A DNA stretch of 64,000 nucleotides from a virus: IMG/VR virus record IMGVR_UViG_3300045988_182866; one strand, written 5' to 3'. The translations under genes were made by a program, and so were the position numbers. Below the pieces are notes generated by a model. It ran no database searches. It worked only from the letters and a program-made list of their open reading frames with translations, and had not been told where the DNA came from. Below are positions 1 through 64,000 of the stretch, one piece after another (the stretch's first letter is position 1; each line of letters begins with the position of its first letter).

Positions 1-288
1 TTAGCTGAGATCGGTCCGCATCGATATAGCTTTCCTACGGGAGAAGAAGGCGAGAAATCAATAATTATTAAATTTTATGATTCTGCCAACTATTTTTATG
101 GGCTTAAAATTAATTTAGATATTCTTTCTAAATCATTTTATAATTTAAAGTTTGAATTAGATGTACAGAAAGCAGTCTTTAATTCAGAACAATCTTCTGT
201 GATTTTTAAAATTAATAAATCACAAGCTCCTGGTGAAATTCCTAATGATTTAGATGCTCAAATTCCCATAGTCTCGATTCTTAATTGA
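1..288 (+). CDS. Partial CDS, the 3' end of a gene that begins upstream of the window; hypothetical protein.
   Basis: An open frame from position 1 reaches a TGA stop at 286-288. The composition looks protein-like. Confidence 0.35.
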   Translation, partial: LAEIGPHRYSFPTGEEGEKSIIIKFYDSANYFYGLKINLDILSKSFYNLKFELDVQKAVFNSEQSSVIFKINKSQAPGEIPNDLDAQIPIVSILN

Positions 289-304
289 GCTTTAAATATC
301 CTCA

Positions 305-3300
305 ATGAGTATCAGGCCTTTAAAGTCAAAGCCATTTAGTGAAATTAAAAATTTAGAATTATCTTATTTGGATAATTCTTTAGAGTTTCTTAATACCTCT
401 TACTCAACTTCTGAATCTTTTAATTTTAATCTTTATAATGCCCTTAAAAATATAAATGATCTTACGGTCAATAATTATTCTTATTTTTTCCTGGGTAAAA
501 AAGATTTATACACTAACTGGTTAAAGGCTAATATTAAAGAAAATGAAACAAATGGTTATATTACTCCTATTACTTTCATTTTAGAAGGTAAACCTGCTTT
601 TCTATACCTTAATCAACAAAATATTAGTCTTACACCGGACCATAAATTAACTTGGGATACCGATTTTACTCTTTATTCAGTTGAAACAGTTTTAGCCCAG
701 GGAATTGATCCTGCTATTCAACAAAATTATCTGTTTATTATTGAATATATTGAGGGGACTAATAAATGTTATATTAAACATATTAACGGTAAAACTGACT
801 ATTATCTCATTAACAGAAAATGGGACTATAGGCTAAACCAGTATACTGGGGGGCCTTGTGATGATCTTTGGTTCTCTTCTCAAAAAGATTTAGCCGAAGT
901 ATTCGGTCAGTTTAACTTTATTAAAACTGGAGATACTTTTCTTTTTTATCTTGCTTGTACTGATGATTATAAAGTACAAAGGCAAGACGGCACATATATG
1001 TGGGTTTCTGCCAAATATAATTTGGAATATGAAGCTTCGGAAAATAATTATAAGTTGAAAGTTCCTCAAACTTCTCCAGAAAACCTTCTTTATTATATTG
1101 ATCCACAATATATTGGTCAAATTGTCCAACTTGACAGCTATAATGGAAGATTAAGAAGTCTTGGTCCTGATTCTATGAACGATACTAAACTTACTTTGGT
1201 ATCTAATCCAGACCTTGCTCCATTGGTTAATTATAATGGAAAAAACTACAATGTAATTTCAACAATTACTGATAAATTTACTGATTTAACAGATTATATC
1301 AATACTTCCTGGATTTCTTATAAAGATAGGAACTTTGCTAATGTAAATGTAGAAAAATCTGCGTATAATTTAGAGAGCCAATGCCTTTTTCATCTTCAAT
1401 ATAACAATATTGATGATAAATTTTCCACAACACTCAATATTATTCCTTTAAAAAATCATCTTTCTCCTAAAAACTTCGCAATAAGAGGAGATTATCTTAA
1501 TACGGGAACAAATAATGATCCTAATGTAGATTTTCGCGAATATACATCATTAGAAACAGGTACAAATCAAGAATTTGGCAATTCTACTGTTACTTTAAAT
1601 TATATTTTCTATGATATTGAATATATTATCAATCCTGGGGAAGATTTAGCCTTTTCTATTGGTGCAAATGAAGATAATGATAGAGGAGTTGCTTTATATC
1701 CCTTCCAAAAACTTAATATCAATGATACCAAATTTGTTAAAAACGGATCTTTTGGCTCTACTAACCCATTTTTATCTGACAAAGTTAAAAAGTTACAAAC
1801 CAATTCTGTTTTTTCAAATAATGGAAGGTATCTTCATACATGGTTATACCAGTCTAAATCAAATCCATACGGTATTTGGCTAGACCGTTATTATTATCCT
1901 AATATTATCTCCAAGCAAGATGCTTTAAAGGGCAAAGTTAATTTTGATCCTGCCTCTTTTAATGACATTATTGACAAAGATTATATTCAATCTGATGAAT
2001 TATTCTATTCATATATTCAGGACGCACCTTACTTTGACAAGCAAAGCGACCTGATGTTTGAACAAAATGGACAATATGTCTATTCCAGGGTGGGAAAAGA
2101 TCAAGTTAATGCGATTATTTCTAATATTTCTGATGCCAAAGAATATGAATTATCTTCTTATTCCAGTAATGAAGAAGTAGTAACAATTAATAATCTCAAT
2201 ATTAAAAATTCTGGTATTTTGGACCTGAATTTTGATATATATCTTGATTCAGATAAAGTTTATGGGCTTGATTTATTTGCAAATTCTTCCACTAATGGAT
2301 TAAGCATCAGTAATCTTAATGATGTTACCCCATTTCTTTATACTTTTGACAATTACTATGATTCTAATAATAATTTGTCAAATGCTATTGTAACATTACA
2401 TAATACTAATTTTGATATTATTAAGCAACTTGATATTCAACATTTATACAAAAATAATGAGGAAATTTTAGGTTTAGCCCTTAATATTCCCTATGAAGAT
2501 TTTGCTATTATTGGTTCAGAATATGTCTATATTGTTTCTTATGACTTGATTCTCAAAGAACGAATTAAGCTTGTTAACGAGAATGAAGTTCTTAAAAAAG
2601 TTAATATTATTAATAATAAACTTTTTTATCTTATTGACAAGCAATATAAATTTAATCTTCCTGATAATCAAACAGATATTTTTAGGCATTTTTATGTTCT
2701 TGATCTTGATAGAACAACAGATGAAGTATCTGAATTAATGGCATATATTCCCGGAACTTCAAGATTAGTTTATAAAGTTACTGATTTAACTCAAAATAAA
2801 CTTTATCCGGTATATTATTCTTCATCAGCCGGTGAAAATGATAATAATATTGTTTTCGACCATATTGATTTAAACGGAAAACAGGTATATCGTACACAAA
2901 ATTCCGACATCGCTCCTTTACCAGAAGGATTATTAGAAAGTACATATGTTTATCTGTTAGATGATACAGGATTTAGTAAAGAGCAAAATTATTATTGTCC
3001 GGATTTAAGAGTAGCTGAATCTTTATTGACAGTTACTTCTCAGGGTGTTAATTCAATCTTTATTGATAAAGATGATACGGCATACGCTTTCCCGTATATT
3101 CAAGTTACTAAGCAAAATATAGAAGATGGCTTGTTTGGTATTCGAGAACGTGTGCCAGATGCTCTTTATCAGATTGAAAATATTGATTTAAATGATTATA
3201 AGCAAAGGGTTATTGATTTACCGGATGCTAATATCATCTTTACTTCTTACAATAGGATATTTGATATTTCAGTCAATGATTTAAATCAATTTGCCTGTTT

Positions 3301-4267
3301 AAAATACCAAAGCAACAAAACCAGTGATTCTAAAAAGTTGGAATTACAACTTTTTGACCGGGCAAAACGTCCGCAAAGATCTATAATTGTGGGCGATTTG
3401 TACGATAATGCTTTTGGATTAGATGCTCTCAAAATTTATAATAAAGGAAACCTTGAAAATGATTTTGTTCTTTTTACTTCAAAATATGATAAAGAATTTG
3501 AGGTTACTAATTATTATGTATTAATAGTTGACCAAAATTATCAGTCGTCTGAGCATCAATTAACTTTCGAAGTAAGCCCTGATTTAACTTCTTGTACAAA
3601 TTATTCTCAAATTATTACTACTCGGGATATTAATGTTCTTAATTTTTCATTAAACCTTCCCAAGAGTTCTTTAATAAATGATAAATTTGTTTATAGCTTT
3701 GCTTTAGATGAAATTATTGCAGGATGGTATAATTTCCGAGTTATTATTGATCTTAATAATGGAGTATTTGAAGTTTATGAAAATGAACAACTTCTTCCCA
3801 TTAAAAGAAAAATTACTATCAATCCTAATGTTTATAATTTAAAGAATGTTTTTAATTATCCATTTATTTTAGGAACGGCATCTTATAAAAATGCAGTAAC
3901 TTTAAATGACTTTTTAGGATTTAAAGATGAAAAGTCTTTTAATGCGGTTAATTTTAGAATTAAAAACTTTTTACTTTATTCTAAATTATTATCTGAAGAT
4001 GAAAGACAAGCCCTTCTTTTATCTTTTTCTGATTTAGAGCCTCTAACTATTACTTTACCAGGCGGACAACGTAATAATTTTGAAGAAATTATTCGTTATT
4101 TCAAATATAATCCGCCTGCTAATATGTCCAATACCATAAGAATTAATATTAAAAATTCCGGTATTACTAAATTAAGTGACCAGCAAAATCTTTCTTTGGA
4201 TATTCTTAGAAAGATCAATGAAGAACTTGCAGTTCCATTAAACATTAAAGAAATTAAATTTATCTAA
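305..4267 (+). CDS. Very large virion structural protein, putatively a tail fibre or receptor-binding protein (1320 aa).
   Basis: A 3.96-kb ORF heads a co-oriented operon of large genes linked by TAATG stop/start overlaps. The operon ends next to a gp12-like fibre gene. The product is rich in N, S and T, as fibre proteins are. Confidence 0.6.
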   Translation: MSIRPLKSKPFSEIKNLELSYLDNSLEFLNTSYSTSESFNFNLYNALKNINDLTVNNYSYFFLGKKDLYTNWLKANIKENETNGYITPITFILEGKPAFLYLNQQNISLTPDHKLTWDTDFTLYSVETVLAQGIDPAIQQNYLFIIEYIEGTNKCYIKHINGKTDYYLINRKWDYRLNQYTGGPCDDLWFSSQKDLAEVFGQFNFIKTGDTFLFYLACTDDYKVQRQDGTYMWVSAKYNLEYEASENNYKLKVPQTSPENLLYYIDPQYIGQIVQLDSYNGRLRSLGPDSMNDTKLTLVSNPDLAPLVNYNGKNYNVISTITDKFTDLTDYINTSWISYKDRNFANVNVEKSAYNLESQCLFHLQYNNIDDKFSTTLNIIPLKNHLSPKNFAIRGDYLNTGTNNDPNVDFREYTSLETGTNQEFGNSTVTLNYIFYDIEYIINPGEDLAFSIGANEDNDRGVALYPFQKLNINDTKFVKNGSFGSTNPFLSDKVKKLQTNSVFSNNGRYLHTWLYQSKSNPYGIWLDRYYYPNIISKQDALKGKVNFDPASFNDIIDKDYIQSDELFYSYIQDAPYFDKQSDLMFEQNGQYVYSRVGKDQVNAIISNISDAKEYELSSYSSNEEVVTINNLNIKNSGILDLNFDIYLDSDKVYGLDLFANSSTNGLSISNLNDVTPFLYTFDNYYDSNNNLSNAIVTLHNTNFDIIKQLDIQHLYKNNEEILGLALNIPYEDFAIIGSEYVYIVSYDLILKERIKLVNENEVLKKVNIINNKLFYLIDKQYKFNLPDNQTDIFRHFYVLDLDRTTDEVSELMAYIPGTSRLVYKVTDLTQNKLYPVYYSSSAGENDNNIVFDHIDLNGKQVYRTQNSDIAPLPEGLLESTYVYLLDDTGFSKEQNYYCPDLRVAESLLTVTSQGVNSIFIDKDDTAYAFPYIQVTKQNIEDGLFGIRERVPDALYQIENIDLNDYKQRVIDLPDANIIFTSYNRIFDISVNDLNQFACLKYQSNKTSDSKKLELQLFDRAKRPQRSIIVGDLYDNAFGLDALKIYNKGNLENDFVLFTSKYDKEFEVTNYYVLIVDQNYQSSEHQLTFEVSPDLTSCTNYSQIITTRDINVLNFSLNLPKSSLINDKFVYSFALDEIIAGWYNFRVIIDLNNGVFEVYENEQLLPIKRKITINPNVYNLKNVFNYPFILGTASYKNAVTLNDFLGFKDEKSFNAVNFRIKNFLLYSKLLSEDERQALLLSFSDLEPLTITLPGGQRNNFEEIIRYFKYNPPANMSNTIRINIKNSGITKLSDQQNLSLDILRKINEELAVPLNIKEIKFI

Positions 4268-6681
4268 TGACTAAAAAATATTATTCTACTAATGAATATT
4301 TTCTAATTGATCCGATTACAAAAGAACAAATACCTTATGAAGGCTATGTTCTTGTAGAAAATAATATTCCTTATACATTCGATGATAAAAAAGAACTAGT
4401 CATAGGTAATAATTATACAACAAAGATTAATTTATCTAATGATTTCTTTGATAGATTGTTAGATGTTGATCTTAAATTGCCTTATAATTTAGCTGATTGT
4501 ACTTTTGCAGCTAACGATTTCCTTAAAGCATCTGTTATTAATAAAATTATTAATAATTTAGAAGCAAATAACACCTATATCTTTAAAAATTGTCTTATTG
4601 CTCAAAATGACTTGCCTTTAAGCGAAAAAATCCCAGTTTTATCTCCCCATAGACCATTTGCTTCTGAAGATAAAACTGAATTTGGCCCGGTAGACGGATG
4701 GTTTTATTCCAACATATCTTATAGTACTCCCCAAAATATTTGGAATAAATTAGATTGGCCTGATACTGTTGAGGGTTATAATTGGGGAACTGAAGATATT
4801 ATTGATAGTATTGTTGTTCCAACTAATAAATTTACTGATAAGAAAGATGCCGATGGAAACCCAATGAAACTATATGCTGTTTTTATTGGAAGATCTACTT
4901 CTATTCAGCTGATGAACCTTTACTTATTTCCTTATGATGAATTACAGCAAAGTTCAGATCCTTTATTAAATGAAGGAGACCATGCTGAAGAATTAAATCA
5001 ACGAATGTTTGAAGAAATCTCTTCAATTAATAATCAAAATATTAGTGGTTCTAATGTCAATAATTTGAATATCTTTACATTTTCTAAAATTGATCCAAAT
5101 AACATTGACTCAGCTTCATTTAAAAATATTTCTGGAATAGCTTTAGATGGAAATTACTTGTATGTAATTGATAATCAGTTAAATGGTCTTTTTAAATATG
5201 ATATTTCCAAATGTTTATCTGATCGAGGAGCTGCAACAAATAGAATAATGCTTGTTGACCAAATTCAAGGTTTTGGAGATTTAAATCAGCCTTATCGATT
5301 TAATAATCCACAATCTATTGCGGCATTTGATAATACAATCACTGTCTTCGATAAAGGAAATAATGTAATCAAAGTTCTCGATAACTTCTTCAACCATAAA
5401 TTTACCATTCGTTCAGGCGGATTTATTCGTCAAAATACAAGAACAGTGTCAATTTGCCCTTATGAATTTATTCTTAATGAAGAAACTATAGAAAAAGGTT
5501 CAATTTGGGTAATTACTGAAGCTGCAGATAAAATTATTATTAATATTTTCTCTAATAAAGGAGAATACTTGGGTGATTATCAAGTTCTTTATCTTGAACT
5601 ACTTAAAACTTACTGGTATAATCCTGAAGATGGACAACCTTCTTCAGATGAGCCAATCTATAATCAAGAAATCGTTAAAAAAATTGATTTCTCATATAAT
5701 AATTCAAATTATTTCTATATTGTTACTAATAAACGAATTGTTAAATTTCAGCTGTCTAAATTAACTTATCCGATTGGAATTATTTCTTATTATTACCGTT
5801 CAATTACTCTCGACGATTTAGTTTGGGAAAATGTTTACATGCCCTGGGAAAATGTTCAAGACTTAGGGAATAATTTAATTCCTTGGGATTATGATCGTTC
5901 TACAGAATTATCCGCTTATCCTCAAAATGTTTGTTTTTCCATAACAGGAACTCCTGAATTAAATGAAGATGTTATTTTTAATATCATTGATAATAGAAGT
6001 TATTATGGACAAGGAAAGTTGCAAAGAGTAGATAATTACACAGATAATAAACTACTTTATTATGATAAGAACAGGAACTATACCTATCTTAAAATAAATC
6101 CGGAGGGAGGGGCTAACCCACCAGTTTTAGTGAATACAGGTGATATTGTAGATGAATACCGTCCTTCTGCTCAAAATACCCCGGAAAAAGTTGAAGGTAA
6201 AACATTTGTTATTAAAGAAGAGGAAGTTATTTCTAAGCTCCATAAGAATGTTATCCTTTTCTTTAAAGAACCGAATATTTTAAAGTCTTCTTTATTAAAA
6301 TCTGATATTAACGTTTATTCTGAAGAAGAATTAAGCTTTAAAGATAATCAAGAATACTATAATGTCCTTACATTTAATAAAATTCTTTATAAACTTTTCT
6401 TTAACTTATCAGAAATTAAGAAATATATCTTCGGAACATTTGTTGGAGGTTATAGTATTGACGGGTTGATGACTTATGACCATGTTAAGCCTGATTCATC
6501 TTTTCAGGAATTAGGTTCTGATAAAGAAAATTTCTTCATGGGAGAGAATGAGTTAACATCAATTATCCTTAATAGATGCTTTACCTCAATCTATAATACT
6601 CAAGTAAATATCATCAAGAAAATGCAGACTAGTTTTATTAGTACGCTTAACTATAACATTAATTCTTACCGAATCATCTAA
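4267..6681 (+). CDS. Large virion structural protein, putatively tail fibre or baseplate (804 aa).
   Basis: TAATG overlaps with both the upstream and downstream genes suggest translational coupling. The ORF is long, with fibre-like composition. Confidence 0.6.
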   Translation: MTKKYYSTNEYFLIDPITKEQIPYEGYVLVENNIPYTFDDKKELVIGNNYTTKINLSNDFFDRLLDVDLKLPYNLADCTFAANDFLKASVINKIINNLEANNTYIFKNCLIAQNDLPLSEKIPVLSPHRPFASEDKTEFGPVDGWFYSNISYSTPQNIWNKLDWPDTVEGYNWGTEDIIDSIVVPTNKFTDKKDADGNPMKLYAVFIGRSTSIQLMNLYLFPYDELQQSSDPLLNEGDHAEELNQRMFEEISSINNQNISGSNVNNLNIFTFSKIDPNNIDSASFKNISGIALDGNYLYVIDNQLNGLFKYDISKCLSDRGAATNRIMLVDQIQGFGDLNQPYRFNNPQSIAAFDNTITVFDKGNNVIKVLDNFFNHKFTIRSGGFIRQNTRTVSICPYEFILNEETIEKGSIWVITEAADKIIINIFSNKGEYLGDYQVLYLELLKTYWYNPEDGQPSSDEPIYNQEIVKKIDFSYNNSNYFYIVTNKRIVKFQLSKLTYPIGIISYYYRSITLDDLVWENVYMPWENVQDLGNNLIPWDYDRSTELSAYPQNVCFSITGTPELNEDVIFNIIDNRSYYGQGKLQRVDNYTDNKLLYYDKNRNYTYLKINPEGGANPPVLVNTGDIVDEYRPSAQNTPEKVEGKTFVIKEEEVISKLHKNVILFFKEPNILKSSLLKSDINVYSEEELSFKDNQEYYNVLTFNKILYKLFFNLSEIKKYIFGTFVGGYSIDGLMTYDHVKPDSSFQELGSDKENFFMGENELTSIILNRCFTSIYNTQVNIIKKMQTSFISTLNYNINSYRII

Positions 6682-8321
6682 TGGCTCAACAATTTTCATC
6701 TCTTATTAAATTTCGTCGTGGTTTAAAAGAACAGCGATTAAAAACTTCTTTCCAAGAAGGCGAACCTGTTTATGAAACAGATACAAAACGTTTATTCATT
6801 GGAGTAGGAGATAATAATGAAGCTTCTGTTGGTCCTGAAACAGTCGGTGGTATTATTACATCTAATTTAACTTTTATTGGGCCTGCTTCCAGTGATCCTT
6901 CTCCTGATACTGAGCCGCGGTCTTATTCCGGAGACTTAATGTATGCCAATAATAAGCTTTGGAGAATGGGAGACTCTAATTGGGAAGATATTTCTCCTAA
7001 AGTAGATGGGATTACTTTAGCATATAATGCAAATAATGAACTTCAGGTTCTTTCCGGAGCATTTTCTGTTACTGCCGGGAATGGTATCTCTATTACCTCA
7101 GGAAATACTGTCAATATTAAGAATTCTCCTCAAAATATTCTTCAAATTGTTAATGGTGAATTAACAATTCCTCAAGGAAGTATAACCGCCGATTATTTTT
7201 CTACTGAAACTTTTAGTTCTGACTATTTCACAATTATTGGATCTCTTATCCAAATTAATTTAGATCCTAATTATTTTTCTACGACTGGAAATATTAAAAT
7301 TACTAAAGTTCCAGCCGGTGAAAAGAATGATACATTAACAACTGTTGATAATAAACAAGTCGGTACTGTAAATGCTGTCATTACCAATCGTTTAGGAGAA
7401 AGTTCCGGTGGTATTACTCTTGATTCTAATTTAAATCTTCAAATTGATCCTCAAGTAACAGTCATTAATGATGAAACTAATCAAATCACAGGGTTAAAAC
7501 CTGGTATTGGTGATGTTTTAGCAGTGAATGATTCCACCTCTAAAGCCTATAATGGATCTATCTCTGATTATTTTGATGAAGATATTAAATGGACTGGTCA
7601 TGAAAGAACTGAAATAAGTCTTTTTGAAGAAGACCGGTTAAATGCACCCAATCCGATGACCGTTTTTTCTGGCGGCATGATTTTAATGGATATGGGGACT
7701 ACAAAAACCGGAAAAGGATATAAGCGGTATGCCGTCCCGGTTTTTGAATTACCGGAACCACCTGAAATTTATCATATTGAATTGGGAAGTGACAATACTC
7801 CAGGAAGTATTATCGGTGATAACCTTGGAGGAATTCGAGTATGGACCATAGAATCAAATACCAAGCCCATAGAAAATATAGTAGCAGGCAGTAGTATTGA
7901 TTTACTGCATGGGACAAATAGGTTAGAATTAACTTCACCTATTTCTATTCCTCCAGATGGACAAGTTATTGCTAAAAATTATATTGGTACACTTAATTTA
8001 GCGGATTATACTGCCAATAATCCAATTATTCGCCAGGTAACTTATGAAGGCTCAGGAACTCCTGTCACCAGTATTTCAATTGATATATTCAATGTTAATT
8101 CTACTAAAGCCAATTTTACAAAGGTAGAATATGCTTTAGTTTCAGCTCCTGAAACAAATATTAATATTCCAACATTTGATGTACAAGAGAATTCAGAATA
8201 TCCTGGAATTAATAGTTTTGTTAATGTATCAACTTGGCCTTCCGGAGCTCCTAACTGGGAAGATATTTCTTCTGTTACTGTAACTTACAGTGGAACAGTT
8301 ATCAAATATACTATTCACTAA
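6681..8321 (+). CDS. Virion structural protein, putative tail-fibre subunit (546 aa).
   Basis: TAATG overlap continues the operon. The protein is G/S/T-rich and repetitive in a beta-strand-like way. Confidence 0.55.
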   Translation: MAQQFSSLIKFRRGLKEQRLKTSFQEGEPVYETDTKRLFIGVGDNNEASVGPETVGGIITSNLTFIGPASSDPSPDTEPRSYSGDLMYANNKLWRMGDSNWEDISPKVDGITLAYNANNELQVLSGAFSVTAGNGISITSGNTVNIKNSPQNILQIVNGELTIPQGSITADYFSTETFSSDYFTIIGSLIQINLDPNYFSTTGNIKITKVPAGEKNDTLTTVDNKQVGTVNAVITNRLGESSGGITLDSNLNLQIDPQVTVINDETNQITGLKPGIGDVLAVNDSTSKAYNGSISDYFDEDIKWTGHERTEISLFEEDRLNAPNPMTVFSGGMILMDMGTTKTGKGYKRYAVPVFELPEPPEIYHIELGSDNTPGSIIGDNLGGIRVWTIESNTKPIENIVAGSSIDLLHGTNRLELTSPISIPPDGQVIAKNYIGTLNLADYTANNPIIRQVTYEGSGTPVTSISIDIFNVNSTKANFTKVEYALVSAPETNINIPTFDVQENSEYPGINSFVNVSTWPSGAPNWEDISSVTVTYSGTVIKYTIH

Positions 8322-9181
8322 TGTATAATCCCTTAAAATTACAATCCCCGGTAATTTTACCTCCGGAATCGATAAGTCAAAATTGGATTTCTAAAGAAAA
8401 TTTTGACTTAAAGGAAAACCTTACATTTTCATTTAAACTTAAATCTAGTAATACTTCAGATAAAGAATTGGGATTTTCTATTTTTCTTGTTAATTCTTCT
8501 AATACCGAATCTTTTGGAGCCAGCACAATTAGGTCTGGCTTGACCGATTATTCTACAAAAGGAGAAATTGGAGAAGGATTTAATAAAAATAATGAAAAAT
8601 TGTCCTTAAGATATAATAATATTCAATATGATTTTCTTTTGGACCATGTTTATCCTTATTCAATAAATGATTTGGCTTCTAACCAAAAACCATTTAATAC
8701 AGAAGAATTTCAAAATAATAATATTTTTAGTATTTTATTTGATTCCACAAAAGAATTTTATAAAAACCAGCTTGATTTTTATAAAAATGTTTATTTTGAT
8801 GAAGTACAAGTTAAAGATATTGTTACGGACCAAATTGTAGATCCTTCTACTTATAATTGTCCTATCTTTATTCAAGCTCTGCAAGATTTATATGTAGCCG
8901 AGTTTAAAACAGATCAAAATTTTGATATACTAAATTTAAATTCTGTAACAATTCGATTTTCTTTTGAAAATTATGGTAAATTGTTCAGAATGGATGTTCT
9001 TGAAGCTAATAGTACAGAATATAAAAATGTATGTTTAAAATATTTTGACCTTAATATGAGGCAATATCGTAATCTTAAGCTCGGATATGGAATTGCCAGT
9101 CCAATAATGACTTATAATACTGAAAATATTGCTGATTTTACTATTGATACTTTCCATATTCAAGGTAAGTTGAGAGAGTGA
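8321..9181 (+). CDS. Hypothetical structural protein (286 aa), the last gene of the plus-strand fibre operon.
   Basis: ATG overlaps the upstream stop as TAATG. The gene ends at a TGA that sits immediately upstream of the left inverted repeat of the invertible cassette. Confidence 0.5.
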   Translation: MYNPLKLQSPVILPPESISQNWISKENFDLKENLTFSFKLKSSNTSDKELGFSIFLVNSSNTESFGASTIRSGLTDYSTKGEIGEGFNKNNEKLSLRYNNIQYDFLLDHVYPYSINDLASNQKPFNTEEFQNNNIFSILFDSTKEFYKNQLDFYKNVYFDEVQVKDIVTDQIVDPSTYNCPIFIQALQDLYVAEFKTDQNFDILNLNSVTIRFSFENYGKLFRMDVLEANSTEYKNVCLKYFDLNMRQYRNLKLGYGIASPIMTYNTENIADFTIDTFHIQGKLRE

Positions 9182-9419
9182 AGGTACTTATACTATTCCT
9201 GCTCACGCTCCTCTTGATATAGAGGATCCTCAGACTAACCCATACAATAGTAAACTTATAATTGATGGAATGTCAGGAACTTTCTTCTGTTCTATCTATC
9301 AAGCTAATCCTCAAGCAATCGGATGTTTTCAACTTGTTAATACTTTTAACGAAACAGGCCATAAAAGATATAACGAAGCATTACAGTATGCAACCTATAA
9401 ATTAAACTTTAGTGGCTAA
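9174..9419 (+). other. Start-less alternative tail-fibre C-terminal exon (Sv'-like, 57 unique codons after the shared IR), silent in the present orientation.
   Basis: An open frame runs from the stop at 9171-9173 to TAA at 9417-9419 with no upstream ATG. Its first 23 codons are homologous to an internal segment of the 9535..11718 fibre gene, and the sequence then diverges. Confidence 0.4.
9177..9245 (+). repeat. Left inverted repeat (IR-L, 69 bp) of the putative invertible tail-fibre cassette.
   Basis: The repeat is 88% identical to the reverse complement of 9820-9888. The plus-strand frame encodes SEGTYTIPAHAPLDIEDPQTNPY. Confidence 0.8.
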
Positions 9420-9502
9420 ATAAATCAAAGTAATATGACTCCATGAGAAACTAGATCTTATTGCATATCTCTTTCTTATTTGATTAAAATAACTTTAAAT
9501 TT

Positions 9503-9536
9503 AAAAAAGCGGTGAGAACGTTCTCACCGCTTTTTT
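9503..9536. terminator. Bidirectional rho-independent terminator lying between the two facing fibre-tip exons.
   Basis: A perfect stem GCGGTGAGAA/TTCTCACCGC has an A-run on its 5' side and a T-run on its 3' side. It directly follows the stop of the minus-strand fibre gene. Confidence 0.7.
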
Positions 9537-11718
9537 ATTTAATTTTAATAAGATAGGTTAAAGATATGTTATAAGGTCTAGTTTCTTTGGGGGCAATAGG
9601 TCCTATTAGGTTACTTAGGTTTAATTCATATTGAACATTAGCAAAAGCCCAATGGTAATCTCTATGTTGTGATAAAAAGTTCGCTTCACTTAGATAAGTT
9701 TGAGAAAAAGCACCAGTTCCACCGACATATAATGGATAACGCTGTCCCCAATTTTGAGAACGAACACAAGTTTTAAAAGTACTTTTGGTTCCTCCTTCTC
9801 CTGAAAGGGAACTTAAGACATATGGATTAGTTTGAGGATCTTCTATATCAAGAGGAGTATGAGCAGGAATAGTATATGTACCTTCACTTGTAATAGTAGA
9901 AGATGTAGTGGAAGCACCTCGAATAAATCTATTTCTTAAGTCTGGCAAATTAAATTGTCCGCCTCCCCCAATTACTGTTAAATGTGAAGTAACTGGATGA
10001 GCCGTAGTATTAAAAGTAATTATAGCTAATCCTTGGCTTAATCGTAAAAATGGAATTCGCCATGGATTAGAATCAGACTCTAACCACCACTTAGACGGTA
10101 CATGGATGTTATAATATCCATCATTTTGAATAGTATAAGTATTTTGCTCATTAATGGTAGCTAACAGTGTACTATTTGTATAGATAGTAACAGGCAATGG
10201 TGTTCTTATGCCGTTCAATACAATACCAAGGCCTTGAGCAGTAATTACTGTTCCCTTCTTCAAATATAAAGACGGTTCATAATCATAAGCAGATTCGCCG
10301 CTTCTATTAATATTAAAGGGGGCAATATTTGTTGTTAATATTCCTTCAAGAACCAATGGTATATCGTTATAAGGCAAACTAGTTCCATCCAATACAAGGT
10401 AAAAATGCCTTTTAACACCTTCATTATCTGGATTCCAAGATTGCCAAACATCTAAATTAATTGATGTAATAGTATTAAAATTAAAAGTATATTGACCGCT
10501 TACAAATTGAGCTGTGTTAGTAACTTCTTCCGGACAATATAAAATATAATTAACATAGCCTTCAGAAAGTTCTACATATGTCCTAGCATTAGAACTATAT
10601 TTGGCATCTATAGTACATTCCATTTCAGGAACTGTTACATTTATTTTTGGTAATTGCTGAAATGTATTATTACCAGTAGCGGGAATCCATAAACAATAAA
10701 TTCCATCCTCGGGAATAATATAAGATCTGTTATCAACAGTAGAAATTAAAGGGCTACCGTCAACTCCAAAAGTTGATAAATTTAATTTTTCTTTATTATA
10801 GATATAAGCTTCGGATGCCCCGGCATTTCCAGCTAAAGTATATCGGGCTCCCTGAATTTGAACAACTGTGTTAGCGGGCAAATAGGCATATTCTGCGTGG
10901 GCAGCCTGATTTGGACTTTGCTCATAATTAATAGTTCTACCAGTTTGCCGCCAACTAATTTTTACAGATGGATTTTCAAATGTATCAGTAGTATTAAATT
11001 CAATATTACTAAATTGGAGTTCATTTTTAACTAGTTCAAAATCTAAATCTCCTTGAGCCTGTAAAGAATTTATTTCTAATTTGGTCAAAGTAGTAATATT
11101 ATTTTCATGAAATAAAGATGCTGCAATAATAGGAAGGCTTAGCCTTAATCTTTTATAAGATAATCTACTTGTACCGACTACCATTCGGTACAAATCAGGG
11201 AAATTATCAAAATTATATTCTTGCCCAGTTAATGAATGCCGATTTTGGCCATCGGCAAAATCATAATAATCCCTGAATCGCTGAGGAAGCAAATTAAGAT
11301 CTTTTTGGGCAATTGCAACCGGAATAACAGTGCCCACTGGAACAGTTTGCTCCATAATTTGATTATCGGTAACAAACTGTTTAATAATTTCAATTAAATC
11401 CTGATGCTCATAATTTCCGGCATTATCGCCGATGAGAATATTATTTTTAGCAGGAGCAACAGTAGGAACATTAGTTTGAGTGCCAAATGTAATCTTATCT
11501 CTTAATTGAGTTTGGCTGACAATTTCTTTTTGAACTTCAATATGTTCAGTACCAATAGACAATGCAGAATTATTACCCATTGAATCAGCAACAGGAACGG
11601 GTGTTAATCCAATACCAGTATCTGAACCGTCATCGGCCGGAGAAACACGTAAAATTCCTCGGAAAGATTTTGAAATTGGCTTTTTTGCTACGTCTCTATT
11701 GTTTTGTTCTGTTGCCAT
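9535..11718 (-). CDS. Tail-fibre protein carrying a T4 gp12-like (short tail fibre) C-terminal receptor-binding tip (727 aa).
   Basis: The C-terminus KETRPYNISLTYLIKIK matches the T4 gp12 C-terminus ETRPWNISLNYIIKVKE. A His-containing motif lies upstream of it. The ORF is long and rich in G, S, T and N. Confidence 0.75.
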   Translation of the reverse strand: MATEQNNRDVAKKPISKSFRGILRVSPADDGSDTGIGLTPVPVADSMGNNSALSIGTEHIEVQKEIVSQTQLRDKITFGTQTNVPTVAPAKNNILIGDNAGNYEHQDLIEIIKQFVTDNQIMEQTVPVGTVIPVAIAQKDLNLLPQRFRDYYDFADGQNRHSLTGQEYNFDNFPDLYRMVVGTSRLSYKRLRLSLPIIAASLFHENNITTLTKLEINSLQAQGDLDFELVKNELQFSNIEFNTTDTFENPSVKISWRQTGRTINYEQSPNQAAHAEYAYLPANTVVQIQGARYTLAGNAGASEAYIYNKEKLNLSTFGVDGSPLISTVDNRSYIIPEDGIYCLWIPATGNNTFQQLPKINVTVPEMECTIDAKYSSNARTYVELSEGYVNYILYCPEEVTNTAQFVSGQYTFNFNTITSINLDVWQSWNPDNEGVKRHFYLVLDGTSLPYNDIPLVLEGILTTNIAPFNINRSGESAYDYEPSLYLKKGTVITAQGLGIVLNGIRTPLPVTIYTNSTLLATINEQNTYTIQNDGYYNIHVPSKWWLESDSNPWRIPFLRLSQGLAIITFNTTAHPVTSHLTVIGGGGQFNLPDLRNRFIRGASTTSSTITSEGTYTIPAHTPLDIEDPQTNPYVLSSLSGEGGTKSTFKTCVRSQNWGQRYPLYVGGTGAFSQTYLSEANFLSQHRDYHWAFANVQYELNLSNLIGPIAPKETRPYNISLTYLIKIK
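9820..9888 (-). repeat. Right inverted repeat (IR-R) located inside the fibre gene, about 105 codons before its stop.
   Basis: It is the reverse-complement match of 9177-9245. It encodes SEGTYTIPAHTPLDIEDPQTNPY within the 9535..11718 gene. Confidence 0.8.
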
Positions 11719-11811
11719 GTTATAAAGCTTTCTTGTTTGAATATTTATTGAGATCCTCTACTGATTTAAATTTAAAATTAAATTCTAAATTAATCTTTAA
11801 AAATTAATATT

Positions 11812-11853
11812 AGAATAAAAGAAAAGACTCTGGAAATTTATCCAGAGTCTTTT
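11812..11853 (-). terminator. Rho-independent terminator downstream of the minus-strand gene 11864..12211.
   Basis: The stem AGACTCTGGA/TCCAGAGTCT (10 bp) has a 6-nt loop. On the minus strand it is followed by a T-rich tract. Confidence 0.55.
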
Positions 11854-11863
11854 AAAAATCATT

Positions 11864-12211
11864 TTAGAAATTATTTTCAAGAATTAAATCTTGTAATCCT
11901 GCAAAATATCTCTCATCAATATATTTTTTAATAGCTTTATGCGGTTTAGCTTTCTTAACGATATTATCAACTGTAAATTCCATATCTCGTTCATAATATT
12001 CGTCGCAAATTAAATTAATCGCTTCAATTAATAAAGCCCATCTTGTCAATAAAGGAAGAGTCATCTGAGTTCCGTCGTTAAATGTTACAACTTGTTTCTC
12101 TCTGGCCTCTAATTCTGCACCGGTCAATTTCTTATTTTTCATCTGAGTTAAACTTTTTAGTTGTTTTATATTTCTCAGATAATAAATCATACATATTATG
12201 TTCATCAACAA
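11864..12211 (-). CDS. Hypothetical protein. The true start is probably the internal Met near 12142, since the annotated 5' end overlaps the upstream gene by 80 bp.
   Basis: ORF track. The overlap with 12132..12569 disappears if the internal ATG (MKNKKLTG...) is used. Confidence 0.4.
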   Translation of the reverse strand: MLMNIICMIYYLRNIKQLKSLTQMKNKKLTGAELEAREKQVVTFNDGTQMTLPLLTRWALLIEAINLICDEYYERDMEFTVDNIVKKAKPHKAIKKYIDERYFAGLQDLILENNF

Positions 12212-12569
12212 TTTTTCCCTTTAATACTGGGAACATGTTGATATTAACGCGATATTCATTTTTACATTCAGGGCAAACAAATGTATTTTCTTCCTTGGAT
12301 AAATCAATAGGAACCGCGATTGTATTATGATTACAAGGACAATCAAAAACTACAGTATTCAGAGCTTGAATTTCTTCAACTCGCTGAGCTAGCTCTTCAT
12401 CAAGTTCTTTATATTTCTGTACAAACTCATTAATAGACTCCTCTTCTTCCTGCTCGAATTCTTCTCGTTCTTTATTGAGAAGGTTTACTTTCCGCTTGAT
12501 AAAGAAATAATAAACGGCAATATCCGCAATGAAAAGAAAAACGATTAATGATATGAATAATTCAGTCAT
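12132..12569 (-). CDS. Membrane-anchored protein with a coiled-coil segment and a C-terminal CPC...CPEC zinc ribbon (145 aa).
   Basis: An N-terminal hydrophobic helix (LISLIVFLFIADIAVYYFFI) is followed by an acidic coiled-coil stretch and then CPCNH...CPEC. Confidence 0.5.
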   Translation of the reverse strand: MTELFISLIVFLFIADIAVYYFFIKRKVNLLNKEREEFEQEEEESINEFVQKYKELDEELAQRVEEIQALNTVVFDCPCNHNTIAVPIDLSKEENTFVCPECKNEYRVNINMFPVLKGKIVDEHNMYDLLSEKYKTTKKFNSDEK

Positions 12570-12583
12570 AATTTATTATCTGA

Positions 12584-12952
12584 TTATTTTCCTAACTCAT
12601 CAATCATCGGAATAATTTTTCCAACAATTACCGAGTTAAGCTTATCCACTATTTTTATCATTTTCCTTAATTCGTCCAGGTGCATTTTATCCAGCCCAGG
12701 TAAAGCTAAAGTTTCATTTAACTTATTGCGAATATTGGACATATTAGTAAACAAACCAATAAAATCTCCAGATAAACTATCTAAATTGCCGATTAATTGC
12801 TTATGCTGATTGTTTAAAGCTTCCAATTCTCCCCTGATTCCTAAAAATTCTTGCATTCTTCTAGGGGAATTATCAAATTCAAACCCAGGATTAACAGATA
12901 ATTTAAAAGGGGAAGGAGCTTTTCCTACGGAATATTGATTTCCCTGTGACAT
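12584..12952 (-). CDS. Hypothetical protein (122 aa).
   Basis: ORF of plausible composition, co-oriented with its neighbours. Confidence 0.45.
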   Translation of the reverse strand: MSQGNQYSVGKAPSPFKLSVNPGFEFDNSPRRMQEFLGIRGELEALNNQHKQLIGNLDSLSGDFIGLFTNMSNIRNKLNETLALPGLDKMHLDELRKMIKIVDKLNSVIVGKIIPMIDELGK

Positions 12953-12991
12953 GCTGTGGAATATTTAAAGTACACTTAAATAAAGTTACGC

Positions 12992-13459
12992 ATGAAAAAT
13001 CTTTATAAAGATACGTTTAGGACTTTATTGGAAGCTGAATTGAATATTGACTTAGCTAAGGATATAGAAAATAATCTTGATAAAACTCCGGGTGAAGATA
13101 GTGTAGAAAATTCTGAAACCGATGCTTTAGCTTCTACTCTTGATTCTGATGTAACCCCTGCTGATTATCTTTCTGATCCTGCTACGGACAAGGCTCTTCA
13201 ACAGCAGATTGAACAGCGAAATAAGGAAATTGCTTCTGTGATTGAAGGATGGGCTCGTAAAATTGATGATTTTGTCGAATTCCTTAATGGAGCTGGACCT
13301 GATTCTCTCCAAACGATTCTGTCTAAAGCACAACCTGGTACCCTTTTTGCTAAAGTTCAGAGCAATGTCACGCGCAAACTGGCGAACAATGCGGCCGAAT
13401 TAGCTGCGACAGCTGAAACACTTCGTTCTTTTGTTGGTCAGAAAGCTATTACCCGTTAA
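12992..13459 (+). CDS. Hypothetical protein (155 aa).
   Basis: ORF track. Local GC is higher than the flanks and the composition is coding-like. Confidence 0.45.
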   Translation: MKNLYKDTFRTLLEAELNIDLAKDIENNLDKTPGEDSVENSETDALASTLDSDVTPADYLSDPATDKALQQQIEQRNKEIASVIEGWARKIDDFVEFLNGAGPDSLQTILSKAQPGTLFAKVQSNVTRKLANNAAELAATAETLRSFVGQKAITR

Positions 13460-13465
13460 TTTATT

Positions 13466-13858
13466 ATGAAATTGCTTAATGAAGATTATTTGGACAATGT
13501 TCCAGATATGTCTGGTCCTTCTCCTTTCAAATCTGATGGAACAAGAAAAGATGACTGGTTCTTGATTCGTATTCCCGCAGAAAAAGTAGGCCAAAAAGAT
13601 CGCTGGTTGAGAAAGACTATTGATTTCTGGGAAACACCAAGGCAACATTATAAATCTTCTTATAATTACTATGCAATTCAGCTGGAAGATGGAGAAGTAA
13701 CTTATGTCAAGGCTCCGGCTGCAATGGATAAGCATAAATTATTGGAAAAGATTGAAATGTTTCTCAAAGATGAATTCGGATATGATGGAATGTGGGAAAT
13801 TAAAGGTTTTATTAATAAGAAAGTAGCACAAGATAAATCAGAATGGAGGCCAGCTTAA
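13466..13858 (+). CDS. Hypothetical protein (130 aa).
   Basis: ORF track. Confidence 0.45.
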   Translation: MKLLNEDYLDNVPDMSGPSPFKSDGTRKDDWFLIRIPAEKVGQKDRWLRKTIDFWETPRQHYKSSYNYYAIQLEDGEVTYVKAPAAMDKHKLLEKIEMFLKDEFGYDGMWEIKGFINKKVAQDKSEWRPA

Positions 13859-14079
13859 TGCAAACACCAATTAAAGTTTCAAATATTAAATCAAGTGATC
13901 TTTTGACTGAATCTTTATATGATATTAAAGATCAAGAATTTACTTTAGTAGAAAATAAAGATAATCCAATGTCTTTAGCCGTTAAAAAAGATTTAATCAA
14001 AATTGTTTTGGAAGATATTCTAAAAATGCCGATTAAATCTTTCAGTGTAAAGAAAATGAAAAAAGCTGAGTCAAACTAA
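13843..14079 (+). CDS. Hypothetical small protein (78 aa).
   Basis: ORF track. Its stop lies inside a strong terminator hairpin. Confidence 0.4.
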   Translation: MEASLMQTPIKVSNIKSSDLLTESLYDIKDQEFTLVENKDNPMSLAVKKDLIKIVLEDILKMPIKSFSVKKMKKAESN

Positions 14080-14094
14080 TGACTCAGCTTTTTA
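14060..14094 (+). terminator. Rho-independent terminator.
   Basis: A 10-bp perfect stem AGCTGAGTCA/TGACTCAGCT with a 6-nt loop is followed by TTTTT. Confidence 0.7.
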
Positions 14095-14367
14095 ATTTCA
14101 AATTTTAACTAGGTTTGACTTTAAATTATATCTATGGTGAAACTACAAAAGCCAAGATAATAAAGTTAAAGTCAAACTTAGCCGATAATTCATCCTCAGA
14201 AAAAGATCTTAAGAAGGAATTAAAGAAACGAAAGTTAATTTAGTTCCATAAAGGATAACGACCATGAAATCCAAATTAATAATTTAAATTACTTTCACTT
14301 TTTATTTACCAAATTTCCTGAAAATGAAGAGGTGATCTATTGTATGATTAACCAAGTATATAGTTTA

Positions 14368-15447
14368 TCATTTTATCTGGGCCAGTTTTATTAAACCAGA
14401 GATACCAGATACGGTATTTTCCAATATAAAAGATTCTGAAATTTCTTTTAACTTTTTTGCAATAGCAATATCATTAAAATCTTTATATTTTTCTCCATAT
14501 TCTTTTGGCCAAAGGAAAACTTGTTCATTTTCTTCTAATAAAATTCGACTTTTTTCCCGAGCTGCCTCATCTTGATATTGAGAATCAAGTACCCAAATTC
14601 GATTTAATAATAAAATCTTATCTAATTGCTCTTCTTGAATACCTGAAAAAAGTGTGCGAGAAGTAGTAATACCTCCTATAGCTAAACCATTCTTAACAAA
14701 ACATGAATCAAATGGCCCCTCAAAAATATAATAATTTTCTTTATTATAATCAAGGTTTCCCAGATTAAAAACAGATTTAACTCCGTTTAATTTGGACAAA
14801 TATCTTATATTAGAAGTTCCTGTTACATCTCGAGATTGATAATATGCTATCTTTTGCTTTTCATCATAATATGGAATAATCAATCTCCCGTAATGAATCT
14901 TATCCTTTAATGAAGTAAACCAAGATTTTGGCCGATTAATTGCTTTATAAAGATTCCGATTAATCAAATAATGTAAACAAGTCTTAACAACTAAATTATT
15001 TCGATAATAACCTATTTGTTGAGGATCACAAAGATCAATAGGATCTTTAGGCAATGAATCATCCTCCGGAACTATCTCTTCAATAATATCTTTAACTTTA
15101 TTTTCAAAATATCCGCCGCCTAAATCAAGATAATCGTAATCATTACTTCTTATTTCATCAAAAATCTCATAAGAAGTCATTCCCGATACTTCTTTAATCC
15201 ATTTTAATGGGCGAGATGACCAGCCGCATCGATGACAATAAATTAAATTCTTATCCGGAAGATAAAAACAACGTTTTACTTTACCTATTCCAGTATCGCC
15301 TTCTCTACAAATTGGGCAGGAACAAGAATAATTATTATTCCCTTGATTATATTGGGCAAAATATCCTAAATCAAAAAACTTCTTAATAACATACTCTTGC
15401 GGGAGTTCATTATTCTGTTTCGAAGTCGAAGAGGGAGGAAATAACAT
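14368..15447 (-). CDS. DNA primase, T4 gp61-like (zinc ribbon plus Toprim domain).
   Basis: The N-terminal zinc ribbon reads CSCPIC...CHRCGW. The Toprim signature is EGPFDSCF. Its position next to RNase H and the helicase matches the T4 arrangement. Confidence 0.8.
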   Translation of the reverse strand: MLFPPSSTSKQNNELPQEYVIKKFFDLGYFAQYNQGNNNYSCSCPICREGDTGIGKVKRCFYLPDKNLIYCHRCGWSSRPLKWIKEVSGMTSYEIFDEIRSNDYDYLDLGGGYFENKVKDIIEEIVPEDDSLPKDPIDLCDPQQIGYYRNNLVVKTCLHYLINRNLYKAINRPKSWFTSLKDKIHYGRLIIPYYDEKQKIAYYQSRDVTGTSNIRYLSKLNGVKSVFNLGNLDYNKENYYIFEGPFDSCFVKNGLAIGGITTSRTLFSGIQEEQLDKILLLNRIWVLDSQYQDEAAREKSRILLEENEQVFLWPKEYGEKYKDFNDIAIAKKLKEISESFILENTVSGISGLIKLAQIK

Positions 15448-16351
15448 CTGTAATGTCTAATCGATTAGCTAAAGTAGAGTACCAATAGTCAATTTTTCTG
15501 TAAATATTCCAGAATTCAAGTTCTTTTATAAGAAGAGTAAAATTTTCCTTATTTGCCTCAGGTGTTTCACTAATACATTTTTCATAATGCTCTTCCTCTT
15601 CAGTAGAAATAAGATTATAATCAAATTTCATCATCTTTAAATTATGTTTAAAAATTTCTAATTCTTCTTCCTTTAATAGGGAAGAATCCTTAAGAGAATC
15701 TATATCATAATCAATCTTAAGAAGAGAAATAATATCTTGAATCCTGGTTGACCTAATTCCCTTAACACCGCTAATATTATCTGCTCGGTCACCCCTGAGA
15801 GCTTTGAAAATTATGTATTCAAAACCATTATTAACATTATAATAATCTTTAAGATATAATTCAGTTATAGACTGTTTCTTTTTAGGATTATAAATGATAT
15901 TTCCTGGAAAATCTGAGCCAATTAACTGATAAAAATCAGTATCAGTTGAAACTACAATACTTTGGTTGGGATATTTTTTCATCGCTAACCAAAAAATAAT
16001 ATCATCCGCTTCTAAATTAATAGGATTGATTTGAATAATGCCCAAAGAATTCAACAATTCCATAATTACTGGCATATATTCATATACTTCTTTATTCTTA
16101 ATTTCATCCCGCTGAGCTTTGTACTCAGAATCTAGCATTTTTCTAAAATTATAGCAGTCTTCTTTTCTATAATCCCATACACAAATAACTTTTTTAGGAG
16201 AAAATAATTCAACTAAAGATTTAAGAGAATTAAGAAATAGATAAATGTGAGAAGTTGGTGTAGATTTTTCTAATACTTTTGAAACATGGAAAACTCTATG
16301 CAACAAATTATTAGCATCAATTATTAAGTTCTTCTGTGTAGAATTTCTCAT
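15410..16351 (-). CDS. rnh: RNase H / 5'-3' flap exonuclease (T4 rnh-like, FEN family).
   Basis: The EADDIIFW motif and the acidic clusters typical of FEN/5'-3' exonucleases are present. Size is 313 aa. Confidence 0.8.
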   Translation of the reverse strand: MRNSTQKNLIIDANNLLHRVFHVSKVLEKSTPTSHIYLFLNSLKSLVELFSPKKVICVWDYRKEDCYNFRKMLDSEYKAQRDEIKNKEVYEYMPVIMELLNSLGIIQINPINLEADDIIFWLAMKKYPNQSIVVSTDTDFYQLIGSDFPGNIIYNPKKKQSITELYLKDYYNVNNGFEYIIFKALRGDRADNISGVKGIRSTRIQDIISLLKIDYDIDSLKDSSLLKEEELEIFKHNLKMMKFDYNLISTEEEEHYEKCISETPEANKENFTLLIKELEFWNIYRKIDYWYSTLANRLDITDVISSLFDFETE

Positions 16352-16394
16352 AAAATTTATTATACATTATCCTCAATAATCGACGGTGAAATTA

Positions 16395-16718
16395 TTATTT
16401 TCTATTAGCAAATAAATCGTTTATAAAGTTCTTTTTATTTTTTTCTGTTTCTAAAAATTGTAATTTAATAACCTCAAATACTTCGTCTGGCAATTTCTCG
16501 ACAAAAGTAATATAAGGCTCTACTACAAAATCTGTAGCTTTATCAAGAATAGTCTCTTCCTTTGCTTTTTCTAAATCTTTCTTATCCAAAATAAGAATTT
16601 TAAAAGAACCGGGAATTACAAGAAATTCATTGTATCTGCCATTTTTTCTGACAAATACAATGAATTTCCCAGTATATTTTCCTCGATTTATTGCGTAACA
16701 ATTACCTGGAAGTTCCAT
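16395..16718 (-). CDS. Hypothetical protein (107 aa).
   Basis: ORF track, lying inside the replication gene cluster. Confidence 0.4.
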   Translation of the reverse strand: MELPGNCYAINRGKYTGKFIVFVRKNGRYNEFLVIPGSFKILILDKKDLEKAKEETILDKATDFVVEPYITFVEKLPDEVFEVIKLQFLETEKNKKNFINDLFANRK

Positions 16719-17058
16719 AAAGCTTATCTAATTTTTCTTGAAAGAACGGATTGTCTTTATTATAAGAGGCAATTCCTTTTTCGATTAATTGATATAATAT
16801 CACTTCAACAGATTTAGTCTTTAAAAAGAAATTCTTTGGCCAATTTTGCCCTCCATCATTAAATTCAAAAGAAACATCTCCTACATCTGGGTAATTCTCA
16901 TAACAAGTAACAAAAATTGAGGCTCCGGCAGGATCAATCATTATTGTCCATCGTCTGGGATCACTATCACTGAACTTATTAAAAAGCCTAATAGCAATAA
17001 AGCCGCTTTGCCTTAATCTTTTTAAGAGATAACCAGGAGTATCAATTTTATTTGCCAT
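16702..17058 (-). CDS. Hypothetical protein (118 aa).
   Basis: ORF track. Confidence 0.4.
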   Translation of the reverse strand: MANKIDTPGYLLKRLRQSGFIAIRLFNKFSDSDPRRWTIMIDPAGASIFVTCYENYPDVGDVSFEFNDGGQNWPKNFFLKTKSVEVILYQLIEKGIASYNKDNPFFQEKLDKLYGTSR

Positions 17059-17829
17059 TTAATTCTTTAAAGATTGAATAAGATAATTATGTTCCAGATT
17101 TTCAGACAATTGACGAATAAAAAGAATATTATAAGTTAATGACTTTCTCTTAACAACAGATACATCAAAAATTACTTCATCATTAAAATAATCAAGCAAT
17201 GTCCATACATCAAATTTAATTGGAATTCTTCCAATAAGTTGCCCAGTATAATCTGTTCCTAAAGATACCCTAAAAGAATCTGTTGTATCAGATTGATAAT
17301 CTGTTAATTCTCCATAAAGTACCCCGTCTTCAACATAGAAATAAACCTTTGTATTCCCGGAATTATCTCGAATAAAGGAAAATCCTTTTTCCAATTGAAT
17401 AAGTTTATCCCTGTTAAGCTTAATAGAAAAAGAAATAGGAAATGCCCTAAATTTATCTGGTGTTACCTGGGGAGGAAGAGGAATAATACTCTTTTCAGCC
17501 AAATAAAACTTTAATCTAATATAATCATTTTTATATTTGATTAAATTATCATTAATTTCAAGAATAATAGTTTCTTCGATTGCAAAATCGCAAATCTTAA
17601 GAAGCTTAGAAATATCATTAATAGGTAATTCTAGATCAACATTATTATCTCCTTCATCAGGTAAAATAAAGGAGGATAACATAATAATGTTACCCCCCTC
17701 GGAAGTTGTTAAAACCTCCATTTTTTTATCTTTAAGCTTGATAATAATGGACTCAGTAATCTTTGAAATACTTTTAAGAAATAATTTAAATTCTTTTGTC
17801 GGAATATGAAGCTTAATCTTGTTTGCCAT
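17059..17829 (-). CDS. Putative sliding clamp (gp45/PCNA-like); tentative call.
   Basis: At 256 aa it is the right size. The N-terminal pattern MANKIKLHIPTKEFKLFLKSISKITESIIIKL resembles clamp N-termini, and it sits inside the replisome cluster. No search was run. Confidence 0.35.
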   Translation of the reverse strand: MANKIKLHIPTKEFKLFLKSISKITESIIIKLKDKKMEVLTTSEGGNIIMLSSFILPDEGDNNVDLELPINDISKLLKICDFAIEETIILEINDNLIKYKNDYIRLKFYLAEKSIIPLPPQVTPDKFRAFPISFSIKLNRDKLIQLEKGFSFIRDNSGNTKVYFYVEDGVLYGELTDYQSDTTDSFRVSLGTDYTGQLIGRIPIKFDVWTLLDYFNDEVIFDVSVVKRKSLTYNILFIRQLSENLEHNYLIQSLKN

Positions 17830-18502
17830 CTGTTTCTATTTCGTCTAAAGGGTCAAGCTCTTTAAGCTCCTCCCCCGTTTCAAATGTTTCTTCTAATGAA
17901 CTATCATAATTTGTCCGGGCTGTCCCTGAAGACAAAATATCAATAAGTTTTAATAAATTATTATTGATTTCTGTAAAATGATAGGTGAAAAAGAATTTTG
18001 CATCCTCATCTAATGAAGTTAGATTGGAATTATTAATATACTCATTAGAATCCCAATTTTGGCCTTGATAAAATTCAGGCTGAGGCTGAGGTTGTTGTAC
18101 TGGGGGCTGCCAATTGTTTTGAACCGGGGGCGGCTGAGAAACAGGCTGCTGTTGCCATTGATTCTGCTGAAATTGATGCTGTTGAGCTCTTTGAGGATTA
18201 AATCCAGCCATTTGTTTAAATTGAGCCATTGCAGCATCTTTTTCAGCCTGAACCTGCTGTTCAGCTAATTGGCGGTTAATTTCAATTGCTTGTTGAGCTA
18301 ATTTCTGCCTTTCCTGAATCAAATATCTGTCCTCTTCAGTTAAACCTGCTCTTGGATCAAACTTAATTGCCCCAAGATTCTTAACAAGTCCTGCCGTAAA
18401 TTGAGCAAGAAGAGGATTGGGTCGCCCGTCAGGAAGACGGGCGAATTGATTAACGACATAAGAAGGAACAGACTGACTTTGTTGTTGCTGATTATAATTC
18501 AT
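17813..18502 (-). CDS. Gln/Pro-rich low-complexity protein (229 aa).
   Basis: Long QQ.. and PPVQ tracts, coiled-coil-like middle, acidic C-terminus. Confidence 0.5.
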   Translation of the reverse strand: MNYNQQQQSQSVPSYVVNQFARLPDGRPNPLLAQFTAGLVKNLGAIKFDPRAGLTEEDRYLIQERQKLAQQAIEINRQLAEQQVQAEKDAAMAQFKQMAGFNPQRAQQHQFQQNQWQQQPVSQPPPVQNNWQPPVQQPQPQPEFYQGQNWDSNEYINNSNLTSLDEDAKFFFTYHFTEINNNLLKLIDILSSGTARTNYDSSLEETFETGEELKELDPLDEIETDGKQD

Positions 18503-18504
18503 CT

Positions 18505-19455
18505 TTAGTTAAGATCAGCGGTTTGTCCATTCAAATAAGCTTCAAGCTCATTCAAGTCAACTTCAGTTGGTTCAGTTGGTTCAGTCGATTCAGAAGAACT
18601 AATTGTCTCAGTCTTGACTGGTTCTTCTCGAGTAAAAGAAGGAATCGGATCCATGCCAACAACAGAAGTAGGAGCAGAAATAGGAGCTACTTTAGCCGTA
18701 GTATCTGGATTAGCCCCCAAGAAAGTTGTCATAAACAACTTCTCAAGTTCAGAAACTTCCATATTTCGTTCAATAGCAGTCAAATCATGTGCTTGCTGAA
18801 GAATCGTATCAATATCAGCCTCACTCAAACCAAGATCACGCTTACGACGAACAAAAGTGGAAGATTTATAAGAAGTAAAATCACCTTGAGGTTCAGCATT
18901 AATATTAAGATTAATACCATCGGCAGAAAGGTCAAAAATTGCCTTCCTCATATCCTCAACATCAAATTCTTCAACAAATTTTTCCTTCTTCTTAGGATCA
19001 TCAGAACAAGCTTCTTCAATAATGTTCTGAAGTTGACGTCCGGCTTGAAGAATCTTAACCTTACCATTATTTTCAGGATTTACTGGATCATTTACAACAT
19101 AAACATTATAATACCAGGATTCCTTATAGTTAAGGCGCTTATCAACATCCTTAAACAAGGCTTCATTACCAGAATTCTTTACCTTAAAATAATATTCAGT
19201 AATAGGGCAAGCTTCGCCATAGGTGCGAGGAGAAAGAACATAAGTCCAGCGACCATCCTTAATAGACCTCCAAGAATACTGGAAAAAATGGAAAATAGAC
19301 TTATGATAGCCAGCACGTCCTTCCTTTACATAAGGAAGAAGACGAACAAGATATTCATTACCAGCTTTAAAAGAAAGCTTTTCAGTATAAAGGCCTTTTT
19401 TAGTATTAGAAGCAAAAAGTTCAGCCGAGGATTGGAAAAAATCATTTAGATTCAT
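18505..19455 (-). CDS. Single-stranded DNA-binding protein, T4 gp32-like.
   Basis: YYNVYVVNDPVNPENNGKVKIL matches the T4 gp32 segment ILVVKDPAAPENEGKVFKY. The acidic C-terminal tail has PTE repeats. Size is 316 aa. Confidence 0.7.
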   Translation of the reverse strand: MNLNDFFQSSAELFASNTKKGLYTEKLSFKAGNEYLVRLLPYVKEGRAGYHKSIFHFFQYSWRSIKDGRWTYVLSPRTYGEACPITEYYFKVKNSGNEALFKDVDKRLNYKESWYYNVYVVNDPVNPENNGKVKILQAGRQLQNIIEEACSDDPKKKEKFVEEFDVEDMRKAIFDLSADGINLNINAEPQGDFTSYKSSTFVRRKRDLGLSEADIDTILQQAHDLTAIERNMEVSELEKLFMTTFLGANPDTTAKVAPISAPTSVVGMDPIPSFTREEPVKTETISSSESTEPTEPTEVDLNELEAYLNGQTADLN

Positions 19456-19473
19456 AGATTTATTTTTTTTAAT

Positions 19474-20106
19474 TTAATTTTGTTTAATTTCGTTTAATTT
19501 ATTGCCAATATTTTTTAATCTTTTCGAATAATTGTATTGTCTTTGTGTTTCGAAGAACTTCTTTTTGAAATCCTCCAAGTATATATTTAATATCTCATCT
19601 TCATATAAGTCACTTAATTTCAAGTGAAAAGCATGTAAATGATATAATGAAATATATTGCTTCTTCAAATGAATCAGATATTGAAAAATACCTTTATCAT
19701 TTGTTATTTTCGGATAATCATGTAACTTAATTTTATTTTCTCGGACAAAATTAATAATAAACTTTAATCCTTCAATAAAATCATTTACCGATTCATCTGA
19801 ATCTATAAAAGTATTATACCGTTCTTTTATGAACTTTGAATAACTTTTAACCGCAATATAAGTATGAAAAAATCCTAAGTGAAGGTAGGTGTTCGTCAAA
19901 TTTGCAAAACCTGATTTAAAGAACAAATCCTCATTAATCTCTGGATTTCGTTGAAAGAAAAGATCTAACTTGACTAAATCAGTTTTTATATCATCAGAAA
20001 TATTAGAAAAGTCCTTCCGCTTATTATATGGTCTATTTTGACTTAGAGCTAAATGTTTAAGATATAAATTATAAATCTTTTGTTGATTTTCAGTTAATTC
20101 TTCCAT
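19474..20106 (-). CDS. Putative helicase-loading protein, gp59-like.
   Basis: It lies between the gp32 and gp41 homologs, as in T4. Its 210 aa, basic/aromatic pattern (KIYNLYLKH...RKD) resembles the gp59 N-terminus. Confidence 0.4.
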   Translation of the reverse strand: MEELTENQQKIYNLYLKHLALSQNRPYNKRKDFSNISDDIKTDLVKLDLFFQRNPEINEDLFFKSGFANLTNTYLHLGFFHTYIAVKSYSKFIKERYNTFIDSDESVNDFIEGLKFIINFVRENKIKLHDYPKITNDKGIFQYLIHLKKQYISLYHLHAFHLKLSDLYEDEILNIYLEDFKKKFFETQRQYNYSKRLKNIGNKLNEIKQN

Positions 20107-20368
20107 TCAAATATTGAAGTATCAATTTAGATTTTACTAAACTTGGATCAATTTCTAAAAGATATTTGCAAATCTCTATATCAGAGTCAAGTCCGGTAAT
20201 TTCCTTTGCTATATGATTAAATCGCTTGTCAGTTAAAACTAAAATAAAAACATTTTGAAAATTAATTTTCTTTCCGCTCATTAAAGTCAATAATGTAGCC
20301 AACTGATAAAGAGAATTAATTATTTCACTATCCTCTAAAGATAAAAGATCTGCATCATCTAAGCTCAT
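20090..20368 (-). CDS. Hypothetical small protein (92 aa).
   Basis: ORF track. Confidence 0.4.
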   Translation of the reverse strand: MSLDDADLLSLEDSEIINSLYQLATLLTLMSGKKINFQNVFILVLTDKRFNHIAKEITGLDSDIEICKYLLEIDPSLVKSKLILQYLNGRIN

Positions 20369-20373
20369 TTGTT

Positions 20374-21711
20374 TTAGTTATTATCTGAAACTAAAAATGC
20401 CGATAAAGAATCTTCTACAGTTTCTTCTAAAGTAGATTTATATGATCCTTCTTGCTCCAAATCTTCAATTTTTAAAGTATCGTATGCTATTTTCATTACT
20501 ATACTAAAATCTACAGGACCATATCTATTCTTGGCAAAACCTAATCTGATAAAATTCATTACCGAATCTTCTTCATTCTTAAAAATTTCCCAAATAACAT
20601 CTGCAGTCGCAGAAACACCTGTTGATTCAGAAATAGAGTTCAATCCACTCATTTTTTTACCATCTGCGCTGCGATTTTGCTGGGTCAATGACACTACTGG
20701 CGCCGATAACCAATAACTTAACGCTCTTGTATGTTCAGCAATTCCTTTAAGTTTTTCATATAGATTATTGCCAGGTCCATCAAAAAGATTAATATAATCG
20801 ATACAAAGTGCATCAATTTTTATTCCTTTTTCTACTATATGCTTTTTAATCCATCCCTTTAATTCAGGAACAGTAATAGTTGACGGTGGAAATTCTTTAA
20901 TAATAATCTTTCCTGGCTTATTCTTCATCTTTTCCTTCACTTCATCTGTTCTCAAATGCAGCTCAGCAAATGGAATTGCTGTTTGTTGAGAACAAAAGCG
21001 AGAAGCGTAAGCTAATTCTGACATTTCAAGAGTAATGAGGAGAACTGTCTTTCCCTGATTGGCAATATTACATGCAATATTTCCTAAAAATAATGATTTA
21101 CCCTTATTCGGAGGAGCCATAAACAAATATAAAGCTTTTCCATCTTCATAAAAGCCTCCATCAATATACTTGTCCAAAGATTTAAATCCGGTAGAAATAG
21201 TTCTCTTCTTTTCCTTTAATGCAGTAAGGATATTACCAATATCTTCATATAAATCTAACCCTTTTTCATTATCAAGGGTAATATTGCAAACCTGTTCAAA
21301 CTTTTCAAGAACTTTAGAAGAATTAATTTCTCCTTTTTCCAATTCTCCGGCAACAGAGATCATAGTTTGAATAATTCCGCGTTCCTTAATGAATCTTTCT
21401 GCAGATTTCAGGAATAAATCTTTATCCATTCCTTCATAGTCAATATGTTCAATCTCATTAAAGACAGAATCTATTGCATGTTTATATTCTTTCTTGTTCA
21501 AGAAGAGAATAAGCTCATCTTTCGTCGGTAATTTTTCTCTTTTTTCAAAGAAAAACTTATAAAAATTAACAACTAAAGCATAATTCTCATTTTTAAAAAA
21601 TAATTTTGGATTTGTTAAGAACCTTCCCAAAGTTGATAAGACCATTACATCAGAAACAATACCCTTAACAAGAAAAGGTTCAAAATCGTCTAAATCAAAC
21701 TTTTCAAACAT
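20374..21711 (-). CDS. Replicative DNA helicase, DnaB family (T4 gp41-like).
   Basis: Walker A reads FMAPPNKGKSLF. DnaB-like motifs (IDYINLF, TQQNR) are present. Size is 445 aa. Confidence 0.85.
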   Translation of the reverse strand: MFEKFDLDDFEPFLVKGIVSDVMVLSTLGRFLTNPKLFFKNENYALVVNFYKFFFEKREKLPTKDELILFLNKKEYKHAIDSVFNEIEHIDYEGMDKDLFLKSAERFIKERGIIQTMISVAGELEKGEINSSKVLEKFEQVCNITLDNEKGLDLYEDIGNILTALKEKKRTISTGFKSLDKYIDGGFYEDGKALYLFMAPPNKGKSLFLGNIACNIANQGKTVLLITLEMSELAYASRFCSQQTAIPFAELHLRTDEVKEKMKNKPGKIIIKEFPPSTITVPELKGWIKKHIVEKGIKIDALCIDYINLFDGPGNNLYEKLKGIAEHTRALSYWLSAPVVSLTQQNRSADGKKMSGLNSISESTGVSATADVIWEIFKNEEDSVMNFIRLGFAKNRYGPVDFSIVMKIAYDTLKIEDLEQEGSYKSTLEETVEDSLSAFLVSDNN

Positions 21712-21750
21712 TGTTATTCCATTTTATTTTAGTCCTGAAAAAAGATAAGT

Positions 21751-21764
21751 GCACCTATAGGTGC
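21751..21764. promoter_or_regulatory. Perfect 14-bp GC-rich palindrome GCACCTATAGGTGC in a divergent promoter region; candidate operator.
   Basis: It sits in a 76-bp gap between divergently transcribed genes 20374..21711(-) and 21788..24316(+). It is the only GC-rich element in that gap. Confidence 0.3.
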
Positions 21765-21787
21765 TCAATACTCAATAAATACCATAA

Positions 21788-24316
21788 ATGATTAAGATAG
21801 ATACTTATCGAGATTTAATGACCCGCCCAATTTTGGAGGCATTAATTGAAAAAAGAAAAACAAAAAGCGATGAAACTGAGCAGCGTCCAGTAGTTAATAC
21901 TCGAACTAAGCTGGAAAATCGCGGAAAAGGCGAAGAAAGCTCTTATGTATTTGATTTACCCGAAAAATCAACCTTTAGAAATACTGCCGGAAGAGGATTG
22001 CTTGAATTAGCTGCAGATGAGCAGGATGTTCAATATATGATTGCTCAAATTACTCTTTCTAACTTAGGCCTTATTCCTAAAGTTTATCGCTCCAGGAGAA
22101 TTAACGTTAATCCATCTAATGTTTCCAAGATTAATAAGATTAAAACTCTCCTTACTCAATTATTTTCTCATACCGTTTTAGATGATGATGCTCCTGCCGG
22201 GGTCCTTAAGACACTTTTGGCCAATCCTAAAATGGAAATTGACAATAAAGTTGGCTTTAATACTTTTGATTTGCTTAATCGAGTTAAAAGTTGGGACCAG
22301 GTTCTTGACAATTTAAAGAAAAATGTAGCCCGTAGCATTGCAGGTTTATCGGGAAGAGCAGAAAAAACCCATAAAATCTCTCAAGACTTCCATGATCGTA
22401 TTGGTAAAGCTGATTGGAGTGATACTGTAGATGCCCCCCAAACTGTTGCTGATGTAGCTAAAAATATTTTTGGTGAATCTGTTGATGAAATTCCTGAAAC
22501 ATTGACTCAAGAGGAAAAAGAAAAGATGTTTGTTAATGCTTACTCTATTCTTAAACCTCTTTATGAAGCTGCTTCCAAATCCGGATTAAGTCCTGCCGGC
22601 TATCTTAAATTCCAGCAAAACCTCGACCGAGTTGCCGGGGCACTTAAAACTAATGAAATCAGCAAATATATCAATGAAATTGAGGCAAAGCGTCAACCAA
22701 GAACAGTTGAGGACTATAAAGATGTCTTAATTGAAGCATTAGCACGAGCCGTTAGGGGCGATGATTCCAAAATGCAGGTTAGTAATCTTATTTCCAAGCA
22801 AGCTACTACCGCTTTACGCTGGTTAACTCGGCATTTAACCAAACTTGGCTATACTGGCGGTTTAAAGATTGCTAATGTTCTCGATTATATTAAAAATGGG
22901 GATGATGAATATGCTAATGATGCCCGTTATTATCTGGAAAACATCTATAATATTACTCCGGATCAATTAACTGTACAAAATTTCCCATCCTTTAAAAAGT
23001 TTGTTAATACTTTATATCAAAACTTTGAAAAAGTAATGGGTTCTTATAAAGCTCTTAAAGATCGCCCAAAAGCATCTCAACGCCTTAATCTTAAAAATCC
23101 TGATAAGCCGATGGTTACTGACCGAAAAGGCGGTATCGGCCAATCTATCCCGGCTATTAAAAAATCTATCGAAGCTTCAGAAAAACTTCTGGCTAATTTT
23201 GATGAAAAAAATGAGCGGTTACAAAAGGCTATTGAATTCGATAAAGAATGGAAAGCTGGTAAAGCTAAGATGTATGTAGCCGTTACTGCCGGTACCCTTG
23301 GCTTGGGAGGTCGAACTGATACTTCTCCTGTAATTGAATTTGGCGAAGTAACTCGGCCAGAACTTAACAAGATGACCGCCGATAACCTTGCTAATGGTTA
23401 TATTGATCTTGTTACTCCAAAATATAAAGAAGCATATAAAAATCTTCTTGAATCTGATCCTGAATTACCTAAAAAGATTAGGAATCACATTATTAAGCAG
23501 AAGAATGTTGCTCCTAGCAAAGTTGCTAACCAACTTCGATTTGACCTTGGCAAAACTTTGAATAAAGACGGCTCTTCTAACCGTCAATGGTATATTGATC
23601 GAATCAATAAGTTTAAAGAACAACTTGCCGCTGTTTCTGGAAAAAAAGTTGAAAAAGAAACTGTCGAACGTAAGAAGCTTTCCGATTTCTCCGATGAAGG
23701 AGTTGAGGGTGATATTGATATGCCTTATACAATCTTTAAAGTTGATGAAACAGCTCCTCGCCTTATTAGCCCAATTATTGTTGCCCTCAAGAAAACACTT
23801 GAAAAATATAATGCAACAGTTGACTGGTCTACTAACTTTGAAGATGAAGAAGGATATATTACTATCTATTATCCGGAAAATGGCAAGTTCTTTAATGCTA
23901 AAGATCCTAAAAAGCTTGTCGAAGACCTTCGTAAATCTATTCAAACCATGGCAGCTCGCCTTGGATATGATTATGTAGATATTACAACTTATTCTTATGA
24001 ATTTGCTAAAGACCAATATGATTCTTCCGGATTTGTAATACCTCAAGATGATGAAGATTCCGAAGAAGATATTGAAATAAACAATGATAGTGAATCAGCT
24101 GAAATAGAATCTGAATTTGAAAGTGAAGATGAAGAAGAAACTGATGATCCTCTTGTATCGATGGCGCTTGATGCAATCGAACATAAAAAAGATGATTGCG
24201 AATCTGCCTCTAAAAAACCTGTTAAACGAGAAGTAAAATTCATTCCCAATAAGGACAGATACCCTAGGGAACGAATTCAAAATCAATGGCGAAAGAGCTA
24301 TTTCTGGAACCAATAA
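21788..24316 (+). CDS. Large hypothetical protein with an acidic D/E/S-rich C-terminal tail (842 aa).
   Basis: Long ORF of complex composition. The C-terminus is DEDSEEDIEINNDSESAEIESEFESEDEEETDD. Confidence 0.6.
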   Translation: MIKIDTYRDLMTRPILEALIEKRKTKSDETEQRPVVNTRTKLENRGKGEESSYVFDLPEKSTFRNTAGRGLLELAADEQDVQYMIAQITLSNLGLIPKVYRSRRINVNPSNVSKINKIKTLLTQLFSHTVLDDDAPAGVLKTLLANPKMEIDNKVGFNTFDLLNRVKSWDQVLDNLKKNVARSIAGLSGRAEKTHKISQDFHDRIGKADWSDTVDAPQTVADVAKNIFGESVDEIPETLTQEEKEKMFVNAYSILKPLYEAASKSGLSPAGYLKFQQNLDRVAGALKTNEISKYINEIEAKRQPRTVEDYKDVLIEALARAVRGDDSKMQVSNLISKQATTALRWLTRHLTKLGYTGGLKIANVLDYIKNGDDEYANDARYYLENIYNITPDQLTVQNFPSFKKFVNTLYQNFEKVMGSYKALKDRPKASQRLNLKNPDKPMVTDRKGGIGQSIPAIKKSIEASEKLLANFDEKNERLQKAIEFDKEWKAGKAKMYVAVTAGTLGLGGRTDTSPVIEFGEVTRPELNKMTADNLANGYIDLVTPKYKEAYKNLLESDPELPKKIRNHIIKQKNVAPSKVANQLRFDLGKTLNKDGSSNRQWYIDRINKFKEQLAAVSGKKVEKETVERKKLSDFSDEGVEGDIDMPYTIFKVDETAPRLISPIIVALKKTLEKYNATVDWSTNFEDEEGYITIYYPENGKFFNAKDPKKLVEDLRKSIQTMAARLGYDYVDITTYSYEFAKDQYDSSGFVIPQDDEDSEEDIEINNDSESAEIESEFESEDEEETDDPLVSMALDAIEHKKDDCESASKKPVKREVKFIPNKDRYPRERIQNQWRKSYFWNQ

Positions 24317-24333
24317 TTAATAAAGCTAAATTG

Positions 24334-24366
24334 AAAAACCCGAAGGATTAAATCCTTCGGGTTTTT
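24334..24366. terminator. Bidirectional rho-independent terminator between convergent genes.
   Basis: AAACCCGAAGGA-TTAAA-TCCTTCGGGTTT has A and T runs on its two sides. It is nearly identical to the element at 44600-44632. Confidence 0.7.
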
Positions 24367-24394
24367 CTTTTGTCAATATTTCATAAAAATATTC

Positions 24395-25177
24395 TTAACC
24401 TAAATATGGCCGGCAATAATCATAATTATTAGAGTCTGCTTGGTTAGGCATCTCAGGATCACCTGCACAACCAGGACATTGAAGGACTCCAGAACATCCA
24501 GAACACATTATTACTTCTGAGTTCTCATTTCCTCCCTCACAGTCACAATCTTGACATTCACTTTCTTCAGCACAAGTAGTAGAAATATCTTCTTCACAGT
24601 CACAATATTCACTGGCTAAGAAGAAAAGCTTAGAATCATTATACTTCAGCCATTCGTTATATTCATTCATACTGAATAAGTCTTGGTCTACATTCTTAAA
24701 ATATTCAGTAAACTTCTTATCAGTAATATCTTTGCCATAAGAAAGGCATGGAAATCTAAGGCTGAAATAGACATCCTGAAACTTAACACCATAATCATTT
24801 GCCTGCTTCTTAATTAAATCAATAATATCAGAAGAAATTCCTTCATACCAGGAATCAACAGCTACAGTGACTGTAAGCTTATTATAATTATACCGATGTC
24901 CTTTTCCGTTAGGTTCCAAAACAGTTTGTGTTCCTGTATTGAAATCCACATAAACTACATGAGGTTTCTTAATACTACAAAGTCGCTTCGATTCATATTC
25001 ACGACGATTTTCTGTATAATCAAGCTTAAAACCCCGCTTTTTAAGTGCCTCATCTTCTACAAGAAATGTAATGCTGGATGGATGCTTTTCATAAATTTCT
25101 CCACCCAAAAATTCACACATTTCAATGGCCTTGTTCAGGTCATCACTACAATCAAGTTTTTTCGTTACAAAAATCAT
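24395..25177 (-). CDS. Hypothetical protein with a Cys-rich (CxxC-type) metal-binding C-terminus (260 aa).
   Basis: The C-terminal 70 aa contain about 14 Cys in CDC, CSGCSG and CPGCAG-type motifs. Confidence 0.5.
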   Translation of the reverse strand: MIFVTKKLDCSDDLNKAIEMCEFLGGEIYEKHPSSITFLVEDEALKKRGFKLDYTENRREYESKRLCSIKKPHVVYVDFNTGTQTVLEPNGKGHRYNYNKLTVTVAVDSWYEGISSDIIDLIKKQANDYGVKFQDVYFSLRFPCLSYGKDITDKKFTEYFKNVDQDLFSMNEYNEWLKYNDSKLFFLASEYCDCEEDISTTCAEESECQDCDCEGGNENSEVIMCSGCSGVLQCPGCAGDPEMPNQADSNNYDYCRPYLG

Positions 25178-25182
25178 ATAAA

Positions 25183-26295
25183 TTATTCTTCAATTAATTC
25201 TTCTTCAGTTTCTTCCTCTGGAATATCATGGGCTGAATAACCCCATGCTTCAGGTAAGCGTCGTTCAATTTCAGGATAAATTTTTTCATCCCAAAGCTCT
25301 TTCTTCTTTCGGAAAGCTTTAGCATAACCAAGAGATGTTCCGTCATAAAGATCATAAACACTTCCCCGACGTTCGATAACACCAAGGTTGATTGCTAATT
25401 CAAGTGTTCCATATTCTTCATCCAAACCAGTCTTCCAGCTAAGGTACATAGAACCCTCAATCATTGGACGAATGAAACGATTCTTAACACACATACAACG
25501 CATTTCAATACCAGCAATTCCCTTACCAACTTCATCCTTTTCACCAGAATCTTTTTCTTTAAGATTCTTTTTAGCAAGCTGGACAACTACAGAAGGAAGA
25601 TAACGGCAAGCTTTGCCGCCATTCATGCACTTAACCAAATCTGGGTACATTTCATTTGGATTATCATAAATATGGTTAGTAACCACAAATGTAGTTTTGG
25701 TTAAGCCCCCGTATGTTGTACAAGTTTTCAATAAAGATTTAATTGCCTTTGCAATTGTACCCATATCTGCGGAAGTAGAATCTTTATCCATTCTCTTTGT
25801 TTCCATTTCAGAAAGCATATTTGCAAGAGAATCAATAACTACAAGAAACTTTCCTTCCATGTGTGTTTCTTCAATCTTTTGAAGAAGAGCAAAAATTGCA
25901 TTTCGAACTTGCTCAATGGATTTAGCTGGGAAATACTTAATCTTCTTTGGATCGGCTCCAAGAGATTCAACCATTCTAGCATCAATAGCATTTTCAGTAT
26001 CGAATACTACAGTATACATTCCCATTTTCTGAGCATTTCCCACAATTTTTTGAGCGATAAAGCTCTTACCAGATGCGCTTTCCCCGGCTAAAAGGGTTAC
26101 GCGCCCTTTTGGAATTCCTCCATATAATGATCCAGAAATTACTGCGTTAAGCATCTTGCTTCCTGTATCAATCCACTCATCTACATTAGAAAGAGTGGAT
26201 TGATCTAAGAAAGAAGAATAAGGACTATAATCATCCAATACATCAAAAACTTTTGATGCAAGTTTATTAATATCAACTTTTTCTTCTTCTGCCAT
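25183..26295 (-). CDS. uvsX: UvsX/RecA-family recombinase.
   Basis: Walker A reads GESASGKS. The VVIDSLANM and TNHIYD segments parallel the T4 UvsX segments FIDSLGNL and INHTYE. Confidence 0.85.
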   Translation of the reverse strand: MAEEEKVDINKLASKVFDVLDDYSPYSSFLDQSTLSNVDEWIDTGSKMLNAVISGSLYGGIPKGRVTLLAGESASGKSFIAQKIVGNAQKMGMYTVVFDTENAIDARMVESLGADPKKIKYFPAKSIEQVRNAIFALLQKIEETHMEGKFLVVIDSLANMLSEMETKRMDKDSTSADMGTIAKAIKSLLKTCTTYGGLTKTTFVVTNHIYDNPNEMYPDLVKCMNGGKACRYLPSVVVQLAKKNLKEKDSGEKDEVGKGIAGIEMRCMCVKNRFIRPMIEGSMYLSWKTGLDEEYGTLELAINLGVIERRGSVYDLYDGTSLGYAKAFRKKKELWDEKIYPEIERRLPEAWGYSAHDIPEEETEEELIEE

Positions 26296-26297
26296 AA

Positions 26298-26624
26298 TTA
26301 AAGACTTTGAGTAATTTCCTTATACTGCTTAACAAGCGGAGATTCTTGATTTTCAGTAATCATATGAGGAAACTTACTAAGTTTATCGATACTCAATTCA
26401 AAGTCATTCCCAAGATATTCTTTAAAGAGGTAAGGTACAAGATCTACCTTAAACTTAGTCTTAGCAGCCCGAGGGTCATTAGGATTACAAGGAGCCCCAT
26501 CTTCTGTAACCGTATATTGCATATTAACAATCATATACGGATTTTCAATTATCTTTTCAGAAGAATTAAGAACCCCAACAGATGTTACTCCTCCATCTAC
26601 CCAAATATAATATTGATTTTCCAT
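26298..26624 (-). CDS. Hypothetical protein (108 aa).
   Basis: ORF track, tightly packed between uvsX and the H1-like gene. Confidence 0.45.
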   Translation of the reverse strand: MENQYYIWVDGGVTSVGVLNSSEKIIENPYMIVNMQYTVTEDGAPCNPNDPRAAKTKFKVDLVPYLFKEYLGNDFELSIDKLSKFPHMITENQESPLVKQYKEITQSL

Positions 26625-26636
26625 TTTTTATTAAAT

Positions 26637-27446
26637 TTAATTTTGTTCTGATTTTTTATTGGTGCCAGTTTTTGTTGATTTTCGAGCAGTGGCAGCTTTT
26701 CTAGTATTAGCCGAAGATGTACTTTTCTTTTTAGCAGAAGTTGTTTTTGCTTTAGCTTTGGCCTTTTCAGCCTCAGCTTGTTTCTTTGCTGTTTCAGCTA
26801 ATTGTTTTTTAATTTCTGCTTCGATTGCTTCAAGATCTTCTTCCTCTTCTATTTCATCTTCAGGCGCAGCTTCATTTTTTAAATTATCCATTGGATCTGG
26901 ATCATTATATTCCGGAATGCCAAATGCAGACTTAGGAATTGGCTTGGGCTTTGCCATATGATGAATTCGAAGCGGCTTAGGTTCTTCTTCCTTGGGTTGC
27001 TCCTCTTCATTATCTTTTCCATAAGGAATTCTACGATATAAGAATGTATCAATAATAGAACCTCTCTTTAATTCTAAATCTTGTTCAATACCGAGCCAAA
27101 ATTTACAAAAGGTAGCTTCAATATTAATTCTAGAAGGAGCAATATTACAATAAGATTTCATAACAGCAAATGCCTTAGCTACATATTTCATTGCAATATT
27201 CAAGAATTTACAATAATCCGGAAGAGGGGGAAGAGCTTTAAATTCATCAATTCTGGCATATAATGCTAATTTTAATCTGTTCTCAAAATCATCAAGAACA
27301 AATTTAACTCCCGCCTGATAACCTTTTTGATAAGACTCATCAATCTTTTGCTGAAGATGATAATAAAATGGAGTTCCCGGAATAGGATTTCCATTTGAGT
27401 CAAAGAAATTTTCTCCGGTTAATGACGATTTATGAAGTAAACTCAT
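26637..27446 (-). CDS. Protein with a histone H1/Hc1-like Lys/Ala-rich C-terminal tail; putative DNA-binding protein.
   Basis: The C-terminus reads KKQAEAEKAKAKAKTTSAKKKSTSSANTRKAATARKSTKTGTNKK and is preceded by an acidic linker. Confidence 0.5.
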   Translation of the reverse strand: MSLLHKSSLTGENFFDSNGNPIPGTPFYYHLQQKIDESYQKGYQAGVKFVLDDFENRLKLALYARIDEFKALPPLPDYCKFLNIAMKYVAKAFAVMKSYCNIAPSRINIEATFCKFWLGIEQDLELKRGSIIDTFLYRRIPYGKDNEEEQPKEEEPKPLRIHHMAKPKPIPKSAFGIPEYNDPDPMDNLKNEAAPEDEIEEEEDLEAIEAEIKKQLAETAKKQAEAEKAKAKAKTTSAKKKSTSSANTRKAATARKSTKTGTNKKSEQN

Positions 27447-27527
27447 ATGATTTATTATACTCTAAACATTAACTTTTTCAATTATTTCTTTTATTAAAGT
27501 TTTCTTTTGTAAATCGTTTTGACATTA

Positions 27528-30125
27528 CTATTCTTCTCCGAATAAATCAAATAATTCAAATTCATATTCATCTGTTACATTAGGAGGAGTCCAGTTTGCC
27601 ACTTTATAAAGGCTGGCAATGCAAGCATAAAATGGCTTTTCAAATATTCTTCGATAGTCAATCTCAAATAATTCAAGAAATTCAGGAGGCATATACCCGT
27701 CTCGAATAGCAATCGAGTCAATCCTATACTTATTATTGGGCTTTAATGCAATAACCTGTATTGTATCTCCTTCTCTAATAGGCTGAACTCCATGGATTTT
27801 TTCCTTTTCTATAATAAGATTATAATAATATGCAGCTCTAATATGAGCTTGCATGCCTTTCATAGTCTGAAAACCAGAAGAACCGTCAGAATATTTGTTA
27901 AATGTTTTAACTCGGGCAATCTTGCAAATAGTTGTCAATGGAAGTTTTTTAAATTCTTCATATGCCTCTCTTAGCCTTTTATCGGTTTCATACTTATTCT
28001 GATGAAGAATCATAGGCTCAATAACTTTTTTACCAATTTCTTTAATCGGCTTACTCATAATACTTTTAGCCAGTTCAACACCAGTATATTTCCAAGAGAT
28101 TTTGAGATTACCCTCGAGGTCTACTTCACCTTCATTATCAACACAATGTAAAACGTAATTCTTCTTTTTGCGGTACAAACCATAGTCGCAAATCTTTTCA
28201 CGTTTAAAATGAAGGATTGTTCTCTTAGTATTAAACGTTTCAGTTACAAACTTATTGAGTTCTCTATCAATGTAATCATTAAGTTCATCAATAAGTTTAT
28301 ATCCTTCTGGAGTAACTTTAGAATCTTTACAAATTATAATCCCGGCAACTCCATGAAGAGAAACGCCAACTGAGTCAGTATCATTAAAGATAATATGCTC
28401 CTCGGCAACTTCTTCAGTCATCCCGGGAGTTTTCATCATAATAAAATCTTTGACAATTCTATTAACCTGTTTAATAGTGCATTGTCCAGTTAAAGTAATT
28501 GAATTTCCTATTGAATCATGGCCCAAAGGACTCGTCTTAGAAGTCAAAGCTCCATAACAGCTGTTAATACAAAGTTTCTTTGTATATTGCGCAATTTGAA
28601 GCTGCTTAATTTTTAATTCAATCTTTTCTTTCTCCTCTTTAGGAAGATCTTTCTTTAATTCTTCTTCAAGCCTAACAATTTCCTTTCTGTCTTTCTTTCG
28701 AGAATCAAAGACACTTTCCATAAATTCTGGATAAATGCCCTGTTTCTTTTGTGAGAATAATACATTTGCAGGAGTCCTAATTAGCTCAGTATTCTTTACA
28801 AATTCATTAAACTTTTGTTCTGTTAAAGTATATTGTTTTCCAGAAGTTAATGTCAAATGAATATTTCCATCTCCCAATTCCACAAATTCACCAACCATTG
28901 TTTCAATGGAAATATTATTCGTAATGGCGCAAGAAGGGTATAGCGATGCAGCATCATACGTTATTAGATCTTTTACAAGACCTGGTTTTACGCTTACATA
29001 TCCGCCTTCATTCTTACCTTCAAGGACTTCTCGTTTTGGAGTAAAAAGGATTTGTCCCCGAGATCTTGCTTTTAGAGCAATTGCTCCGGAAACATATGCA
29101 ACTACGCCTAATCCATCTTCAAAATTCGTTAATCCAAGAGTAGCGAGATACCTTAAAAGAGCGAAATAATTAGTCTTCTTATCAATCTTTACAAGAAGTT
29201 CAACATCTCGAATATTATAAAGAACGAAATCATTCCAATTATTTTTTTGGAAATCTCCAATGGGTCCTTCATACTCAAGTTTTTGTTCTCCTACTTCTAT
29301 TGAACCAATGTGGTCCAGCTTATAAGAATCTTGAAGTTTTACCTTTAGTTTCTTATAAACATCAATATAGTCAATAATAAGCATTCCAGGAGTAATATAT
29401 TTTGTATATTCTCTTGGAGGATTATCCTTTGTTTTACCAATGCCCATATTGAATATTCCCAAAGGACTTAATCTTTTTAATTCATCCTGTCCTAAAACTT
29501 TAGTAATCCGATTGACCAAATAAGGCATATCGAAAAAATTTGAGTTCCAGGCAGAAAGAATATCAGGATGGTCTTTTTCAATATATCTTAAAAATGATTC
29601 AAGGAGTTCATATTCATCTTCGCAATGAATATAAAATACCTTCAGGTCATTAGGTAATTCTCCGGTAAATTCTTTTGTACCGAATGTAGTATATTCATTA
29701 GTCAAAGAATCATGAATAGTAATAAGACTAATCGGAGCTCTTGCCTCTTCCGGTGCTGGGAATTCATTATAAGGAAGTGGCTCAGTTTCAATATCGAAAA
29801 AACAAATCTTCAAAGGATTCTTAGAAAAATCTTCAGAATCCTGCATTCCTCCATATTCATCCATTAAGAATTGCTGAGCCGGTTTAAAATTCTCAAATAA
29901 CCTTGTTATTTTTGAATCCTTAATGAATTCACTTCTTTCCCATGAATTCTTAAAAATCTTTTTGGACAAAGGAGTACCAAAAATAGAAGTATACTTCCCA
30001 TTTGAATCCTCAATATACAAATATGGAGAATAAGGACGGTCAACCATAATTCGGTCGCCGTCCTTATTCCAAGTAAACAATTTGATATTTTTATCTCGTC
30101 CGTCCCAATAAGCGAATCGGTACAT
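27528..30125 (-). CDS. DNA polymerase, family B (T4 gp43-like), with the 3'-5' exonuclease domain.
   Basis: ExoI reads FFDIETE. Motif A reads DAASLYPS, motif B KLCINSCYG, motif C FNDTDS. Size is 865 aa. Confidence 0.95.
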   Translation of the reverse strand: MYRFAYWDGRDKNIKLFTWNKDGDRIMVDRPYSPYLYIEDSNGKYTSIFGTPLSKKIFKNSWERSEFIKDSKITRLFENFKPAQQFLMDEYGGMQDSEDFSKNPLKICFFDIETEPLPYNEFPAPEEARAPISLITIHDSLTNEYTTFGTKEFTGELPNDLKVFYIHCEDEYELLESFLRYIEKDHPDILSAWNSNFFDMPYLVNRITKVLGQDELKRLSPLGIFNMGIGKTKDNPPREYTKYITPGMLIIDYIDVYKKLKVKLQDSYKLDHIGSIEVGEQKLEYEGPIGDFQKNNWNDFVLYNIRDVELLVKIDKKTNYFALLRYLATLGLTNFEDGLGVVAYVSGAIALKARSRGQILFTPKREVLEGKNEGGYVSVKPGLVKDLITYDAASLYPSCAITNNISIETMVGEFVELGDGNIHLTLTSGKQYTLTEQKFNEFVKNTELIRTPANVLFSQKKQGIYPEFMESVFDSRKKDRKEIVRLEEELKKDLPKEEKEKIELKIKQLQIAQYTKKLCINSCYGALTSKTSPLGHDSIGNSITLTGQCTIKQVNRIVKDFIMMKTPGMTEEVAEEHIIFNDTDSVGVSLHGVAGIIICKDSKVTPEGYKLIDELNDYIDRELNKFVTETFNTKRTILHFKREKICDYGLYRKKKNYVLHCVDNEGEVDLEGNLKISWKYTGVELAKSIMSKPIKEIGKKVIEPMILHQNKYETDKRLREAYEEFKKLPLTTICKIARVKTFNKYSDGSSGFQTMKGMQAHIRAAYYYNLIIEKEKIHGVQPIREGDTIQVIALKPNNKYRIDSIAIRDGYMPPEFLELFEIDYRRIFEKPFYACIASLYKVANWTPPNVTDEYEFELFDLFGEE

Positions 30126-30129
30126 ATTT

Positions 30130-30681
30130 TTATTTTATGTCTAGTCTGGCTTTAATAATTGACAAGGCTAAATCATATCCTCCTTGATCTCCGGAAATCC
30201 TATGAGGCTTAATATTAAGATCTCCTAAAAACTTTTCAAGGTCTTTAGCTATTTTATCTGATTCTTCTTCGGTTTGATGCCTTCCAATTGGATTATAAGG
30301 CTTAACCCTGTTGATAAAAAAGTTTAAATTATCATATTGATGATGAGTCTTAACAATCAGCTGAGTTCTTTCGTAAGCACAATTATCATTGCTATAATAA
30401 GCGCTTAGCAATAACGGACTATCGGTAATAATTGCATCAACTTTTCCGTTAACTCTGGATAATTTGAAAGATTGTTTGCCAAAAATATAATTTTGATCTT
30501 CAAAAACTGATTTATTCTCTTCCCATACTTTATCCTTGGCAAATTCGCTGACATATTCACAATTAACACCTAAGCATTTTAAGTTATAAAACAAATATGC
30601 CGCACCCGTTGACTTACCTGCACCAGGTTGTGCAAACAAATTAACCACTAAAGTTCTTTTCACGTTTTCTTTATTTTGCAT
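30130..30681 (-). CDS. P-loop NTPase, putative nucleotide/nucleoside kinase (183 aa).
   Basis: Walker A reads FAQPGAGKST near the N-terminus. Size is typical of small kinases. Confidence 0.55.
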   Translation of the reverse strand: MQNKENVKRTLVVNLFAQPGAGKSTGAAYLFYNLKCLGVNCEYVSEFAKDKVWEENKSVFEDQNYIFGKQSFKLSRVNGKVDAIITDSPLLLSAYYSNDNCAYERTQLIVKTHHQYDNLNFFINRVKPYNPIGRHQTEEESDKIAKDLEKFLGDLNIKPHRISGDQGGYDLALSIIKARLDIK

Positions 30682-30692
30682 TTTTCTTAAAG

Positions 30693-32501
30693 TTAAATGG
30701 TGATTCTTTTTGTAATACCATTATGCTTGTCTAATTGAATAATTTCACCGATTCCAGCTTTAAAGAAATCAGGCTTATGAGAAATGAGATAAATCGCCTG
30801 GTCTTCTTTCTGGGCAAATTCTTCTAAAATATTACAAACAATTTCCGAGTTAGTTTTATCCAAAGAAGAATCAAGAATTTCATCATAAAAAGAAACGTTG
30901 TAACTTACGGAACCTTGCAATTTAAGAATATCTCTAAATGCCCATATACAAGCTAAGTCTAGCATTTTAGATTCAGCACCGGAAAGATTTCCATAACTTA
31001 CCATAATTCCTCTTTTATTGAGAATTTCTTCTTCAAATACTTCATTAAATGATAATGAATATTGAGAATTCTGCTTAGTGAGATAATACTTGATTCTAAA
31101 ATTCAGTAAATCAAGAAGCTTTTTAATAATATAAGCCCTGATACCTTCTTCAGAAAGAATAAATCTTGCAATTTCAAATTTAGCTAAAGAAGCATTAATG
31201 TCTTTAATAACTTCTTCTTTTTTGGCTTTTTCTTTTTCGGCTTTTTCAATTAAATCTTTGAATATATCTTTTTCTTCAGATTCCTTCTCATGAACCTGGT
31301 ATTGTTTTAAAAGATCTTCTTTTAATTTTAAAGTATCAGTCTCAGCTTTAATGGCTGACTTATTATTGCTAATTTCCCATTCTAAATCCCTTAACTGGTT
31401 TAACTCTTTTTGCTTCTTTTGCTGAATATCCTGAGCTAGGGCAATAAGTTTGTTTAATTTTTCTTTTTCTTCTTCTTTCTTTAGAAGTTTATCTTGAAGT
31501 TCTTTAATAGAATGTTTAATTTCAATTTGATCTTTATCAGTAAATGGGCGGTTACATTCGGCACAAACTGGACCAAACTTTAATAAGGTATCAATTTTTT
31601 CAGATATAGTCTTTTTTTCATTCTTAATAGCTCCTAAATCAGCAGCTATTCTTATTTGGGCTTCCCGAGTCTTTCCTATATCATTTTTAATAGCATTTAA
31701 AATACTCTCGGAAACCTTTATTTTAGAAAGTCTAGCTTCCTCTTCCTTTAATTTAGAAATCTTTAAGGAAATTTTATGAATATCTTTTTCAATAATTTGT
31801 TTCTCAAGTTCTTTCTTTTGTTTTTGATTGGCAATTCTCTCCAACTCTTTCCTTTGTTTAGAAGTATAATCAAAAATATTAGAATTAATTTGTTCTACAA
31901 GTTTAGATTCTATGTCAAGTTCTCTTTTAGAGATATTAATATCATCCTTAACAAGCTTAAACATTTGAGTTACTACATCAAGATTAAAAAGACTTTCAAT
32001 AAACTTCTTTTTATCAGTCTTGCCCTGGCTCATAAATGGAATTGTATTATTTGCCTGCATGGCAATACAATTCTTAAAAACCTCTTGAGATGTAGAAAGA
32101 ACCTCTAAAATATAAGTTGTCGTATTAGGAATACTATCTCTTGTTTTATCCCTCCCGTCCTTGAATACCTTTAAAGAAGACGGATTTAATTCTCGAATAA
32201 TCTTAAAATTATTATTTCCCTTGGTCGAATTACAGTTAAATTCAAGAATAACTTGAGTTGTTCCTTTAACCAAATTATTAGGAATATTCCTAATTGCTAA
32301 ATCTTTTAGAGTTTTTCCAAAAATAGCAAAAGAAAATGCCGCAACGATAGAACTTTTGCCAACACCATTTTTAGTGCCCGGTACATCAGAATTTGTACCA
32401 GTGATGAAATTAACACCTGGTTTAAATTCAATTACAACAGACTCTTCACCAATCGATAAAAAGTTTTTAATTTGAATTTTTTTAAATGTTATAAACTTCA
32501 T
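30693..32501 (-). CDS. Recombination ATPase, Rad50/SbcC family (T4 gp46-like).
   Basis: N-terminal Walker A reads GTNSDVPGTKNGVGKSS. A long coiled coil carries a CAEC zinc hook. The C-terminal signature is LSGAESKMLDLA followed by Walker B DEILDSSLD, which parallels T4 gp46. Confidence 0.85.
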   Translation of the reverse strand: MKFITFKKIQIKNFLSIGEESVVIEFKPGVNFITGTNSDVPGTKNGVGKSSIVAAFSFAIFGKTLKDLAIRNIPNNLVKGTTQVILEFNCNSTKGNNNFKIIRELNPSSLKVFKDGRDKTRDSIPNTTTYILEVLSTSQEVFKNCIAMQANNTIPFMSQGKTDKKKFIESLFNLDVVTQMFKLVKDDINISKRELDIESKLVEQINSNIFDYTSKQRKELERIANQKQKKELEKQIIEKDIHKISLKISKLKEEEARLSKIKVSESILNAIKNDIGKTREAQIRIAADLGAIKNEKKTISEKIDTLLKFGPVCAECNRPFTDKDQIEIKHSIKELQDKLLKKEEEKEKLNKLIALAQDIQQKKQKELNQLRDLEWEISNNKSAIKAETDTLKLKEDLLKQYQVHEKESEEKDIFKDLIEKAEKEKAKKEEVIKDINASLAKFEIARFILSEEGIRAYIIKKLLDLLNFRIKYYLTKQNSQYSLSFNEVFEEEILNKRGIMVSYGNLSGAESKMLDLACIWAFRDILKLQGSVSYNVSFYDEILDSSLDKTNSEIVCNILEEFAQKEDQAIYLISHKPDFFKAGIGEIIQLDKHNGITKRITI

Positions 32502-32769
32502 TATCAGCCAACTTTTCTAAAATCTTTTTCTTATTTTTAACCTTTTGCTTATGCTTCTTTACAAATGAAAAACATTTTGAATAAAACTTACATTCATTCT
32601 TTGAACAATTACAATGAGGCCACCAATCATTTCTGCAAAATGGTAATTCTTTCCAAGAATTTTTATGAGCACCTCCATGTACTCCATCTCTTTTATCCCG
32701 GGACATTAGAAATCTCTCTATATTTCTTTTGCAAATATTGCAATACTTCTTTTGGATTAGGAACATCAA
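32482..32769 (-). CDS. Small Cys/His-rich ORF overlapping the junction of the gp47-like and gp46-like genes; tentative call.
   Basis: The 95-aa product has about 8 Cys and 4 His. It overlaps the 3' end of the gp47-like gene by 77 bp in another frame, so it may be spurious. Confidence 0.25.
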   Translation of the reverse strand: MMFLIQKKYCNICKRNIERFLMSRDKRDGVHGGAHKNSWKELPFCRNDWWPHCNCSKNECKFYSKCFSFVKKHKQKVKNKKKILEKLADNEVYNI

Positions 32770-33730
32770 GCAAACCGATATATTCTTTAATTGCTTCCAT
32801 TAATTCTAAAGCAACAAAATCAGTTTTTGTATCAATAGCAGAAGAAAATCCTTTATTATCCCAGTCAATATCGCATTCCAGAGGCTGACAAGATGACAAT
32901 AATTTAATAAGTTCATCCATGTCATCTACAGTAATATTCTTATCAATCGCCAGTCGAAGATAATTATTAACAATTTCTTTACCAATCTTAGAAGGTTCTT
33001 TTCTAATTAGGGAAGAAAGAGTCATCTTAATAAATTTAGGAGAAATCTCATTATAATGATAAGAATATTTTCCTGTATCTACATCAAGAATAATAAAACC
33101 TTTCTTATCTCCCGCCTCTCCATAGTTCATCTGAAAAGGATTACCTACATAAACAATAGATCCAGATGAATATTTTCTAAACTGGGCTTTATGAAAATGC
33201 CCAGAAAAAATACTATTAAATTTCTTCAATAGATCAGATAATTTAAAACCTTCTTCACAAAGATGCTCAGATGAATTCATTTGAAACGTATTAATCTCAA
33301 AATGACCGAACAAATAATCAGAAGATTCAATTTCTGGATTTAACGGATTAAATCCCCATGGACAAAGAGTAATACTTTTATCCCCGATATTCAATCTGGC
33401 AGGCTTATCATAATATTTGATATTATTATATCCTTGAAAAATAGAAGTAGAAGATACTTCAGTGCTTCCGGAAAAATACAAATCGTGATTACCTGGAAAT
33501 ATATGAATAGAAAAATCCTCCAATAACCGGAGGATTTTTGCTGTTGAATTCAAAGTATAAACATCTACCGAATTTCTGTTATGAAACCAGTCTCCAAGAA
33601 AAAATACATCTTTAATATTTTTCTCTTTGAGAGTTTTAACCATATCTTGGATAAATTCAACTGCAACACTATGCCAATGTTGATTATCTCCTTTAATTCC
33701 AAGATGTAAATCAGAAAAAATTGCTATCAT
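32693..33730 (-). CDS. Recombination nuclease, Mre11/SbcD family (T4 gp47-like).
   Basis: Phosphoesterase motifs read SDLHLG, GDWFH and GNHDL, as in T4 gp47. Size is 345 aa. Confidence 0.85.
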   Translation of the reverse strand: MIAIFSDLHLGIKGDNQHWHSVAVEFIQDMVKTLKEKNIKDVFFLGDWFHNRNSVDVYTLNSTAKILRLLEDFSIHIFPGNHDLYFSGSTEVSSTSIFQGYNNIKYYDKPARLNIGDKSITLCPWGFNPLNPEIESSDYLFGHFEINTFQMNSSEHLCEEGFKLSDLLKKFNSIFSGHFHKAQFRKYSSGSIVYVGNPFQMNYGEAGDKKGFIILDVDTGKYSYHYNEISPKFIKMTLSSLIRKEPSKIGKEIVNNYLRLAIDKNITVDDMDELIKLLSSCQPLECDIDWDNKGFSSAIDTKTDFVALELMEAIKEYIGLLDVPNPKEVLQYLQKKYREISNVPG

Positions 33731-33795
33731 TACTTGCCTAAAACCATTCTTTTATCTGAACTTTATCCTTTGCCGCTAAGATTCTTGAATTTCAA

Positions 33796-34977
33796 TCATT
33801 CCGCAATAAAAACCTTATTTCCTACATCCCATATCCGGTCCCAACCGTTTGCACTCATATTTTCATATTCAGATAATTTAAGATCAAAATAATTCAAAAG
33901 ACGCGGTAATTTATGTTTTTGAAATTGAACTCGGCTTTTTCGTTGAAGAGAATTATCTTTAAAATAAAAGTAATTCGGGTCAGCATCATGAATCTCCTTA
34001 AATCCAATTTGTCGATAAAGCTGACCTTGGGACCATCGACGATCGGCATATGTAATTACACTGCCTGCATTATTTCTACGAAAATATTCAAACAACTTGG
34101 AAGCTCCTCCAATTACTGTAAAATTAGCAACTGTACAATAGCGAATCAGTTCATAATCATATTTCTTGTTAAACCTGGATTTATTAAAAGTCATTACAGC
34201 CACCATGCGATTCTTATAAAATAATCCCAGATTAATGGAAGAAGCGTAAGTTCCTTGAATATGATATTTTAAAATAAATGGCTTAACTTGCTGATAAGTC
34301 AATTCGCGAACTTTACATTTACGAGCATAGATCTTTCCGGAAGTAATTCCAAGAAGATGACGAATACGGGCCTTAACAATCTGCGGCTTCAATTCCCATT
34401 CATCTTCGAATACATGAATTAACCGTACTCCTTTTTCTTCACACTTATTTGTTTCAGTCAAATGGTACCGTTTAGTAAATCCATTTCGTTCACAATGTCC
34501 TGAAAGGGAATCAAACTCAAAAGCAATCTTCTTATCTGGAATATGAATAGCAATAGTATAAGGAGCTGCTAACTCTTTATCATTCTCAATAATCCGGCCA
34601 TTATAAACACTTTTAATATAATTTATAAAATTATTATAAGACTCAGGGTTAGATACCGGCTCAACAATAGGAGCTGGTTCTTTTTTAGAAGACGTGGAAA
34701 CTTTTTTAATTTTTTCCTTCTTTTGCTTTGGTTCTTTTGGAGCTTTGGACACTTTAGGCTCTGTATTTTTCCTTAATGCTTCAATAGCACATTGCCTGCA
34801 TCCATACTTGGAACGTATAAAATGCTGGGTTAAACAAAAGAAAGATCCATGATCCTTGCAAATAATTTCAACCGGTTTCCTGTTACTTTGATAATCAACT
34901 TTAGAGTAATCAAATTGATCTCCAAATTTTTCAAGGCAGAATTTAATAAAAGCTTCCTTACGTTGTTCTTTTTTCAT
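33796..34977 (-). CDS. Homing-endonuclease-like protein. One N-terminal zinc-ribbon module is followed by a DUF559/Vsr-like segment and a C-terminal domain of unknown family.
   Basis: The N-terminal module FDYSKVDY...IICKDHGSF...YGCRQC is shared with the paralogs at 36864..37547 and 60588..61517. The internal IAFEFDS..H segment is DUF559-like. Confidence 0.55.
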   Translation of the reverse strand: MKKEQRKEAFIKFCLEKFGDQFDYSKVDYQSNRKPVEIICKDHGSFFCLTQHFIRSKYGCRQCAIEALRKNTEPKVSKAPKEPKQKKEKIKKVSTSSKKEPAPIVEPVSNPESYNNFINYIKSVYNGRIIENDKELAAPYTIAIHIPDKKIAFEFDSLSGHCERNGFTKRYHLTETNKCEEKGVRLIHVFEDEWELKPQIVKARIRHLLGITSGKIYARKCKVRELTYQQVKPFILKYHIQGTYASSINLGLFYKNRMVAVMTFNKSRFNKKYDYELIRYCTVANFTVIGGASKLFEYFRRNNAGSVITYADRRWSQGQLYRQIGFKEIHDADPNYFYFKDNSLQRKSRVQFQKHKLPRLLNYFDLKLSEYENMSANGWDRIWDVGNKVFIAE

Positions 34978-34998
34978 AGAATGAATATAACTAATTTC

Positions 34999-35634
34999 TC
35001 AATTTTTAAAGGTGCGCAGATTACACACTTTATTTTTAGTATGTATCTTGGTAAACAACAAATTTTCTATAGATTTTCTATTATTTTTCCAGTCTCTTTC
35101 TTCGACATTTATTAGTAGAATATTTGCTTCTTTACAACGCCTTTCCTTTTCGGCATGACAGCCAGGCTGTCTTTCTTCTTTAAGTTTATGCCAGTGAGAT
35201 CCATTATATTCAATGCCAATTCTTAATTCGGGAAGAAATATGTCAAGCTCCATTCTTCCTATTTGAGTCTTATCATTTTCAAGAACTTCTCCCGAATAAA
35301 TTGACTTAATATATGCACAAACTTCTTTTTCTCCTCTAGATGTCTGTTTAGATAAGGCACATATTGGACAACCTTGTTGAAGATACCAATGACTAGACGG
35401 TATTTGTTGAAATACTCCGTGTACAGGACATATGATATTAACCTTAGAATGTGCGTTTACATAATTTACTAAAGAATAATCATATTTTTCTCCATGAACT
35501 TTTCTAGACCTCTTAATAAATTCATCAATTGTTAACTTTTCAAAACCAAAACATTTAGGACACCCTGAGCCATTTAAATGACTATTTGGTTTTTGCCAAA
35601 AAATACCATGTTTAGGACAAATAATTGATAGTTG
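34999..35634 (-). pseudogene. C-terminal fragment of the IS-disrupted homing-endonuclease-like gene (zinc-ribbon modules plus a DUF559/Vsr-like PD-(D/E)XK domain).
   Basis: The frame is open back to a stop at 35635-35637 with no start codon. It begins mid-module (IICPKHGIFWQ...). Its C-terminus ELDIFLPELRIGIEYNGSHWH parallels the intact paralog at 60588..61517. Confidence 0.7.
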
Positions 35635-36863
35635 CTAATTTCAATGAAATTCATTGAAAATTAACTTATTTTATCATGGGGACCATATACTCCCAAGCGA
35701 AGGATATTGATAGCAGCATTAATATCAGCATCAAATGTTCCTCCACAAGTCTTACAGTGATATACTTCACCTTGTCGACTCGACTTATCAACAGTATTAC
35801 AAACGTGGCATCGTTGAGATGTATAAGCAGGAGGAACTTTAATCAACTGGAAACCTTCCGTCTCAGAAAGTGACTCAAACTTATTCATTACTTTAATGTA
35901 ACTCCACCTTTGTAACTTGTTGTTAAACTTTTTAGAAAACTTTGATTTGTACTTAATGCATTTAAGATTCTCGATAATTACTTGCCCACAATCTTTATGT
36001 TCGTTATAAAATTTCTTAACGGCTAGATTGATTGCTTCATCACGCTCCCTAAGAGCTCGTTTGAAAGCTTTAGACCGTTGTTTCTTGCGAGAAATCTTTT
36101 CATAAATGTCCTCAAGTTCTTTACCATAAACCTTTCCATCACTACATGCGAGTAACTTTTTGTAACCACAATCAACTCCTGCTGATAATTTATTCTTTTT
36201 CTTTTCAGCTTCTTCTTTTTCCCAAAATAATTTCAACGAGAAATTATCAGACAGCATGAAACTATTTTTTAATTTCCAACCATTATTTTTGAACCTCAAA
36301 CTTACTCGATGATGATTGATTGGAAGTTTAAGTAGTATAGCTCGATGTTTTGTCTCTTGAAAATATGGTGAAAATATCTTGATGAAACAGTCAAACTCCT
36401 TAGTCTTATCCTCTTCAATATCCCATAGCATATAGTTAAGATTAATACTATGGGATTTAATTACTGACTCAGTAATCTTCTTAATTCTTTTTTTCTTAAG
36501 TAAAGTAACTTGCGAACGGTAAATCTGTGAGGCCTCTCGATAACATAACGCTCTCCATCTACTATTAGAAATATCATTTAATTGTGGGCAAAACTTACTT
36601 GAAAGATTTTGTTTCAATGGTAATTCACCATCATGAATTTTATGAAGATATAACTGAAGCAACTCTTTATAATCCTTAATAATCTTCCAGTACAAATCGA
36701 TTTTATCTCGATTTGCATACTTAAGTGTATGGGAAGATGAACGAATCACTTTGTTAACATTTTTATCTAGCAAGGTAAAATTAAAACTTAGATATTTTTT
36801 TAAGAAAAAATGAAAATTTTGATTATAAATTCATTTTATTTCTTTGAAACTAATGAATAATTA
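35626..36863 (-). mobile_element. IS200/IS605-family TnpB-only element (IS1341-like, no tnpA) inserted into a homing-endonuclease-like gene; boundaries approximate.
   Basis: The flanking sequences join into one continuous ORF (...HSQKKI | IICPKHG...). The element contains tnpB. A perfect 10-bp subterminal palindrome lies at 35639-35659, right after the tnpB stop. A left-end hairpin lies at 36807-36837. Confidence 0.75.
35661..36773 (-). CDS. tnpB: TnpB (IS605 OrfB-family RNA-guided nuclease) with its RuvC-like catalytic residues and zinc finger intact.
   Basis: RuvC-I reads GVDCG. RuvC-II reads VIIENLK. The zinc finger reads CHVCN...CKTCGG. RuvC-III reads DADINAAINI. Size is 370 aa. Confidence 0.85.
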   Translation of the reverse strand: MLDKNVNKVIRSSSHTLKYANRDKIDLYWKIIKDYKELLQLYLHKIHDGELPLKQNLSSKFCPQLNDISNSRWRALCYREASQIYRSQVTLLKKKRIKKITESVIKSHSINLNYMLWDIEEDKTKEFDCFIKIFSPYFQETKHRAILLKLPINHHRVSLRFKNNGWKLKNSFMLSDNFSLKLFWEKEEAEKKKNKLSAGVDCGYKKLLACSDGKVYGKELEDIYEKISRKKQRSKAFKRALRERDEAINLAVKKFYNEHKDCGQVIIENLKCIKYKSKFSKKFNNKLQRWSYIKVMNKFESLSETEGFQLIKVPPAYTSQRCHVCNTVDKSSRQGEVYHCKTCGGTFDADINAAINILRLGVYGPHDKIS

Positions 36864-37547
36864 TTATATTTTTTTCTGAGAATGCTCATAACTTACTTGA
36901 GAATAATCATAAAGAGTACCATGAACTTTTCTTGCTTTCTGAATAAAATCTTCAGTCGTTACTAACTCTTTATTTCCACATTTTGGACAACCACACCCAT
37001 TAAGATGGGAATTAGGTGTTTGCTGAAATATATGTCCACACTTTTTACATTTAATTTTTACCTTAACTTTATTACCCTGGTAATCCACTTCAGAATAATC
37101 AAATTTATCACCGTGTACTTTACTAGCTTTTTCAATAAATTCTTTAGTTGTAGATTTATTGTTATTAGAGCAAAAAGGACATCCAAAACCTTTCATATGG
37201 CTTTGTGCCTGCTGTTCAAATATATGCCCACATTTTTTACATTTAATTTTTACTTTAAGCTTATTGCCTTGATAATCTACTTCAGAATAATCAAATTTAT
37301 TGCCATGAACTTTTTGGGACTTTTCAATAAATTCTTTAGTTGTTAGCTTCTTAACACCAGCACATTCTAAACATCCGCATCCCTGGACATGGCTATAAGC
37401 TTTTTGCTGAAAAGAACCGTGAATAGGACATATTATTGTTATGACATTATGAGCTCCTGTATAAAAAGTCTCAGAATAATCATATTTGTTTCCATGAACC
37501 TCTGTACATTCTTTAATAAATTGCTCATTTGATTTTAATTTTGCCAT
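36864..37547 (-). pseudogene. N-terminal fragment of the IS-disrupted homing-endonuclease-like gene (3.5 tandem zinc-ribbon modules).
   Basis: The module pattern HGxK(Y/F)DYSxVxY...K(V/I)xIxCxxHGxFxQ...H(L/M)xGxGCPxC recurs. The ORF ends mid-module at the IS insertion point. Confidence 0.7.
36960..37343. repeat. Tandem direct repeat, 2 x 192 bp, encoding duplicated zinc-ribbon modules.
   Basis: Residues 69-132 and 133-196 of the ORF are near-identical (TTKEFIEK(S/A)(Q/S)KVHG(N/D)KFDYSEVDYQGNK(L/V)KVKIKCKKCGHIF...). Confidence 0.7.
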
Positions 37548-37588
37548 TTATTTTCATTTCGGAAACTCCTGAAAAAATTAAGGTGAAA

Positions 37589-38149
37589 TTAATCTTCTGA
37601 ATCTTCTTCCGGTCTTACATAAATTGGAGCGTCTGCGCATTGAATAAGTTCCGGATATTTTACTTCCCTATATTTTTTAACTTTTTCAGCGTGCTTCTTT
37701 TCATTTTTTATGATTGCACAGAAGGACCAGTAACAGATTTGCGTCCAAAAACTGAAAGCCTTAGACCCATAATTCACACTCCATTTCTTCCCACGCAGTG
37801 CGGTCATACATTTAATGAGAGCACTTGAAATCATTTCATCTTTATAAGAATAACGGCTAAAGCTCGAAGACCTTGCTAAACCTTGCGCAATCTTAAGGAA
37901 ACATTCCGCGATGTAATTCATATTCGGTTTATCGCTGTCCTCAACTTCATAAAACCTTTTAATTGCCGCGTCAAATTTAGCCGAATCTACATAATAGTCC
38001 TCTTTTTTAGTCTTTCCTCGATTCTGAACAGTAATAAACGCCCTTTTCTTATTCGGATCATTCAGCATTTCACGCTTTTTATCCAAATCTTCAGGCGGAC
38101 GTGTTTTAGTAGAAGGCTGTACAAATTGTTCTTTATTAGCTTCAGTCAT
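37589..38149 (-). CDS. Putative late-transcription sigma factor, T4 gp55-like.
   Basis: Size is 186 aa. IAQGLARSSSFSRYSYKDEMI...FWTQICYWSF resembles the gp55 segment IAEGLSKRFNFSGYT...YITQACFNAF. It lies adjacent to the 46/47 homologs, as in T4. Confidence 0.5.
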   Translation of the reverse strand: MTEANKEQFVQPSTKTRPPEDLDKKREMLNDPNKKRAFITVQNRGKTKKEDYYVDSAKFDAAIKRFYEVEDSDKPNMNYIAECFLKIAQGLARSSSFSRYSYKDEMISSALIKCMTALRGKKWSVNYGSKAFSFWTQICYWSFCAIIKNEKKHAEKVKKYREVKYPELIQCADAPIYVRPEEDSED

Positions 38150-38172
38150 GTTAATTCAATTATAATACAACT

Positions 38173-39675
38173 TTAGGCCTTTAGGCCAATTATTTTAAAA
38201 GGAATCTTTTCTTGCTCATATAATTTGATACGTTCATCTCTATGCCTTAACGCATATTTTGTATTGGGAATTATATCGATAACCCGGGCAAGAGTTTTAT
38301 TTTCCTTTAAACGCAGTATTCGTCCGATGGATTGAATTATTCTTACATTGCTTTTTCCAATCAAACCAGGAAATACAATATTATGCAAATTTTTGATATT
38401 GATACCTGTTGAGAATATTGAAGCTTGAGCAATTAACAAAATATTGTTTTCTTTTTCCAATTGCTCCTTAATATCGGTTCGTTCTTCAATCGGCACCTCT
38501 CCTTGAATAAAGTAAACTTTTCTATTCGGATCGGCTTCTTTAAATTTTTGCAGAAGATTTTCCCCATGAATAATCCTATTGACCAAAATTAAAGTATTAT
38601 TGCTTAATTTTGAAACAATAGAAGTAATAGTTGAGTTAAACTGGTCATTATTGCTCAACCATTCGGTTTCTTCCATGAATCCAAAAGGCCTTTTAACACC
38701 TTCATCATCCAGGACATAAGTCGGAATATCATTTAATTGAATATTAATTCCAAAAGTTGAAACCTGCGTCAGGAATTTATCTTTTCTTAATTCTGCAGAA
38801 GGCAGTTCAAATCTTACAGGTCCAATTTTGCCTAAGATTGACCATTTGTCATGTTTATCATGTGGTAATGTACCTGTGAAGCCATATCTTAACTTAGCCG
38901 GAAGATCTGCGATAATCTTAGAAATTTTATTATTGGCCTTAATTGAATGAACTTCATCGATGATAATACAGTCAAATTTTTGTATCTCTTTTTTAAGGTC
39001 ATCATACTGGGCTCTGAGAATACTTGCTCCGCAAATAACGACTTGTGATTTCTTATCGAAAGGAATATTTGAAAACCATTTGGAAATAGAATATTTGAAA
39101 TTCTTTAAATGCGAAGAAATATCATTAAAAGTCTGATTGGCCAAATCAGGAAAAGGACAAACCAATAAAACTTTTCTGGCTAATTTATTCTTAAGAATAT
39201 TCCGGATTAATAATGCGCAGCATACTGTCTTGCCCGCTCCTGTTCCTAAAATATAAATACCGTTTTGCTTATTAAGGGCAATTTGCATCGATTCTTTTTG
39301 ATAAGGCCTGACTTCTGATCCTTTATCATCAATATAAATGTTCTTCGTATCAAGAACTAAATCATTGCTCTGAATATATTTTTTAATGCCGTCATCTAAT
39401 TTAAATTTAACAGAACGATCATAAAATGTATTCTTAACAAATGCAAGTATGTCTCGTAATAATCCGATTTCAAATTCACCGGACATTTTAATGCAAGATT
39501 TCTTAATATATTCTTTACTCGGTTGAATTTTGATGCCTTTTTGACGACATCTCTTGACATACATATGATTTCGTTCAACTGTAGAAAAATGATCTCTCAA
39601 TTGTTCATAAGCATCAAAGTACTCAAATATAATCCTACCAAGATTATTTGATGTTCTGTTGATTTCGATAATCAT
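38173..39675 (-). CDS. Superfamily-2 DExH-box helicase (possibly UvsW-like).
   Basis: Motif I reads LGTGAGKT, motif II IIDEVH, motif III GFTGT, motif VI QSIGRILR. Size is 500 aa. Confidence 0.75.
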   Translation of the reverse strand: MIIEINRTSNNLGRIIFEYFDAYEQLRDHFSTVERNHMYVKRCRQKGIKIQPSKEYIKKSCIKMSGEFEIGLLRDILAFVKNTFYDRSVKFKLDDGIKKYIQSNDLVLDTKNIYIDDKGSEVRPYQKESMQIALNKQNGIYILGTGAGKTVCCALLIRNILKNKLARKVLLVCPFPDLANQTFNDISSHLKNFKYSISKWFSNIPFDKKSQVVICGASILRAQYDDLKKEIQKFDCIIIDEVHSIKANNKISKIIADLPAKLRYGFTGTLPHDKHDKWSILGKIGPVRFELPSAELRKDKFLTQVSTFGINIQLNDIPTYVLDDEGVKRPFGFMEETEWLSNNDQFNSTITSIVSKLSNNTLILVNRIIHGENLLQKFKEADPNRKVYFIQGEVPIEERTDIKEQLEKENNILLIAQASIFSTGINIKNLHNIVFPGLIGKSNVRIIQSIGRILRLKENKTLARVIDIIPNTKYALRHRDERIKLYEQEKIPFKIIGLKA

Positions 39676-40437
39676 TATAATTCAATTATAACGTAAAATA
39701 TTCAAAATTGATCAAAAATTATTCAAATAATTTAATATTAATAACTTAAATTACACAATATTTATTTGATTTTAATATAATTTATTTAAATTTAATTAAT
39801 TATATCAAATATAATTGGTATACTGGTCTCGCGCGCGGGAGGAGAATACCAATTATATTTTAATTATATTCAATTATATTTTAATTATAATAAAATTATT
39901 TTGAAATTTATTTTCAAAATTTTAATTTTATTTTCAAATTTATTTTGAAATTTGAAACATACGAACTTATTAAGGGGTACGCGCGCGTACCCCACATAGC
40001 CCATTAGGGCAATATTCATAAGCGTGCAGCGCACGCTTTCTACTTTATATTTAATTAATTAAATATAAATAAATATTTATTTATATTTAAATTATAATAT
40101 AAAATATTAAAAATAATTTAAAATATTAAAAATTTTTTCTATGCGCGCCCGCGCCCGCACACACGCGCACACGAAATCACCGAGCGCTGTTTTGGAGGTT
40201 TAACCAAATAGATAATTGTCTAATCCGAATAAGATTTGAATAAGTACATTTATTATCAGGATCTCTTCGGTACTCTATGGATAATAAAAAACCAATCTGA
40301 CTTATAGAAATCAGATTGGTTTCGACAATTTATTTTTAAAATCTCCTGGAGAATTATTTTAAATTCTTTTACCCTCCAGGTAGTAAAGTACAAGCCTAAA
40401 AGTTTTTAAAATTTTCTAGATATTTTTTAGAATTAAA
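39676..40437. repeat. Long non-coding island of AT-rich perfect palindromes, direct iterons and three GC-rich CGCGCG-core elements; candidate replication origin or regulatory hub.
   Basis: No ORF is present. Perfect palindromes include ATAATTGGTAT...ATACCAATTAT, GGGGTACGCGCGCGTACCCC, AGCGTGC-AGC-GCACGCT, TATATTTAATTAATTAAATATA and AAATAAATATTTATTT. Direct repeats include AATTATATTTT and ATTTATTTTCAAA. Confidence 0.6.
40283..40322 (-). terminator. Rho-independent terminator for the minus-strand gene 40438..40836.
   Basis: The stem AAACCAATCTGA/TCAGATTGGTTT (12 bp) has a 10-nt loop. On the minus strand it is followed by TTTTTTATT. Confidence 0.6.
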
Positions 40438-40836
40438 TTACAGAACTTGAAGCTGCATGATCTCGACGATGTTCTTAACGTCATTCGTAATATAGGCGAA
40501 GATCTTTTCGACTTTATTCAAATATTCAACCAGCATCTTTTGATCTTCGATCTCTTGAGTAATTTCCTGCATAGGCTTGGTATTGGCAATAACATTTTTC
40601 ATAGAAGCAGTAGACATTTGAACCAATGGCTCCTGCTTTTCAAGGGCAGTTTTTTCAAGAGCTTTCTTCTTTCGTTCCAATCTATTGAGTTCCTGTGTTT
40701 CTAAAATCAGCTTTGTTACCCAATAATGTTTTCTTTGAGGAATTTCAAAAGATTTTTGCTGAATAACCATTTCATTTAATTTCAAATCTTCAGCAATTTC
40801 TTTTGAGTATTGTTCGAGTTTTTCTTGAGGTGTCAT
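40438..40836 (-). CDS. Hypothetical coiled-coil protein (132 aa).
   Basis: ORF track. The product is rich in charged residues and heptad-like. Confidence 0.45.
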   Translation of the reverse strand: MTPQEKLEQYSKEIAEDLKLNEMVIQQKSFEIPQRKHYWVTKLILETQELNRLERKKKALEKTALEKQEPLVQMSTASMKNVIANTKPMQEITQEIEDQKMLVEYLNKVEKIFAYITNDVKNIVEIMQLQVL

Positions 40837-40863
40837 GTCTTTAACTAATGTTATTATAACATC

Positions 40864-41301
40864 ATGAAGCTAAAAAGACATAAGGATATTGCCTCATTAT
40901 TCATTAACAAGAAAAAAGTTGAAGAAGACTGCGAAGGAATGACAGCAGGTTCTGTTTTAGCTCCTTCAGCCCAGGCGACTGGAGGAAATATTACAAATAC
41001 CGATTCGTATGCCCCAGGAGACAATAGAATTCCTAAGTCTTTATTCAAAACGAGGGTTATTAAACGAAAATATAAAGAAGAAGATGCTGAAGAATATCCT
41101 GAAATTCCGGCTGATTTCTTTACTGATAAGGAATGGGAAAAAATTGAAGAAGAGGCTGAAAGCCGTGGATGCAGTCCTTATGAAGTAGCTTATCGAGAAT
41201 ATAAAGCCAGAGGAGGAATGGACCAGGACCGCAAAATGACGGATATTGAAGTTCAAAAAGCATTTGATGAATTAAAATCGCATTTGGCGGATTATAATTG
41301 A
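40864..41301 (+). CDS. Hypothetical protein (145 aa).
   Basis: ORF track. Confidence 0.45.
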   Translation: MKLKRHKDIASLFINKKKVEEDCEGMTAGSVLAPSAQATGGNITNTDSYAPGDNRIPKSLFKTRVIKRKYKEEDAEEYPEIPADFFTDKEWEKIEEEAESRGCSPYEVAYREYKARGGMDQDRKMTDIEVQKAFDELKSHLADYN

Positions 41302-41762
41302 TTCCAATGAATCAAGATTTAGGTCATTGGGTTACTTCGATAGACATCCCTGAAGAAATATTCGGGTTTGTCTATCGAATTACCAATTTGGAAAATAATA
41401 AAATGTACATCGGTAAAAAACTTTGTACATCGGTTAAAAAGCTTCCTCCATTAAAAGGTAAAACAAGAAAAAGACATAAAAAAGTAGAAACAGATTGGAA
41501 AACTTATACCGGGTCTTCTCCGGAATTAAATGAAGATATTAAAAAATTAGGCAAAGATAAATTTAAATTCGAGATTATAAAATTTTGTACCTGTAAATGG
41601 GAATTGAGTTATTTTGAAGCAAAGGCCCAATTTGAAGAAGATGTTTTATTCAAGCAAGATGAATATTACAATGGTATAATCAATTTAAGAATTGGCCGTT
41701 CGCCAAAAGAAAGTCTTGAAAAATTTAATTTATGCCAATCGAATTTAAAATCCGGAATTTAA
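41298..41762 (+). CDS. Stand-alone GIY-YIG nuclease-domain protein (154 aa).
   Basis: FVYRITNLENNKMYIGKK has the canonical GIY-X10-YIG spacing. It is followed by a basic stretch and conserved E/N residues. Confidence 0.5.
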   Translation: MIPMNQDLGHWVTSIDIPEEIFGFVYRITNLENNKMYIGKKLCTSVKKLPPLKGKTRKRHKKVETDWKTYTGSSPELNEDIKKLGKDKFKFEIIKFCTCKWELSYFEAKAQFEEDVLFKQDEYYNGIINLRIGRSPKESLEKFNLCQSNLKSGI

Positions 41763-42226
41763 CTGTTATTGATTTGAATTGCTTATTTGATTCAGCTTTA
41801 TTTGAAGCCAACAAGTATGCTTTAGACAATGACATTAAAAGTTCAAAAGATATTTCTACGCTTTTTAAACATTTTACCTTTACAAAATTTTTAGATGTTT
41901 GCCAAAATTTTACTACTAAAAATATTCTTCTCTATTTTGAAGATCAATCCGATTTGCCAAAGGATTATTTTCTTATTTTAAAACTCCTGAAAAATAAAAT
42001 TAAATTTCCAACCATCATTTCCAATATCTCTATTAATGAATATCTGGCAATCATTTCTGATGATTCTCCAGAATTTGATGAAGTAATGGCTGAAAATTAT
42101 AATTTTAGTTTTATAGATCATTTTACTGATTTTAAAAATTATCTTAAGAAGTCAGGTCTTCTTTTCCTTAACAAGAAGTACCAGAATTTGACTGAAGTTA
42201 TCGGTCTTCTAATAGCATGTAAATAA
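41732..42226 (+). CDS. Hypothetical protein (164 aa).
   Basis: ORF track. Confidence 0.4.
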   Translation: MPIEFKIRNLTVIDLNCLFDSALFEANKYALDNDIKSSKDISTLFKHFTFTKFLDVCQNFTTKNILLYFEDQSDLPKDYFLILKLLKNKIKFPTIISNISINEYLAIISDDSPEFDEVMAENYNFSFIDHFTDFKNYLKKSGLLFLNKKYQNLTEVIGLLIACK

Positions 42227-42234
42227 AAATTATC

Positions 42235-42651
42235 ATGAATTCTAATTTATTCAAGACATTAGATACTTTAACAAAACAATATTTGATTAAAGAAGCTAAT
42301 GATGAAGACCTTCCTTTTCCTACTGGAGAAGAGGGAGATCAAGGCGATAAAGAAGTAGATGCTGAGGTTGAAATGGATATTAATGAGCCTCAAGCCGATG
42401 ATCCTACTGAAACTCCGGAAACTGGAGATATTCCTCAAAATGAAGAAGGAGCTTTTATTTCCGATACAAAGCTTGCAATGTTCGCTAATCTTCTTTTAAA
42501 AGCTTTCATGGCTCCTCCTTCTACTGATATTCCGGAGAATCTTCAAAATGTAACGGCAAACAATGCTAGCCAGGTTATCGCCTTTATTGAGTCTAGGATG
42601 AATCTTCAAAAGCCGACTAATAATATTGTTGATGACTTATCAAAAGTTTAA
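42235..42651 (+). CDS. Hypothetical acidic protein (138 aa).
   Basis: ORF track. The central region is rich in D and E. Confidence 0.4.
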   Translation: MNSNLFKTLDTLTKQYLIKEANDEDLPFPTGEEGDQGDKEVDAEVEMDINEPQADDPTETPETGDIPQNEEGAFISDTKLAMFANLLLKAFMAPPSTDIPENLQNVTANNASQVIAFIESRMNLQKPTNNIVDDLSKV

Positions 42652-42656
42652 AGGTT

Positions 42657-44597
42657 ATGCAAGAATTTACAAAAATTTTACAAAATATTGAGCTAATTCA
42701 GGAAGCTCAAAAAAGAAAAGATCCTGTTCTTAATGTAGTAACATTATTCAGTGGAATGGGAGCTCCGGAAATTGCCCTTGATAAATTGGGAGTCAAATAC
42801 AGGATTGTTCTGGCATCTGATATTGATCCAGAGGCTGAAGCAGTTTATAAGCAACTTCATGGTAAAAAACTTGCTAAAGGAAATGATTCATTTATTCCGA
42901 ATGTTTATGATGTTTTAGACCAGGTTGAACCTTCAAAGCTTAGCGCAGATGTTTTAATTGCAGGATTTTCTTGCCAGGCTTTTTCTTTATCTGGTAAACA
43001 ATATGGCATTTATTCTCGTCAAGTAAAACCTGAAGGATCCAATAAAAAATTTGTCGTCAATATTAAAAGGCATTTAACTGATATTAATGGAGATACTGCA
43101 ATCACTGTTAATAATGATGAATCTGATCCTTTACCTGAAGGACTTCCCGAAGGAACTAAAGTAACTATTTCTCCAGATTCTGACGGTAAGCTGGCATTTC
43201 AAACATTAAAGATTGCCCAAACATTAAAGCCAAAAGTTATTATTCTTGAAAATGTTTCTACTTTTGGCCAGGCTGATATTGAAGATGAAGATGAAGTTCC
43301 TTCTGAATTTATTACAGAAGAAAAAGAAATTAAAGTAATTCAATCCAGACTGGGACAATCTGGAAAAGTAGACATATCTGAAGGAGGTTATTTGAGACTC
43401 CTTGGAAAGATTTTCAATACTATTGGATATAGTTTTTATCCAATGTACCTTGATCCGACTTCTTATACTAATTCCGTAATTCGTCGTCCACGAATTTATA
43501 TCGTTGGTATTCGAAATGATATTGAAGCAGGAATTAATCCAAATAAATTAGAAGCTTTTGATGATAAGATGGCAACTAATTTTGGATTGAACACCACTAA
43601 ATCCGAAAAGGATTATCAAAAGCTTTTGGACAAAACTTTGAACTACATTATGAGTTCAAAGTATTCTCATGGCTATATGTCCAAAAATCCTCGAGAACTT
43701 GTTAAAGGTTTAGTCTCTAAATTTGGCATTAATAGATTTGCAGAAGCTACTGACTATATCTTTAATAAGCTTGTTAAAAATGGAAGTGTTGATCCCAGAA
43801 ACCTTCAATTAAATCAATTTCAGTATGATTCTAATGTTATTGATAAAGAATTTAATGATCCTCAGGTTATTAAATTCTTCAAGAAAATCAGAAGCGAACA
43901 GCAACCTGTAATTTTGGATGTATCTGAAAAAAGCGATACTGTTGATTATCTTTCTACTGTTTTAGCGGAAGGTATTTCTGGTTATTTTGAAGAATATAGC
44001 GGTAAATTTACTATTGATAATCCGCAAGGTGAATTAAATTTAGACTTTGGAACTAAACCCGCAAAACCAAAGGTTAAGAAAGAAAAACCATTGGTTCAGG
44101 GTGAATTGGATCTTGACTATGGGGAAGATCCTTTGGGACAAGTAGTTCAAGAAGCTTTAGGAAAATATAATAATCAAAAAGTTGATGAAATTGCTATTAA
44201 GAAATTTAAAGAAATCATTGCTAAGAAGTTATTGACCCAATTTCTTTTAAATTCTTATAATAAACGTAATTTAAGTTATATTCCTACAATTCTCAAGAAT
44301 TCATCTATTCCTATGAAAGTCGGAGGAGTTGGCAATGCAAACTACTTTATTCTTCGTAATAAATCCGGACAGTTTAGCTGGGGATATATTCATCCGGCAA
44401 TTTTGATGAAGTTGATGGGAATGTATTATAATTCAAGTTCCGGAGATGATTCAATTTATCAAAGTATAGCAAAAACAAAACTTACAAATGGCCGTCCGAT
44501 TTCAGTTAATGGAATTATTCGACGAATTGGTAATTCAATGAGTGTAACAGTTCTTGAAAAATTATTCAAATCGCTAATTTCAATGAAAGCCCTATGA
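42657..44597 (+). CDS. DNA (cytosine-5)-methyltransferase with an unusually long variable (target-recognition) region (646 aa).
   Basis: Motif I reads LFSGMGAPE. Motif IV reads GFSCQAFSLSGK, the catalytic Cys in an SCQ context. Motif VI reads ILENV. Motif VIII reads RRPRIYIVG. Motif X reads RIGNSMSVTV. About 330 aa separate motifs VIII and IX. Confidence 0.85.
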   Translation: MQEFTKILQNIELIQEAQKRKDPVLNVVTLFSGMGAPEIALDKLGVKYRIVLASDIDPEAEAVYKQLHGKKLAKGNDSFIPNVYDVLDQVEPSKLSADVLIAGFSCQAFSLSGKQYGIYSRQVKPEGSNKKFVVNIKRHLTDINGDTAITVNNDESDPLPEGLPEGTKVTISPDSDGKLAFQTLKIAQTLKPKVIILENVSTFGQADIEDEDEVPSEFITEEKEIKVIQSRLGQSGKVDISEGGYLRLLGKIFNTIGYSFYPMYLDPTSYTNSVIRRPRIYIVGIRNDIEAGINPNKLEAFDDKMATNFGLNTTKSEKDYQKLLDKTLNYIMSSKYSHGYMSKNPRELVKGLVSKFGINRFAEATDYIFNKLVKNGSVDPRNLQLNQFQYDSNVIDKEFNDPQVIKFFKKIRSEQQPVILDVSEKSDTVDYLSTVLAEGISGYFEEYSGKFTIDNPQGELNLDFGTKPAKPKVKKEKPLVQGELDLDYGEDPLGQVVQEALGKYNNQKVDEIAIKKFKEIIAKKLLTQFLLNSYNKRNLSYIPTILKNSSIPMKVGGVGNANYFILRNKSGQFSWGYIHPAILMKLMGMYYNSSSGDDSIYQSIAKTKLTNGRPISVNGIIRRIGNSMSVTVLEKLFKSLISMKAL

Positions 44598-44599
44598 TT

Positions 44600-44632
44600 A
44601 AAAACCCGAAGGATTTAATCCTTCGGGTTTTT
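44600..44632. terminator. Bidirectional rho-independent terminator, near-identical to the one at 24334-24366.
   Basis: AAACCCGAAGGA-TTTAA-TCCTTCGGGTTT lies between convergent genes. Confidence 0.7.
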
Positions 44633-44634
44633 CT

Positions 44635-46713
44635 TTATCCAAATAAAATATTCAAAATAAATTCTGAACAAGTTGTTTCAAGAAGGTTTTCTTCATTCTC
44701 TTCCTGTCCCCTTTGCCTTCGCCATTCAAGGGCATCATAAATCATGCCTGTTTCCGGATCATATTCCAAAAATCTTCCTGAAGTTGAATCTTTCCAAAGA
44801 TAATGCCCATTATTCAGGCGTTTACTCTTTTTGGGAGGAATAAATCCATCGGGAGCCTTCTTGGGATATTTTTCTTTTTTAGTTGTTTTTTGTTTAGCTT
44901 TTCTTTGTTTTTTAGAAGAATCGCTTAAACGCTTTGTATCTTGAGATGCTTGAGATTGTTTTTCTGAAGAATAATCTTCTCCGTCAGTAGCTCTGGCATC
45001 TTCTCCCTCAAATTCAGTTCCTTGATTTGGACTTTCAGGTTGAGGCGGAGGAGTTCCTCCTTCAGTTTTACCAAAAGAATCCCCCTCACCTTTATTTTCA
45101 GAAGATGTATTGTTCTTTTCAGAAGTTTTATCATTTTGAGTTCCATAATTATTAAACTTCCGGAAAGCAGCAAAAATATTAGGATTTTCTCCACCTTTAT
45201 TGCTATCTATCCATCTTTTAATTTGACTGTCTACAGGTCCTTCAGTGGCGATTGTACTTCCATTAACTGCTCGGTATTTCTTAAATCCAAATTGAGGATT
45301 ACTGGAAAAATTACCTTGTTCATCCACCGAAGAAAGTTCAGAATTGGTTAATAATTCTTCAATATAATTGATAACTTTTTCACCAAGGAATTCAGTGAAA
45401 ATAGATTTTTCAAAAGCTTCTGCGATAGGAGTAACTTTTCTGGAACCTTTAACACCACTGACTAAAACAAATTCAGTTAAAATACCTTTAGACTTAAGTC
45501 CATCAACTAACATTCTTCCCAGACGTTTAGTAGTATCAGAATAAAAATCAGATTTAATATCTGACATTATTTTGTTAAAATCAGTTTCAGCCTGAGGATA
45601 ATTATCTTTAAGAAAATCTTTAAAAGCCTCTTTCTGATTATTGTCAAAAAGAACAAGGTAAAGAATAGGCTTATTAACAGAAGCCTGTTCTCTTTGAGTC
45701 TTTTCAAATGTTGTTTCTTCTTTAATCAAATTAAAAGAATTTTCTTGATATGAAGAATTAACAATTTCTGTACTGTCGGATTGTTGCTGTTCTGGATTTT
45801 GTTCTTGATTTTGATCCTTCGACTGACCTTGTGAATTATTCTGTTTATTGCCTATTTGCTTATTTTCATAGGTATAACCAATATAATCAAGAATTTTATA
45901 AACTTGAGGATCTTTAACAAATGGGCTAATCGGTTGTCCAGATGCCATGAATTTATCATTCAAATATTTGAAGATAAGATATTTGTCATCTTTTTGGTAA
46001 TCTTGAATTTCTTTTTTAGCATCAGCCAAATTCTTTTTAAGAGTATCAATACCTTGCCCTATACTCAAATCAGTATTTCCAAGAGTTTTATAAATGTTAT
46101 AAGCTCCCCGAATCCCGCCTTTAGCAGCTTGGTAAGCTTTGCCGGCAGTGGATGTTGCTCCAGACGGATTAGTTTTTAATGATTTAGGAAGAAAATTATT
46201 TCCGCCATGCATTGCAGTTGATGTATCTTCTTCCTTCAGAGTATAATCAACTTCAATCTTCTTATCAGAAATATTATCTTTTGAAATATCGATTAAAGCA
46301 TCAAGTTCATTTTTAAGAAACTCTTGTCCTAATAAAACTTTATTTTTATTATTGGACCTGTTACCAACCGTAAAAGGAACATTTAAAAATTCATCAGTGG
46401 CAAACTTAACATCAAATAATACTACAGGACGATCTTCAGTTTGGCCGGCTCCAATATTAATTGTAATAGTGTCCTGAACTTTTTTAGAAACCCTGTGATC
46501 TTTACCATTCTCATCATAGGTAGTAAAAACTACAACATCGCCTTGATAATAAAAATCTTCGCCATGAATTACATTAAAGGCTCCATTACCGCTATCGACT
46601 TTGGCTAAAATATCTCCAACTCCCTTAATAAAAATAGGTTCTTCAACTCCAACTACTAATTTTTCCAGCCAAAGTTGATAATTTCTTTTTCTCAAATAGT
46701 TTAAAGCTTTCAT
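44635..46713 (-). CDS. Large hypothetical protein (692 aa) with a possible N-terminal retropepsin/Zn-protease-like fold and a basic K/R-rich C-terminal region.
   Basis: The long ORF carries an AKVDSGNGAF motif near the N-terminus and a C-terminal KKQRKAKQKTTKKEKYPKK stretch. Both assignments are weak. Confidence 0.55.
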   Translation of the reverse strand: MKALNYLRKRNYQLWLEKLVVGVEEPIFIKGVGDILAKVDSGNGAFNVIHGEDFYYQGDVVVFTTYDENGKDHRVSKKVQDTITINIGAGQTEDRPVVLFDVKFATDEFLNVPFTVGNRSNNKNKVLLGQEFLKNELDALIDISKDNISDKKIEVDYTLKEEDTSTAMHGGNNFLPKSLKTNPSGATSTAGKAYQAAKGGIRGAYNIYKTLGNTDLSIGQGIDTLKKNLADAKKEIQDYQKDDKYLIFKYLNDKFMASGQPISPFVKDPQVYKILDYIGYTYENKQIGNKQNNSQGQSKDQNQEQNPEQQQSDSTEIVNSSYQENSFNLIKEETTFEKTQREQASVNKPILYLVLFDNNQKEAFKDFLKDNYPQAETDFNKIMSDIKSDFYSDTTKRLGRMLVDGLKSKGILTEFVLVSGVKGSRKVTPIAEAFEKSIFTEFLGEKVINYIEELLTNSELSSVDEQGNFSSNPQFGFKKYRAVNGSTIATEGPVDSQIKRWIDSNKGGENPNIFAAFRKFNNYGTQNDKTSEKNNTSSENKGEGDSFGKTEGGTPPPQPESPNQGTEFEGEDARATDGEDYSSEKQSQASQDTKRLSDSSKKQRKAKQKTTKKEKYPKKAPDGFIPPKKSKRLNNGHYLWKDSTSGRFLEYDPETGMIYDALEWRRQRGQEENEENLLETTCSEFILNILFG

Positions 46714-46714
46714 A

Positions 46715-47113
46715 TTAATTTAAAGGAATGGAAATAATTTGCGGGATAGTCACTCGTTTATTTCCAACATTTATAGTTTGCTGAAGATTAATCCCAGAGT
46801 TTAACTGGGTAATATAATCTTCCAGAGATAAAGAGATAGCAGTTAAATCAGCAGTCAATAAAGATCGAAGATAGGATAATTGAGGAGAATCAATTTCATT
46901 AGAGCAATTTTGAGAAATAATATCCAACTTACCTTTAATAGAACAAATCAAATCCTGCAAGCTTTGCTGAGATTCCAATGCTCCTGTCGGCGGTTGCCCT
47001 ATAGTTGGTTTTTCAACCTCCCAATTAAACGTATTCGACTGATTATAGCTTTCTTCAAAGATCCCTTCAGAAATATCTTTTAAAATCTCTAAATTTTCTT
47101 CGTCAAGAAACAT
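46715..47113 (-). CDS. Hypothetical protein (132 aa).
   Basis: ORF track. Confidence 0.4.
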   Translation of the reverse strand: MFLDEENLEILKDISEGIFEESYNQSNTFNWEVEKPTIGQPPTGALESQQSLQDLICSIKGKLDIISQNCSNEIDSPQLSYLRSLLTADLTAISLSLEDYITQLNSGINLQQTINVGNKRVTIPQIISIPLN

Positions 47114-47116
47114 ATT

Positions 47117-47147
47117 TTGTATTTAAAGACAATTCTCGTGATATAAT
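47117..47147 (+). promoter_or_regulatory. Candidate sigma70-type promoter with an extended -10 (TGaTATAAT) for the gene at 47163.
   Basis: A -35-like hexamer TTGTAT with a 19-nt spacer, then TG-n-TATAAT, lies in a divergent intergenic gap about 15 nt upstream of the ATG. Confidence 0.3.
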
Positions 47148-47162
47148 GACTTTATAAAAGTT

Positions 47163-47900
47163 ATGAAAATTGCCGTTTCAGGAACAAGTTGCTCAGGTAA
47201 ATCTACATTAATTCGTGAATTTATTAATACCTTTAAGATGTATAAAACCCCGGCCAAAACTTACAGAGATAGGTTAAAAGCCGAAAAGATAAATCATTCA
47301 AGTAAAACCTGCGAAGAAACGCAAAAGTTTATCTTGGATTATATGATTGATCAATTGACAGAACTTAAGGATGAAAAGTATATCATTTATGATCGTTGTC
47401 CTCTCGACGTTCTTGTTTATACTGTTTTAGCAGCTGAAGCAAATCAGGTTAGTGAAGAATTTTTGGTCGAGACTATTCAAAGGGTTCGAGATTCTCTTAG
47501 TTTATTAGATGTAATCTTTATTTGTCCCTTTGATGATAAGATCAAAATCATAGATAATGGCACCCGAGATACTGACATCAATTATATTAAGAAAGTTGAT
47601 TCTGTCTTTCAAAATTTAATGCAGCAGTATTATACTGATTTTGAAGCTGACGTTTTCTTCCCTGTTAAAGATTGCCCTGGTATTATTAATCTTGAAAATC
47701 TTAATAACCGTTTAGGAGACATTAAAATTATTATTAATCCAAATGGAGACCTTTATTCTGCTGAAGATGATAAGAATCTTCAGGCTTACTATCTCGGTGG
47801 GAATCAGGTTTCTAAAGCTGACAAGACTCGAGGAATGATGGAATCCTTGATTGAACGTCAGGAATTTTTGCTTCCTCGTACTGAAATTGAAGGATTATGA
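47163..47900 (+). CDS. P-loop NTPase / putative kinase (AAA_28/NadR-kinase-like).
   Basis: The N-terminal Walker A reads MKIAVSGTSCSGKSTLI and a downstream DRCPLD Walker-B-like segment is present. Confidence 0.55.
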   Translation: MKIAVSGTSCSGKSTLIREFINTFKMYKTPAKTYRDRLKAEKINHSSKTCEETQKFILDYMIDQLTELKDEKYIIYDRCPLDVLVYTVLAAEANQVSEEFLVETIQRVRDSLSLLDVIFICPFDDKIKIIDNGTRDTDINYIKKVDSVFQNLMQQYYTDFEADVFFPVKDCPGIINLENLNNRLGDIKIIINPNGDLYSAEDDKNLQAYYLGGNQVSKADKTRGMMESLIERQEFLLPRTEIEGL

Positions 47901-48338
47901 TTTAAGAGGAAGCGGATCTAACGGAATAGTAACTCCTGTTGGAAGATTGGGGAAAGATGCAGGGTTAAGATTGATAATTTCAATTAACGTATTAATACCA
48001 GTTACAACCTCATTATAATTTGAAATATCATTCAAGTTTAACTGGTTAACTGCATCTGACAAGTTATTCTGGTCTGAAGAAAGATTATTAACAACAATGG
48101 TAGAAGTTCCGATTTTATCGATTTGGTCAGAAGAAGCAGAATAAGAATTCCACATTTCATTAAACTGAGAGCCGAAAGAAACATTGTCAAGTGTAATGAT
48201 AAAAGATGCAAAATCAAGTAAAGTAGTTGTACCTTCAGCTGTTTGGACTAAAAATTTATCTCCATCTCGAATATCTTGAATTAAAGACAAATCATTTATG
48301 CTTGCCCAAACTTTATTTCCATCTTTCTGAATAGCCAT
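47895..48338 (-). CDS. Hypothetical protein (147 aa).
   Basis: ORF track. Confidence 0.4.
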   Translation of the reverse strand: MAIQKDGNKVWASINDLSLIQDIRDGDKFLVQTAEGTTTLLDFASFIITLDNVSFGSQFNEMWNSYSASSDQIDKIGTSTIVVNNLSSDQNNLSDAVNQLNLNDISNYNEVVTGINTLIEIINLNPASFPNLPTGVTIPLDPLPLKS

Positions 48339-48395
48339 GATTATTAATATTTAATGGCACCTTCTAATTTTAAGAAATAGATTAAATTAATAAAA

Positions 48396-48794
48396 ATGGA
48401 TTTTCGCACTGAATTTTTTCCTTTGTTAAACAAAGCATTATATAAAACTGAAACAGATGTCTCGGAACATATTGTTTCTAATTCGGATATGTTTTTGTTT
48501 AATCGTTATACTTCATTTTATAATCCCGGATTAGTAGGAATTATAAATGAAACAATGAATAAATTTGGTAAAAGCCTTTATTTCGATAATTCAGGACCTT
48601 ATCTTTACCAAGTTCTTAAATCAATCTTTCCAACCTTGAATAAAGGAAGAATTAATTATATTTCTAAAAAGAAGTCAGAATTAGTAAAAGGAGCAGATAA
48701 TTTTGTTAAGAAATATTCTCGAAAATATAATATATCTGAAAGAGAAGTTTGGGGAATGTTATTCCTAGTAGAAAAAATAAACGAAAAATATTAA
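48396..48794 (+). CDS. Hypothetical protein (132 aa).
   Basis: ORF track. Confidence 0.4.
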   Translation: MDFRTEFFPLLNKALYKTETDVSEHIVSNSDMFLFNRYTSFYNPGLVGIINETMNKFGKSLYFDNSGPYLYQVLKSIFPTLNKGRINYISKKKSELVKGADNFVKKYSRKYNISEREVWGMLFLVEKINEKY

Positions 48795-48798
48795 AACC

Positions 48799-49209
48799 AT
48801 GGTTAAAGACGTAGATGATTATTATAAGATTCCTGAATTTGTTATTGACCTTAACAAGCAGGAATATAAGGGAGATATGGGTCTTCAAGATTATTGTTTA
48901 GACTGGGTATCTTATGATACCATTCTGCTTGATATGATTGACCTTGAAGAAGGATTTAAGAAAGTAGGTCAGTTTTTAACTGCAACTAATTCCGATATTA
49001 AAGCCTGGCGAAAAGGACAAGTTAAAATGATTGGTCCTCGAGTAAAAGATTATAAGGTTGGTGATATTGTAATTTTCCCGGGAATTCATGGTCTTGAATC
49101 TGGAGGTCTTTATATTACCAATGAATCGGGTGAACGAGAATATGTTAAGCATGGACATTTCCTTAGCGAAGGACGTATTTTCGGTAAAGTACATAATATT
49201 GAAGAATAA
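48799..49209 (+). CDS. Hypothetical protein (136 aa).
   Basis: ORF track. Confidence 0.4.
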   Translation: MVKDVDDYYKIPEFVIDLNKQEYKGDMGLQDYCLDWVSYDTILLDMIDLEEGFKKVGQFLTATNSDIKAWRKGQVKMIGPRVKDYKVGDIVIFPGIHGLESGGLYITNESGEREYVKHGHFLSEGRIFGKVHNIEE

Positions 49210-49568
49210 TGGATAGAAACAGATTAGAAAATCTCTTATTTGACAATATTTTGATTATTAGTTTTTTTCGACGGACTTACCCTGTTGGGAGAGTCCGTCG
49301 AATGATTTGTACCAAGTCGGATATTTTAACTTCTTTTCAAGGACGAGTAAATTTAAATTATCGACCGCCGAAGCATTCACCAACAATAAACCAGAAAGAA
49401 CATAATATTGTTATAGTTTGGGATATTCTTTGTCAAGATTATCGTTGGATACCTTGTGAAAGTGTTAACATTATTGAAGTAATTCCTAAAAATGAATTTT
49501 GGAATTATTATAATAATGCTTTACTTCCGATGAGTAAGAGAGATAAGATTGCATTTATGAATGGTTAA
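49209..49568 (+). CDS. Hypothetical protein (119 aa) with a strong GC-rich hairpin embedded near its 5' end.
   Basis: ORF track. A 9-bp stem CGACGGACT/AGTCCGTCG lies at 49267-49298 inside the frame. Confidence 0.3.
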   Translation: MDRNRLENLLFDNILIISFFRRTYPVGRVRRMICTKSDILTSFQGRVNLNYRPPKHSPTINQKEHNIVIVWDILCQDYRWIPCESVNIIEVIPKNEFWNYYNNALLPMSKRDKIAFMNG

Positions 49569-49570
49569 TC

Positions 49571-49909
49571 ATGGAATTTGTAGAAATAGAAAAATTATTT
49601 GATAACTTTTTGCTTTATGATATTAACATTTATCATGATGATAAGCTTTTTAAAACAGGAAAGCTAAAAATGGTAACAGTTAAAAATCATTATATTAAAT
49701 TTTTTATTGAAAGTGCTGGAAGTATTAAAGTATTAGAGTTATTTTATCCATTTAGTTTTAAACAAACTGATAATAAGATTATCTTTGATTATAAAGTTGA
49801 TACAGTCACCAGGGGGAATAAGCTTCTTAATCTAAAAATAGCAAATTATAAAGAAGAGATTTCTTCTAAGTTTTTGAATAGTACAGTAACTTTTGAAATT
49901 AAAGGATAA
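49571..49909 (+). CDS. Hypothetical protein (112 aa).
   Basis: ORF track. Confidence 0.4.
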   Translation: MEFVEIEKLFDNFLLYDINIYHDDKLFKTGKLKMVTVKNHYIKFFIESAGSIKVLELFYPFSFKQTDNKIIFDYKVDTVTRGNKLLNLKIANYKEEISSKFLNSTVTFEIKG

Positions 49910-51528
49910 TGGATTTTAAAAAATACTTTCCTTCTCAATATAAGCCTAATAAAAATCAGGAATATATTCTTGAAGAATTGAATAAAGCCTGGAATCTAGG
50001 AAAGAAATATATTATTATCAATGCTCCGACAGGTTCAGGTAAAAGTATAATTTCTAAAACAATTGCACAGTCTGCTCCCGATATTTCTGCAACTTATCGA
50101 GATTTTGTAGATTCGGGGGCAATTTATGATATAGAAGAGGATGATGTTCCAGATTCCCTTAAAGAAGGAACAGCTATTTTAACTGTTACCAAATCTCTTC
50201 AGGATCAATATAAAAAATTGTTTCCTGAAGATACTATGCTAAAAGGGAAATCAAACTATCCTTGTTCCATGGTTCCAACTCTTTCATCTGATTTGGGACC
50301 TTGTGTTTTTGAACCTGAGCAAAAGGAACTCTGCATTTCTTGTGGACAATGTGAATATTTCTTAAAAAGAGATGAGGCATTAAAGCATAAATGTTCTTTT
50401 TATTCTTATTCAATGTTTATGAGTCTTCCTCCGGCTTGCAGGGCTAAAAGGAATATTATTGCTGATGAATGTGCAGAATTAGAAGATTTATTGGTTCAAT
50501 CTTATACAGTTCCTTTTAATTTTAAGATTTTGAAAAAGCTTAATATTGAGATTCCTCCTACGCCAACTCAAGGTTCTAATTATGAAAAATATATTCTTTG
50601 GCTGAGGAGTGCGAAAGCTTCAATTTATTCTACTCTCGTAGAAAAAAGAAAAGAAATGAGAGGCAAGGACCTTAAGAAAATGAGTAAAGAAAAGAAACTT
50701 GTTTTCCGAGCCATTAATATTTTTAATGATTCTTGCGACAAGGTACTTGACATTATCGATAATAATGAATTTATTATTGAACATAATAAAGAAGAGTTAA
50801 TTTTTAAACCTTTTAAGGTTGATAAAATTGCCCAACGATTGTTTAAGCATTGTGATCTAGTGGTTCTTATGTCAGCTACTATTATTGATTATAAGAACTT
50901 TGCCAAGCAATTGGGAATTAAGGAGGACGAGTATTATTATATTGAATCGGCATCTACATTTGATCCTAAGAAAGCCCCAATTCATTTATCTAATTTTCTT
51001 TCTGTTTCTTATTCAAACAAAGCTTTAGTAATTCCCCAACTTTGCAAGATTGCTAAACAGATTTGTGAAAATTATAAAGGAAAGAAAGGTATTATTCATA
51101 CTCATACCTTTGAAATTACCGAAGCATTTAAAAAGGCAGTAGGCAATAATCCCCGTTTTCTTTTTAGAGAACCAGGAAAAACTAATGAATTTCTAATTAA
51201 TGAACATATTGAACGAAATGATGATACAATTCTTGTGTCTCCGTCAATGACTCATGGTGTTGACCTTTGTGGTGCCTTGGGAGAGTTTGCCGTTATTTTA
51301 AAAGCTCCATTTCTGCCATTGGGCGATGAACGAGTTAAACGATTAGCGCAAGATGATAAAGAATGGTACACTAATAAAATGCTAGGCGCTTGTATTCAAA
51401 TGTGCGGGCGCACTATTAGAAATGCTTCTGACGAGGCAGTAACTTATATTTTAGATGGAACATTAACTAAAAGCCTAATTCAAAATAAAGATAAACTTCC
51501 AAAATATTTCCTAGAAAGATTTGTATAA
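49909..51528 (+). CDS. Rad3/XPD/DinG-family (Fe-S cluster) SF2 helicase.
   Basis: Walker A reads NAPTGSGKS. A four-Cys cluster (PCS...PCV...CISCGQC) sits between Walker A and the Walker B DECAE, as in XPD-type helicases. Size is 539 aa. Confidence 0.6.
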   Translation: MDFKKYFPSQYKPNKNQEYILEELNKAWNLGKKYIIINAPTGSGKSIISKTIAQSAPDISATYRDFVDSGAIYDIEEDDVPDSLKEGTAILTVTKSLQDQYKKLFPEDTMLKGKSNYPCSMVPTLSSDLGPCVFEPEQKELCISCGQCEYFLKRDEALKHKCSFYSYSMFMSLPPACRAKRNIIADECAELEDLLVQSYTVPFNFKILKKLNIEIPPTPTQGSNYEKYILWLRSAKASIYSTLVEKRKEMRGKDLKKMSKEKKLVFRAINIFNDSCDKVLDIIDNNEFIIEHNKEELIFKPFKVDKIAQRLFKHCDLVVLMSATIIDYKNFAKQLGIKEDEYYYIESASTFDPKKAPIHLSNFLSVSYSNKALVIPQLCKIAKQICENYKGKKGIIHTHTFEITEAFKKAVGNNPRFLFREPGKTNEFLINEHIERNDDTILVSPSMTHGVDLCGALGEFAVILKAPFLPLGDERVKRLAQDDKEWYTNKMLGACIQMCGRTIRNASDEAVTYILDGTLTKSLIQNKDKLPKYFLERFV

Positions 51529-51530
51529 AA

Positions 51531-51782
51531 ATGAAAAGAGATTATAACGAAAAATGTTTAGAAGCGTTGGAATTGGTCTATACAAAGTATGGAATTGATA
51601 TGAATAACGCACCGGCTGAAAAGATGATTGATGCAATTACTTCTGAATTGGGTTGTTCAATAGGTTATCATATCATGTCTACTAAAGATGCGAAGCCAAT
51701 TGATGAAAAAGAATTAGTACTTAATGCTCTAGAAGATGATTATCTCAATGAAATTGGATTGAAGAATATTCTTTTAGCCTAA
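51531..51782 (+). CDS. Hypothetical small protein (83 aa).
   Basis: ORF track. Its stop and start overlap the neighbouring genes. Confidence 0.4.
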   Translation: MKRDYNEKCLEALELVYTKYGIDMNNAPAEKMIDAITSELGCSIGYHIMSTKDAKPIDEKELVLNALEDDYLNEIGLKNILLA

Positions 51783-52309
51783 TGAAGATCTTTTACACTG
51801 GAGTTGGGAATAGAGATACTCCTCATGAGTATCTTGAAAAGATGACAGCCCTGGCTTCTTTATTAGAAAAAGAAGGCTGTATTCTCAGAAGCGGAGGAGC
51901 GGAAGGAGCTGATACCGCTTTTGAAAATGGTGTAAGATCTCTTTACAATAAAGAGATTTATCTTCCATGGACTTTTTTCAATAATAAAGTCCATGGATAT
52001 GTTACACCTTTAGATTTAATAAATTGTATTGATGAAATTCTTAGTAGAGTTCATCCCAATTTCAGTAATCTTCGAGAAAGCACATTAAAGCTTCATCGAA
52101 GAAATGTTCTTCAGATTTTAGGGCAGGATTTAGTGACTCCTTCTCATTTTGTTTTATGTTATACCCGGGACGGAGCTGAAACTTTTACTTCTTTTGAAAC
52201 TGGAGGAACTGGAACTGTTATAAGATTGGCAAATCATTATAATATACCTGTTTTTAATTTAAGAAATAAAAACTGGGCTGATCGATTTAAAGAATTTATG
52301 AAAGGCTAG
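51782..52309 (+). CDS. DprA/Smf-like (SLOG Rossmann-fold) protein.
   Basis: GVGNRDTP...LRSGGAEGADTAFENG matches the DprA motif GSR..S...VSGlA.GID.aAH.gAL. The VFNL segment near the C-terminus also fits. Confidence 0.45.
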   Translation: MKIFYTGVGNRDTPHEYLEKMTALASLLEKEGCILRSGGAEGADTAFENGVRSLYNKEIYLPWTFFNNKVHGYVTPLDLINCIDEILSRVHPNFSNLRESTLKLHRRNVLQILGQDLVTPSHFVLCYTRDGAETFTSFETGGTGTVIRLANHYNIPVFNLRNKNWADRFKEFMKG

Positions 52310-52318
52310 TCATTAAAG

Positions 52319-53428
52319 TTGACTAGTCTTTTTCATTTTAAATACTTGACAATGTTGGACCAGCAATATAATTCTGAAATTGAAATTCTTTTAGCCCAAT
52401 TCCTTAGTGCTTTTGATGATTGTGTAATTAGAAGAGGCAAGGATGAAAATGGAAAAGAAAAATATATTGTTCCACGTTATCTTATCGGAAATAAAACACG
52501 GGTTTTTACCGACATTGTAAATGCCGCTGGTAATATTACCTTACCGGTTGTAGTTGGAGAGGTCCAGTCAATTGCTTTCGACAGTACAAGATCTTTTAAT
52601 AAGCAGCTACAGCCAAGAACATATATGTCTCCTAAGGAGATAAGATATAAACAGCCTACTCCTATTAAAATCAATCTTAGCGTAAATTTTTATACAAAAT
52701 TCTTCGGAGATATTTGGCAAATGTTTACTAATTTTGCTGCATTTACTAATCCCTATTTTTTTATATCCTGGCAGACTCCTCAGGAATTACAGACTGGCTC
52801 TCAAGAAATAAGATGTCAAGCTTTATGGGGCGGTAATTTTGTAATTGATTACCCTCGAACAGCCGAAGAAAATCAAAATTGGCTTATTCATGGAACATCC
52901 GAATTTACTATTGAAGGATGGATTTTCAACAGGCCTTCTCAAAAATTCGGAGTTATTACTTCGGTAGAGAACGAAATGGCTTATAATACAAATGTAGCTA
53001 AAATTGGAGAAAAAGGAATAGAATATTTTAATAAAGATGGATGGCCTTCCATTACTAATGTAATTGTCGATAATATTCGGTTGAGAAAAGGAATTGAAAA
53101 TTATATTTCGATTGAATCTGAAAAAACTTTAATAATTGAAGGGCGGTCTTTTTTCGCCAATCAATGCACAGGACTCTTAGTTAAACCAGTTGATCCTATT
53201 GATTTAGAGCCAGAAGGACTGACCCCTGTTACCATTGATACAATTAAGATGGGAGAAGTTTCTGGATTTGCAATTACTGAAGAAATAATCTCAATGAGTG
53301 AAAATCTTATTAAATTTAAACTGCCTAAAAGTTTAGTTACAGGAACTATATTTGACATTTATGTTTTTAATAATGCCGGATTTACTTCTATCTCAAAAGA
53401 AAAAGGATTCTTTATTAAGATTGTTTAA
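52319..53428 (+). CDS. Hypothetical protein, possibly virion-associated (369 aa), immediately upstream of the portal gene.
   Basis: ORF track. Its position next to the portal gene is the only functional clue. Confidence 0.45.
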   Translation: MTSLFHFKYLTMLDQQYNSEIEILLAQFLSAFDDCVIRRGKDENGKEKYIVPRYLIGNKTRVFTDIVNAAGNITLPVVVGEVQSIAFDSTRSFNKQLQPRTYMSPKEIRYKQPTPIKINLSVNFYTKFFGDIWQMFTNFAAFTNPYFFISWQTPQELQTGSQEIRCQALWGGNFVIDYPRTAEENQNWLIHGTSEFTIEGWIFNRPSQKFGVITSVENEMAYNTNVAKIGEKGIEYFNKDGWPSITNVIVDNIRLRKGIENYISIESEKTLIIEGRSFFANQCTGLLVKPVDPIDLEPEGLTPVTIDTIKMGEVSGFAITEEIISMSENLIKFKLPKSLVTGTIFDIYVFNNAGFTSISKEKGFFIKIV

Positions 53429-53543
53429 ATTCCACACTTAAACATTTTAAGAATATTTTAAAATAAAATGAAAGTATTTTAAATGGCAGCAAACTAAAGA
53501 TTTAATAAAGACTTATTTTAAAGGACTTTAAATATAGAAAATT

Positions 53544-55352
53544 ATGGCAGAGACCAAAAAGAGATTTAAAACTAATCTTGGTAAAGCATTGTCCAAGCTT
53601 AGCCAGAATTCAAGAGTTCTTGGTAACTTTATTGAACTCGATACGGCGGGAGCGAATCCAAAATATGAATTATTTTACAATACAGGAATCCGCCGCAGGG
53701 AAGGGTTAGCTAATAATGCAGTCTCTGTCACTTATGATAAGCCTGATGAAAAATTTGCCCAGGGAGTTTTCGGGCGTTATCCATACGGTTCAATTTATTA
53801 TTCGACGCTTAACGACAACAAAAGCGCAAGACTCTATGAGTACAGAATGATGGCGCAGTACTCAGAAATTTTAAATGCTTTGGAGCATATTACTAATGAG
53901 TTTATTACGGTTGATGACCGGGGACGTGTCGCTACAATGAGGTATTCCAAGCCTAATGCTGACGTAGTAGAGGAATCAACTCTTTTGGATGAATTTGATT
54001 ATTTTCAAAAACTTTTCAATTTTGAAGAAAAAGGGTCTTCTTATTGTTGGCGTTATCTTGTCGAGGGAGAAGTTTTTCTGGAACTTATTGTAAATGATGC
54101 AAAACCTGAAAATTTAAAGGAAGGAATTTTAGGAGTAATTGATATTTCGGCAGATCTTGTAGATACGATTTGGAAGTCAAAGGCTGCCCGAGTTATTGAT
54201 TCCTTCATAGGAAGAAAGCCGATTTATGACCCGAATGACGGCAATAAGATTCAAAAGATTGAATTAGTGCCTTATCAAGCTAATCAGCTTTTTTATGTTT
54301 ATTCCGGACAATGGGATGCTGACGGAGAATATATGGTTCCTTTTATTGAACGTGCAAGAAGGAGATATATCCAGCTTTCTTACATTGAAGATGCTATTGT
54401 AATTTATCGTTTGGTACGTGCTCCTGAACGATTAGTCTTTACAATTCCAACAGGAAACATGACTCCATCTGCTGCTGAGCGTTATCTTAAAACGCTCATG
54501 GATAATTATTGGAAATCCAAAGTTATGGATATTAATACTGGGGATATTAGCCAACGCTATAATCCTCAAGCCATGACTGATGCTTACTATTTTGCTAAGC
54601 CTATGAATGGTGAAGCAATTAGTGTTACATCGTTAAAGGGCGGGGATAATCTTGGGGAAATTAAAGACTTGGATTTCTTCTTAAAAGCTCTTTATCGAGA
54701 TTTAAAAGTTCCTTCTTCTTATCTTAATTTTTCCGAAAAAGCAGTTAATTCTGATCCTAGCCAGATCTTGGTAGAAGAATTGCGGTTTGCTGATTTTATT
54801 ACTGATATTCAACGTTCATTTGCTTATGCTTTAAAACAAGCCTTTATTACTCATCTTAAGTTTAAAGGTTTATGGCAACGTTATCATCTTCATGAAAATC
54901 ATATAGATATTAAGTTTAACCAGCCTGGTTCTTATTATCTCATGAGAGAGCTTCAAATTGCTCAAATGAGAAATGACATCTTTAATGCCGTTTCTTCTAA
55001 TGAAATTATTTCTAAGATTTATGCCCTTAAGAAATATTTTGACTGGTCGGATAAGGAAATTCTTGCTAATATTGCATTCCTTAAGACTGAGGCGGCTTTG
55101 CTTTGGGAAATTGAACAGCGTCGTCAATATGGCCCTACTTGGAAAAATATGATTACAGGTGAAGGTGGAGAACAACCCGGCGGAGGAATGGGTGGAGAAG
55201 GGTTACCTAGTGAAGGTATGAATCTTGGGGGAGGTTCTCCAGAAGGTGAAATGGGAGGTTCTGAAAATCCGCCCGAATTTGGAGGCGGACCAGCGGCGAC
55301 TAGTGAAATAGGAGCTCCAGAGGAAGGAGCCGGAGATATTCAACCCGTTTAA
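53544..55352 (+). CDS. Portal protein, T4 gp20-like, with a Gly-rich acidic C-terminal extension.
   Basis: IEDAIVIYRLVRAPERLVFTIPTGNMTPSAAERY aligns with the T4 gp20 segment [34 protein letters not shown]. Size is 602 aa. Confidence 0.75.
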   Translation: MAETKKRFKTNLGKALSKLSQNSRVLGNFIELDTAGANPKYELFYNTGIRRREGLANNAVSVTYDKPDEKFAQGVFGRYPYGSIYYSTLNDNKSARLYEYRMMAQYSEILNALEHITNEFITVDDRGRVATMRYSKPNADVVEESTLLDEFDYFQKLFNFEEKGSSYCWRYLVEGEVFLELIVNDAKPENLKEGILGVIDISADLVDTIWKSKAARVIDSFIGRKPIYDPNDGNKIQKIELVPYQANQLFYVYSGQWDADGEYMVPFIERARRRYIQLSYIEDAIVIYRLVRAPERLVFTIPTGNMTPSAAERYLKTLMDNYWKSKVMDINTGDISQRYNPQAMTDAYYFAKPMNGEAISVTSLKGGDNLGEIKDLDFFLKALYRDLKVPSSYLNFSEKAVNSDPSQILVEELRFADFITDIQRSFAYALKQAFITHLKFKGLWQRYHLHENHIDIKFNQPGSYYLMRELQIAQMRNDIFNAVSSNEIISKIYALKKYFDWSDKEILANIAFLKTEAALLWEIEQRRQYGPTWKNMITGEGGEQPGGGMGGEGLPSEGMNLGGGSPEGEMGGSENPPEFGGGPAATSEIGAPEEGAGDIQPV

Positions 55353-55362
55353 TGTAATTTAT

Positions 55363-55575
55363 ATGAAAACAAACTCACTTCCCCAACAATATAAATCCGA
55401 ACCATTAAAACACATAAAGGAAGACGATGATTCGATTTATAAATTTTATCAACAATCATATCTTTTGAAAGATCCACAGTTTGTAGAAGCTATAAAAAAG
55501 AGTCCAGAATATTTAGATCTTGTTGAGTCAGTAGAAAATTTTTTGACTGAATTAAGAAATCACAATCACAAATAA
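55363..55575 (+). CDS. Hypothetical small protein (70 aa).
   Basis: ORF track. Confidence 0.3.
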   Translation: MKTNSLPQQYKSEPLKHIKEDDDSIYKFYQQSYLLKDPQFVEAIKKSPEYLDLVESVENFLTELRNHNHK

Positions 55576-55883
55576 GTATTTTTAATAGCTTTCCCCAAAT
55601 CACTATTTTCCTCAATTCTTAACATTTGTATATCTTTTACTGACTCACTAAACCAAGTCAATTGTTTTGCTAATTTTTGAACTGCCAAAACGCATGATAC
55701 TGCATTTATCTTATCTTTATCTCCAAAATATACTGATTCCTGTTGCCTTTTAAAACCTTCTTTTACTAATACTTTTTCAATATCTTTATAAGCATTATTC
55801 CATGAAGTATTATAATACAAAGCTTTCAATTTATCTGTATCTAAATCAAACACAATCGCATACATACGTTCATTATTAGACAT
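55566..55883 (-). CDS. Hypothetical protein (105 aa).
   Basis: ORF track. Confidence 0.4.
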   Translation of the reverse strand: MSNNERMYAIVFDLDTDKLKALYYNTSWNNAYKDIEKVLVKEGFKRQQESVYFGDKDKINAVSCVLAVQKLAKQLTWFSESVKDIQMLRIEENSDLGKAIKNTYL

Positions 55884-55951
55884 GCAATTATTTATAATAT
55901 ATTGTCTATTAATTTGTTATTGTAAATGAAACGTCAAGCTTGTGTAAAGTT

Positions 55952-56767
55952 TCACTCAATATCATACTGAATTCCACCATTGTTTAAAGCATTTTGAAGG
56001 TCATTTTCTACACTACAGTTATTAAATTTAACATAACTTAAACGGTTGGCTTTCTGAGTAAGAAAATCTGTGTTAGAAGTATTCAATACGGTATGATCTC
56101 CATTAATAATCAAAGTCTGGATAACATTATTGGAAAGATTAATATTTTGAATTTGCGAATTTAAATTTATTTCAAAGGTTCCTGTGATTAATGAATCTCT
56201 TATATCAAGATAAGTAAATCTCATTTCTGGGGCTAAATTCAAATAACAAAGATTTGTTTCATAGACAGTTAATTCTGGACAAGAAGGAAGATTCAATTCT
56301 AAAGAAGTAATATTTTGATTTCTGGAAGTAAAACTCTTGATTAAATCTTTATTCTGAATAATCATACCGCTTGAATCAAGGGCAACAGGAGAAAATATTA
56401 AAGAATTAATTGCCTGATTTCCTTCATAAATTGTAAATTGTGCATTAATATCTTCTTCGGTTGAATTAATGTCAAGGTATCTAAAAACTTTATTATTTGT
56501 TTCTACATAAAGCTTTCTTGTTTCTGTTTCGGCAACTTGGTTAATATGATAACCAAAAGATACTGTATTAATATCTGGTAATAAAGTTAAAGCAATACAG
56601 TCGGGAGATAATGTATTTTTATATTGAACAAACCTGGCTGTTTGGTTAAGATCCGATAATTCTCCATTATCTGATAATCCAGGTAAAAAAACTTGATTAT
56701 CATTAGGAAGTAAATTTTCTAATGATGATGAAGTAATTTGGGAAAGTTTAATATAGCTATCGGACAT
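55952..56767 (-). CDS. Hypothetical protein with a leucine-rich-repeat-like C-terminal half (271 aa).
   Basis: Repeated segments such as LxLxxNxI/L (NLNSQIQNINLSNNVIQTLIINGD) occur. It is co-oriented with two downstream genes. Confidence 0.45.
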   Translation of the reverse strand: MSDSYIKLSQITSSSLENLLPNDNQVFLPGLSDNGELSDLNQTARFVQYKNTLSPDCIALTLLPDINTVSFGYHINQVAETETRKLYVETNNKVFRYLDINSTEEDINAQFTIYEGNQAINSLIFSPVALDSSGMIIQNKDLIKSFTSRNQNITSLELNLPSCPELTVYETNLCYLNLAPEMRFTYLDIRDSLITGTFEINLNSQIQNINLSNNVIQTLIINGDHTVLNTSNTDFLTQKANRLSYVKFNNCSVENDLQNALNNGGIQYDIE

Positions 56768-57521
56768 TGATCGGAATAATATTTTTATCTGCTGCTATTT
56801 GAAGTTCGTTTTCTGTGAACTGTTCATTAAGGTAATTCACCATATAAAATGGAGTAGGGACATTATAAGGACTTAATGAAGAAATAAACGGAGTAATATT
56901 ACTCATATTATTACTCATAATTCTTCCATGGGTAAAATTACTTAAAATATAATATTTTTTATGAAGTTTAGAATATCCTAGAATAATTTTAATAGAATTG
57001 CCTTCATCTACATTTAAAGTATTAAAATTATGAAGATTTCTAATATCTAAAATATCAGTATCAATCGTATTTGGTCCATTAAAATAAATTGTTCTTATTG
57101 TCGGGCAAGCTGAAAGGTCTAATTTACCAACCGTTCCGGTATAAATGAATAATGAAACGGGAGAGCCTTCTTTACATGTAATATAGCAGCTTTTATCAAA
57201 AGCTAAATCAAAATTTACCGGAATAGTCCCGGTAATGGGACTATATGATGTACTTACTTCAGAATAAGGATATTGTATTATTGTTGTCTTAGTACCTCCA
57301 GCCGAATCATCATAGCAACTTATTGTTCCGTTAGATGTCCATTTACTCCAAATAAAACGTCCTTTGGGAAAGACCATAGTAGTTGGCTTAAGCATATCAC
57401 CTAATTCTTCTATTAAGAGAGAAGCTTTAATAGAAGATTCATCTTGTAAAATCAATATTGGACTTTTCAATCCAAGAGATTTACATTTCTCTAAATCACT
57501 AAATTGTACAATATTAGACAT
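56757..57521 (-). CDS. Hypothetical protein (254 aa).
   Basis: ORF track. It overlaps its neighbours by a few nucleotides, consistent with an operon. Confidence 0.45.
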   Translation of the reverse strand: MSNIVQFSDLEKCKSLGLKSPILILQDESSIKASLLIEELGDMLKPTTMVFPKGRFIWSKWTSNGTISCYDDSAGGTKTTIIQYPYSEVSTSYSPITGTIPVNFDLAFDKSCYITCKEGSPVSLFIYTGTVGKLDLSACPTIRTIYFNGPNTIDTDILDIRNLHNFNTLNVDEGNSIKIILGYSKLHKKYYILSNFTHGRIMSNNMSNITPFISSLSPYNVPTPFYMVNYLNEQFTENELQIAADKNIIPINVR

Positions 57522-59377
57522 TATAGATAGAAAAGCCAGTTATAAGTTTTAAGAGTATCTAAAGTTTTGGCAATGGCTTTAGAAGAACCCTGAATACCGC
57601 CTGAAGTATATTTTTTACCGTACATGTATATAATTCCAGCTTCTTTCCCGAATCTATTCGGAAGAAGATTAAGAAATTTTTCCAAATTTGCCTTATTTGT
57701 TAAAAGATTGGTTTCTGAAATATTAATATACTGCAAGTCATTTTGAACATTAATAACTCCTTCTCCAAATGTATCGGGATTTTTTAACTTAATTCCAGTA
57801 ATATCAAGGCTTGTTAATGTCAGCTGGTCAAAAACTAATTCCAGATCAACTTTAGAAGTATTAAGGTCAGATAAATCAATTCTACTAATTTTGGTATTTG
57901 AGATATTAAGATATTCTAATTTAGAATCAGTGCCTTTGGGAAGAATTAATCTAGTGAGCTGGGAACAATTAGAAACATTAATACTAGTAAGATTGGAATT
58001 TGCTGATAAATCCAATTCTTGAATAGGATTGTCACTTAAATCTAATATTTGAAGATTGGAACAACTTTTTAAGTTAATTCGAGCTATTTTTTTACCTGGA
58101 TTTTCAAAAGAAGTGATACTGCCTTTATCTCCGGAAATTTTTAATGTTTTATTTTTCTTTTGGAAATAGTCAAAATTAAAAGTTTCATCTGCCGGAAACC
58201 ATTCTTTGTCAAAAGTAATTTTTCCAGAACTTAAATCAATTTGATTTTGTCGATTATTAAAGAACCAATCAATATTAACATTTCCTGTTCCTCCAATATT
58301 ATAAGAATAATTATCAAAACAATAATTAACTAAATCAACAGAAGACTGGAAAATAACTCCGTTCAGAGTATACCTATACTCTGAACGGATGAATGCTTTA
58401 AAATTAAAATCCCTAACAACAATAGTCCCTACACCTGGCGTTGAGTAACATCCCCATTCCGGAGCATTTTTATATGTAGCAGCATCGGTAGAAGCTATAA
58501 AATTTTCACGAATAATATTCCAATCTCCGGTTGTTTCATCTAAGATATATAATCTGCCGATGATGCCATCATCGGCAGAAGGAGCATATTCAAATTTGAA
58601 TTTTTTAAAAGATAATCCATCCCAGCCTTCTACAGGAGCACAATTAGCTAAAGGCTCGCTAACTGAATTACCTATATAAACCATCCAGGTATCTGTAGCT
58701 GAATCATAGATATTTCTAAAATTCACAACAAATCTAAATTGAAGATTTGGTTTATTATTATCATAAGCTCCAAATGAAATGAAAGAGTGCTGGTTAGGTC
58801 TATTTTTAAAGAAGTTCCTATCAATGACATTGATAGGAGTAAAATTATATGGCGAAGGCCTCTGAATCTTCATTGGAGGAAGAGCTACAGTAAATGTAGA
58901 TTCTCCAATGCCTGTACTTTTAATTTGTTCTTGTTGCTCATTGGTTAATTGTTTGTAATAATAAGCAATTGTGCCTGTTGACGTATCATTAATCCAAACA
59001 CCTTCTTCATTTAAAAGAGGGGCAGTTTGTTCATCTGGCGTACCAATATTACAATTTGCATAAAGTGAACCATACCTTGACCATTTTCCATTTTCTTCTA
59101 GCATGGGGTCAGGATTTTCCGGATTCCATGTATAATTCCCAAATGTATAAAATCCGCCTGGAATTAATTCCAGTCTTTGAATATCATCCAATTCAAAGGA
59201 AAGAAAATCTTGCTGATTATCTAGAGTATGAGTAAAACCTTTACATGCGTCAACTAATGTATTAAAATCAGCCCTTTTGCTAATAAAATTATCATTAATT
59301 AAAACATTGTTGCTCATAAAAGGTCGATAGTATTTAAATGGAAAAAGAGAACTGAGAATTAAGATTTTAAATATCAA
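57521..59377 (-). CDS. Leucine-rich-repeat (LRR) domain protein (618 aa).
   Basis: The C-terminal third contains consecutive LRR units: LKSCSNLQILDLSDNPIQELDLSANSNLTSINVSNCSQLTRLILP...LEYLNISNTKISRIDLSDL. Confidence 0.55.
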   Translation of the reverse strand: MIFKILILSSLFPFKYYRPFMSNNVLINDNFISKRADFNTLVDACKGFTHTLDNQQDFLSFELDDIQRLELIPGGFYTFGNYTWNPENPDPMLEENGKWSRYGSLYANCNIGTPDEQTAPLLNEEGVWINDTSTGTIAYYYKQLTNEQQEQIKSTGIGESTFTVALPPMKIQRPSPYNFTPINVIDRNFFKNRPNQHSFISFGAYDNNKPNLQFRFVVNFRNIYDSATDTWMVYIGNSVSEPLANCAPVEGWDGLSFKKFKFEYAPSADDGIIGRLYILDETTGDWNIIRENFIASTDAATYKNAPEWGCYSTPGVGTIVVRDFNFKAFIRSEYRYTLNGVIFQSSVDLVNYCFDNYSYNIGGTGNVNIDWFFNNRQNQIDLSSGKITFDKEWFPADETFNFDYFQKKNKTLKISGDKGSITSFENPGKKIARINLKSCSNLQILDLSDNPIQELDLSANSNLTSINVSNCSQLTRLILPKGTDSKLEYLNISNTKISRIDLSDLNTSKVDLELVFDQLTLTSLDITGIKLKNPDTFGEGVINVQNDLQYINISETNLLTNKANLEKFLNLLPNRFGKEAGIIYMYGKKYTSGGIQGSSKAIAKTLDTLKTYNWLFYL

Positions 59378-59379
59378 AA

Positions 59380-60522
59380 ATGAGTAATCAAGATGTCTGT
59401 GAAATTAAGCCCGTAAAGGCATTTTTATCTACAAATCTGAATAATAAAACCAAAACATTTAAAGATTTGGCTGATCGAATTATGCGGAGTCTTGGTTATC
59501 CTATTGTCAGCGTAGAGCTGCACCGCGATATGGTTTTTGAATTTATTTCAATTGCTATTGAATTCTTTTCCAAATATGTCCAGGACCGGGAAATTCTTTT
59601 ATTTGATTCTAGAATTTACGAAAAAGGAAAAGGAATTAATATCGGCAAACTTTGTACAATCGCTTCCAAAGCAGCAGCTCAAGAAGGACATGTAAGGCCT
59701 GAAAATCTTTTTAATAAGACATATGATAAAACTATTGAACGGTTAGAACGTGTTTATATTGCCCTGCGGGATATACCGGCTGAAGAGCTACCTTCAACAT
59801 GGGACAGGCCTGTTAAGAATTGCGAAGTGATTACTGCTGAGCAATATGATGAAATTACTACATATAATTCTTCATTATGTGGATTCTTCAAGATTAGTAA
59901 AAAACAAGATTTTACCATTGAAGGAGAAAAAGTAGATAATGTCCCAACTGAATTTGCCAATGCCTTTGACTATGACTTGATGGATTACAGGCGGTGTGCT
60001 CAAGTAATCAGTTATGATGAAAGTTCTAATAGAAGTCCTTATTCATTATTTTCTATTCAAAGTGTTCTTTCAGCGCAAGCTTTTTATAGTTACCAGTTTT
60101 CAAACCGTGGATTCGACCTTCTTAGTTTTCACTGTCTTCAAGAATTTTTGAAAACGCGCCGAAGAGTTCTCGCTTTAGATCGTTCTTTTTACTTTAATCC
60201 TGAAACGCAGTATTTTACAATTCTTCCTGAACCTCGATATACCGATTCATTTTATGCGGTTCTTCAAGTTTATCTGGAAAAACCGCTTAGAGAGATCTTG
60301 CGTGAAATGTGGGTATACAAATATTCTCTTGCTCAAGCTAAAGTAGCATTGGGATCAATTAGAGGAAAATTTGGTTCTGTTGCTCTTACTGGAGGAGGTC
60401 AATTAACAGATGGTCTTGGATTACGGGCAGAAGGCCAAAGAGAAATTGAAGAACTTGAAAAAGAACTTATTGACCGAAATGCTTTTGGAGTAAAAGAAAA
60501 TCCGTTGTTCTTTGTTGGATAA
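59380..60522 (+). CDS. Hypothetical protein (380 aa).
   Basis: ORF track. Composition is complex. Confidence 0.5.
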   Translation: MSNQDVCEIKPVKAFLSTNLNNKTKTFKDLADRIMRSLGYPIVSVELHRDMVFEFISIAIEFFSKYVQDREILLFDSRIYEKGKGINIGKLCTIASKAAAQEGHVRPENLFNKTYDKTIERLERVYIALRDIPAEELPSTWDRPVKNCEVITAEQYDEITTYNSSLCGFFKISKKQDFTIEGEKVDNVPTEFANAFDYDLMDYRRCAQVISYDESSNRSPYSLFSIQSVLSAQAFYSYQFSNRGFDLLSFHCLQEFLKTRRRVLALDRSFYFNPETQYFTILPEPRYTDSFYAVLQVYLEKPLREILREMWVYKYSLAQAKVALGSIRGKFGSVALTGGGQLTDGLGLRAEGQREIEELEKELIDRNAFGVKENPLFFVG

Positions 60523-60587
60523 AGACATTTATTTTCGTTAAATTCATTCAATTAATACCTTAAAGAATTCAGATATATTTTATTCTT

Positions 60588-61517
60588 TTGTCTATGATAA
60601 AAAGACAAAGAAGATTTTTAAACACTGAAATTTTTATAGAATTAGCAAAACAAATTCATGGAAGCAAATATGATTATTCAAAAGTCAGCTATAAAAATGC
60701 TAATACAAATGTTTTAATAATTTGTCCTATTCATGGTTTGTTCAGTCAAAATCCAAGATCTCACCTAAAAGGGTTTGGATGTGCAAAATGTTCAAATCGA
60801 ACAGCTAAGACTACTGAAGATTTTATCAAAGAATCAAAGCAGGTTCATGGAGACAAATATGATTATTCAGAAACAGTTTACGTCAATAATCACACAAATG
60901 TAAAAATCTTTTGCAAAAAAGATAAAATATTCTTTATACAAAATCCTAGAGTTCATCTTCAAGGAACGGGATGTCCCAAGTGTGCAAGAAATCAAAAGTT
61001 GACAACTAAGGGATTTATAGAAAGAGCTATAGCTATTCATGGTAACAAATATGATTATTCTTCAGTAGTTTATCAATCACATGCCAAAAAGATTATTATA
61101 ATTTGTCCTATCCATGGGCCTTTCGAGCAAAGAGCAAATGGTCATTTGAACGGCAAAGGCTGTTATAAATGTGCAAAGAGTTATAAGCGTTCAAGGGGAG
61201 AGATTGAACTTTGTAAATTTATTAAATCAATTTATTCCGGTCAAGTTTTGGAGAATGACAGAACAGTTATTAAGCCAAAAGAACTAGACATTTATCTTCC
61301 TGAATTAAAGTTGGCTCTTGAATATAATGGCGAATATTGGCATGATGAAACTAAGAAACGAAAACCGGGTTATCATAAAGAAAAGCAAAAAGCTTGTGAA
61401 AAGAAAGGCATTAAATTAATTGAGGTTTGGGATTCAGAATGGCATGCAGATAAAGATAGATTTAAAAATCTTATTCAAGAAGTAATAAATTCTATTCAAT
61501 CACCTTTAAAAATTTAG
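60588..61517 (+). CDS. Intact homing-endonuclease-like protein with three tandem zinc-ribbon modules plus a DUF559/Vsr-like PD-(D/E)XK endonuclease domain.
   Basis: Three modules are present: HGSKYDYSKVSY...IICPIHGLF..HLKGFGCAKC, HGDKYDYSETVY...HLQGTGCPKC and HGNKYDYSSVVY...IICPIHGPF..HLNGKGCYKC. The C-terminus carries ELDIYLPELKLALEYNGEYWH...IEVWDSEW. Confidence 0.7.
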   Translation: MSMIKRQRRFLNTEIFIELAKQIHGSKYDYSKVSYKNANTNVLIICPIHGLFSQNPRSHLKGFGCAKCSNRTAKTTEDFIKESKQVHGDKYDYSETVYVNNHTNVKIFCKKDKIFFIQNPRVHLQGTGCPKCARNQKLTTKGFIERAIAIHGNKYDYSSVVYQSHAKKIIIICPIHGPFEQRANGHLNGKGCYKCAKSYKRSRGEIELCKFIKSIYSGQVLENDRTVIKPKELDIYLPELKLALEYNGEYWHDETKKRKPGYHKEKQKACEKKGIKLIEVWDSEWHADKDRFKNLIQEVINSIQSPLKI

Positions 61518-61577
61518 ATTTTTTATAAAATATAAAATGTAATTACGTTGCCGTAATTCATTTTATTATTTGTGGTT

Positions 61578-61616
61578 AAAAATCCGAAGAACTTTAATTA
61601 GTTCTTCGGATTTTTT
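61578..61616 (+). terminator. Rho-independent terminator after the homing-endonuclease-like gene.
   Basis: The stem AAATCCGAAGAAC/GTTCTTCGGATTT is followed by TTTTTT. Confidence 0.65.
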
Positions 61617-61668
61617 GTTTTTACATTAATCACCTTCGATTTTAAAGAAAAGAGTATAATAGTAATAA

Positions 61669-62205
61669 ATGGGATTGTTTAAATCAAATATTCAAAAAAC
61701 AATAAAGAAATTAAAAGAGGATCAATTAAACAAAATTGAACCCCTGAAATTATCTTTTAATGTTCTTATTCAGCGGTTGAATAACGAACGAAGAAAATTA
61801 AAAGATTTAGAAGAGCTTATTAAACTTCAAGAATCTTCTAAAGATATTGCTCAAAGGAGAGGAAAAGATATTTTAGTAGAAGAGTATGAAAAGCAAATTG
61901 AAAATACTCTTGAAAAATGTAATAAACAAGAAGCATTAATTGTTCAACTTCAACCTGTAATTAATAATTGTAAAAAAATTATTGAGGCCTTGGAAGAGAA
62001 CTTTCAAGCTAAGTTATTTGATTTAGAAGTCCTGGCTAATATGCAGTATGCTTCAGATTTAACAGATGGAATCTCCTCAATTGGAGGAAGTAAGCATTCA
62101 TCTAAAAATAATAAGATTTTAGTAAACAAAATTAAAAGAAAACTTGAGGCTGAATCTGAACGATTGATTGCCAAGTTTGATGTGGAACAAGATATAAACC
62201 TTTGA
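61669..62205 (+). CDS. Hypothetical coiled-coil protein (178 aa).
   Basis: ORF track. The product has a heptad-like charged composition. Confidence 0.45.
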   Translation: MGLFKSNIQKTIKKLKEDQLNKIEPLKLSFNVLIQRLNNERRKLKDLEELIKLQESSKDIAQRRGKDILVEEYEKQIENTLEKCNKQEALIVQLQPVINNCKKIIEALEENFQAKLFDLEVLANMQYASDLTDGISSIGGSKHSSKNNKILVNKIKRKLEAESERLIAKFDVEQDINL

Positions 62206-62206
62206 T

Positions 62207-62995
62207 ATGAGAATTGCTTTTTTAGCCAGTTTAGCTATTTTTATAGTTTTGTATATCTATATTGTTTATATTCATGAAAACCTTAAAGATAAAAAAGAAA
62301 ATAAAGAATTCCTTAAGAAAAGAAATAAACTTTCTTACTGGATTAGAAATTGCCCAACATTTCTAAATCCTGAAAACTTTTTAGGAATGTTTAATAATAT
62401 TGATACTAATACCCTTAATCTTCAATATTTTCCTGAAGCAATTGGCCGATATAATTTTATTGACGAATATAAATTTACATTCAAGGAAATGAAAAATCTT
62501 ATCAATGATTTTATTCCTTGTTTAATTTATGAAAATATTAAAGGAGATGAAATTATAGTCATTCCTAATACTGACCCTAATGCTAATCCGGTTATTTTAT
62601 TTGATATTGTTCCCCGGACAAAATTTGAAGATTTAAACGATATTGGGTTTCTTCCTGAAACTTTTAGCAACTCTAAAACTTATACTATTAAAACTGACCA
62701 TGAAATAGACGCTATGGATTTTAGAGTTTTTGCAGAAAAGAGTTTTCAAACTTATAAAATAGGAGCTGCTTCTATCTTGGTTGATAGAGATAAACTTCAA
62801 GAAAAAGGTTTTAATGGTTATGGTGTAATTATTCTTTATCTTTCTGATAAAATGGCAAAAGAATGTATTGATAATGCTGAAAGGAATTGTTTAGGTTCTT
62901 GTATAGATAGACTTTACCGGGAAGGACGATTTAAGGGAATTGTAGCAACTTATGCAACATTTAATCCTAAAGAATATCACATAAATGAATATTGA
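62207..62995 (+). CDS. Hypothetical protein with an N-terminal transmembrane helix (262 aa).
   Basis: The N-terminus is hydrophobic (IAFLASLAIFIVLYIYIVYI). The ORF is tightly coupled to its neighbours. Confidence 0.45.
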   Translation: MRIAFLASLAIFIVLYIYIVYIHENLKDKKENKEFLKKRNKLSYWIRNCPTFLNPENFLGMFNNIDTNTLNLQYFPEAIGRYNFIDEYKFTFKEMKNLINDFIPCLIYENIKGDEIIVIPNTDPNANPVILFDIVPRTKFEDLNDIGFLPETFSNSKTYTIKTDHEIDAMDFRVFAEKSFQTYKIGAASILVDRDKLQEKGFNGYGVIILYLSDKMAKECIDNAERNCLGSCIDRLYREGRFKGIVATYATFNPKEYHINEY

Positions 62996-63707
62996 ACACA
63001 CAATAAATGGTAATGTTTATCTTTGTGGAGATCTTCATAAAGATATAAATGGCATTTTTCAAAAAATTAAAGAACTTAATATTAGAGATTCCTATATTAT
63101 TATTCTAGGTGATTGCGAAATAGGATTTTATAAAGAAAAGCCGGCTAAATTTTATAATTATTTCTCTAAACAGCTTAAATTAAGAAATAATACCGTTTAT
63201 CTTATCCGAGGAAATCACGATAATCCGGAATATTGGCTAAATCCTATAAGATCTGAGGTAGAGGAAAAATGGCCAAATATTATTCATCTTAGAGATAATA
63301 GCCTTGTTTCTATTAACGATAAAATTTATTTTATTTGGGGCGGCGCCGTATCAATTGACCGGGCTATTTTGAAAGAAGGTAGTACTTGGTTTAGATCAGA
63401 AAGAACAACGCTTAATATTGCAAAACTTTTATTGTTTAAGGATATTAAAATTTTTGGAGTATTGGCACATACTGGTCCACGTCCAGATACTTTAGATGAT
63501 AAACAATTTAAAAGACGTTGTAAATTTGACAAAAGGTTAATTGATGATATTATGGAAGAACAATCAAATATTTGTCAAATTATTAATATGTTAAATCCCG
63601 AAGTCTGGTTTAACGGACATTATCATACTTCTTTTGAGAAGACCACAACCAATGGGACTAAAGTAACATGTCTTGATATTTTGGAAATAAGAAAACTTAT
63701 TGCTTAA
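62985..63707 (+). CDS. Calcineurin-like metallophosphoesterase (Ser/Thr-phosphatase-like).
   Basis: Motifs GDLHKD, ILGDCE and RGNHDNPE match GDxHG, GDxVDRG and GNHE. Confidence 0.7.
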   Translation: MNIEHTINGNVYLCGDLHKDINGIFQKIKELNIRDSYIIILGDCEIGFYKEKPAKFYNYFSKQLKLRNNTVYLIRGNHDNPEYWLNPIRSEVEEKWPNIIHLRDNSLVSINDKIYFIWGGAVSIDRAILKEGSTWFRSERTTLNIAKLLLFKDIKIFGVLAHTGPRPDTLDDKQFKRRCKFDKRLIDDIMEEQSNICQIINMLNPEVWFNGHYHTSFEKTTTNGTKVTCLDILEIRKLIA

Positions 63708-63727
63708 TTGTCATTAACTAATGACAT

Positions 63728-64000
63728 ATGACGGATTCAGCTGAACCAATTTATCCTGACATTAGACTTTTATATTATTTGTTTGATCCTGAGACAAAAG
63801 AATATCTTTGCTTATATTCTCCTGTCCCTAATCCTTATTATAGTCCTAAGAAAAACCCGGAATCTAAACCTTATATGCCGTTGCCTTCCAATGTAACGGA
63901 TAAAGAACCATTGGAAACTGCTGAAAATCAAGTTACAGTCTTTGACAAGAAGACTCAAAAATGGAGTATTAAGGTTGATTTCAGGAATAAAAAATATTGG
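63728..64000 (+). CDS. Partial CDS (5' end), hypothetical protein that continues beyond the window.
   Basis: An ATG at 63728 opens a frame that runs to the end of the window with no stop. Confidence 0.35.
   Translation, partial: MTDSAEPIYPDIRLLYYLFDPETKEYLCLYSPVPNPYYSPKKNPESKPYMPLPSNVTDKEPLETAENQVTVFDKKTQKWSIKVDFRNKKYW

What the first reader, a model, noticed from the sequence alone, without database searches (positions are those of the whole stretch)
39676..40437. 760-bp non-coding island of perfect palindromes and iterons with three GC-rich CGCGCG-core elements in a roughly 30% GC genome
Intergenic gaps elsewhere in the window are under 150 bp. This 760-bp ORF-free stretch holds the following elements. 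A perfect 11-bp inverted repeat ATAATTGGTAT/ATACCAATTAT flanks GGTCTCGCGCGCGGGAGGAGA at 39812-39857. Direct iterons AATTATATTTT and ATTTATTTTCAAA/ATTTATTTTGAAA lie at 39851-39960. A perfect 20-bp GC palindrome GGGGTACGCGCGCGTACCCC lies at 39975-39994. A hairpin AGCGTGC-AGC-GCACGCT lies at 40021-40037. A 22-bp perfect AT palindrome TATATTTAATTAATTAAATATA and a 16-bp AAATAAATATTTATTT lie at 40046-40086; they contain TATAAATA on both strands, the T4 late-promoter consensus. The direct repeat AAAATATTAAAAA occurs twice. An alternating purine-pyrimidine tract TATGCGCGCCCGCGCCCGCACACACGCGCACACG lies at 40141-40174 and has Z-DNA potential. This density of dyad symmetry plus iterons is what replication origins, packaging sites or regulatory protein landing pads look like. 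The CGCG and GCGC cores are also candidate targets for the C5-methyltransferase encoded 2.5 kb away.
Basis: seen in the sequence. Interest (0 to 1): 0.65.

Follow-up and report, generated by a model that had tools for sequence, protein, structure and literature searches.

The report
Conserved origin-like DNA island in gut phage
Between two recombination genes of a very common 200-kb human-gut phage lies a real non-coding DNA module of CpG-rich blocks separated by stretches of pure A+T. Its layout, though not its sequence, is kept across related phages, and it looks most like a replication origin, but no function has been shown.

Summary
Window 39676-40437 is the longest stretch of the 64 kb without a credible ORF. 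It holds all four CGCGCG sites, three of the four longest perfect palindromes, 10 of 16 tandem-repeat calls and the least stable DNA, a 95-nt run with no G or C.

The island lies between uvsY-like and uvsW-like genes of a roughly 201-205 kb T4-like phage that is widespread in human-gut metagenomes. Six further lineages (49-63% UvsW identity) keep a non-coding gap at this position. Each gap has 2-4 GC-rich blocks separated by almost pure A+T, with little shared sequence, and five of the six keep CGCGCG. A seventh lineage carries the same module in a nearby gap. Two outgroups have uvsY abutting uvsW.

My best reading (about 0.4) is a DNA-level module built around an unwinding element, most likely a replication origin, joined to the uvsY terminator and the uvsW promoter region. 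T4 oriF sits at uvsY, and a GC3-skew switch independent of gene orientation maps to 38-48 kb.

- **Not supported:** the T4 late-promoter reading, conservation of the AT palindromes and iterons, and a tie to the neighbouring methyltransferase gene.
- **Also found:** no Rfam family matches, and metagenome contigs often end inside the island.

The parts
40438..40836 (-). uvsY-like recombination mediator gene, upstream neighbour of the island in the direction of transcription
   Evidence: PHROG phrog_231 UvsY-like, E = 5e-8. Pfam UvsY is weak. The exact protein is listed in 2145 blocks of the metagenome collection, on contigs of about 201-205 kb.
40345..40380 (-). Hairpin CCTGGAG...CTCCAGG in the uvsY 3' untranslated region
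   Evidence: Read from sequence. The 3' region 40324-40437 is 100% identical in L028. Single-sided changes in L003, L026 and L027 break pairs.
40288..40323 (-). Intrinsic terminator of uvsY: 16-bp stem followed by a T run
   Evidence: Terminator scan. The sequence is identical in the strain variants retrieved with it.
40175..40287 (.). Conserved spacer between the terminator and the first GC block, with clustered strain substitutions
   Evidence: 93% identity to L028. It is kept in the L010 haplotype, whose remaining ~600 nt cannot be aligned. A small sense-strand hairpin has only one-sided, G-U-compatible changes, which is weak evidence.
40141..40174 (.). On the minus strand it reads CGTGTGCGCGTGTGTGCGGGCGCGGGCGCGCATA. 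It includes an 18-nt strictly alternating purine-pyrimidine run at 40156-40173.
   Evidence: An equivalent (CG/CA)n block precedes the A+T run in L010, L021, L022, L023, L040 and L038. Strains differ by a 6-nt GCGGGC unit. Several metagenome contigs end here.
40044..40138 (.). 95-nt run of pure A+T, the candidate DNA unwinding element. It contains the 26-bp and 32-bp AT palindromes and 18-19-nt repeats.
   Evidence: It is the least stable 50-mer and 100-mer and the longest A/T-only run of the 64 kb. The longest A/T-only run of the locus is in the gap in L004 and all six other lineages with a gap (37-115 nt); in the L010 haplotype it is 39 nt. Composition is conserved but sequence is not: 71% identity with 22 gapped columns against L028.
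39974..40038 (.). Central GC hairpin cluster: 20-bp palindrome GGGGTACGCGCGCGTACCCC (39974-39993), GCCC-ATTA-GGGC (39999-40010) and AAGCGTGC-AGC-GCACGCTT (40020-40038)
   Evidence: Fold z = -4.8 and -3.8 on the two strands. 98.5% identical in L028 while the flanking A+T diverges. Absent from the L010 haplotype, which has GCACGC-GA-GCGTGC instead.
39851..39953 (.). Second A+T spacer made of phased tandem repeats: 11-nt unit AATTATATTTT, about 9 copies, and a 12-nt unit AAATTTATTTTC
   Evidence: Tandem Repeats Finder. Copy number differs in L028. The repeat sequences are not shared by other lineages.
39812..39857 (.). GC block 3: an 11-bp perfect inverted repeat enclosing CTCGCGCGCGGGAG
   Evidence: DNA fold z = -4.9. 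CGCGCGAG-type blocks lie before uvsW in L022, L023 and L040. IMG/VR contig L001 starts inside its CGCGCG core.
39676..39811 (-). A+T-rich region upstream of uvsW. The 14-nt TTATAATTGAATTA (39678-39691) is also found just upstream of the gp55-like gene.
   Evidence: 100% identical in L028. The 14-nt match to 38152-38165 is, and the upstream sequences are. Haplotypes L010 and L002 have different sequence here.
38173..39675 (-). uvsW-like superfamily 2 helicase gene, downstream neighbour of the island
   Evidence: Pfam ResIII, DEAD and Helicase_C. 32% identity to cyanophage proteins annotated UvsW, E = 7e-48.

Best explanation
The core of the island (about 39812-40174) is a DNA-level cis-acting module. 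It has three CpG-rich, hairpin-forming GC blocks, partly alternating purine-pyrimidine. These blocks separate two stretches of almost pure A+T, one of which is the most easily melted DNA in the window.

I infer that it works as a DNA unwinding module, most likely a replication origin of this T4-like phage. Negative supercoiling or transcription entering from the uvsY side would open the A+T run. The GC blocks would confine the bubble, and may bind a factor or extrude as hairpins or Z-DNA. The replisome would load there, as at the promoter-plus-unwinding-element origins oriF and oriG of T4.

The two outer parts are ordinary gene furniture: the uvsY terminator at 40288-40323 and the uvsW promoter region at 39676-39811.

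Shown here: the anatomy, its statistical exceptionality, its conservation as an architecture, its relocation in one lineage, and its absence from outgroups. Inferred: any role in replication.
For: 1. **Exceptional melting region.** The three least stable 50-mers and 100-mers and a 95-nt A/T-only run lie here, flanked directly by blocks of 68-77% GC.
2. **Architecture conserved without sequence.** Six further lineages keep a 235-519-nt non-coding gap between uvsY and uvsW: L021, L039, L022, L023, L040 and L024 (49-63% UvsW identity).
   - The five analysed for blocks have 2-4 GC blocks and spacers of 0-29% GC.
   - L039 shows GC blocks and a 45-nt A/T-only run in its sequence.
   - The longest A/T-only run of each locus is in the gap in all six.
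   - The least stable 50-mer is in the gap in the four tested.
   - The longest alternating purine-pyrimidine tract (18-42 nt) is in the gap in window, L010, L021, L022, L023 and L040.
3. **CGCGCG is confined to the gap.** It occurs in the gap of window, L021, L022, L023 and L024 and nowhere else in about 107 kb of their flanks. The same holds for L040.
4. **The module moves as a unit.** L038 has neither uvsY nor a gap before uvsW. It carries a 47-nt GC block, about 190 nt of A+T and a second GC block in a 304-nt gap two genes away.
5. **It is an insertion into a conserved gene order.** In cyanophage S-CAM9 and in L037, uvsY overlaps or abuts uvsW.
6. **Neighbourhood.** In T4 the record annotates oriF at the 5' end of uvsY, beside uvsW and segE. 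The T4 review PMC3016281 states four points:
   - oriF and oriG are a promoter plus an A+T-rich unwinding element whose sequence is exchangeable;
   - oriE has iterons;
   - the active origins sit at transcription-divergence and skew-shift points;
   - UvsW removes origin R-loops.
7. **Skew.** A divergent gene boundary lies 400 nt away at 40837-40863. Third-codon-position GC skew has an orientation-independent switch with best breakpoints at 38-48 kb. None of 1000 permutations fitted as well.
8. **Not coding, no known RNA.** There is no conserved ORF and no Rfam family.
Against: - There is no functional data of any kind.
- No promoter reading into the A+T run could be identified, and no initiator protein is known.
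- G-richness of the first block, expected for R-loop initiation, is inconsistent across lineages (+0.28 to -0.05).
- The iterons and AT palindromes are not conserved, even between strains.
- One co-circulating haplotype (L010/L029) replaces about 600 nt and keeps only the first GC block, an A+T-rich stretch and one small GC palindrome.
- L039 lacks CGCGCG and alternating tracts.
- The skew switch is broad and rests on a few long genes.
- T4 oriF lies on the other side of uvsY.
- Hairpins plus A+T-rich DNA could equally be terminators and promoters.
Confidence: 0.4

Rival explanations
1. The island is a transcription boundary. It would be a stack of terminators or RNA-stabilising hairpins that insulates uvsW from uvsY transcription, followed by an A+T-rich promoter region for uvsW. 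The GC blocks would act as RNA hairpins in a long uvsW 5' leader or uvsY 3' tail.
For: - A canonical terminator follows uvsY.
- L022 has a 10-bp-stem hairpin followed by TTTT in the sense direction.
- The GC blocks fold well as RNA.
- A few strain substitutions are G-U-compatible on the sense strand only.
- A promoter-like TTATAAT lies just before the uvsW start and is shared with the gp55-like gene.
- In T4, UvsW must not be made early (PMC3016281), so insulation is a plausible need.
Against: - The window's GC hairpins are not followed by U runs.
- The palindromes are symmetric, so the folds do not say which strand matters, or whether RNA matters at all.
- Outgroup phages overlap uvsY and uvsW with no insulator.
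- The module also occurs between two other genes in L038.
- A+T-only runs of 37-115 nt and 18-42-nt alternating purine-pyrimidine tracts are not needed for termination or promotion.
Confidence: 0.22
2. The island is a selfish or neutral hyperplastic module. It would be a non-coding cassette that persists and moves by recombination or homing-endonuclease co-conversion, or as a MITE-like element with inverted-repeat ends. It would have no function for the phage.
For: - Strains with 98-100% identical flanking proteins carry at least three unalignable haplotypes.
- The module is relocated in L038.
- L040 and L023 have 22-49-nt inverted repeats at the two ends.
- The region is crowded with mobile genes: a SegE-like GIY-YIG gene, HNH endonuclease genes and TnpB genes, with a TnpB inserted beside uvsY in L010.
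Against: - There is one copy per 64 kb and one per locus.
- No target-site duplication was seen.
- Terminal inverted repeats do not exceed controls in most lineages.
- The same position and the same composition pattern persist down to 49% UvsW identity while the sequence turns over. That is the signature of selection on architecture, not of a decaying parasite.
Confidence: 0.15
3. The island encodes one or more structured non-coding RNAs. In an A+T-rich genome, GC-rich islands are often RNA stems.
For: - Local hairpins are strong, with z = -3.8 to -4.9.
- A sigma-70-like promoter match at 39752-39781 (+) and a terminator-like hairpin at 40020-40038 (+) would bracket a transcript of about 250 nt.
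- RNAalifold on L022, L023 and L040 gives a long-range helix with one compensatory pair.
Against: - No Rfam family matches at gathering thresholds. At E up to 10, the best score was 27 bits against a cut-off of 80.
- The stems are perfect palindromes, so they are equally DNA features.
- The covariation term is unfavourable (+0.68) with only three sequences.
- The long A+T-only spacers and the copy-number variation are unlike a folded RNA.
- There is no primary-sequence conservation of loops.
Confidence: 0.1
4. The island is a packaging (pac) or other terminase recognition region.
For: Repeats, bent A+T DNA and GC boxes resemble the pac regions of phages SPP1 and P1 (my own knowledge, not tested). 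Many metagenome contigs end in the island.
Against: - Contig ends are scattered over about 400 nt. They include an adapter read-through and a fold-back artefact, which fits coverage loss at extreme composition.
- T4-type phages package by headful without a unique site (T4 genome circularly permuted with no defined ends, PMC3016281).
- The island is not near a terminase gene in the window.
Confidence: 0.04

Closest known systems
[quoted passage not shown]
   Same: Both lie in a T4-type replication and recombination gene neighbourhood that includes uvsY, uvsW and a segE-type gene. Both include an A+T-rich, easily unwound element whose exact sequence need not be conserved. Both lie near a switch of transcription strand and of nucleotide skew.
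   Different: T4 oriF is at the 5' end of uvsY and uses the MotA-dependent uvsY promoter. Here the element is downstream of uvsY and beyond its terminator. No promoter into the A+T run was identified, and no MotA system was found in the window. T4 origins are not described as having CpG-rich or alternating purine-pyrimidine clamps, or multiple GC hairpins.
Iteron-type origins: T4 oriE, phage lambda ori, plasmid origins
   Same: Both have tandem short direct repeats at about one helical turn next to an A+T-rich region and a GC-rich palindrome (oriE iterons in PMC3016281; lambda layout from my own knowledge).
   Different: The repeats here are degenerate (69% match) and vary in copy number between strains. 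They are not shared by related lineages. No initiator gene is identified.
Yeast mitochondrial ori/rep elements: three GC clusters A, B and C in A+T-rich DNA
   Same: By analogy only, from my own knowledge. Both are a few hundred bp of nearly pure A+T, interrupted by three short GC clusters that can form hairpins, in a very A+T-rich genome.
   Different: They are unrelated systems and no homology was tested. The yeast element has a defined promoter next to cluster C and occurs in several copies per genome.
Intrinsic (Rho-independent) terminators
   Same: 40288-40323 (-) is a textbook example. The 36-bp palindrome at 9502-9537 elsewhere in the window is another.
   Different: The GC blocks of the core lack U tracts, and the core carries long A+T-only spacers.

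Membership tests
T4-type R-loop origin (oriF/oriG class) | A+T-rich DNA unwinding element of low helical stability | tested here: met
   40044-40138 has no G or C over 95 nt. It is the least stable 50-mer and 100-mer of the 64 kb. The equivalent run is in the gap in L021, L022, L023 and L024 and in L039 and L040.
T4-type R-loop origin (oriF/oriG class) | A promoter (middle-mode in T4) that transcribes into the unwinding element | tested here: inconclusive
   The sigma-70-type scan finds 17 matches against 10.9 expected, none conserved or positioned convincingly. uvsY transcription is aimed at the element but meets a strong terminator first. One copy of the phage's probable late motif TTTAAATAT lies inside the run and is not conserved in L028.
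T4-type R-loop origin (oriF/oriG class) | Persistent R-loop, and autonomous replication of a plasmid carrying the element during infection | not testable with these tools
   This needs infected cells. The host is not identified and no cultured relative exists in the phage collection; the best UvsW match is 32%.
Iteron-type origin | Three or more evenly spaced direct repeats that are conserved binding sites | tested here: inconclusive
   About 9 copies of an 11-nt unit at 69% match. Copy number varies between strains, and the repeats are not shared across lineages.
Iteron-type origin | A cognate initiator protein encoded nearby | not tested
   The neighbouring ORFs of 145, 164 and 138 aa have no family match. 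Nothing links them to the repeats.
Rfam RNA families | Covariance-model score at or above the family gathering threshold | tested here: not met
   There are no matches in the window or in six related loci. With a permissive E-value the best score is 27 bits against a cut-off of 80.
T4 late promoter (TATAAATA) | The motif recurs just upstream of late genes | tested here: not met
   TATAAATA occurs 4 times on both strands in 64 kb, two of them inside the island palindrome. The motif found 5-17 nt before start codons is (C)TTTAAATAT, in 4 of its 6 copies.
MITE or insertion-sequence-derived element | Terminal inverted repeats, target-site duplication and several copies | tested here: not met
   Inverted repeats exceed controls only in L023 and L040. 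There is a single copy per window and per locus. No duplication was seen.
Z-DNA-prone tract | Alternating purine-pyrimidine (CG)n or (CA)n run of roughly 12 nt or more | tested here: met
   Runs of 18 nt at 40156-40173 and 14 nt at 39977-39990. Relatives have tracts of 18-42 nt. Whether Z-DNA forms in vivo cannot be tested here.
Target of the neighbouring C5-methyltransferase | Enzyme specificity matches CGCG or GCGC | not testable with these tools
   Only the N-terminal catalytic motifs (residues 25-118) match M.HhaI. L022 and L024 keep CGCGCG but have no methyltransferase gene at the syntenic place.

The most novel reading that the evidence does not exclude
The GC blocks are the only CpG clusters in this roughly 30% GC phage. 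They could act as a methylation- or supercoil-sensitive switch. C5-methylation by the phage enzyme would favour a B-to-Z transition or hairpin extrusion in the (CG)n/(CA)n tracts. That would gate melting of the adjacent pure-A+T run, and so the firing of a replication origin. This would be a previously undescribed class of 'CpG-clamped' origin in a highly prevalent human-gut phage clade.
Probability: 0.06. Interest if true: 0.8.

Novelty: new variant of a known kind. Interest (0 to 1): 0.5.

Why it matters
Replication origins are unknown for almost all uncultured phages. This phage is among the more widespread large phages of the human gut: its exact UvsY protein is listed in 2145 blocks of the metagenome collection. 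A single compact module that can be recognised by composition would give a concrete handle for three uses:
- marker-frequency estimates of in-situ phage replication;
- building replicons;
- understanding why assemblies of this phage break at one place.

It also shows selection acting on architecture (CpG blocks clamping A+T runs) rather than on sequence. Homology searches miss signals of that kind.

Tried and rejected
- **Close cultured relative.** megablast against 50,697 phage records found nothing.
- **tRNA or tmRNA.** None found.
- **Known RNA family.** None found.
- **Copies elsewhere in the window, or similarity to TnpB element ends.** Only short A+T matches turned up. The two 370-aa ORFs are unrelated to each other.
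- **Spread of the GC elements in IMG/VR.**
  - The 20-bp palindrome gave 0 hits.
  - A 21-mer of GC block 1 hit one unrelated GC-rich phage, L032, in an iteron-rich gap and extended to about 33 of 36 nt.
  - A reversed-sequence control of the same composition gave 2 hits, so I treat the L032 match as chance.
- **Bacteroides-type TAnnTTTG, extended -10 and GTTATAAT motifs as the phage's promoters.** None is enriched upstream of genes.
- **DnaA box.** One 8-of-9 match, TTATCCATA on the minus strand at about 40273-40281, is not conserved among strains (read).
- **Consistent G-richness of the first GC block, as expected for R-loop initiation.** Not consistent across lineages.
- **Whole-element dyad symmetry.** It is clear only in L023 and L040.
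- **Covariation in the conserved spacer.** Only one-sided transitions were seen.
- **Methyltransferase specificity from solved structures.** Uninformative.
- **The '947-nt gap' at 15448-16394.** This was an artefact of my own ORF filter; a 313-aa ORF fills it.
Full report
**What is there**

Window 39676-40437 lies between two minus-strand genes.
- The upstream gene (40438-40836) is a UvsY-like recombination mediator (PHROG phrog_231, E = 5e-8).
- The downstream gene (38173-39675) is a UvsW-like helicase (Pfam ResIII, DEAD and Helicase_C; 32% identity to cyanophage UvsW).
- Further downstream are a gp55-like late sigma factor, HNH endonucleases, a TnpB-like gene and gp47/gp46-like nuclease subunits.
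- A 27-bp divergent gap at 40837-40863 separates uvsY from a plus-strand block that includes a SegE-like GIY-YIG endonuclease and a 646-aa C5-methyltransferase.

The window comes from a phage of about 201-205 kb and about 30% GC, found on many human-gut metagenome contigs. It has no close cultured relative. Only 1 of 62 genes has a Shine-Dalgarno-like core. I read that as a hint of a Bacteroidota-type host, from my own knowledge; it was not tested.

**Check of the observation**

On many measures the island is the most unusual 0.76 kb of the window.

| Measure | Share in the island |
|---|---|
| CGCGCG sites | 4 of 4 |
| CGCG sites | 9 of 23 |
| Four longest perfect palindromes | 3 (32, 26 and 20 bp) |
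| Tandem-repeat rows with score ≥50 | 10 of 16 |
| Three least stable 50-mers and 100-mers | all |
| A/T-only runs of 35 nt or more | both (95 nt and 37 nt) |
| GC-rich alternating purine-pyrimidine runs ≥12 nt | 2 of 2 |

The local hairpins fold far better than shuffles, with z = -3.8 to -4.9.

Three corrections apply.
- Two other gaps of about 410 nt exist.
- The 34-nt tract alternates strictly for only 18 nt.
- The right 150 nt is the uvsY 3' region, with a canonical terminator at 40288-40323.

**Strain-level comparison**

Contigs with identical or 98-99% identical UvsY and UvsW carry islands of 762, 782 or 866 nt.

In L028, whose flanking genes are 97.5% identical, divergence is uneven.

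| Segment | Identity to L028 |
|---|---|
| uvsY 3' region (40324-40437) | 100% |
| uvsW upstream region | 100% |
| GC hairpin cluster | 98.5% |
| GC block 1 (differs by a 6-nt unit) | 76.5% |
| A+T run (22 gapped columns) | 71% |
| Iteron region (copy number differs) | 85.7% |

The window's AT palindromes are replaced in L028 by a different 22-bp AT palindrome.

Haplotype L010/L029 keeps the first roughly 265 nt through GC block 1. It then has about 600 nt of unalignable non-coding sequence. L002 shows a third sequence upstream of uvsW.

Many contigs end inside the island, including three of genome length (L013, L020, L027). One ends in a Nextera adapter and one in a fold-back. I read this as coverage loss and microdiversity at extreme composition, not as genome termini.

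**Deeper comparison**

UvsW homologues at 49-63% identity gave seven further lineages.

Six of them keep uvsY, then a non-coding gap of 235-519 nt, then uvsW: L021, L039, L022, L023, L040 and L024/L025. The gaps share almost no sequence with the window's island, though L022, L023 and L040 share AATTCACG(T/C)AACGC with one another. They do share a layout.
- In the five lineages analysed for blocks there are two to four GC blocks of 14-39 nt and 64-93% GC (12-55 nt in the window and L010). Spacers have 0-29% GC. L039's sequence shows GC blocks and a 45-nt A/T-only run.
- The longest A/T-only run of each locus is in the gap in all six. The least stable 50-mer is in the gap in the four tested.
- The longest alternating purine-pyrimidine tract of the locus (18-42 nt) is in the gap in window, L010, L021, L022, L023 and L040.
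- CGCGCG is in the gap in window, L021, L022, L023 and L024, with no copy in about 107 kb of their flanks. The same holds for L040. L039 lacks it.

L023 and L040 also have 22-49-nt inverted repeats joining the first and last GC blocks. This does not exceed controls in the window.

The seventh lineage, L038, has neither uvsY nor a gap before uvsW. It carries the same module in a 304-nt gap two genes away: a 47-nt GC block, about 190 nt of A+T and a second GC block.

Two outgroups have uvsY overlapping or abutting uvsW: cyanophage S-CAM9, and L037 at 38% UvsW identity. The module is therefore a clade-specific insertion into an old gene order, kept as an architecture while its sequence turns over.

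**Function**

The module is not coding and matches no Rfam family. The features under selection are compositional and symmetric, which points to DNA rather than RNA.

Several points fit a replication origin.
- The T4 record annotates oriF at the 5' end of uvsY, next to uvsW and segE.
- The T4 review (PMC3016281) describes oriF and oriG as a promoter plus an A+T-rich unwinding element of exchangeable sequence. It describes oriE as carrying iterons, and places the active origins at transcription-divergence and skew-shift points. It also describes UvsW as the helicase that removes origin R-loops.
- Here the island holds the most meltable DNA of the window, 400 nt from a divergent boundary.
- Third-position GC skew contains an orientation-independent switch with best breakpoints at 38-48 kb. 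None of 1000 permutations fitted as well.

Other points count against it.
- No promoter into the unwinding run and no initiator protein could be identified.
- G-richness of block 1 is inconsistent across lineages.
- The iterons are not conserved.
- One haplotype drops most of the core.
- The skew signal is low in resolution.

I put an origin-type unwinding module at about 0.4. The rivals are a transcription boundary (0.22), a selfish or neutral cassette (0.15), non-coding RNA (0.10) and a packaging site (0.04).

- TATAAATA is not this phage's recurring promoter motif. (C)TTTAAATAT sits 5-17 nt before four start codons.
- The methyltransferase's specificity cannot be inferred. Two lineages keep CGCGCG without that gene at the syntenic place.

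**Verdict**

The feature is real, statistically exceptional and evolutionarily maintained, and its function is unproven. It is a new variant of a known kind: an origin-like or regulatory non-coding module of a T4-type phage. Interest is moderate.

Noticed in passing
window 35254-36863; compare L004 8310-9620: A TnpB-like gene (370 aa, Cas12f1-like TNB and OrfB_IS605 domains) lies at 35661-36773, followed by a 407-nt ORF-free stretch at 35254-35660. In other strains (L004 type) a single 436-aa DUF723/HNH endonuclease gene occupies this place. In the window it appears as 227-aa and 84-aa ORFs flanking the TnpB gene, which suggests an insertion into the endonuclease gene. The 407-nt stretch could hold its guide RNA; I did not test this.
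   Followed up: partly
L010 3463-4701: Another strain carries a different, 412-aa TnpB-like gene between the 145-aa ORF and uvsY, next to the island. The surroundings of the island are a hot spot for mobile genes.
   Followed up: no
window 39773-40175; loci L001, L003, L013, L020, L026, L027, L030, L031: Metagenome contigs, including three of genome length (about 201 kb), often end inside the island. They mostly end at GC block 1, the A+T run or the CGCGCG of block 3. L013 ends in the Nextera adapter sequence CTGTCTCTTATACACATC. L020 starts with a fold-back through the AT palindrome. The island seems to be the hardest place in this genome to assemble.
   Followed up: partly
window 291-299, 12961-12969 (-), 53527-53535, 59366-59374: (C)TTTAAATAT lies 5-17 nt upstream of four start codons, which is 4 of its 6 copies in the window. 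It is probably this phage's late-promoter core, read by the gp55-like sigma factor encoded at 37589-38149.
   Followed up: partly
window 39678-39691 and 38152-38165: The same 14-nt TTATAATTGAATTA sits 2 nt before the start codons of the uvsW-like gene and the gp55-like gene. This suggests a shared promoter or translation-initiation signal.
   Followed up: no
whole window: Only 1 of 62 predicted genes has a Shine-Dalgarno-like core within 20 nt of the start. This hints at a host that does not use Shine-Dalgarno pairing, such as Bacteroidota.
   Followed up: partly
window 9502-9537: The longest perfect palindrome of the window is 36 bp: TAAAAAAGCGGTGAGAACGTTCTCACCGCTTTTTTA. It lies at a convergent gene junction and looks like a bidirectional terminator.
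   Followed up: no
L021 about 4839-4868, L039 about 3818-3846, L024 about 4962-4992 (inverted): Three lineages share a polypyrimidine direct repeat, TTTCTTTCTTTATATATTTCTTTCTTTA, upstream of uvsW. In L024 it is in inverted orientation. It is absent from the window's island.
   Followed up: no
L032 10615-10652: An unrelated GC-rich IMG/VR phage has CCGTGTGCGCGTGTGTGCGGGCGCGTGCGGGCGCGCATGA in an iteron-rich non-coding gap. It is nearly identical to GC block 1 of the window. A composition-matched control pattern gave 2 hits, so I treat the match as chance.
   Followed up: yes
window 305-9181, 21788-24316, 55952-59377: Long genes that would face a fork coming from about 40 kb head-on have negative or near-zero coding-strand GC3 skew (-0.12 to -0.23). 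Co-oriented genes average +0.12 to +0.20. This is an orientation-independent skew component.
   Followed up: partly
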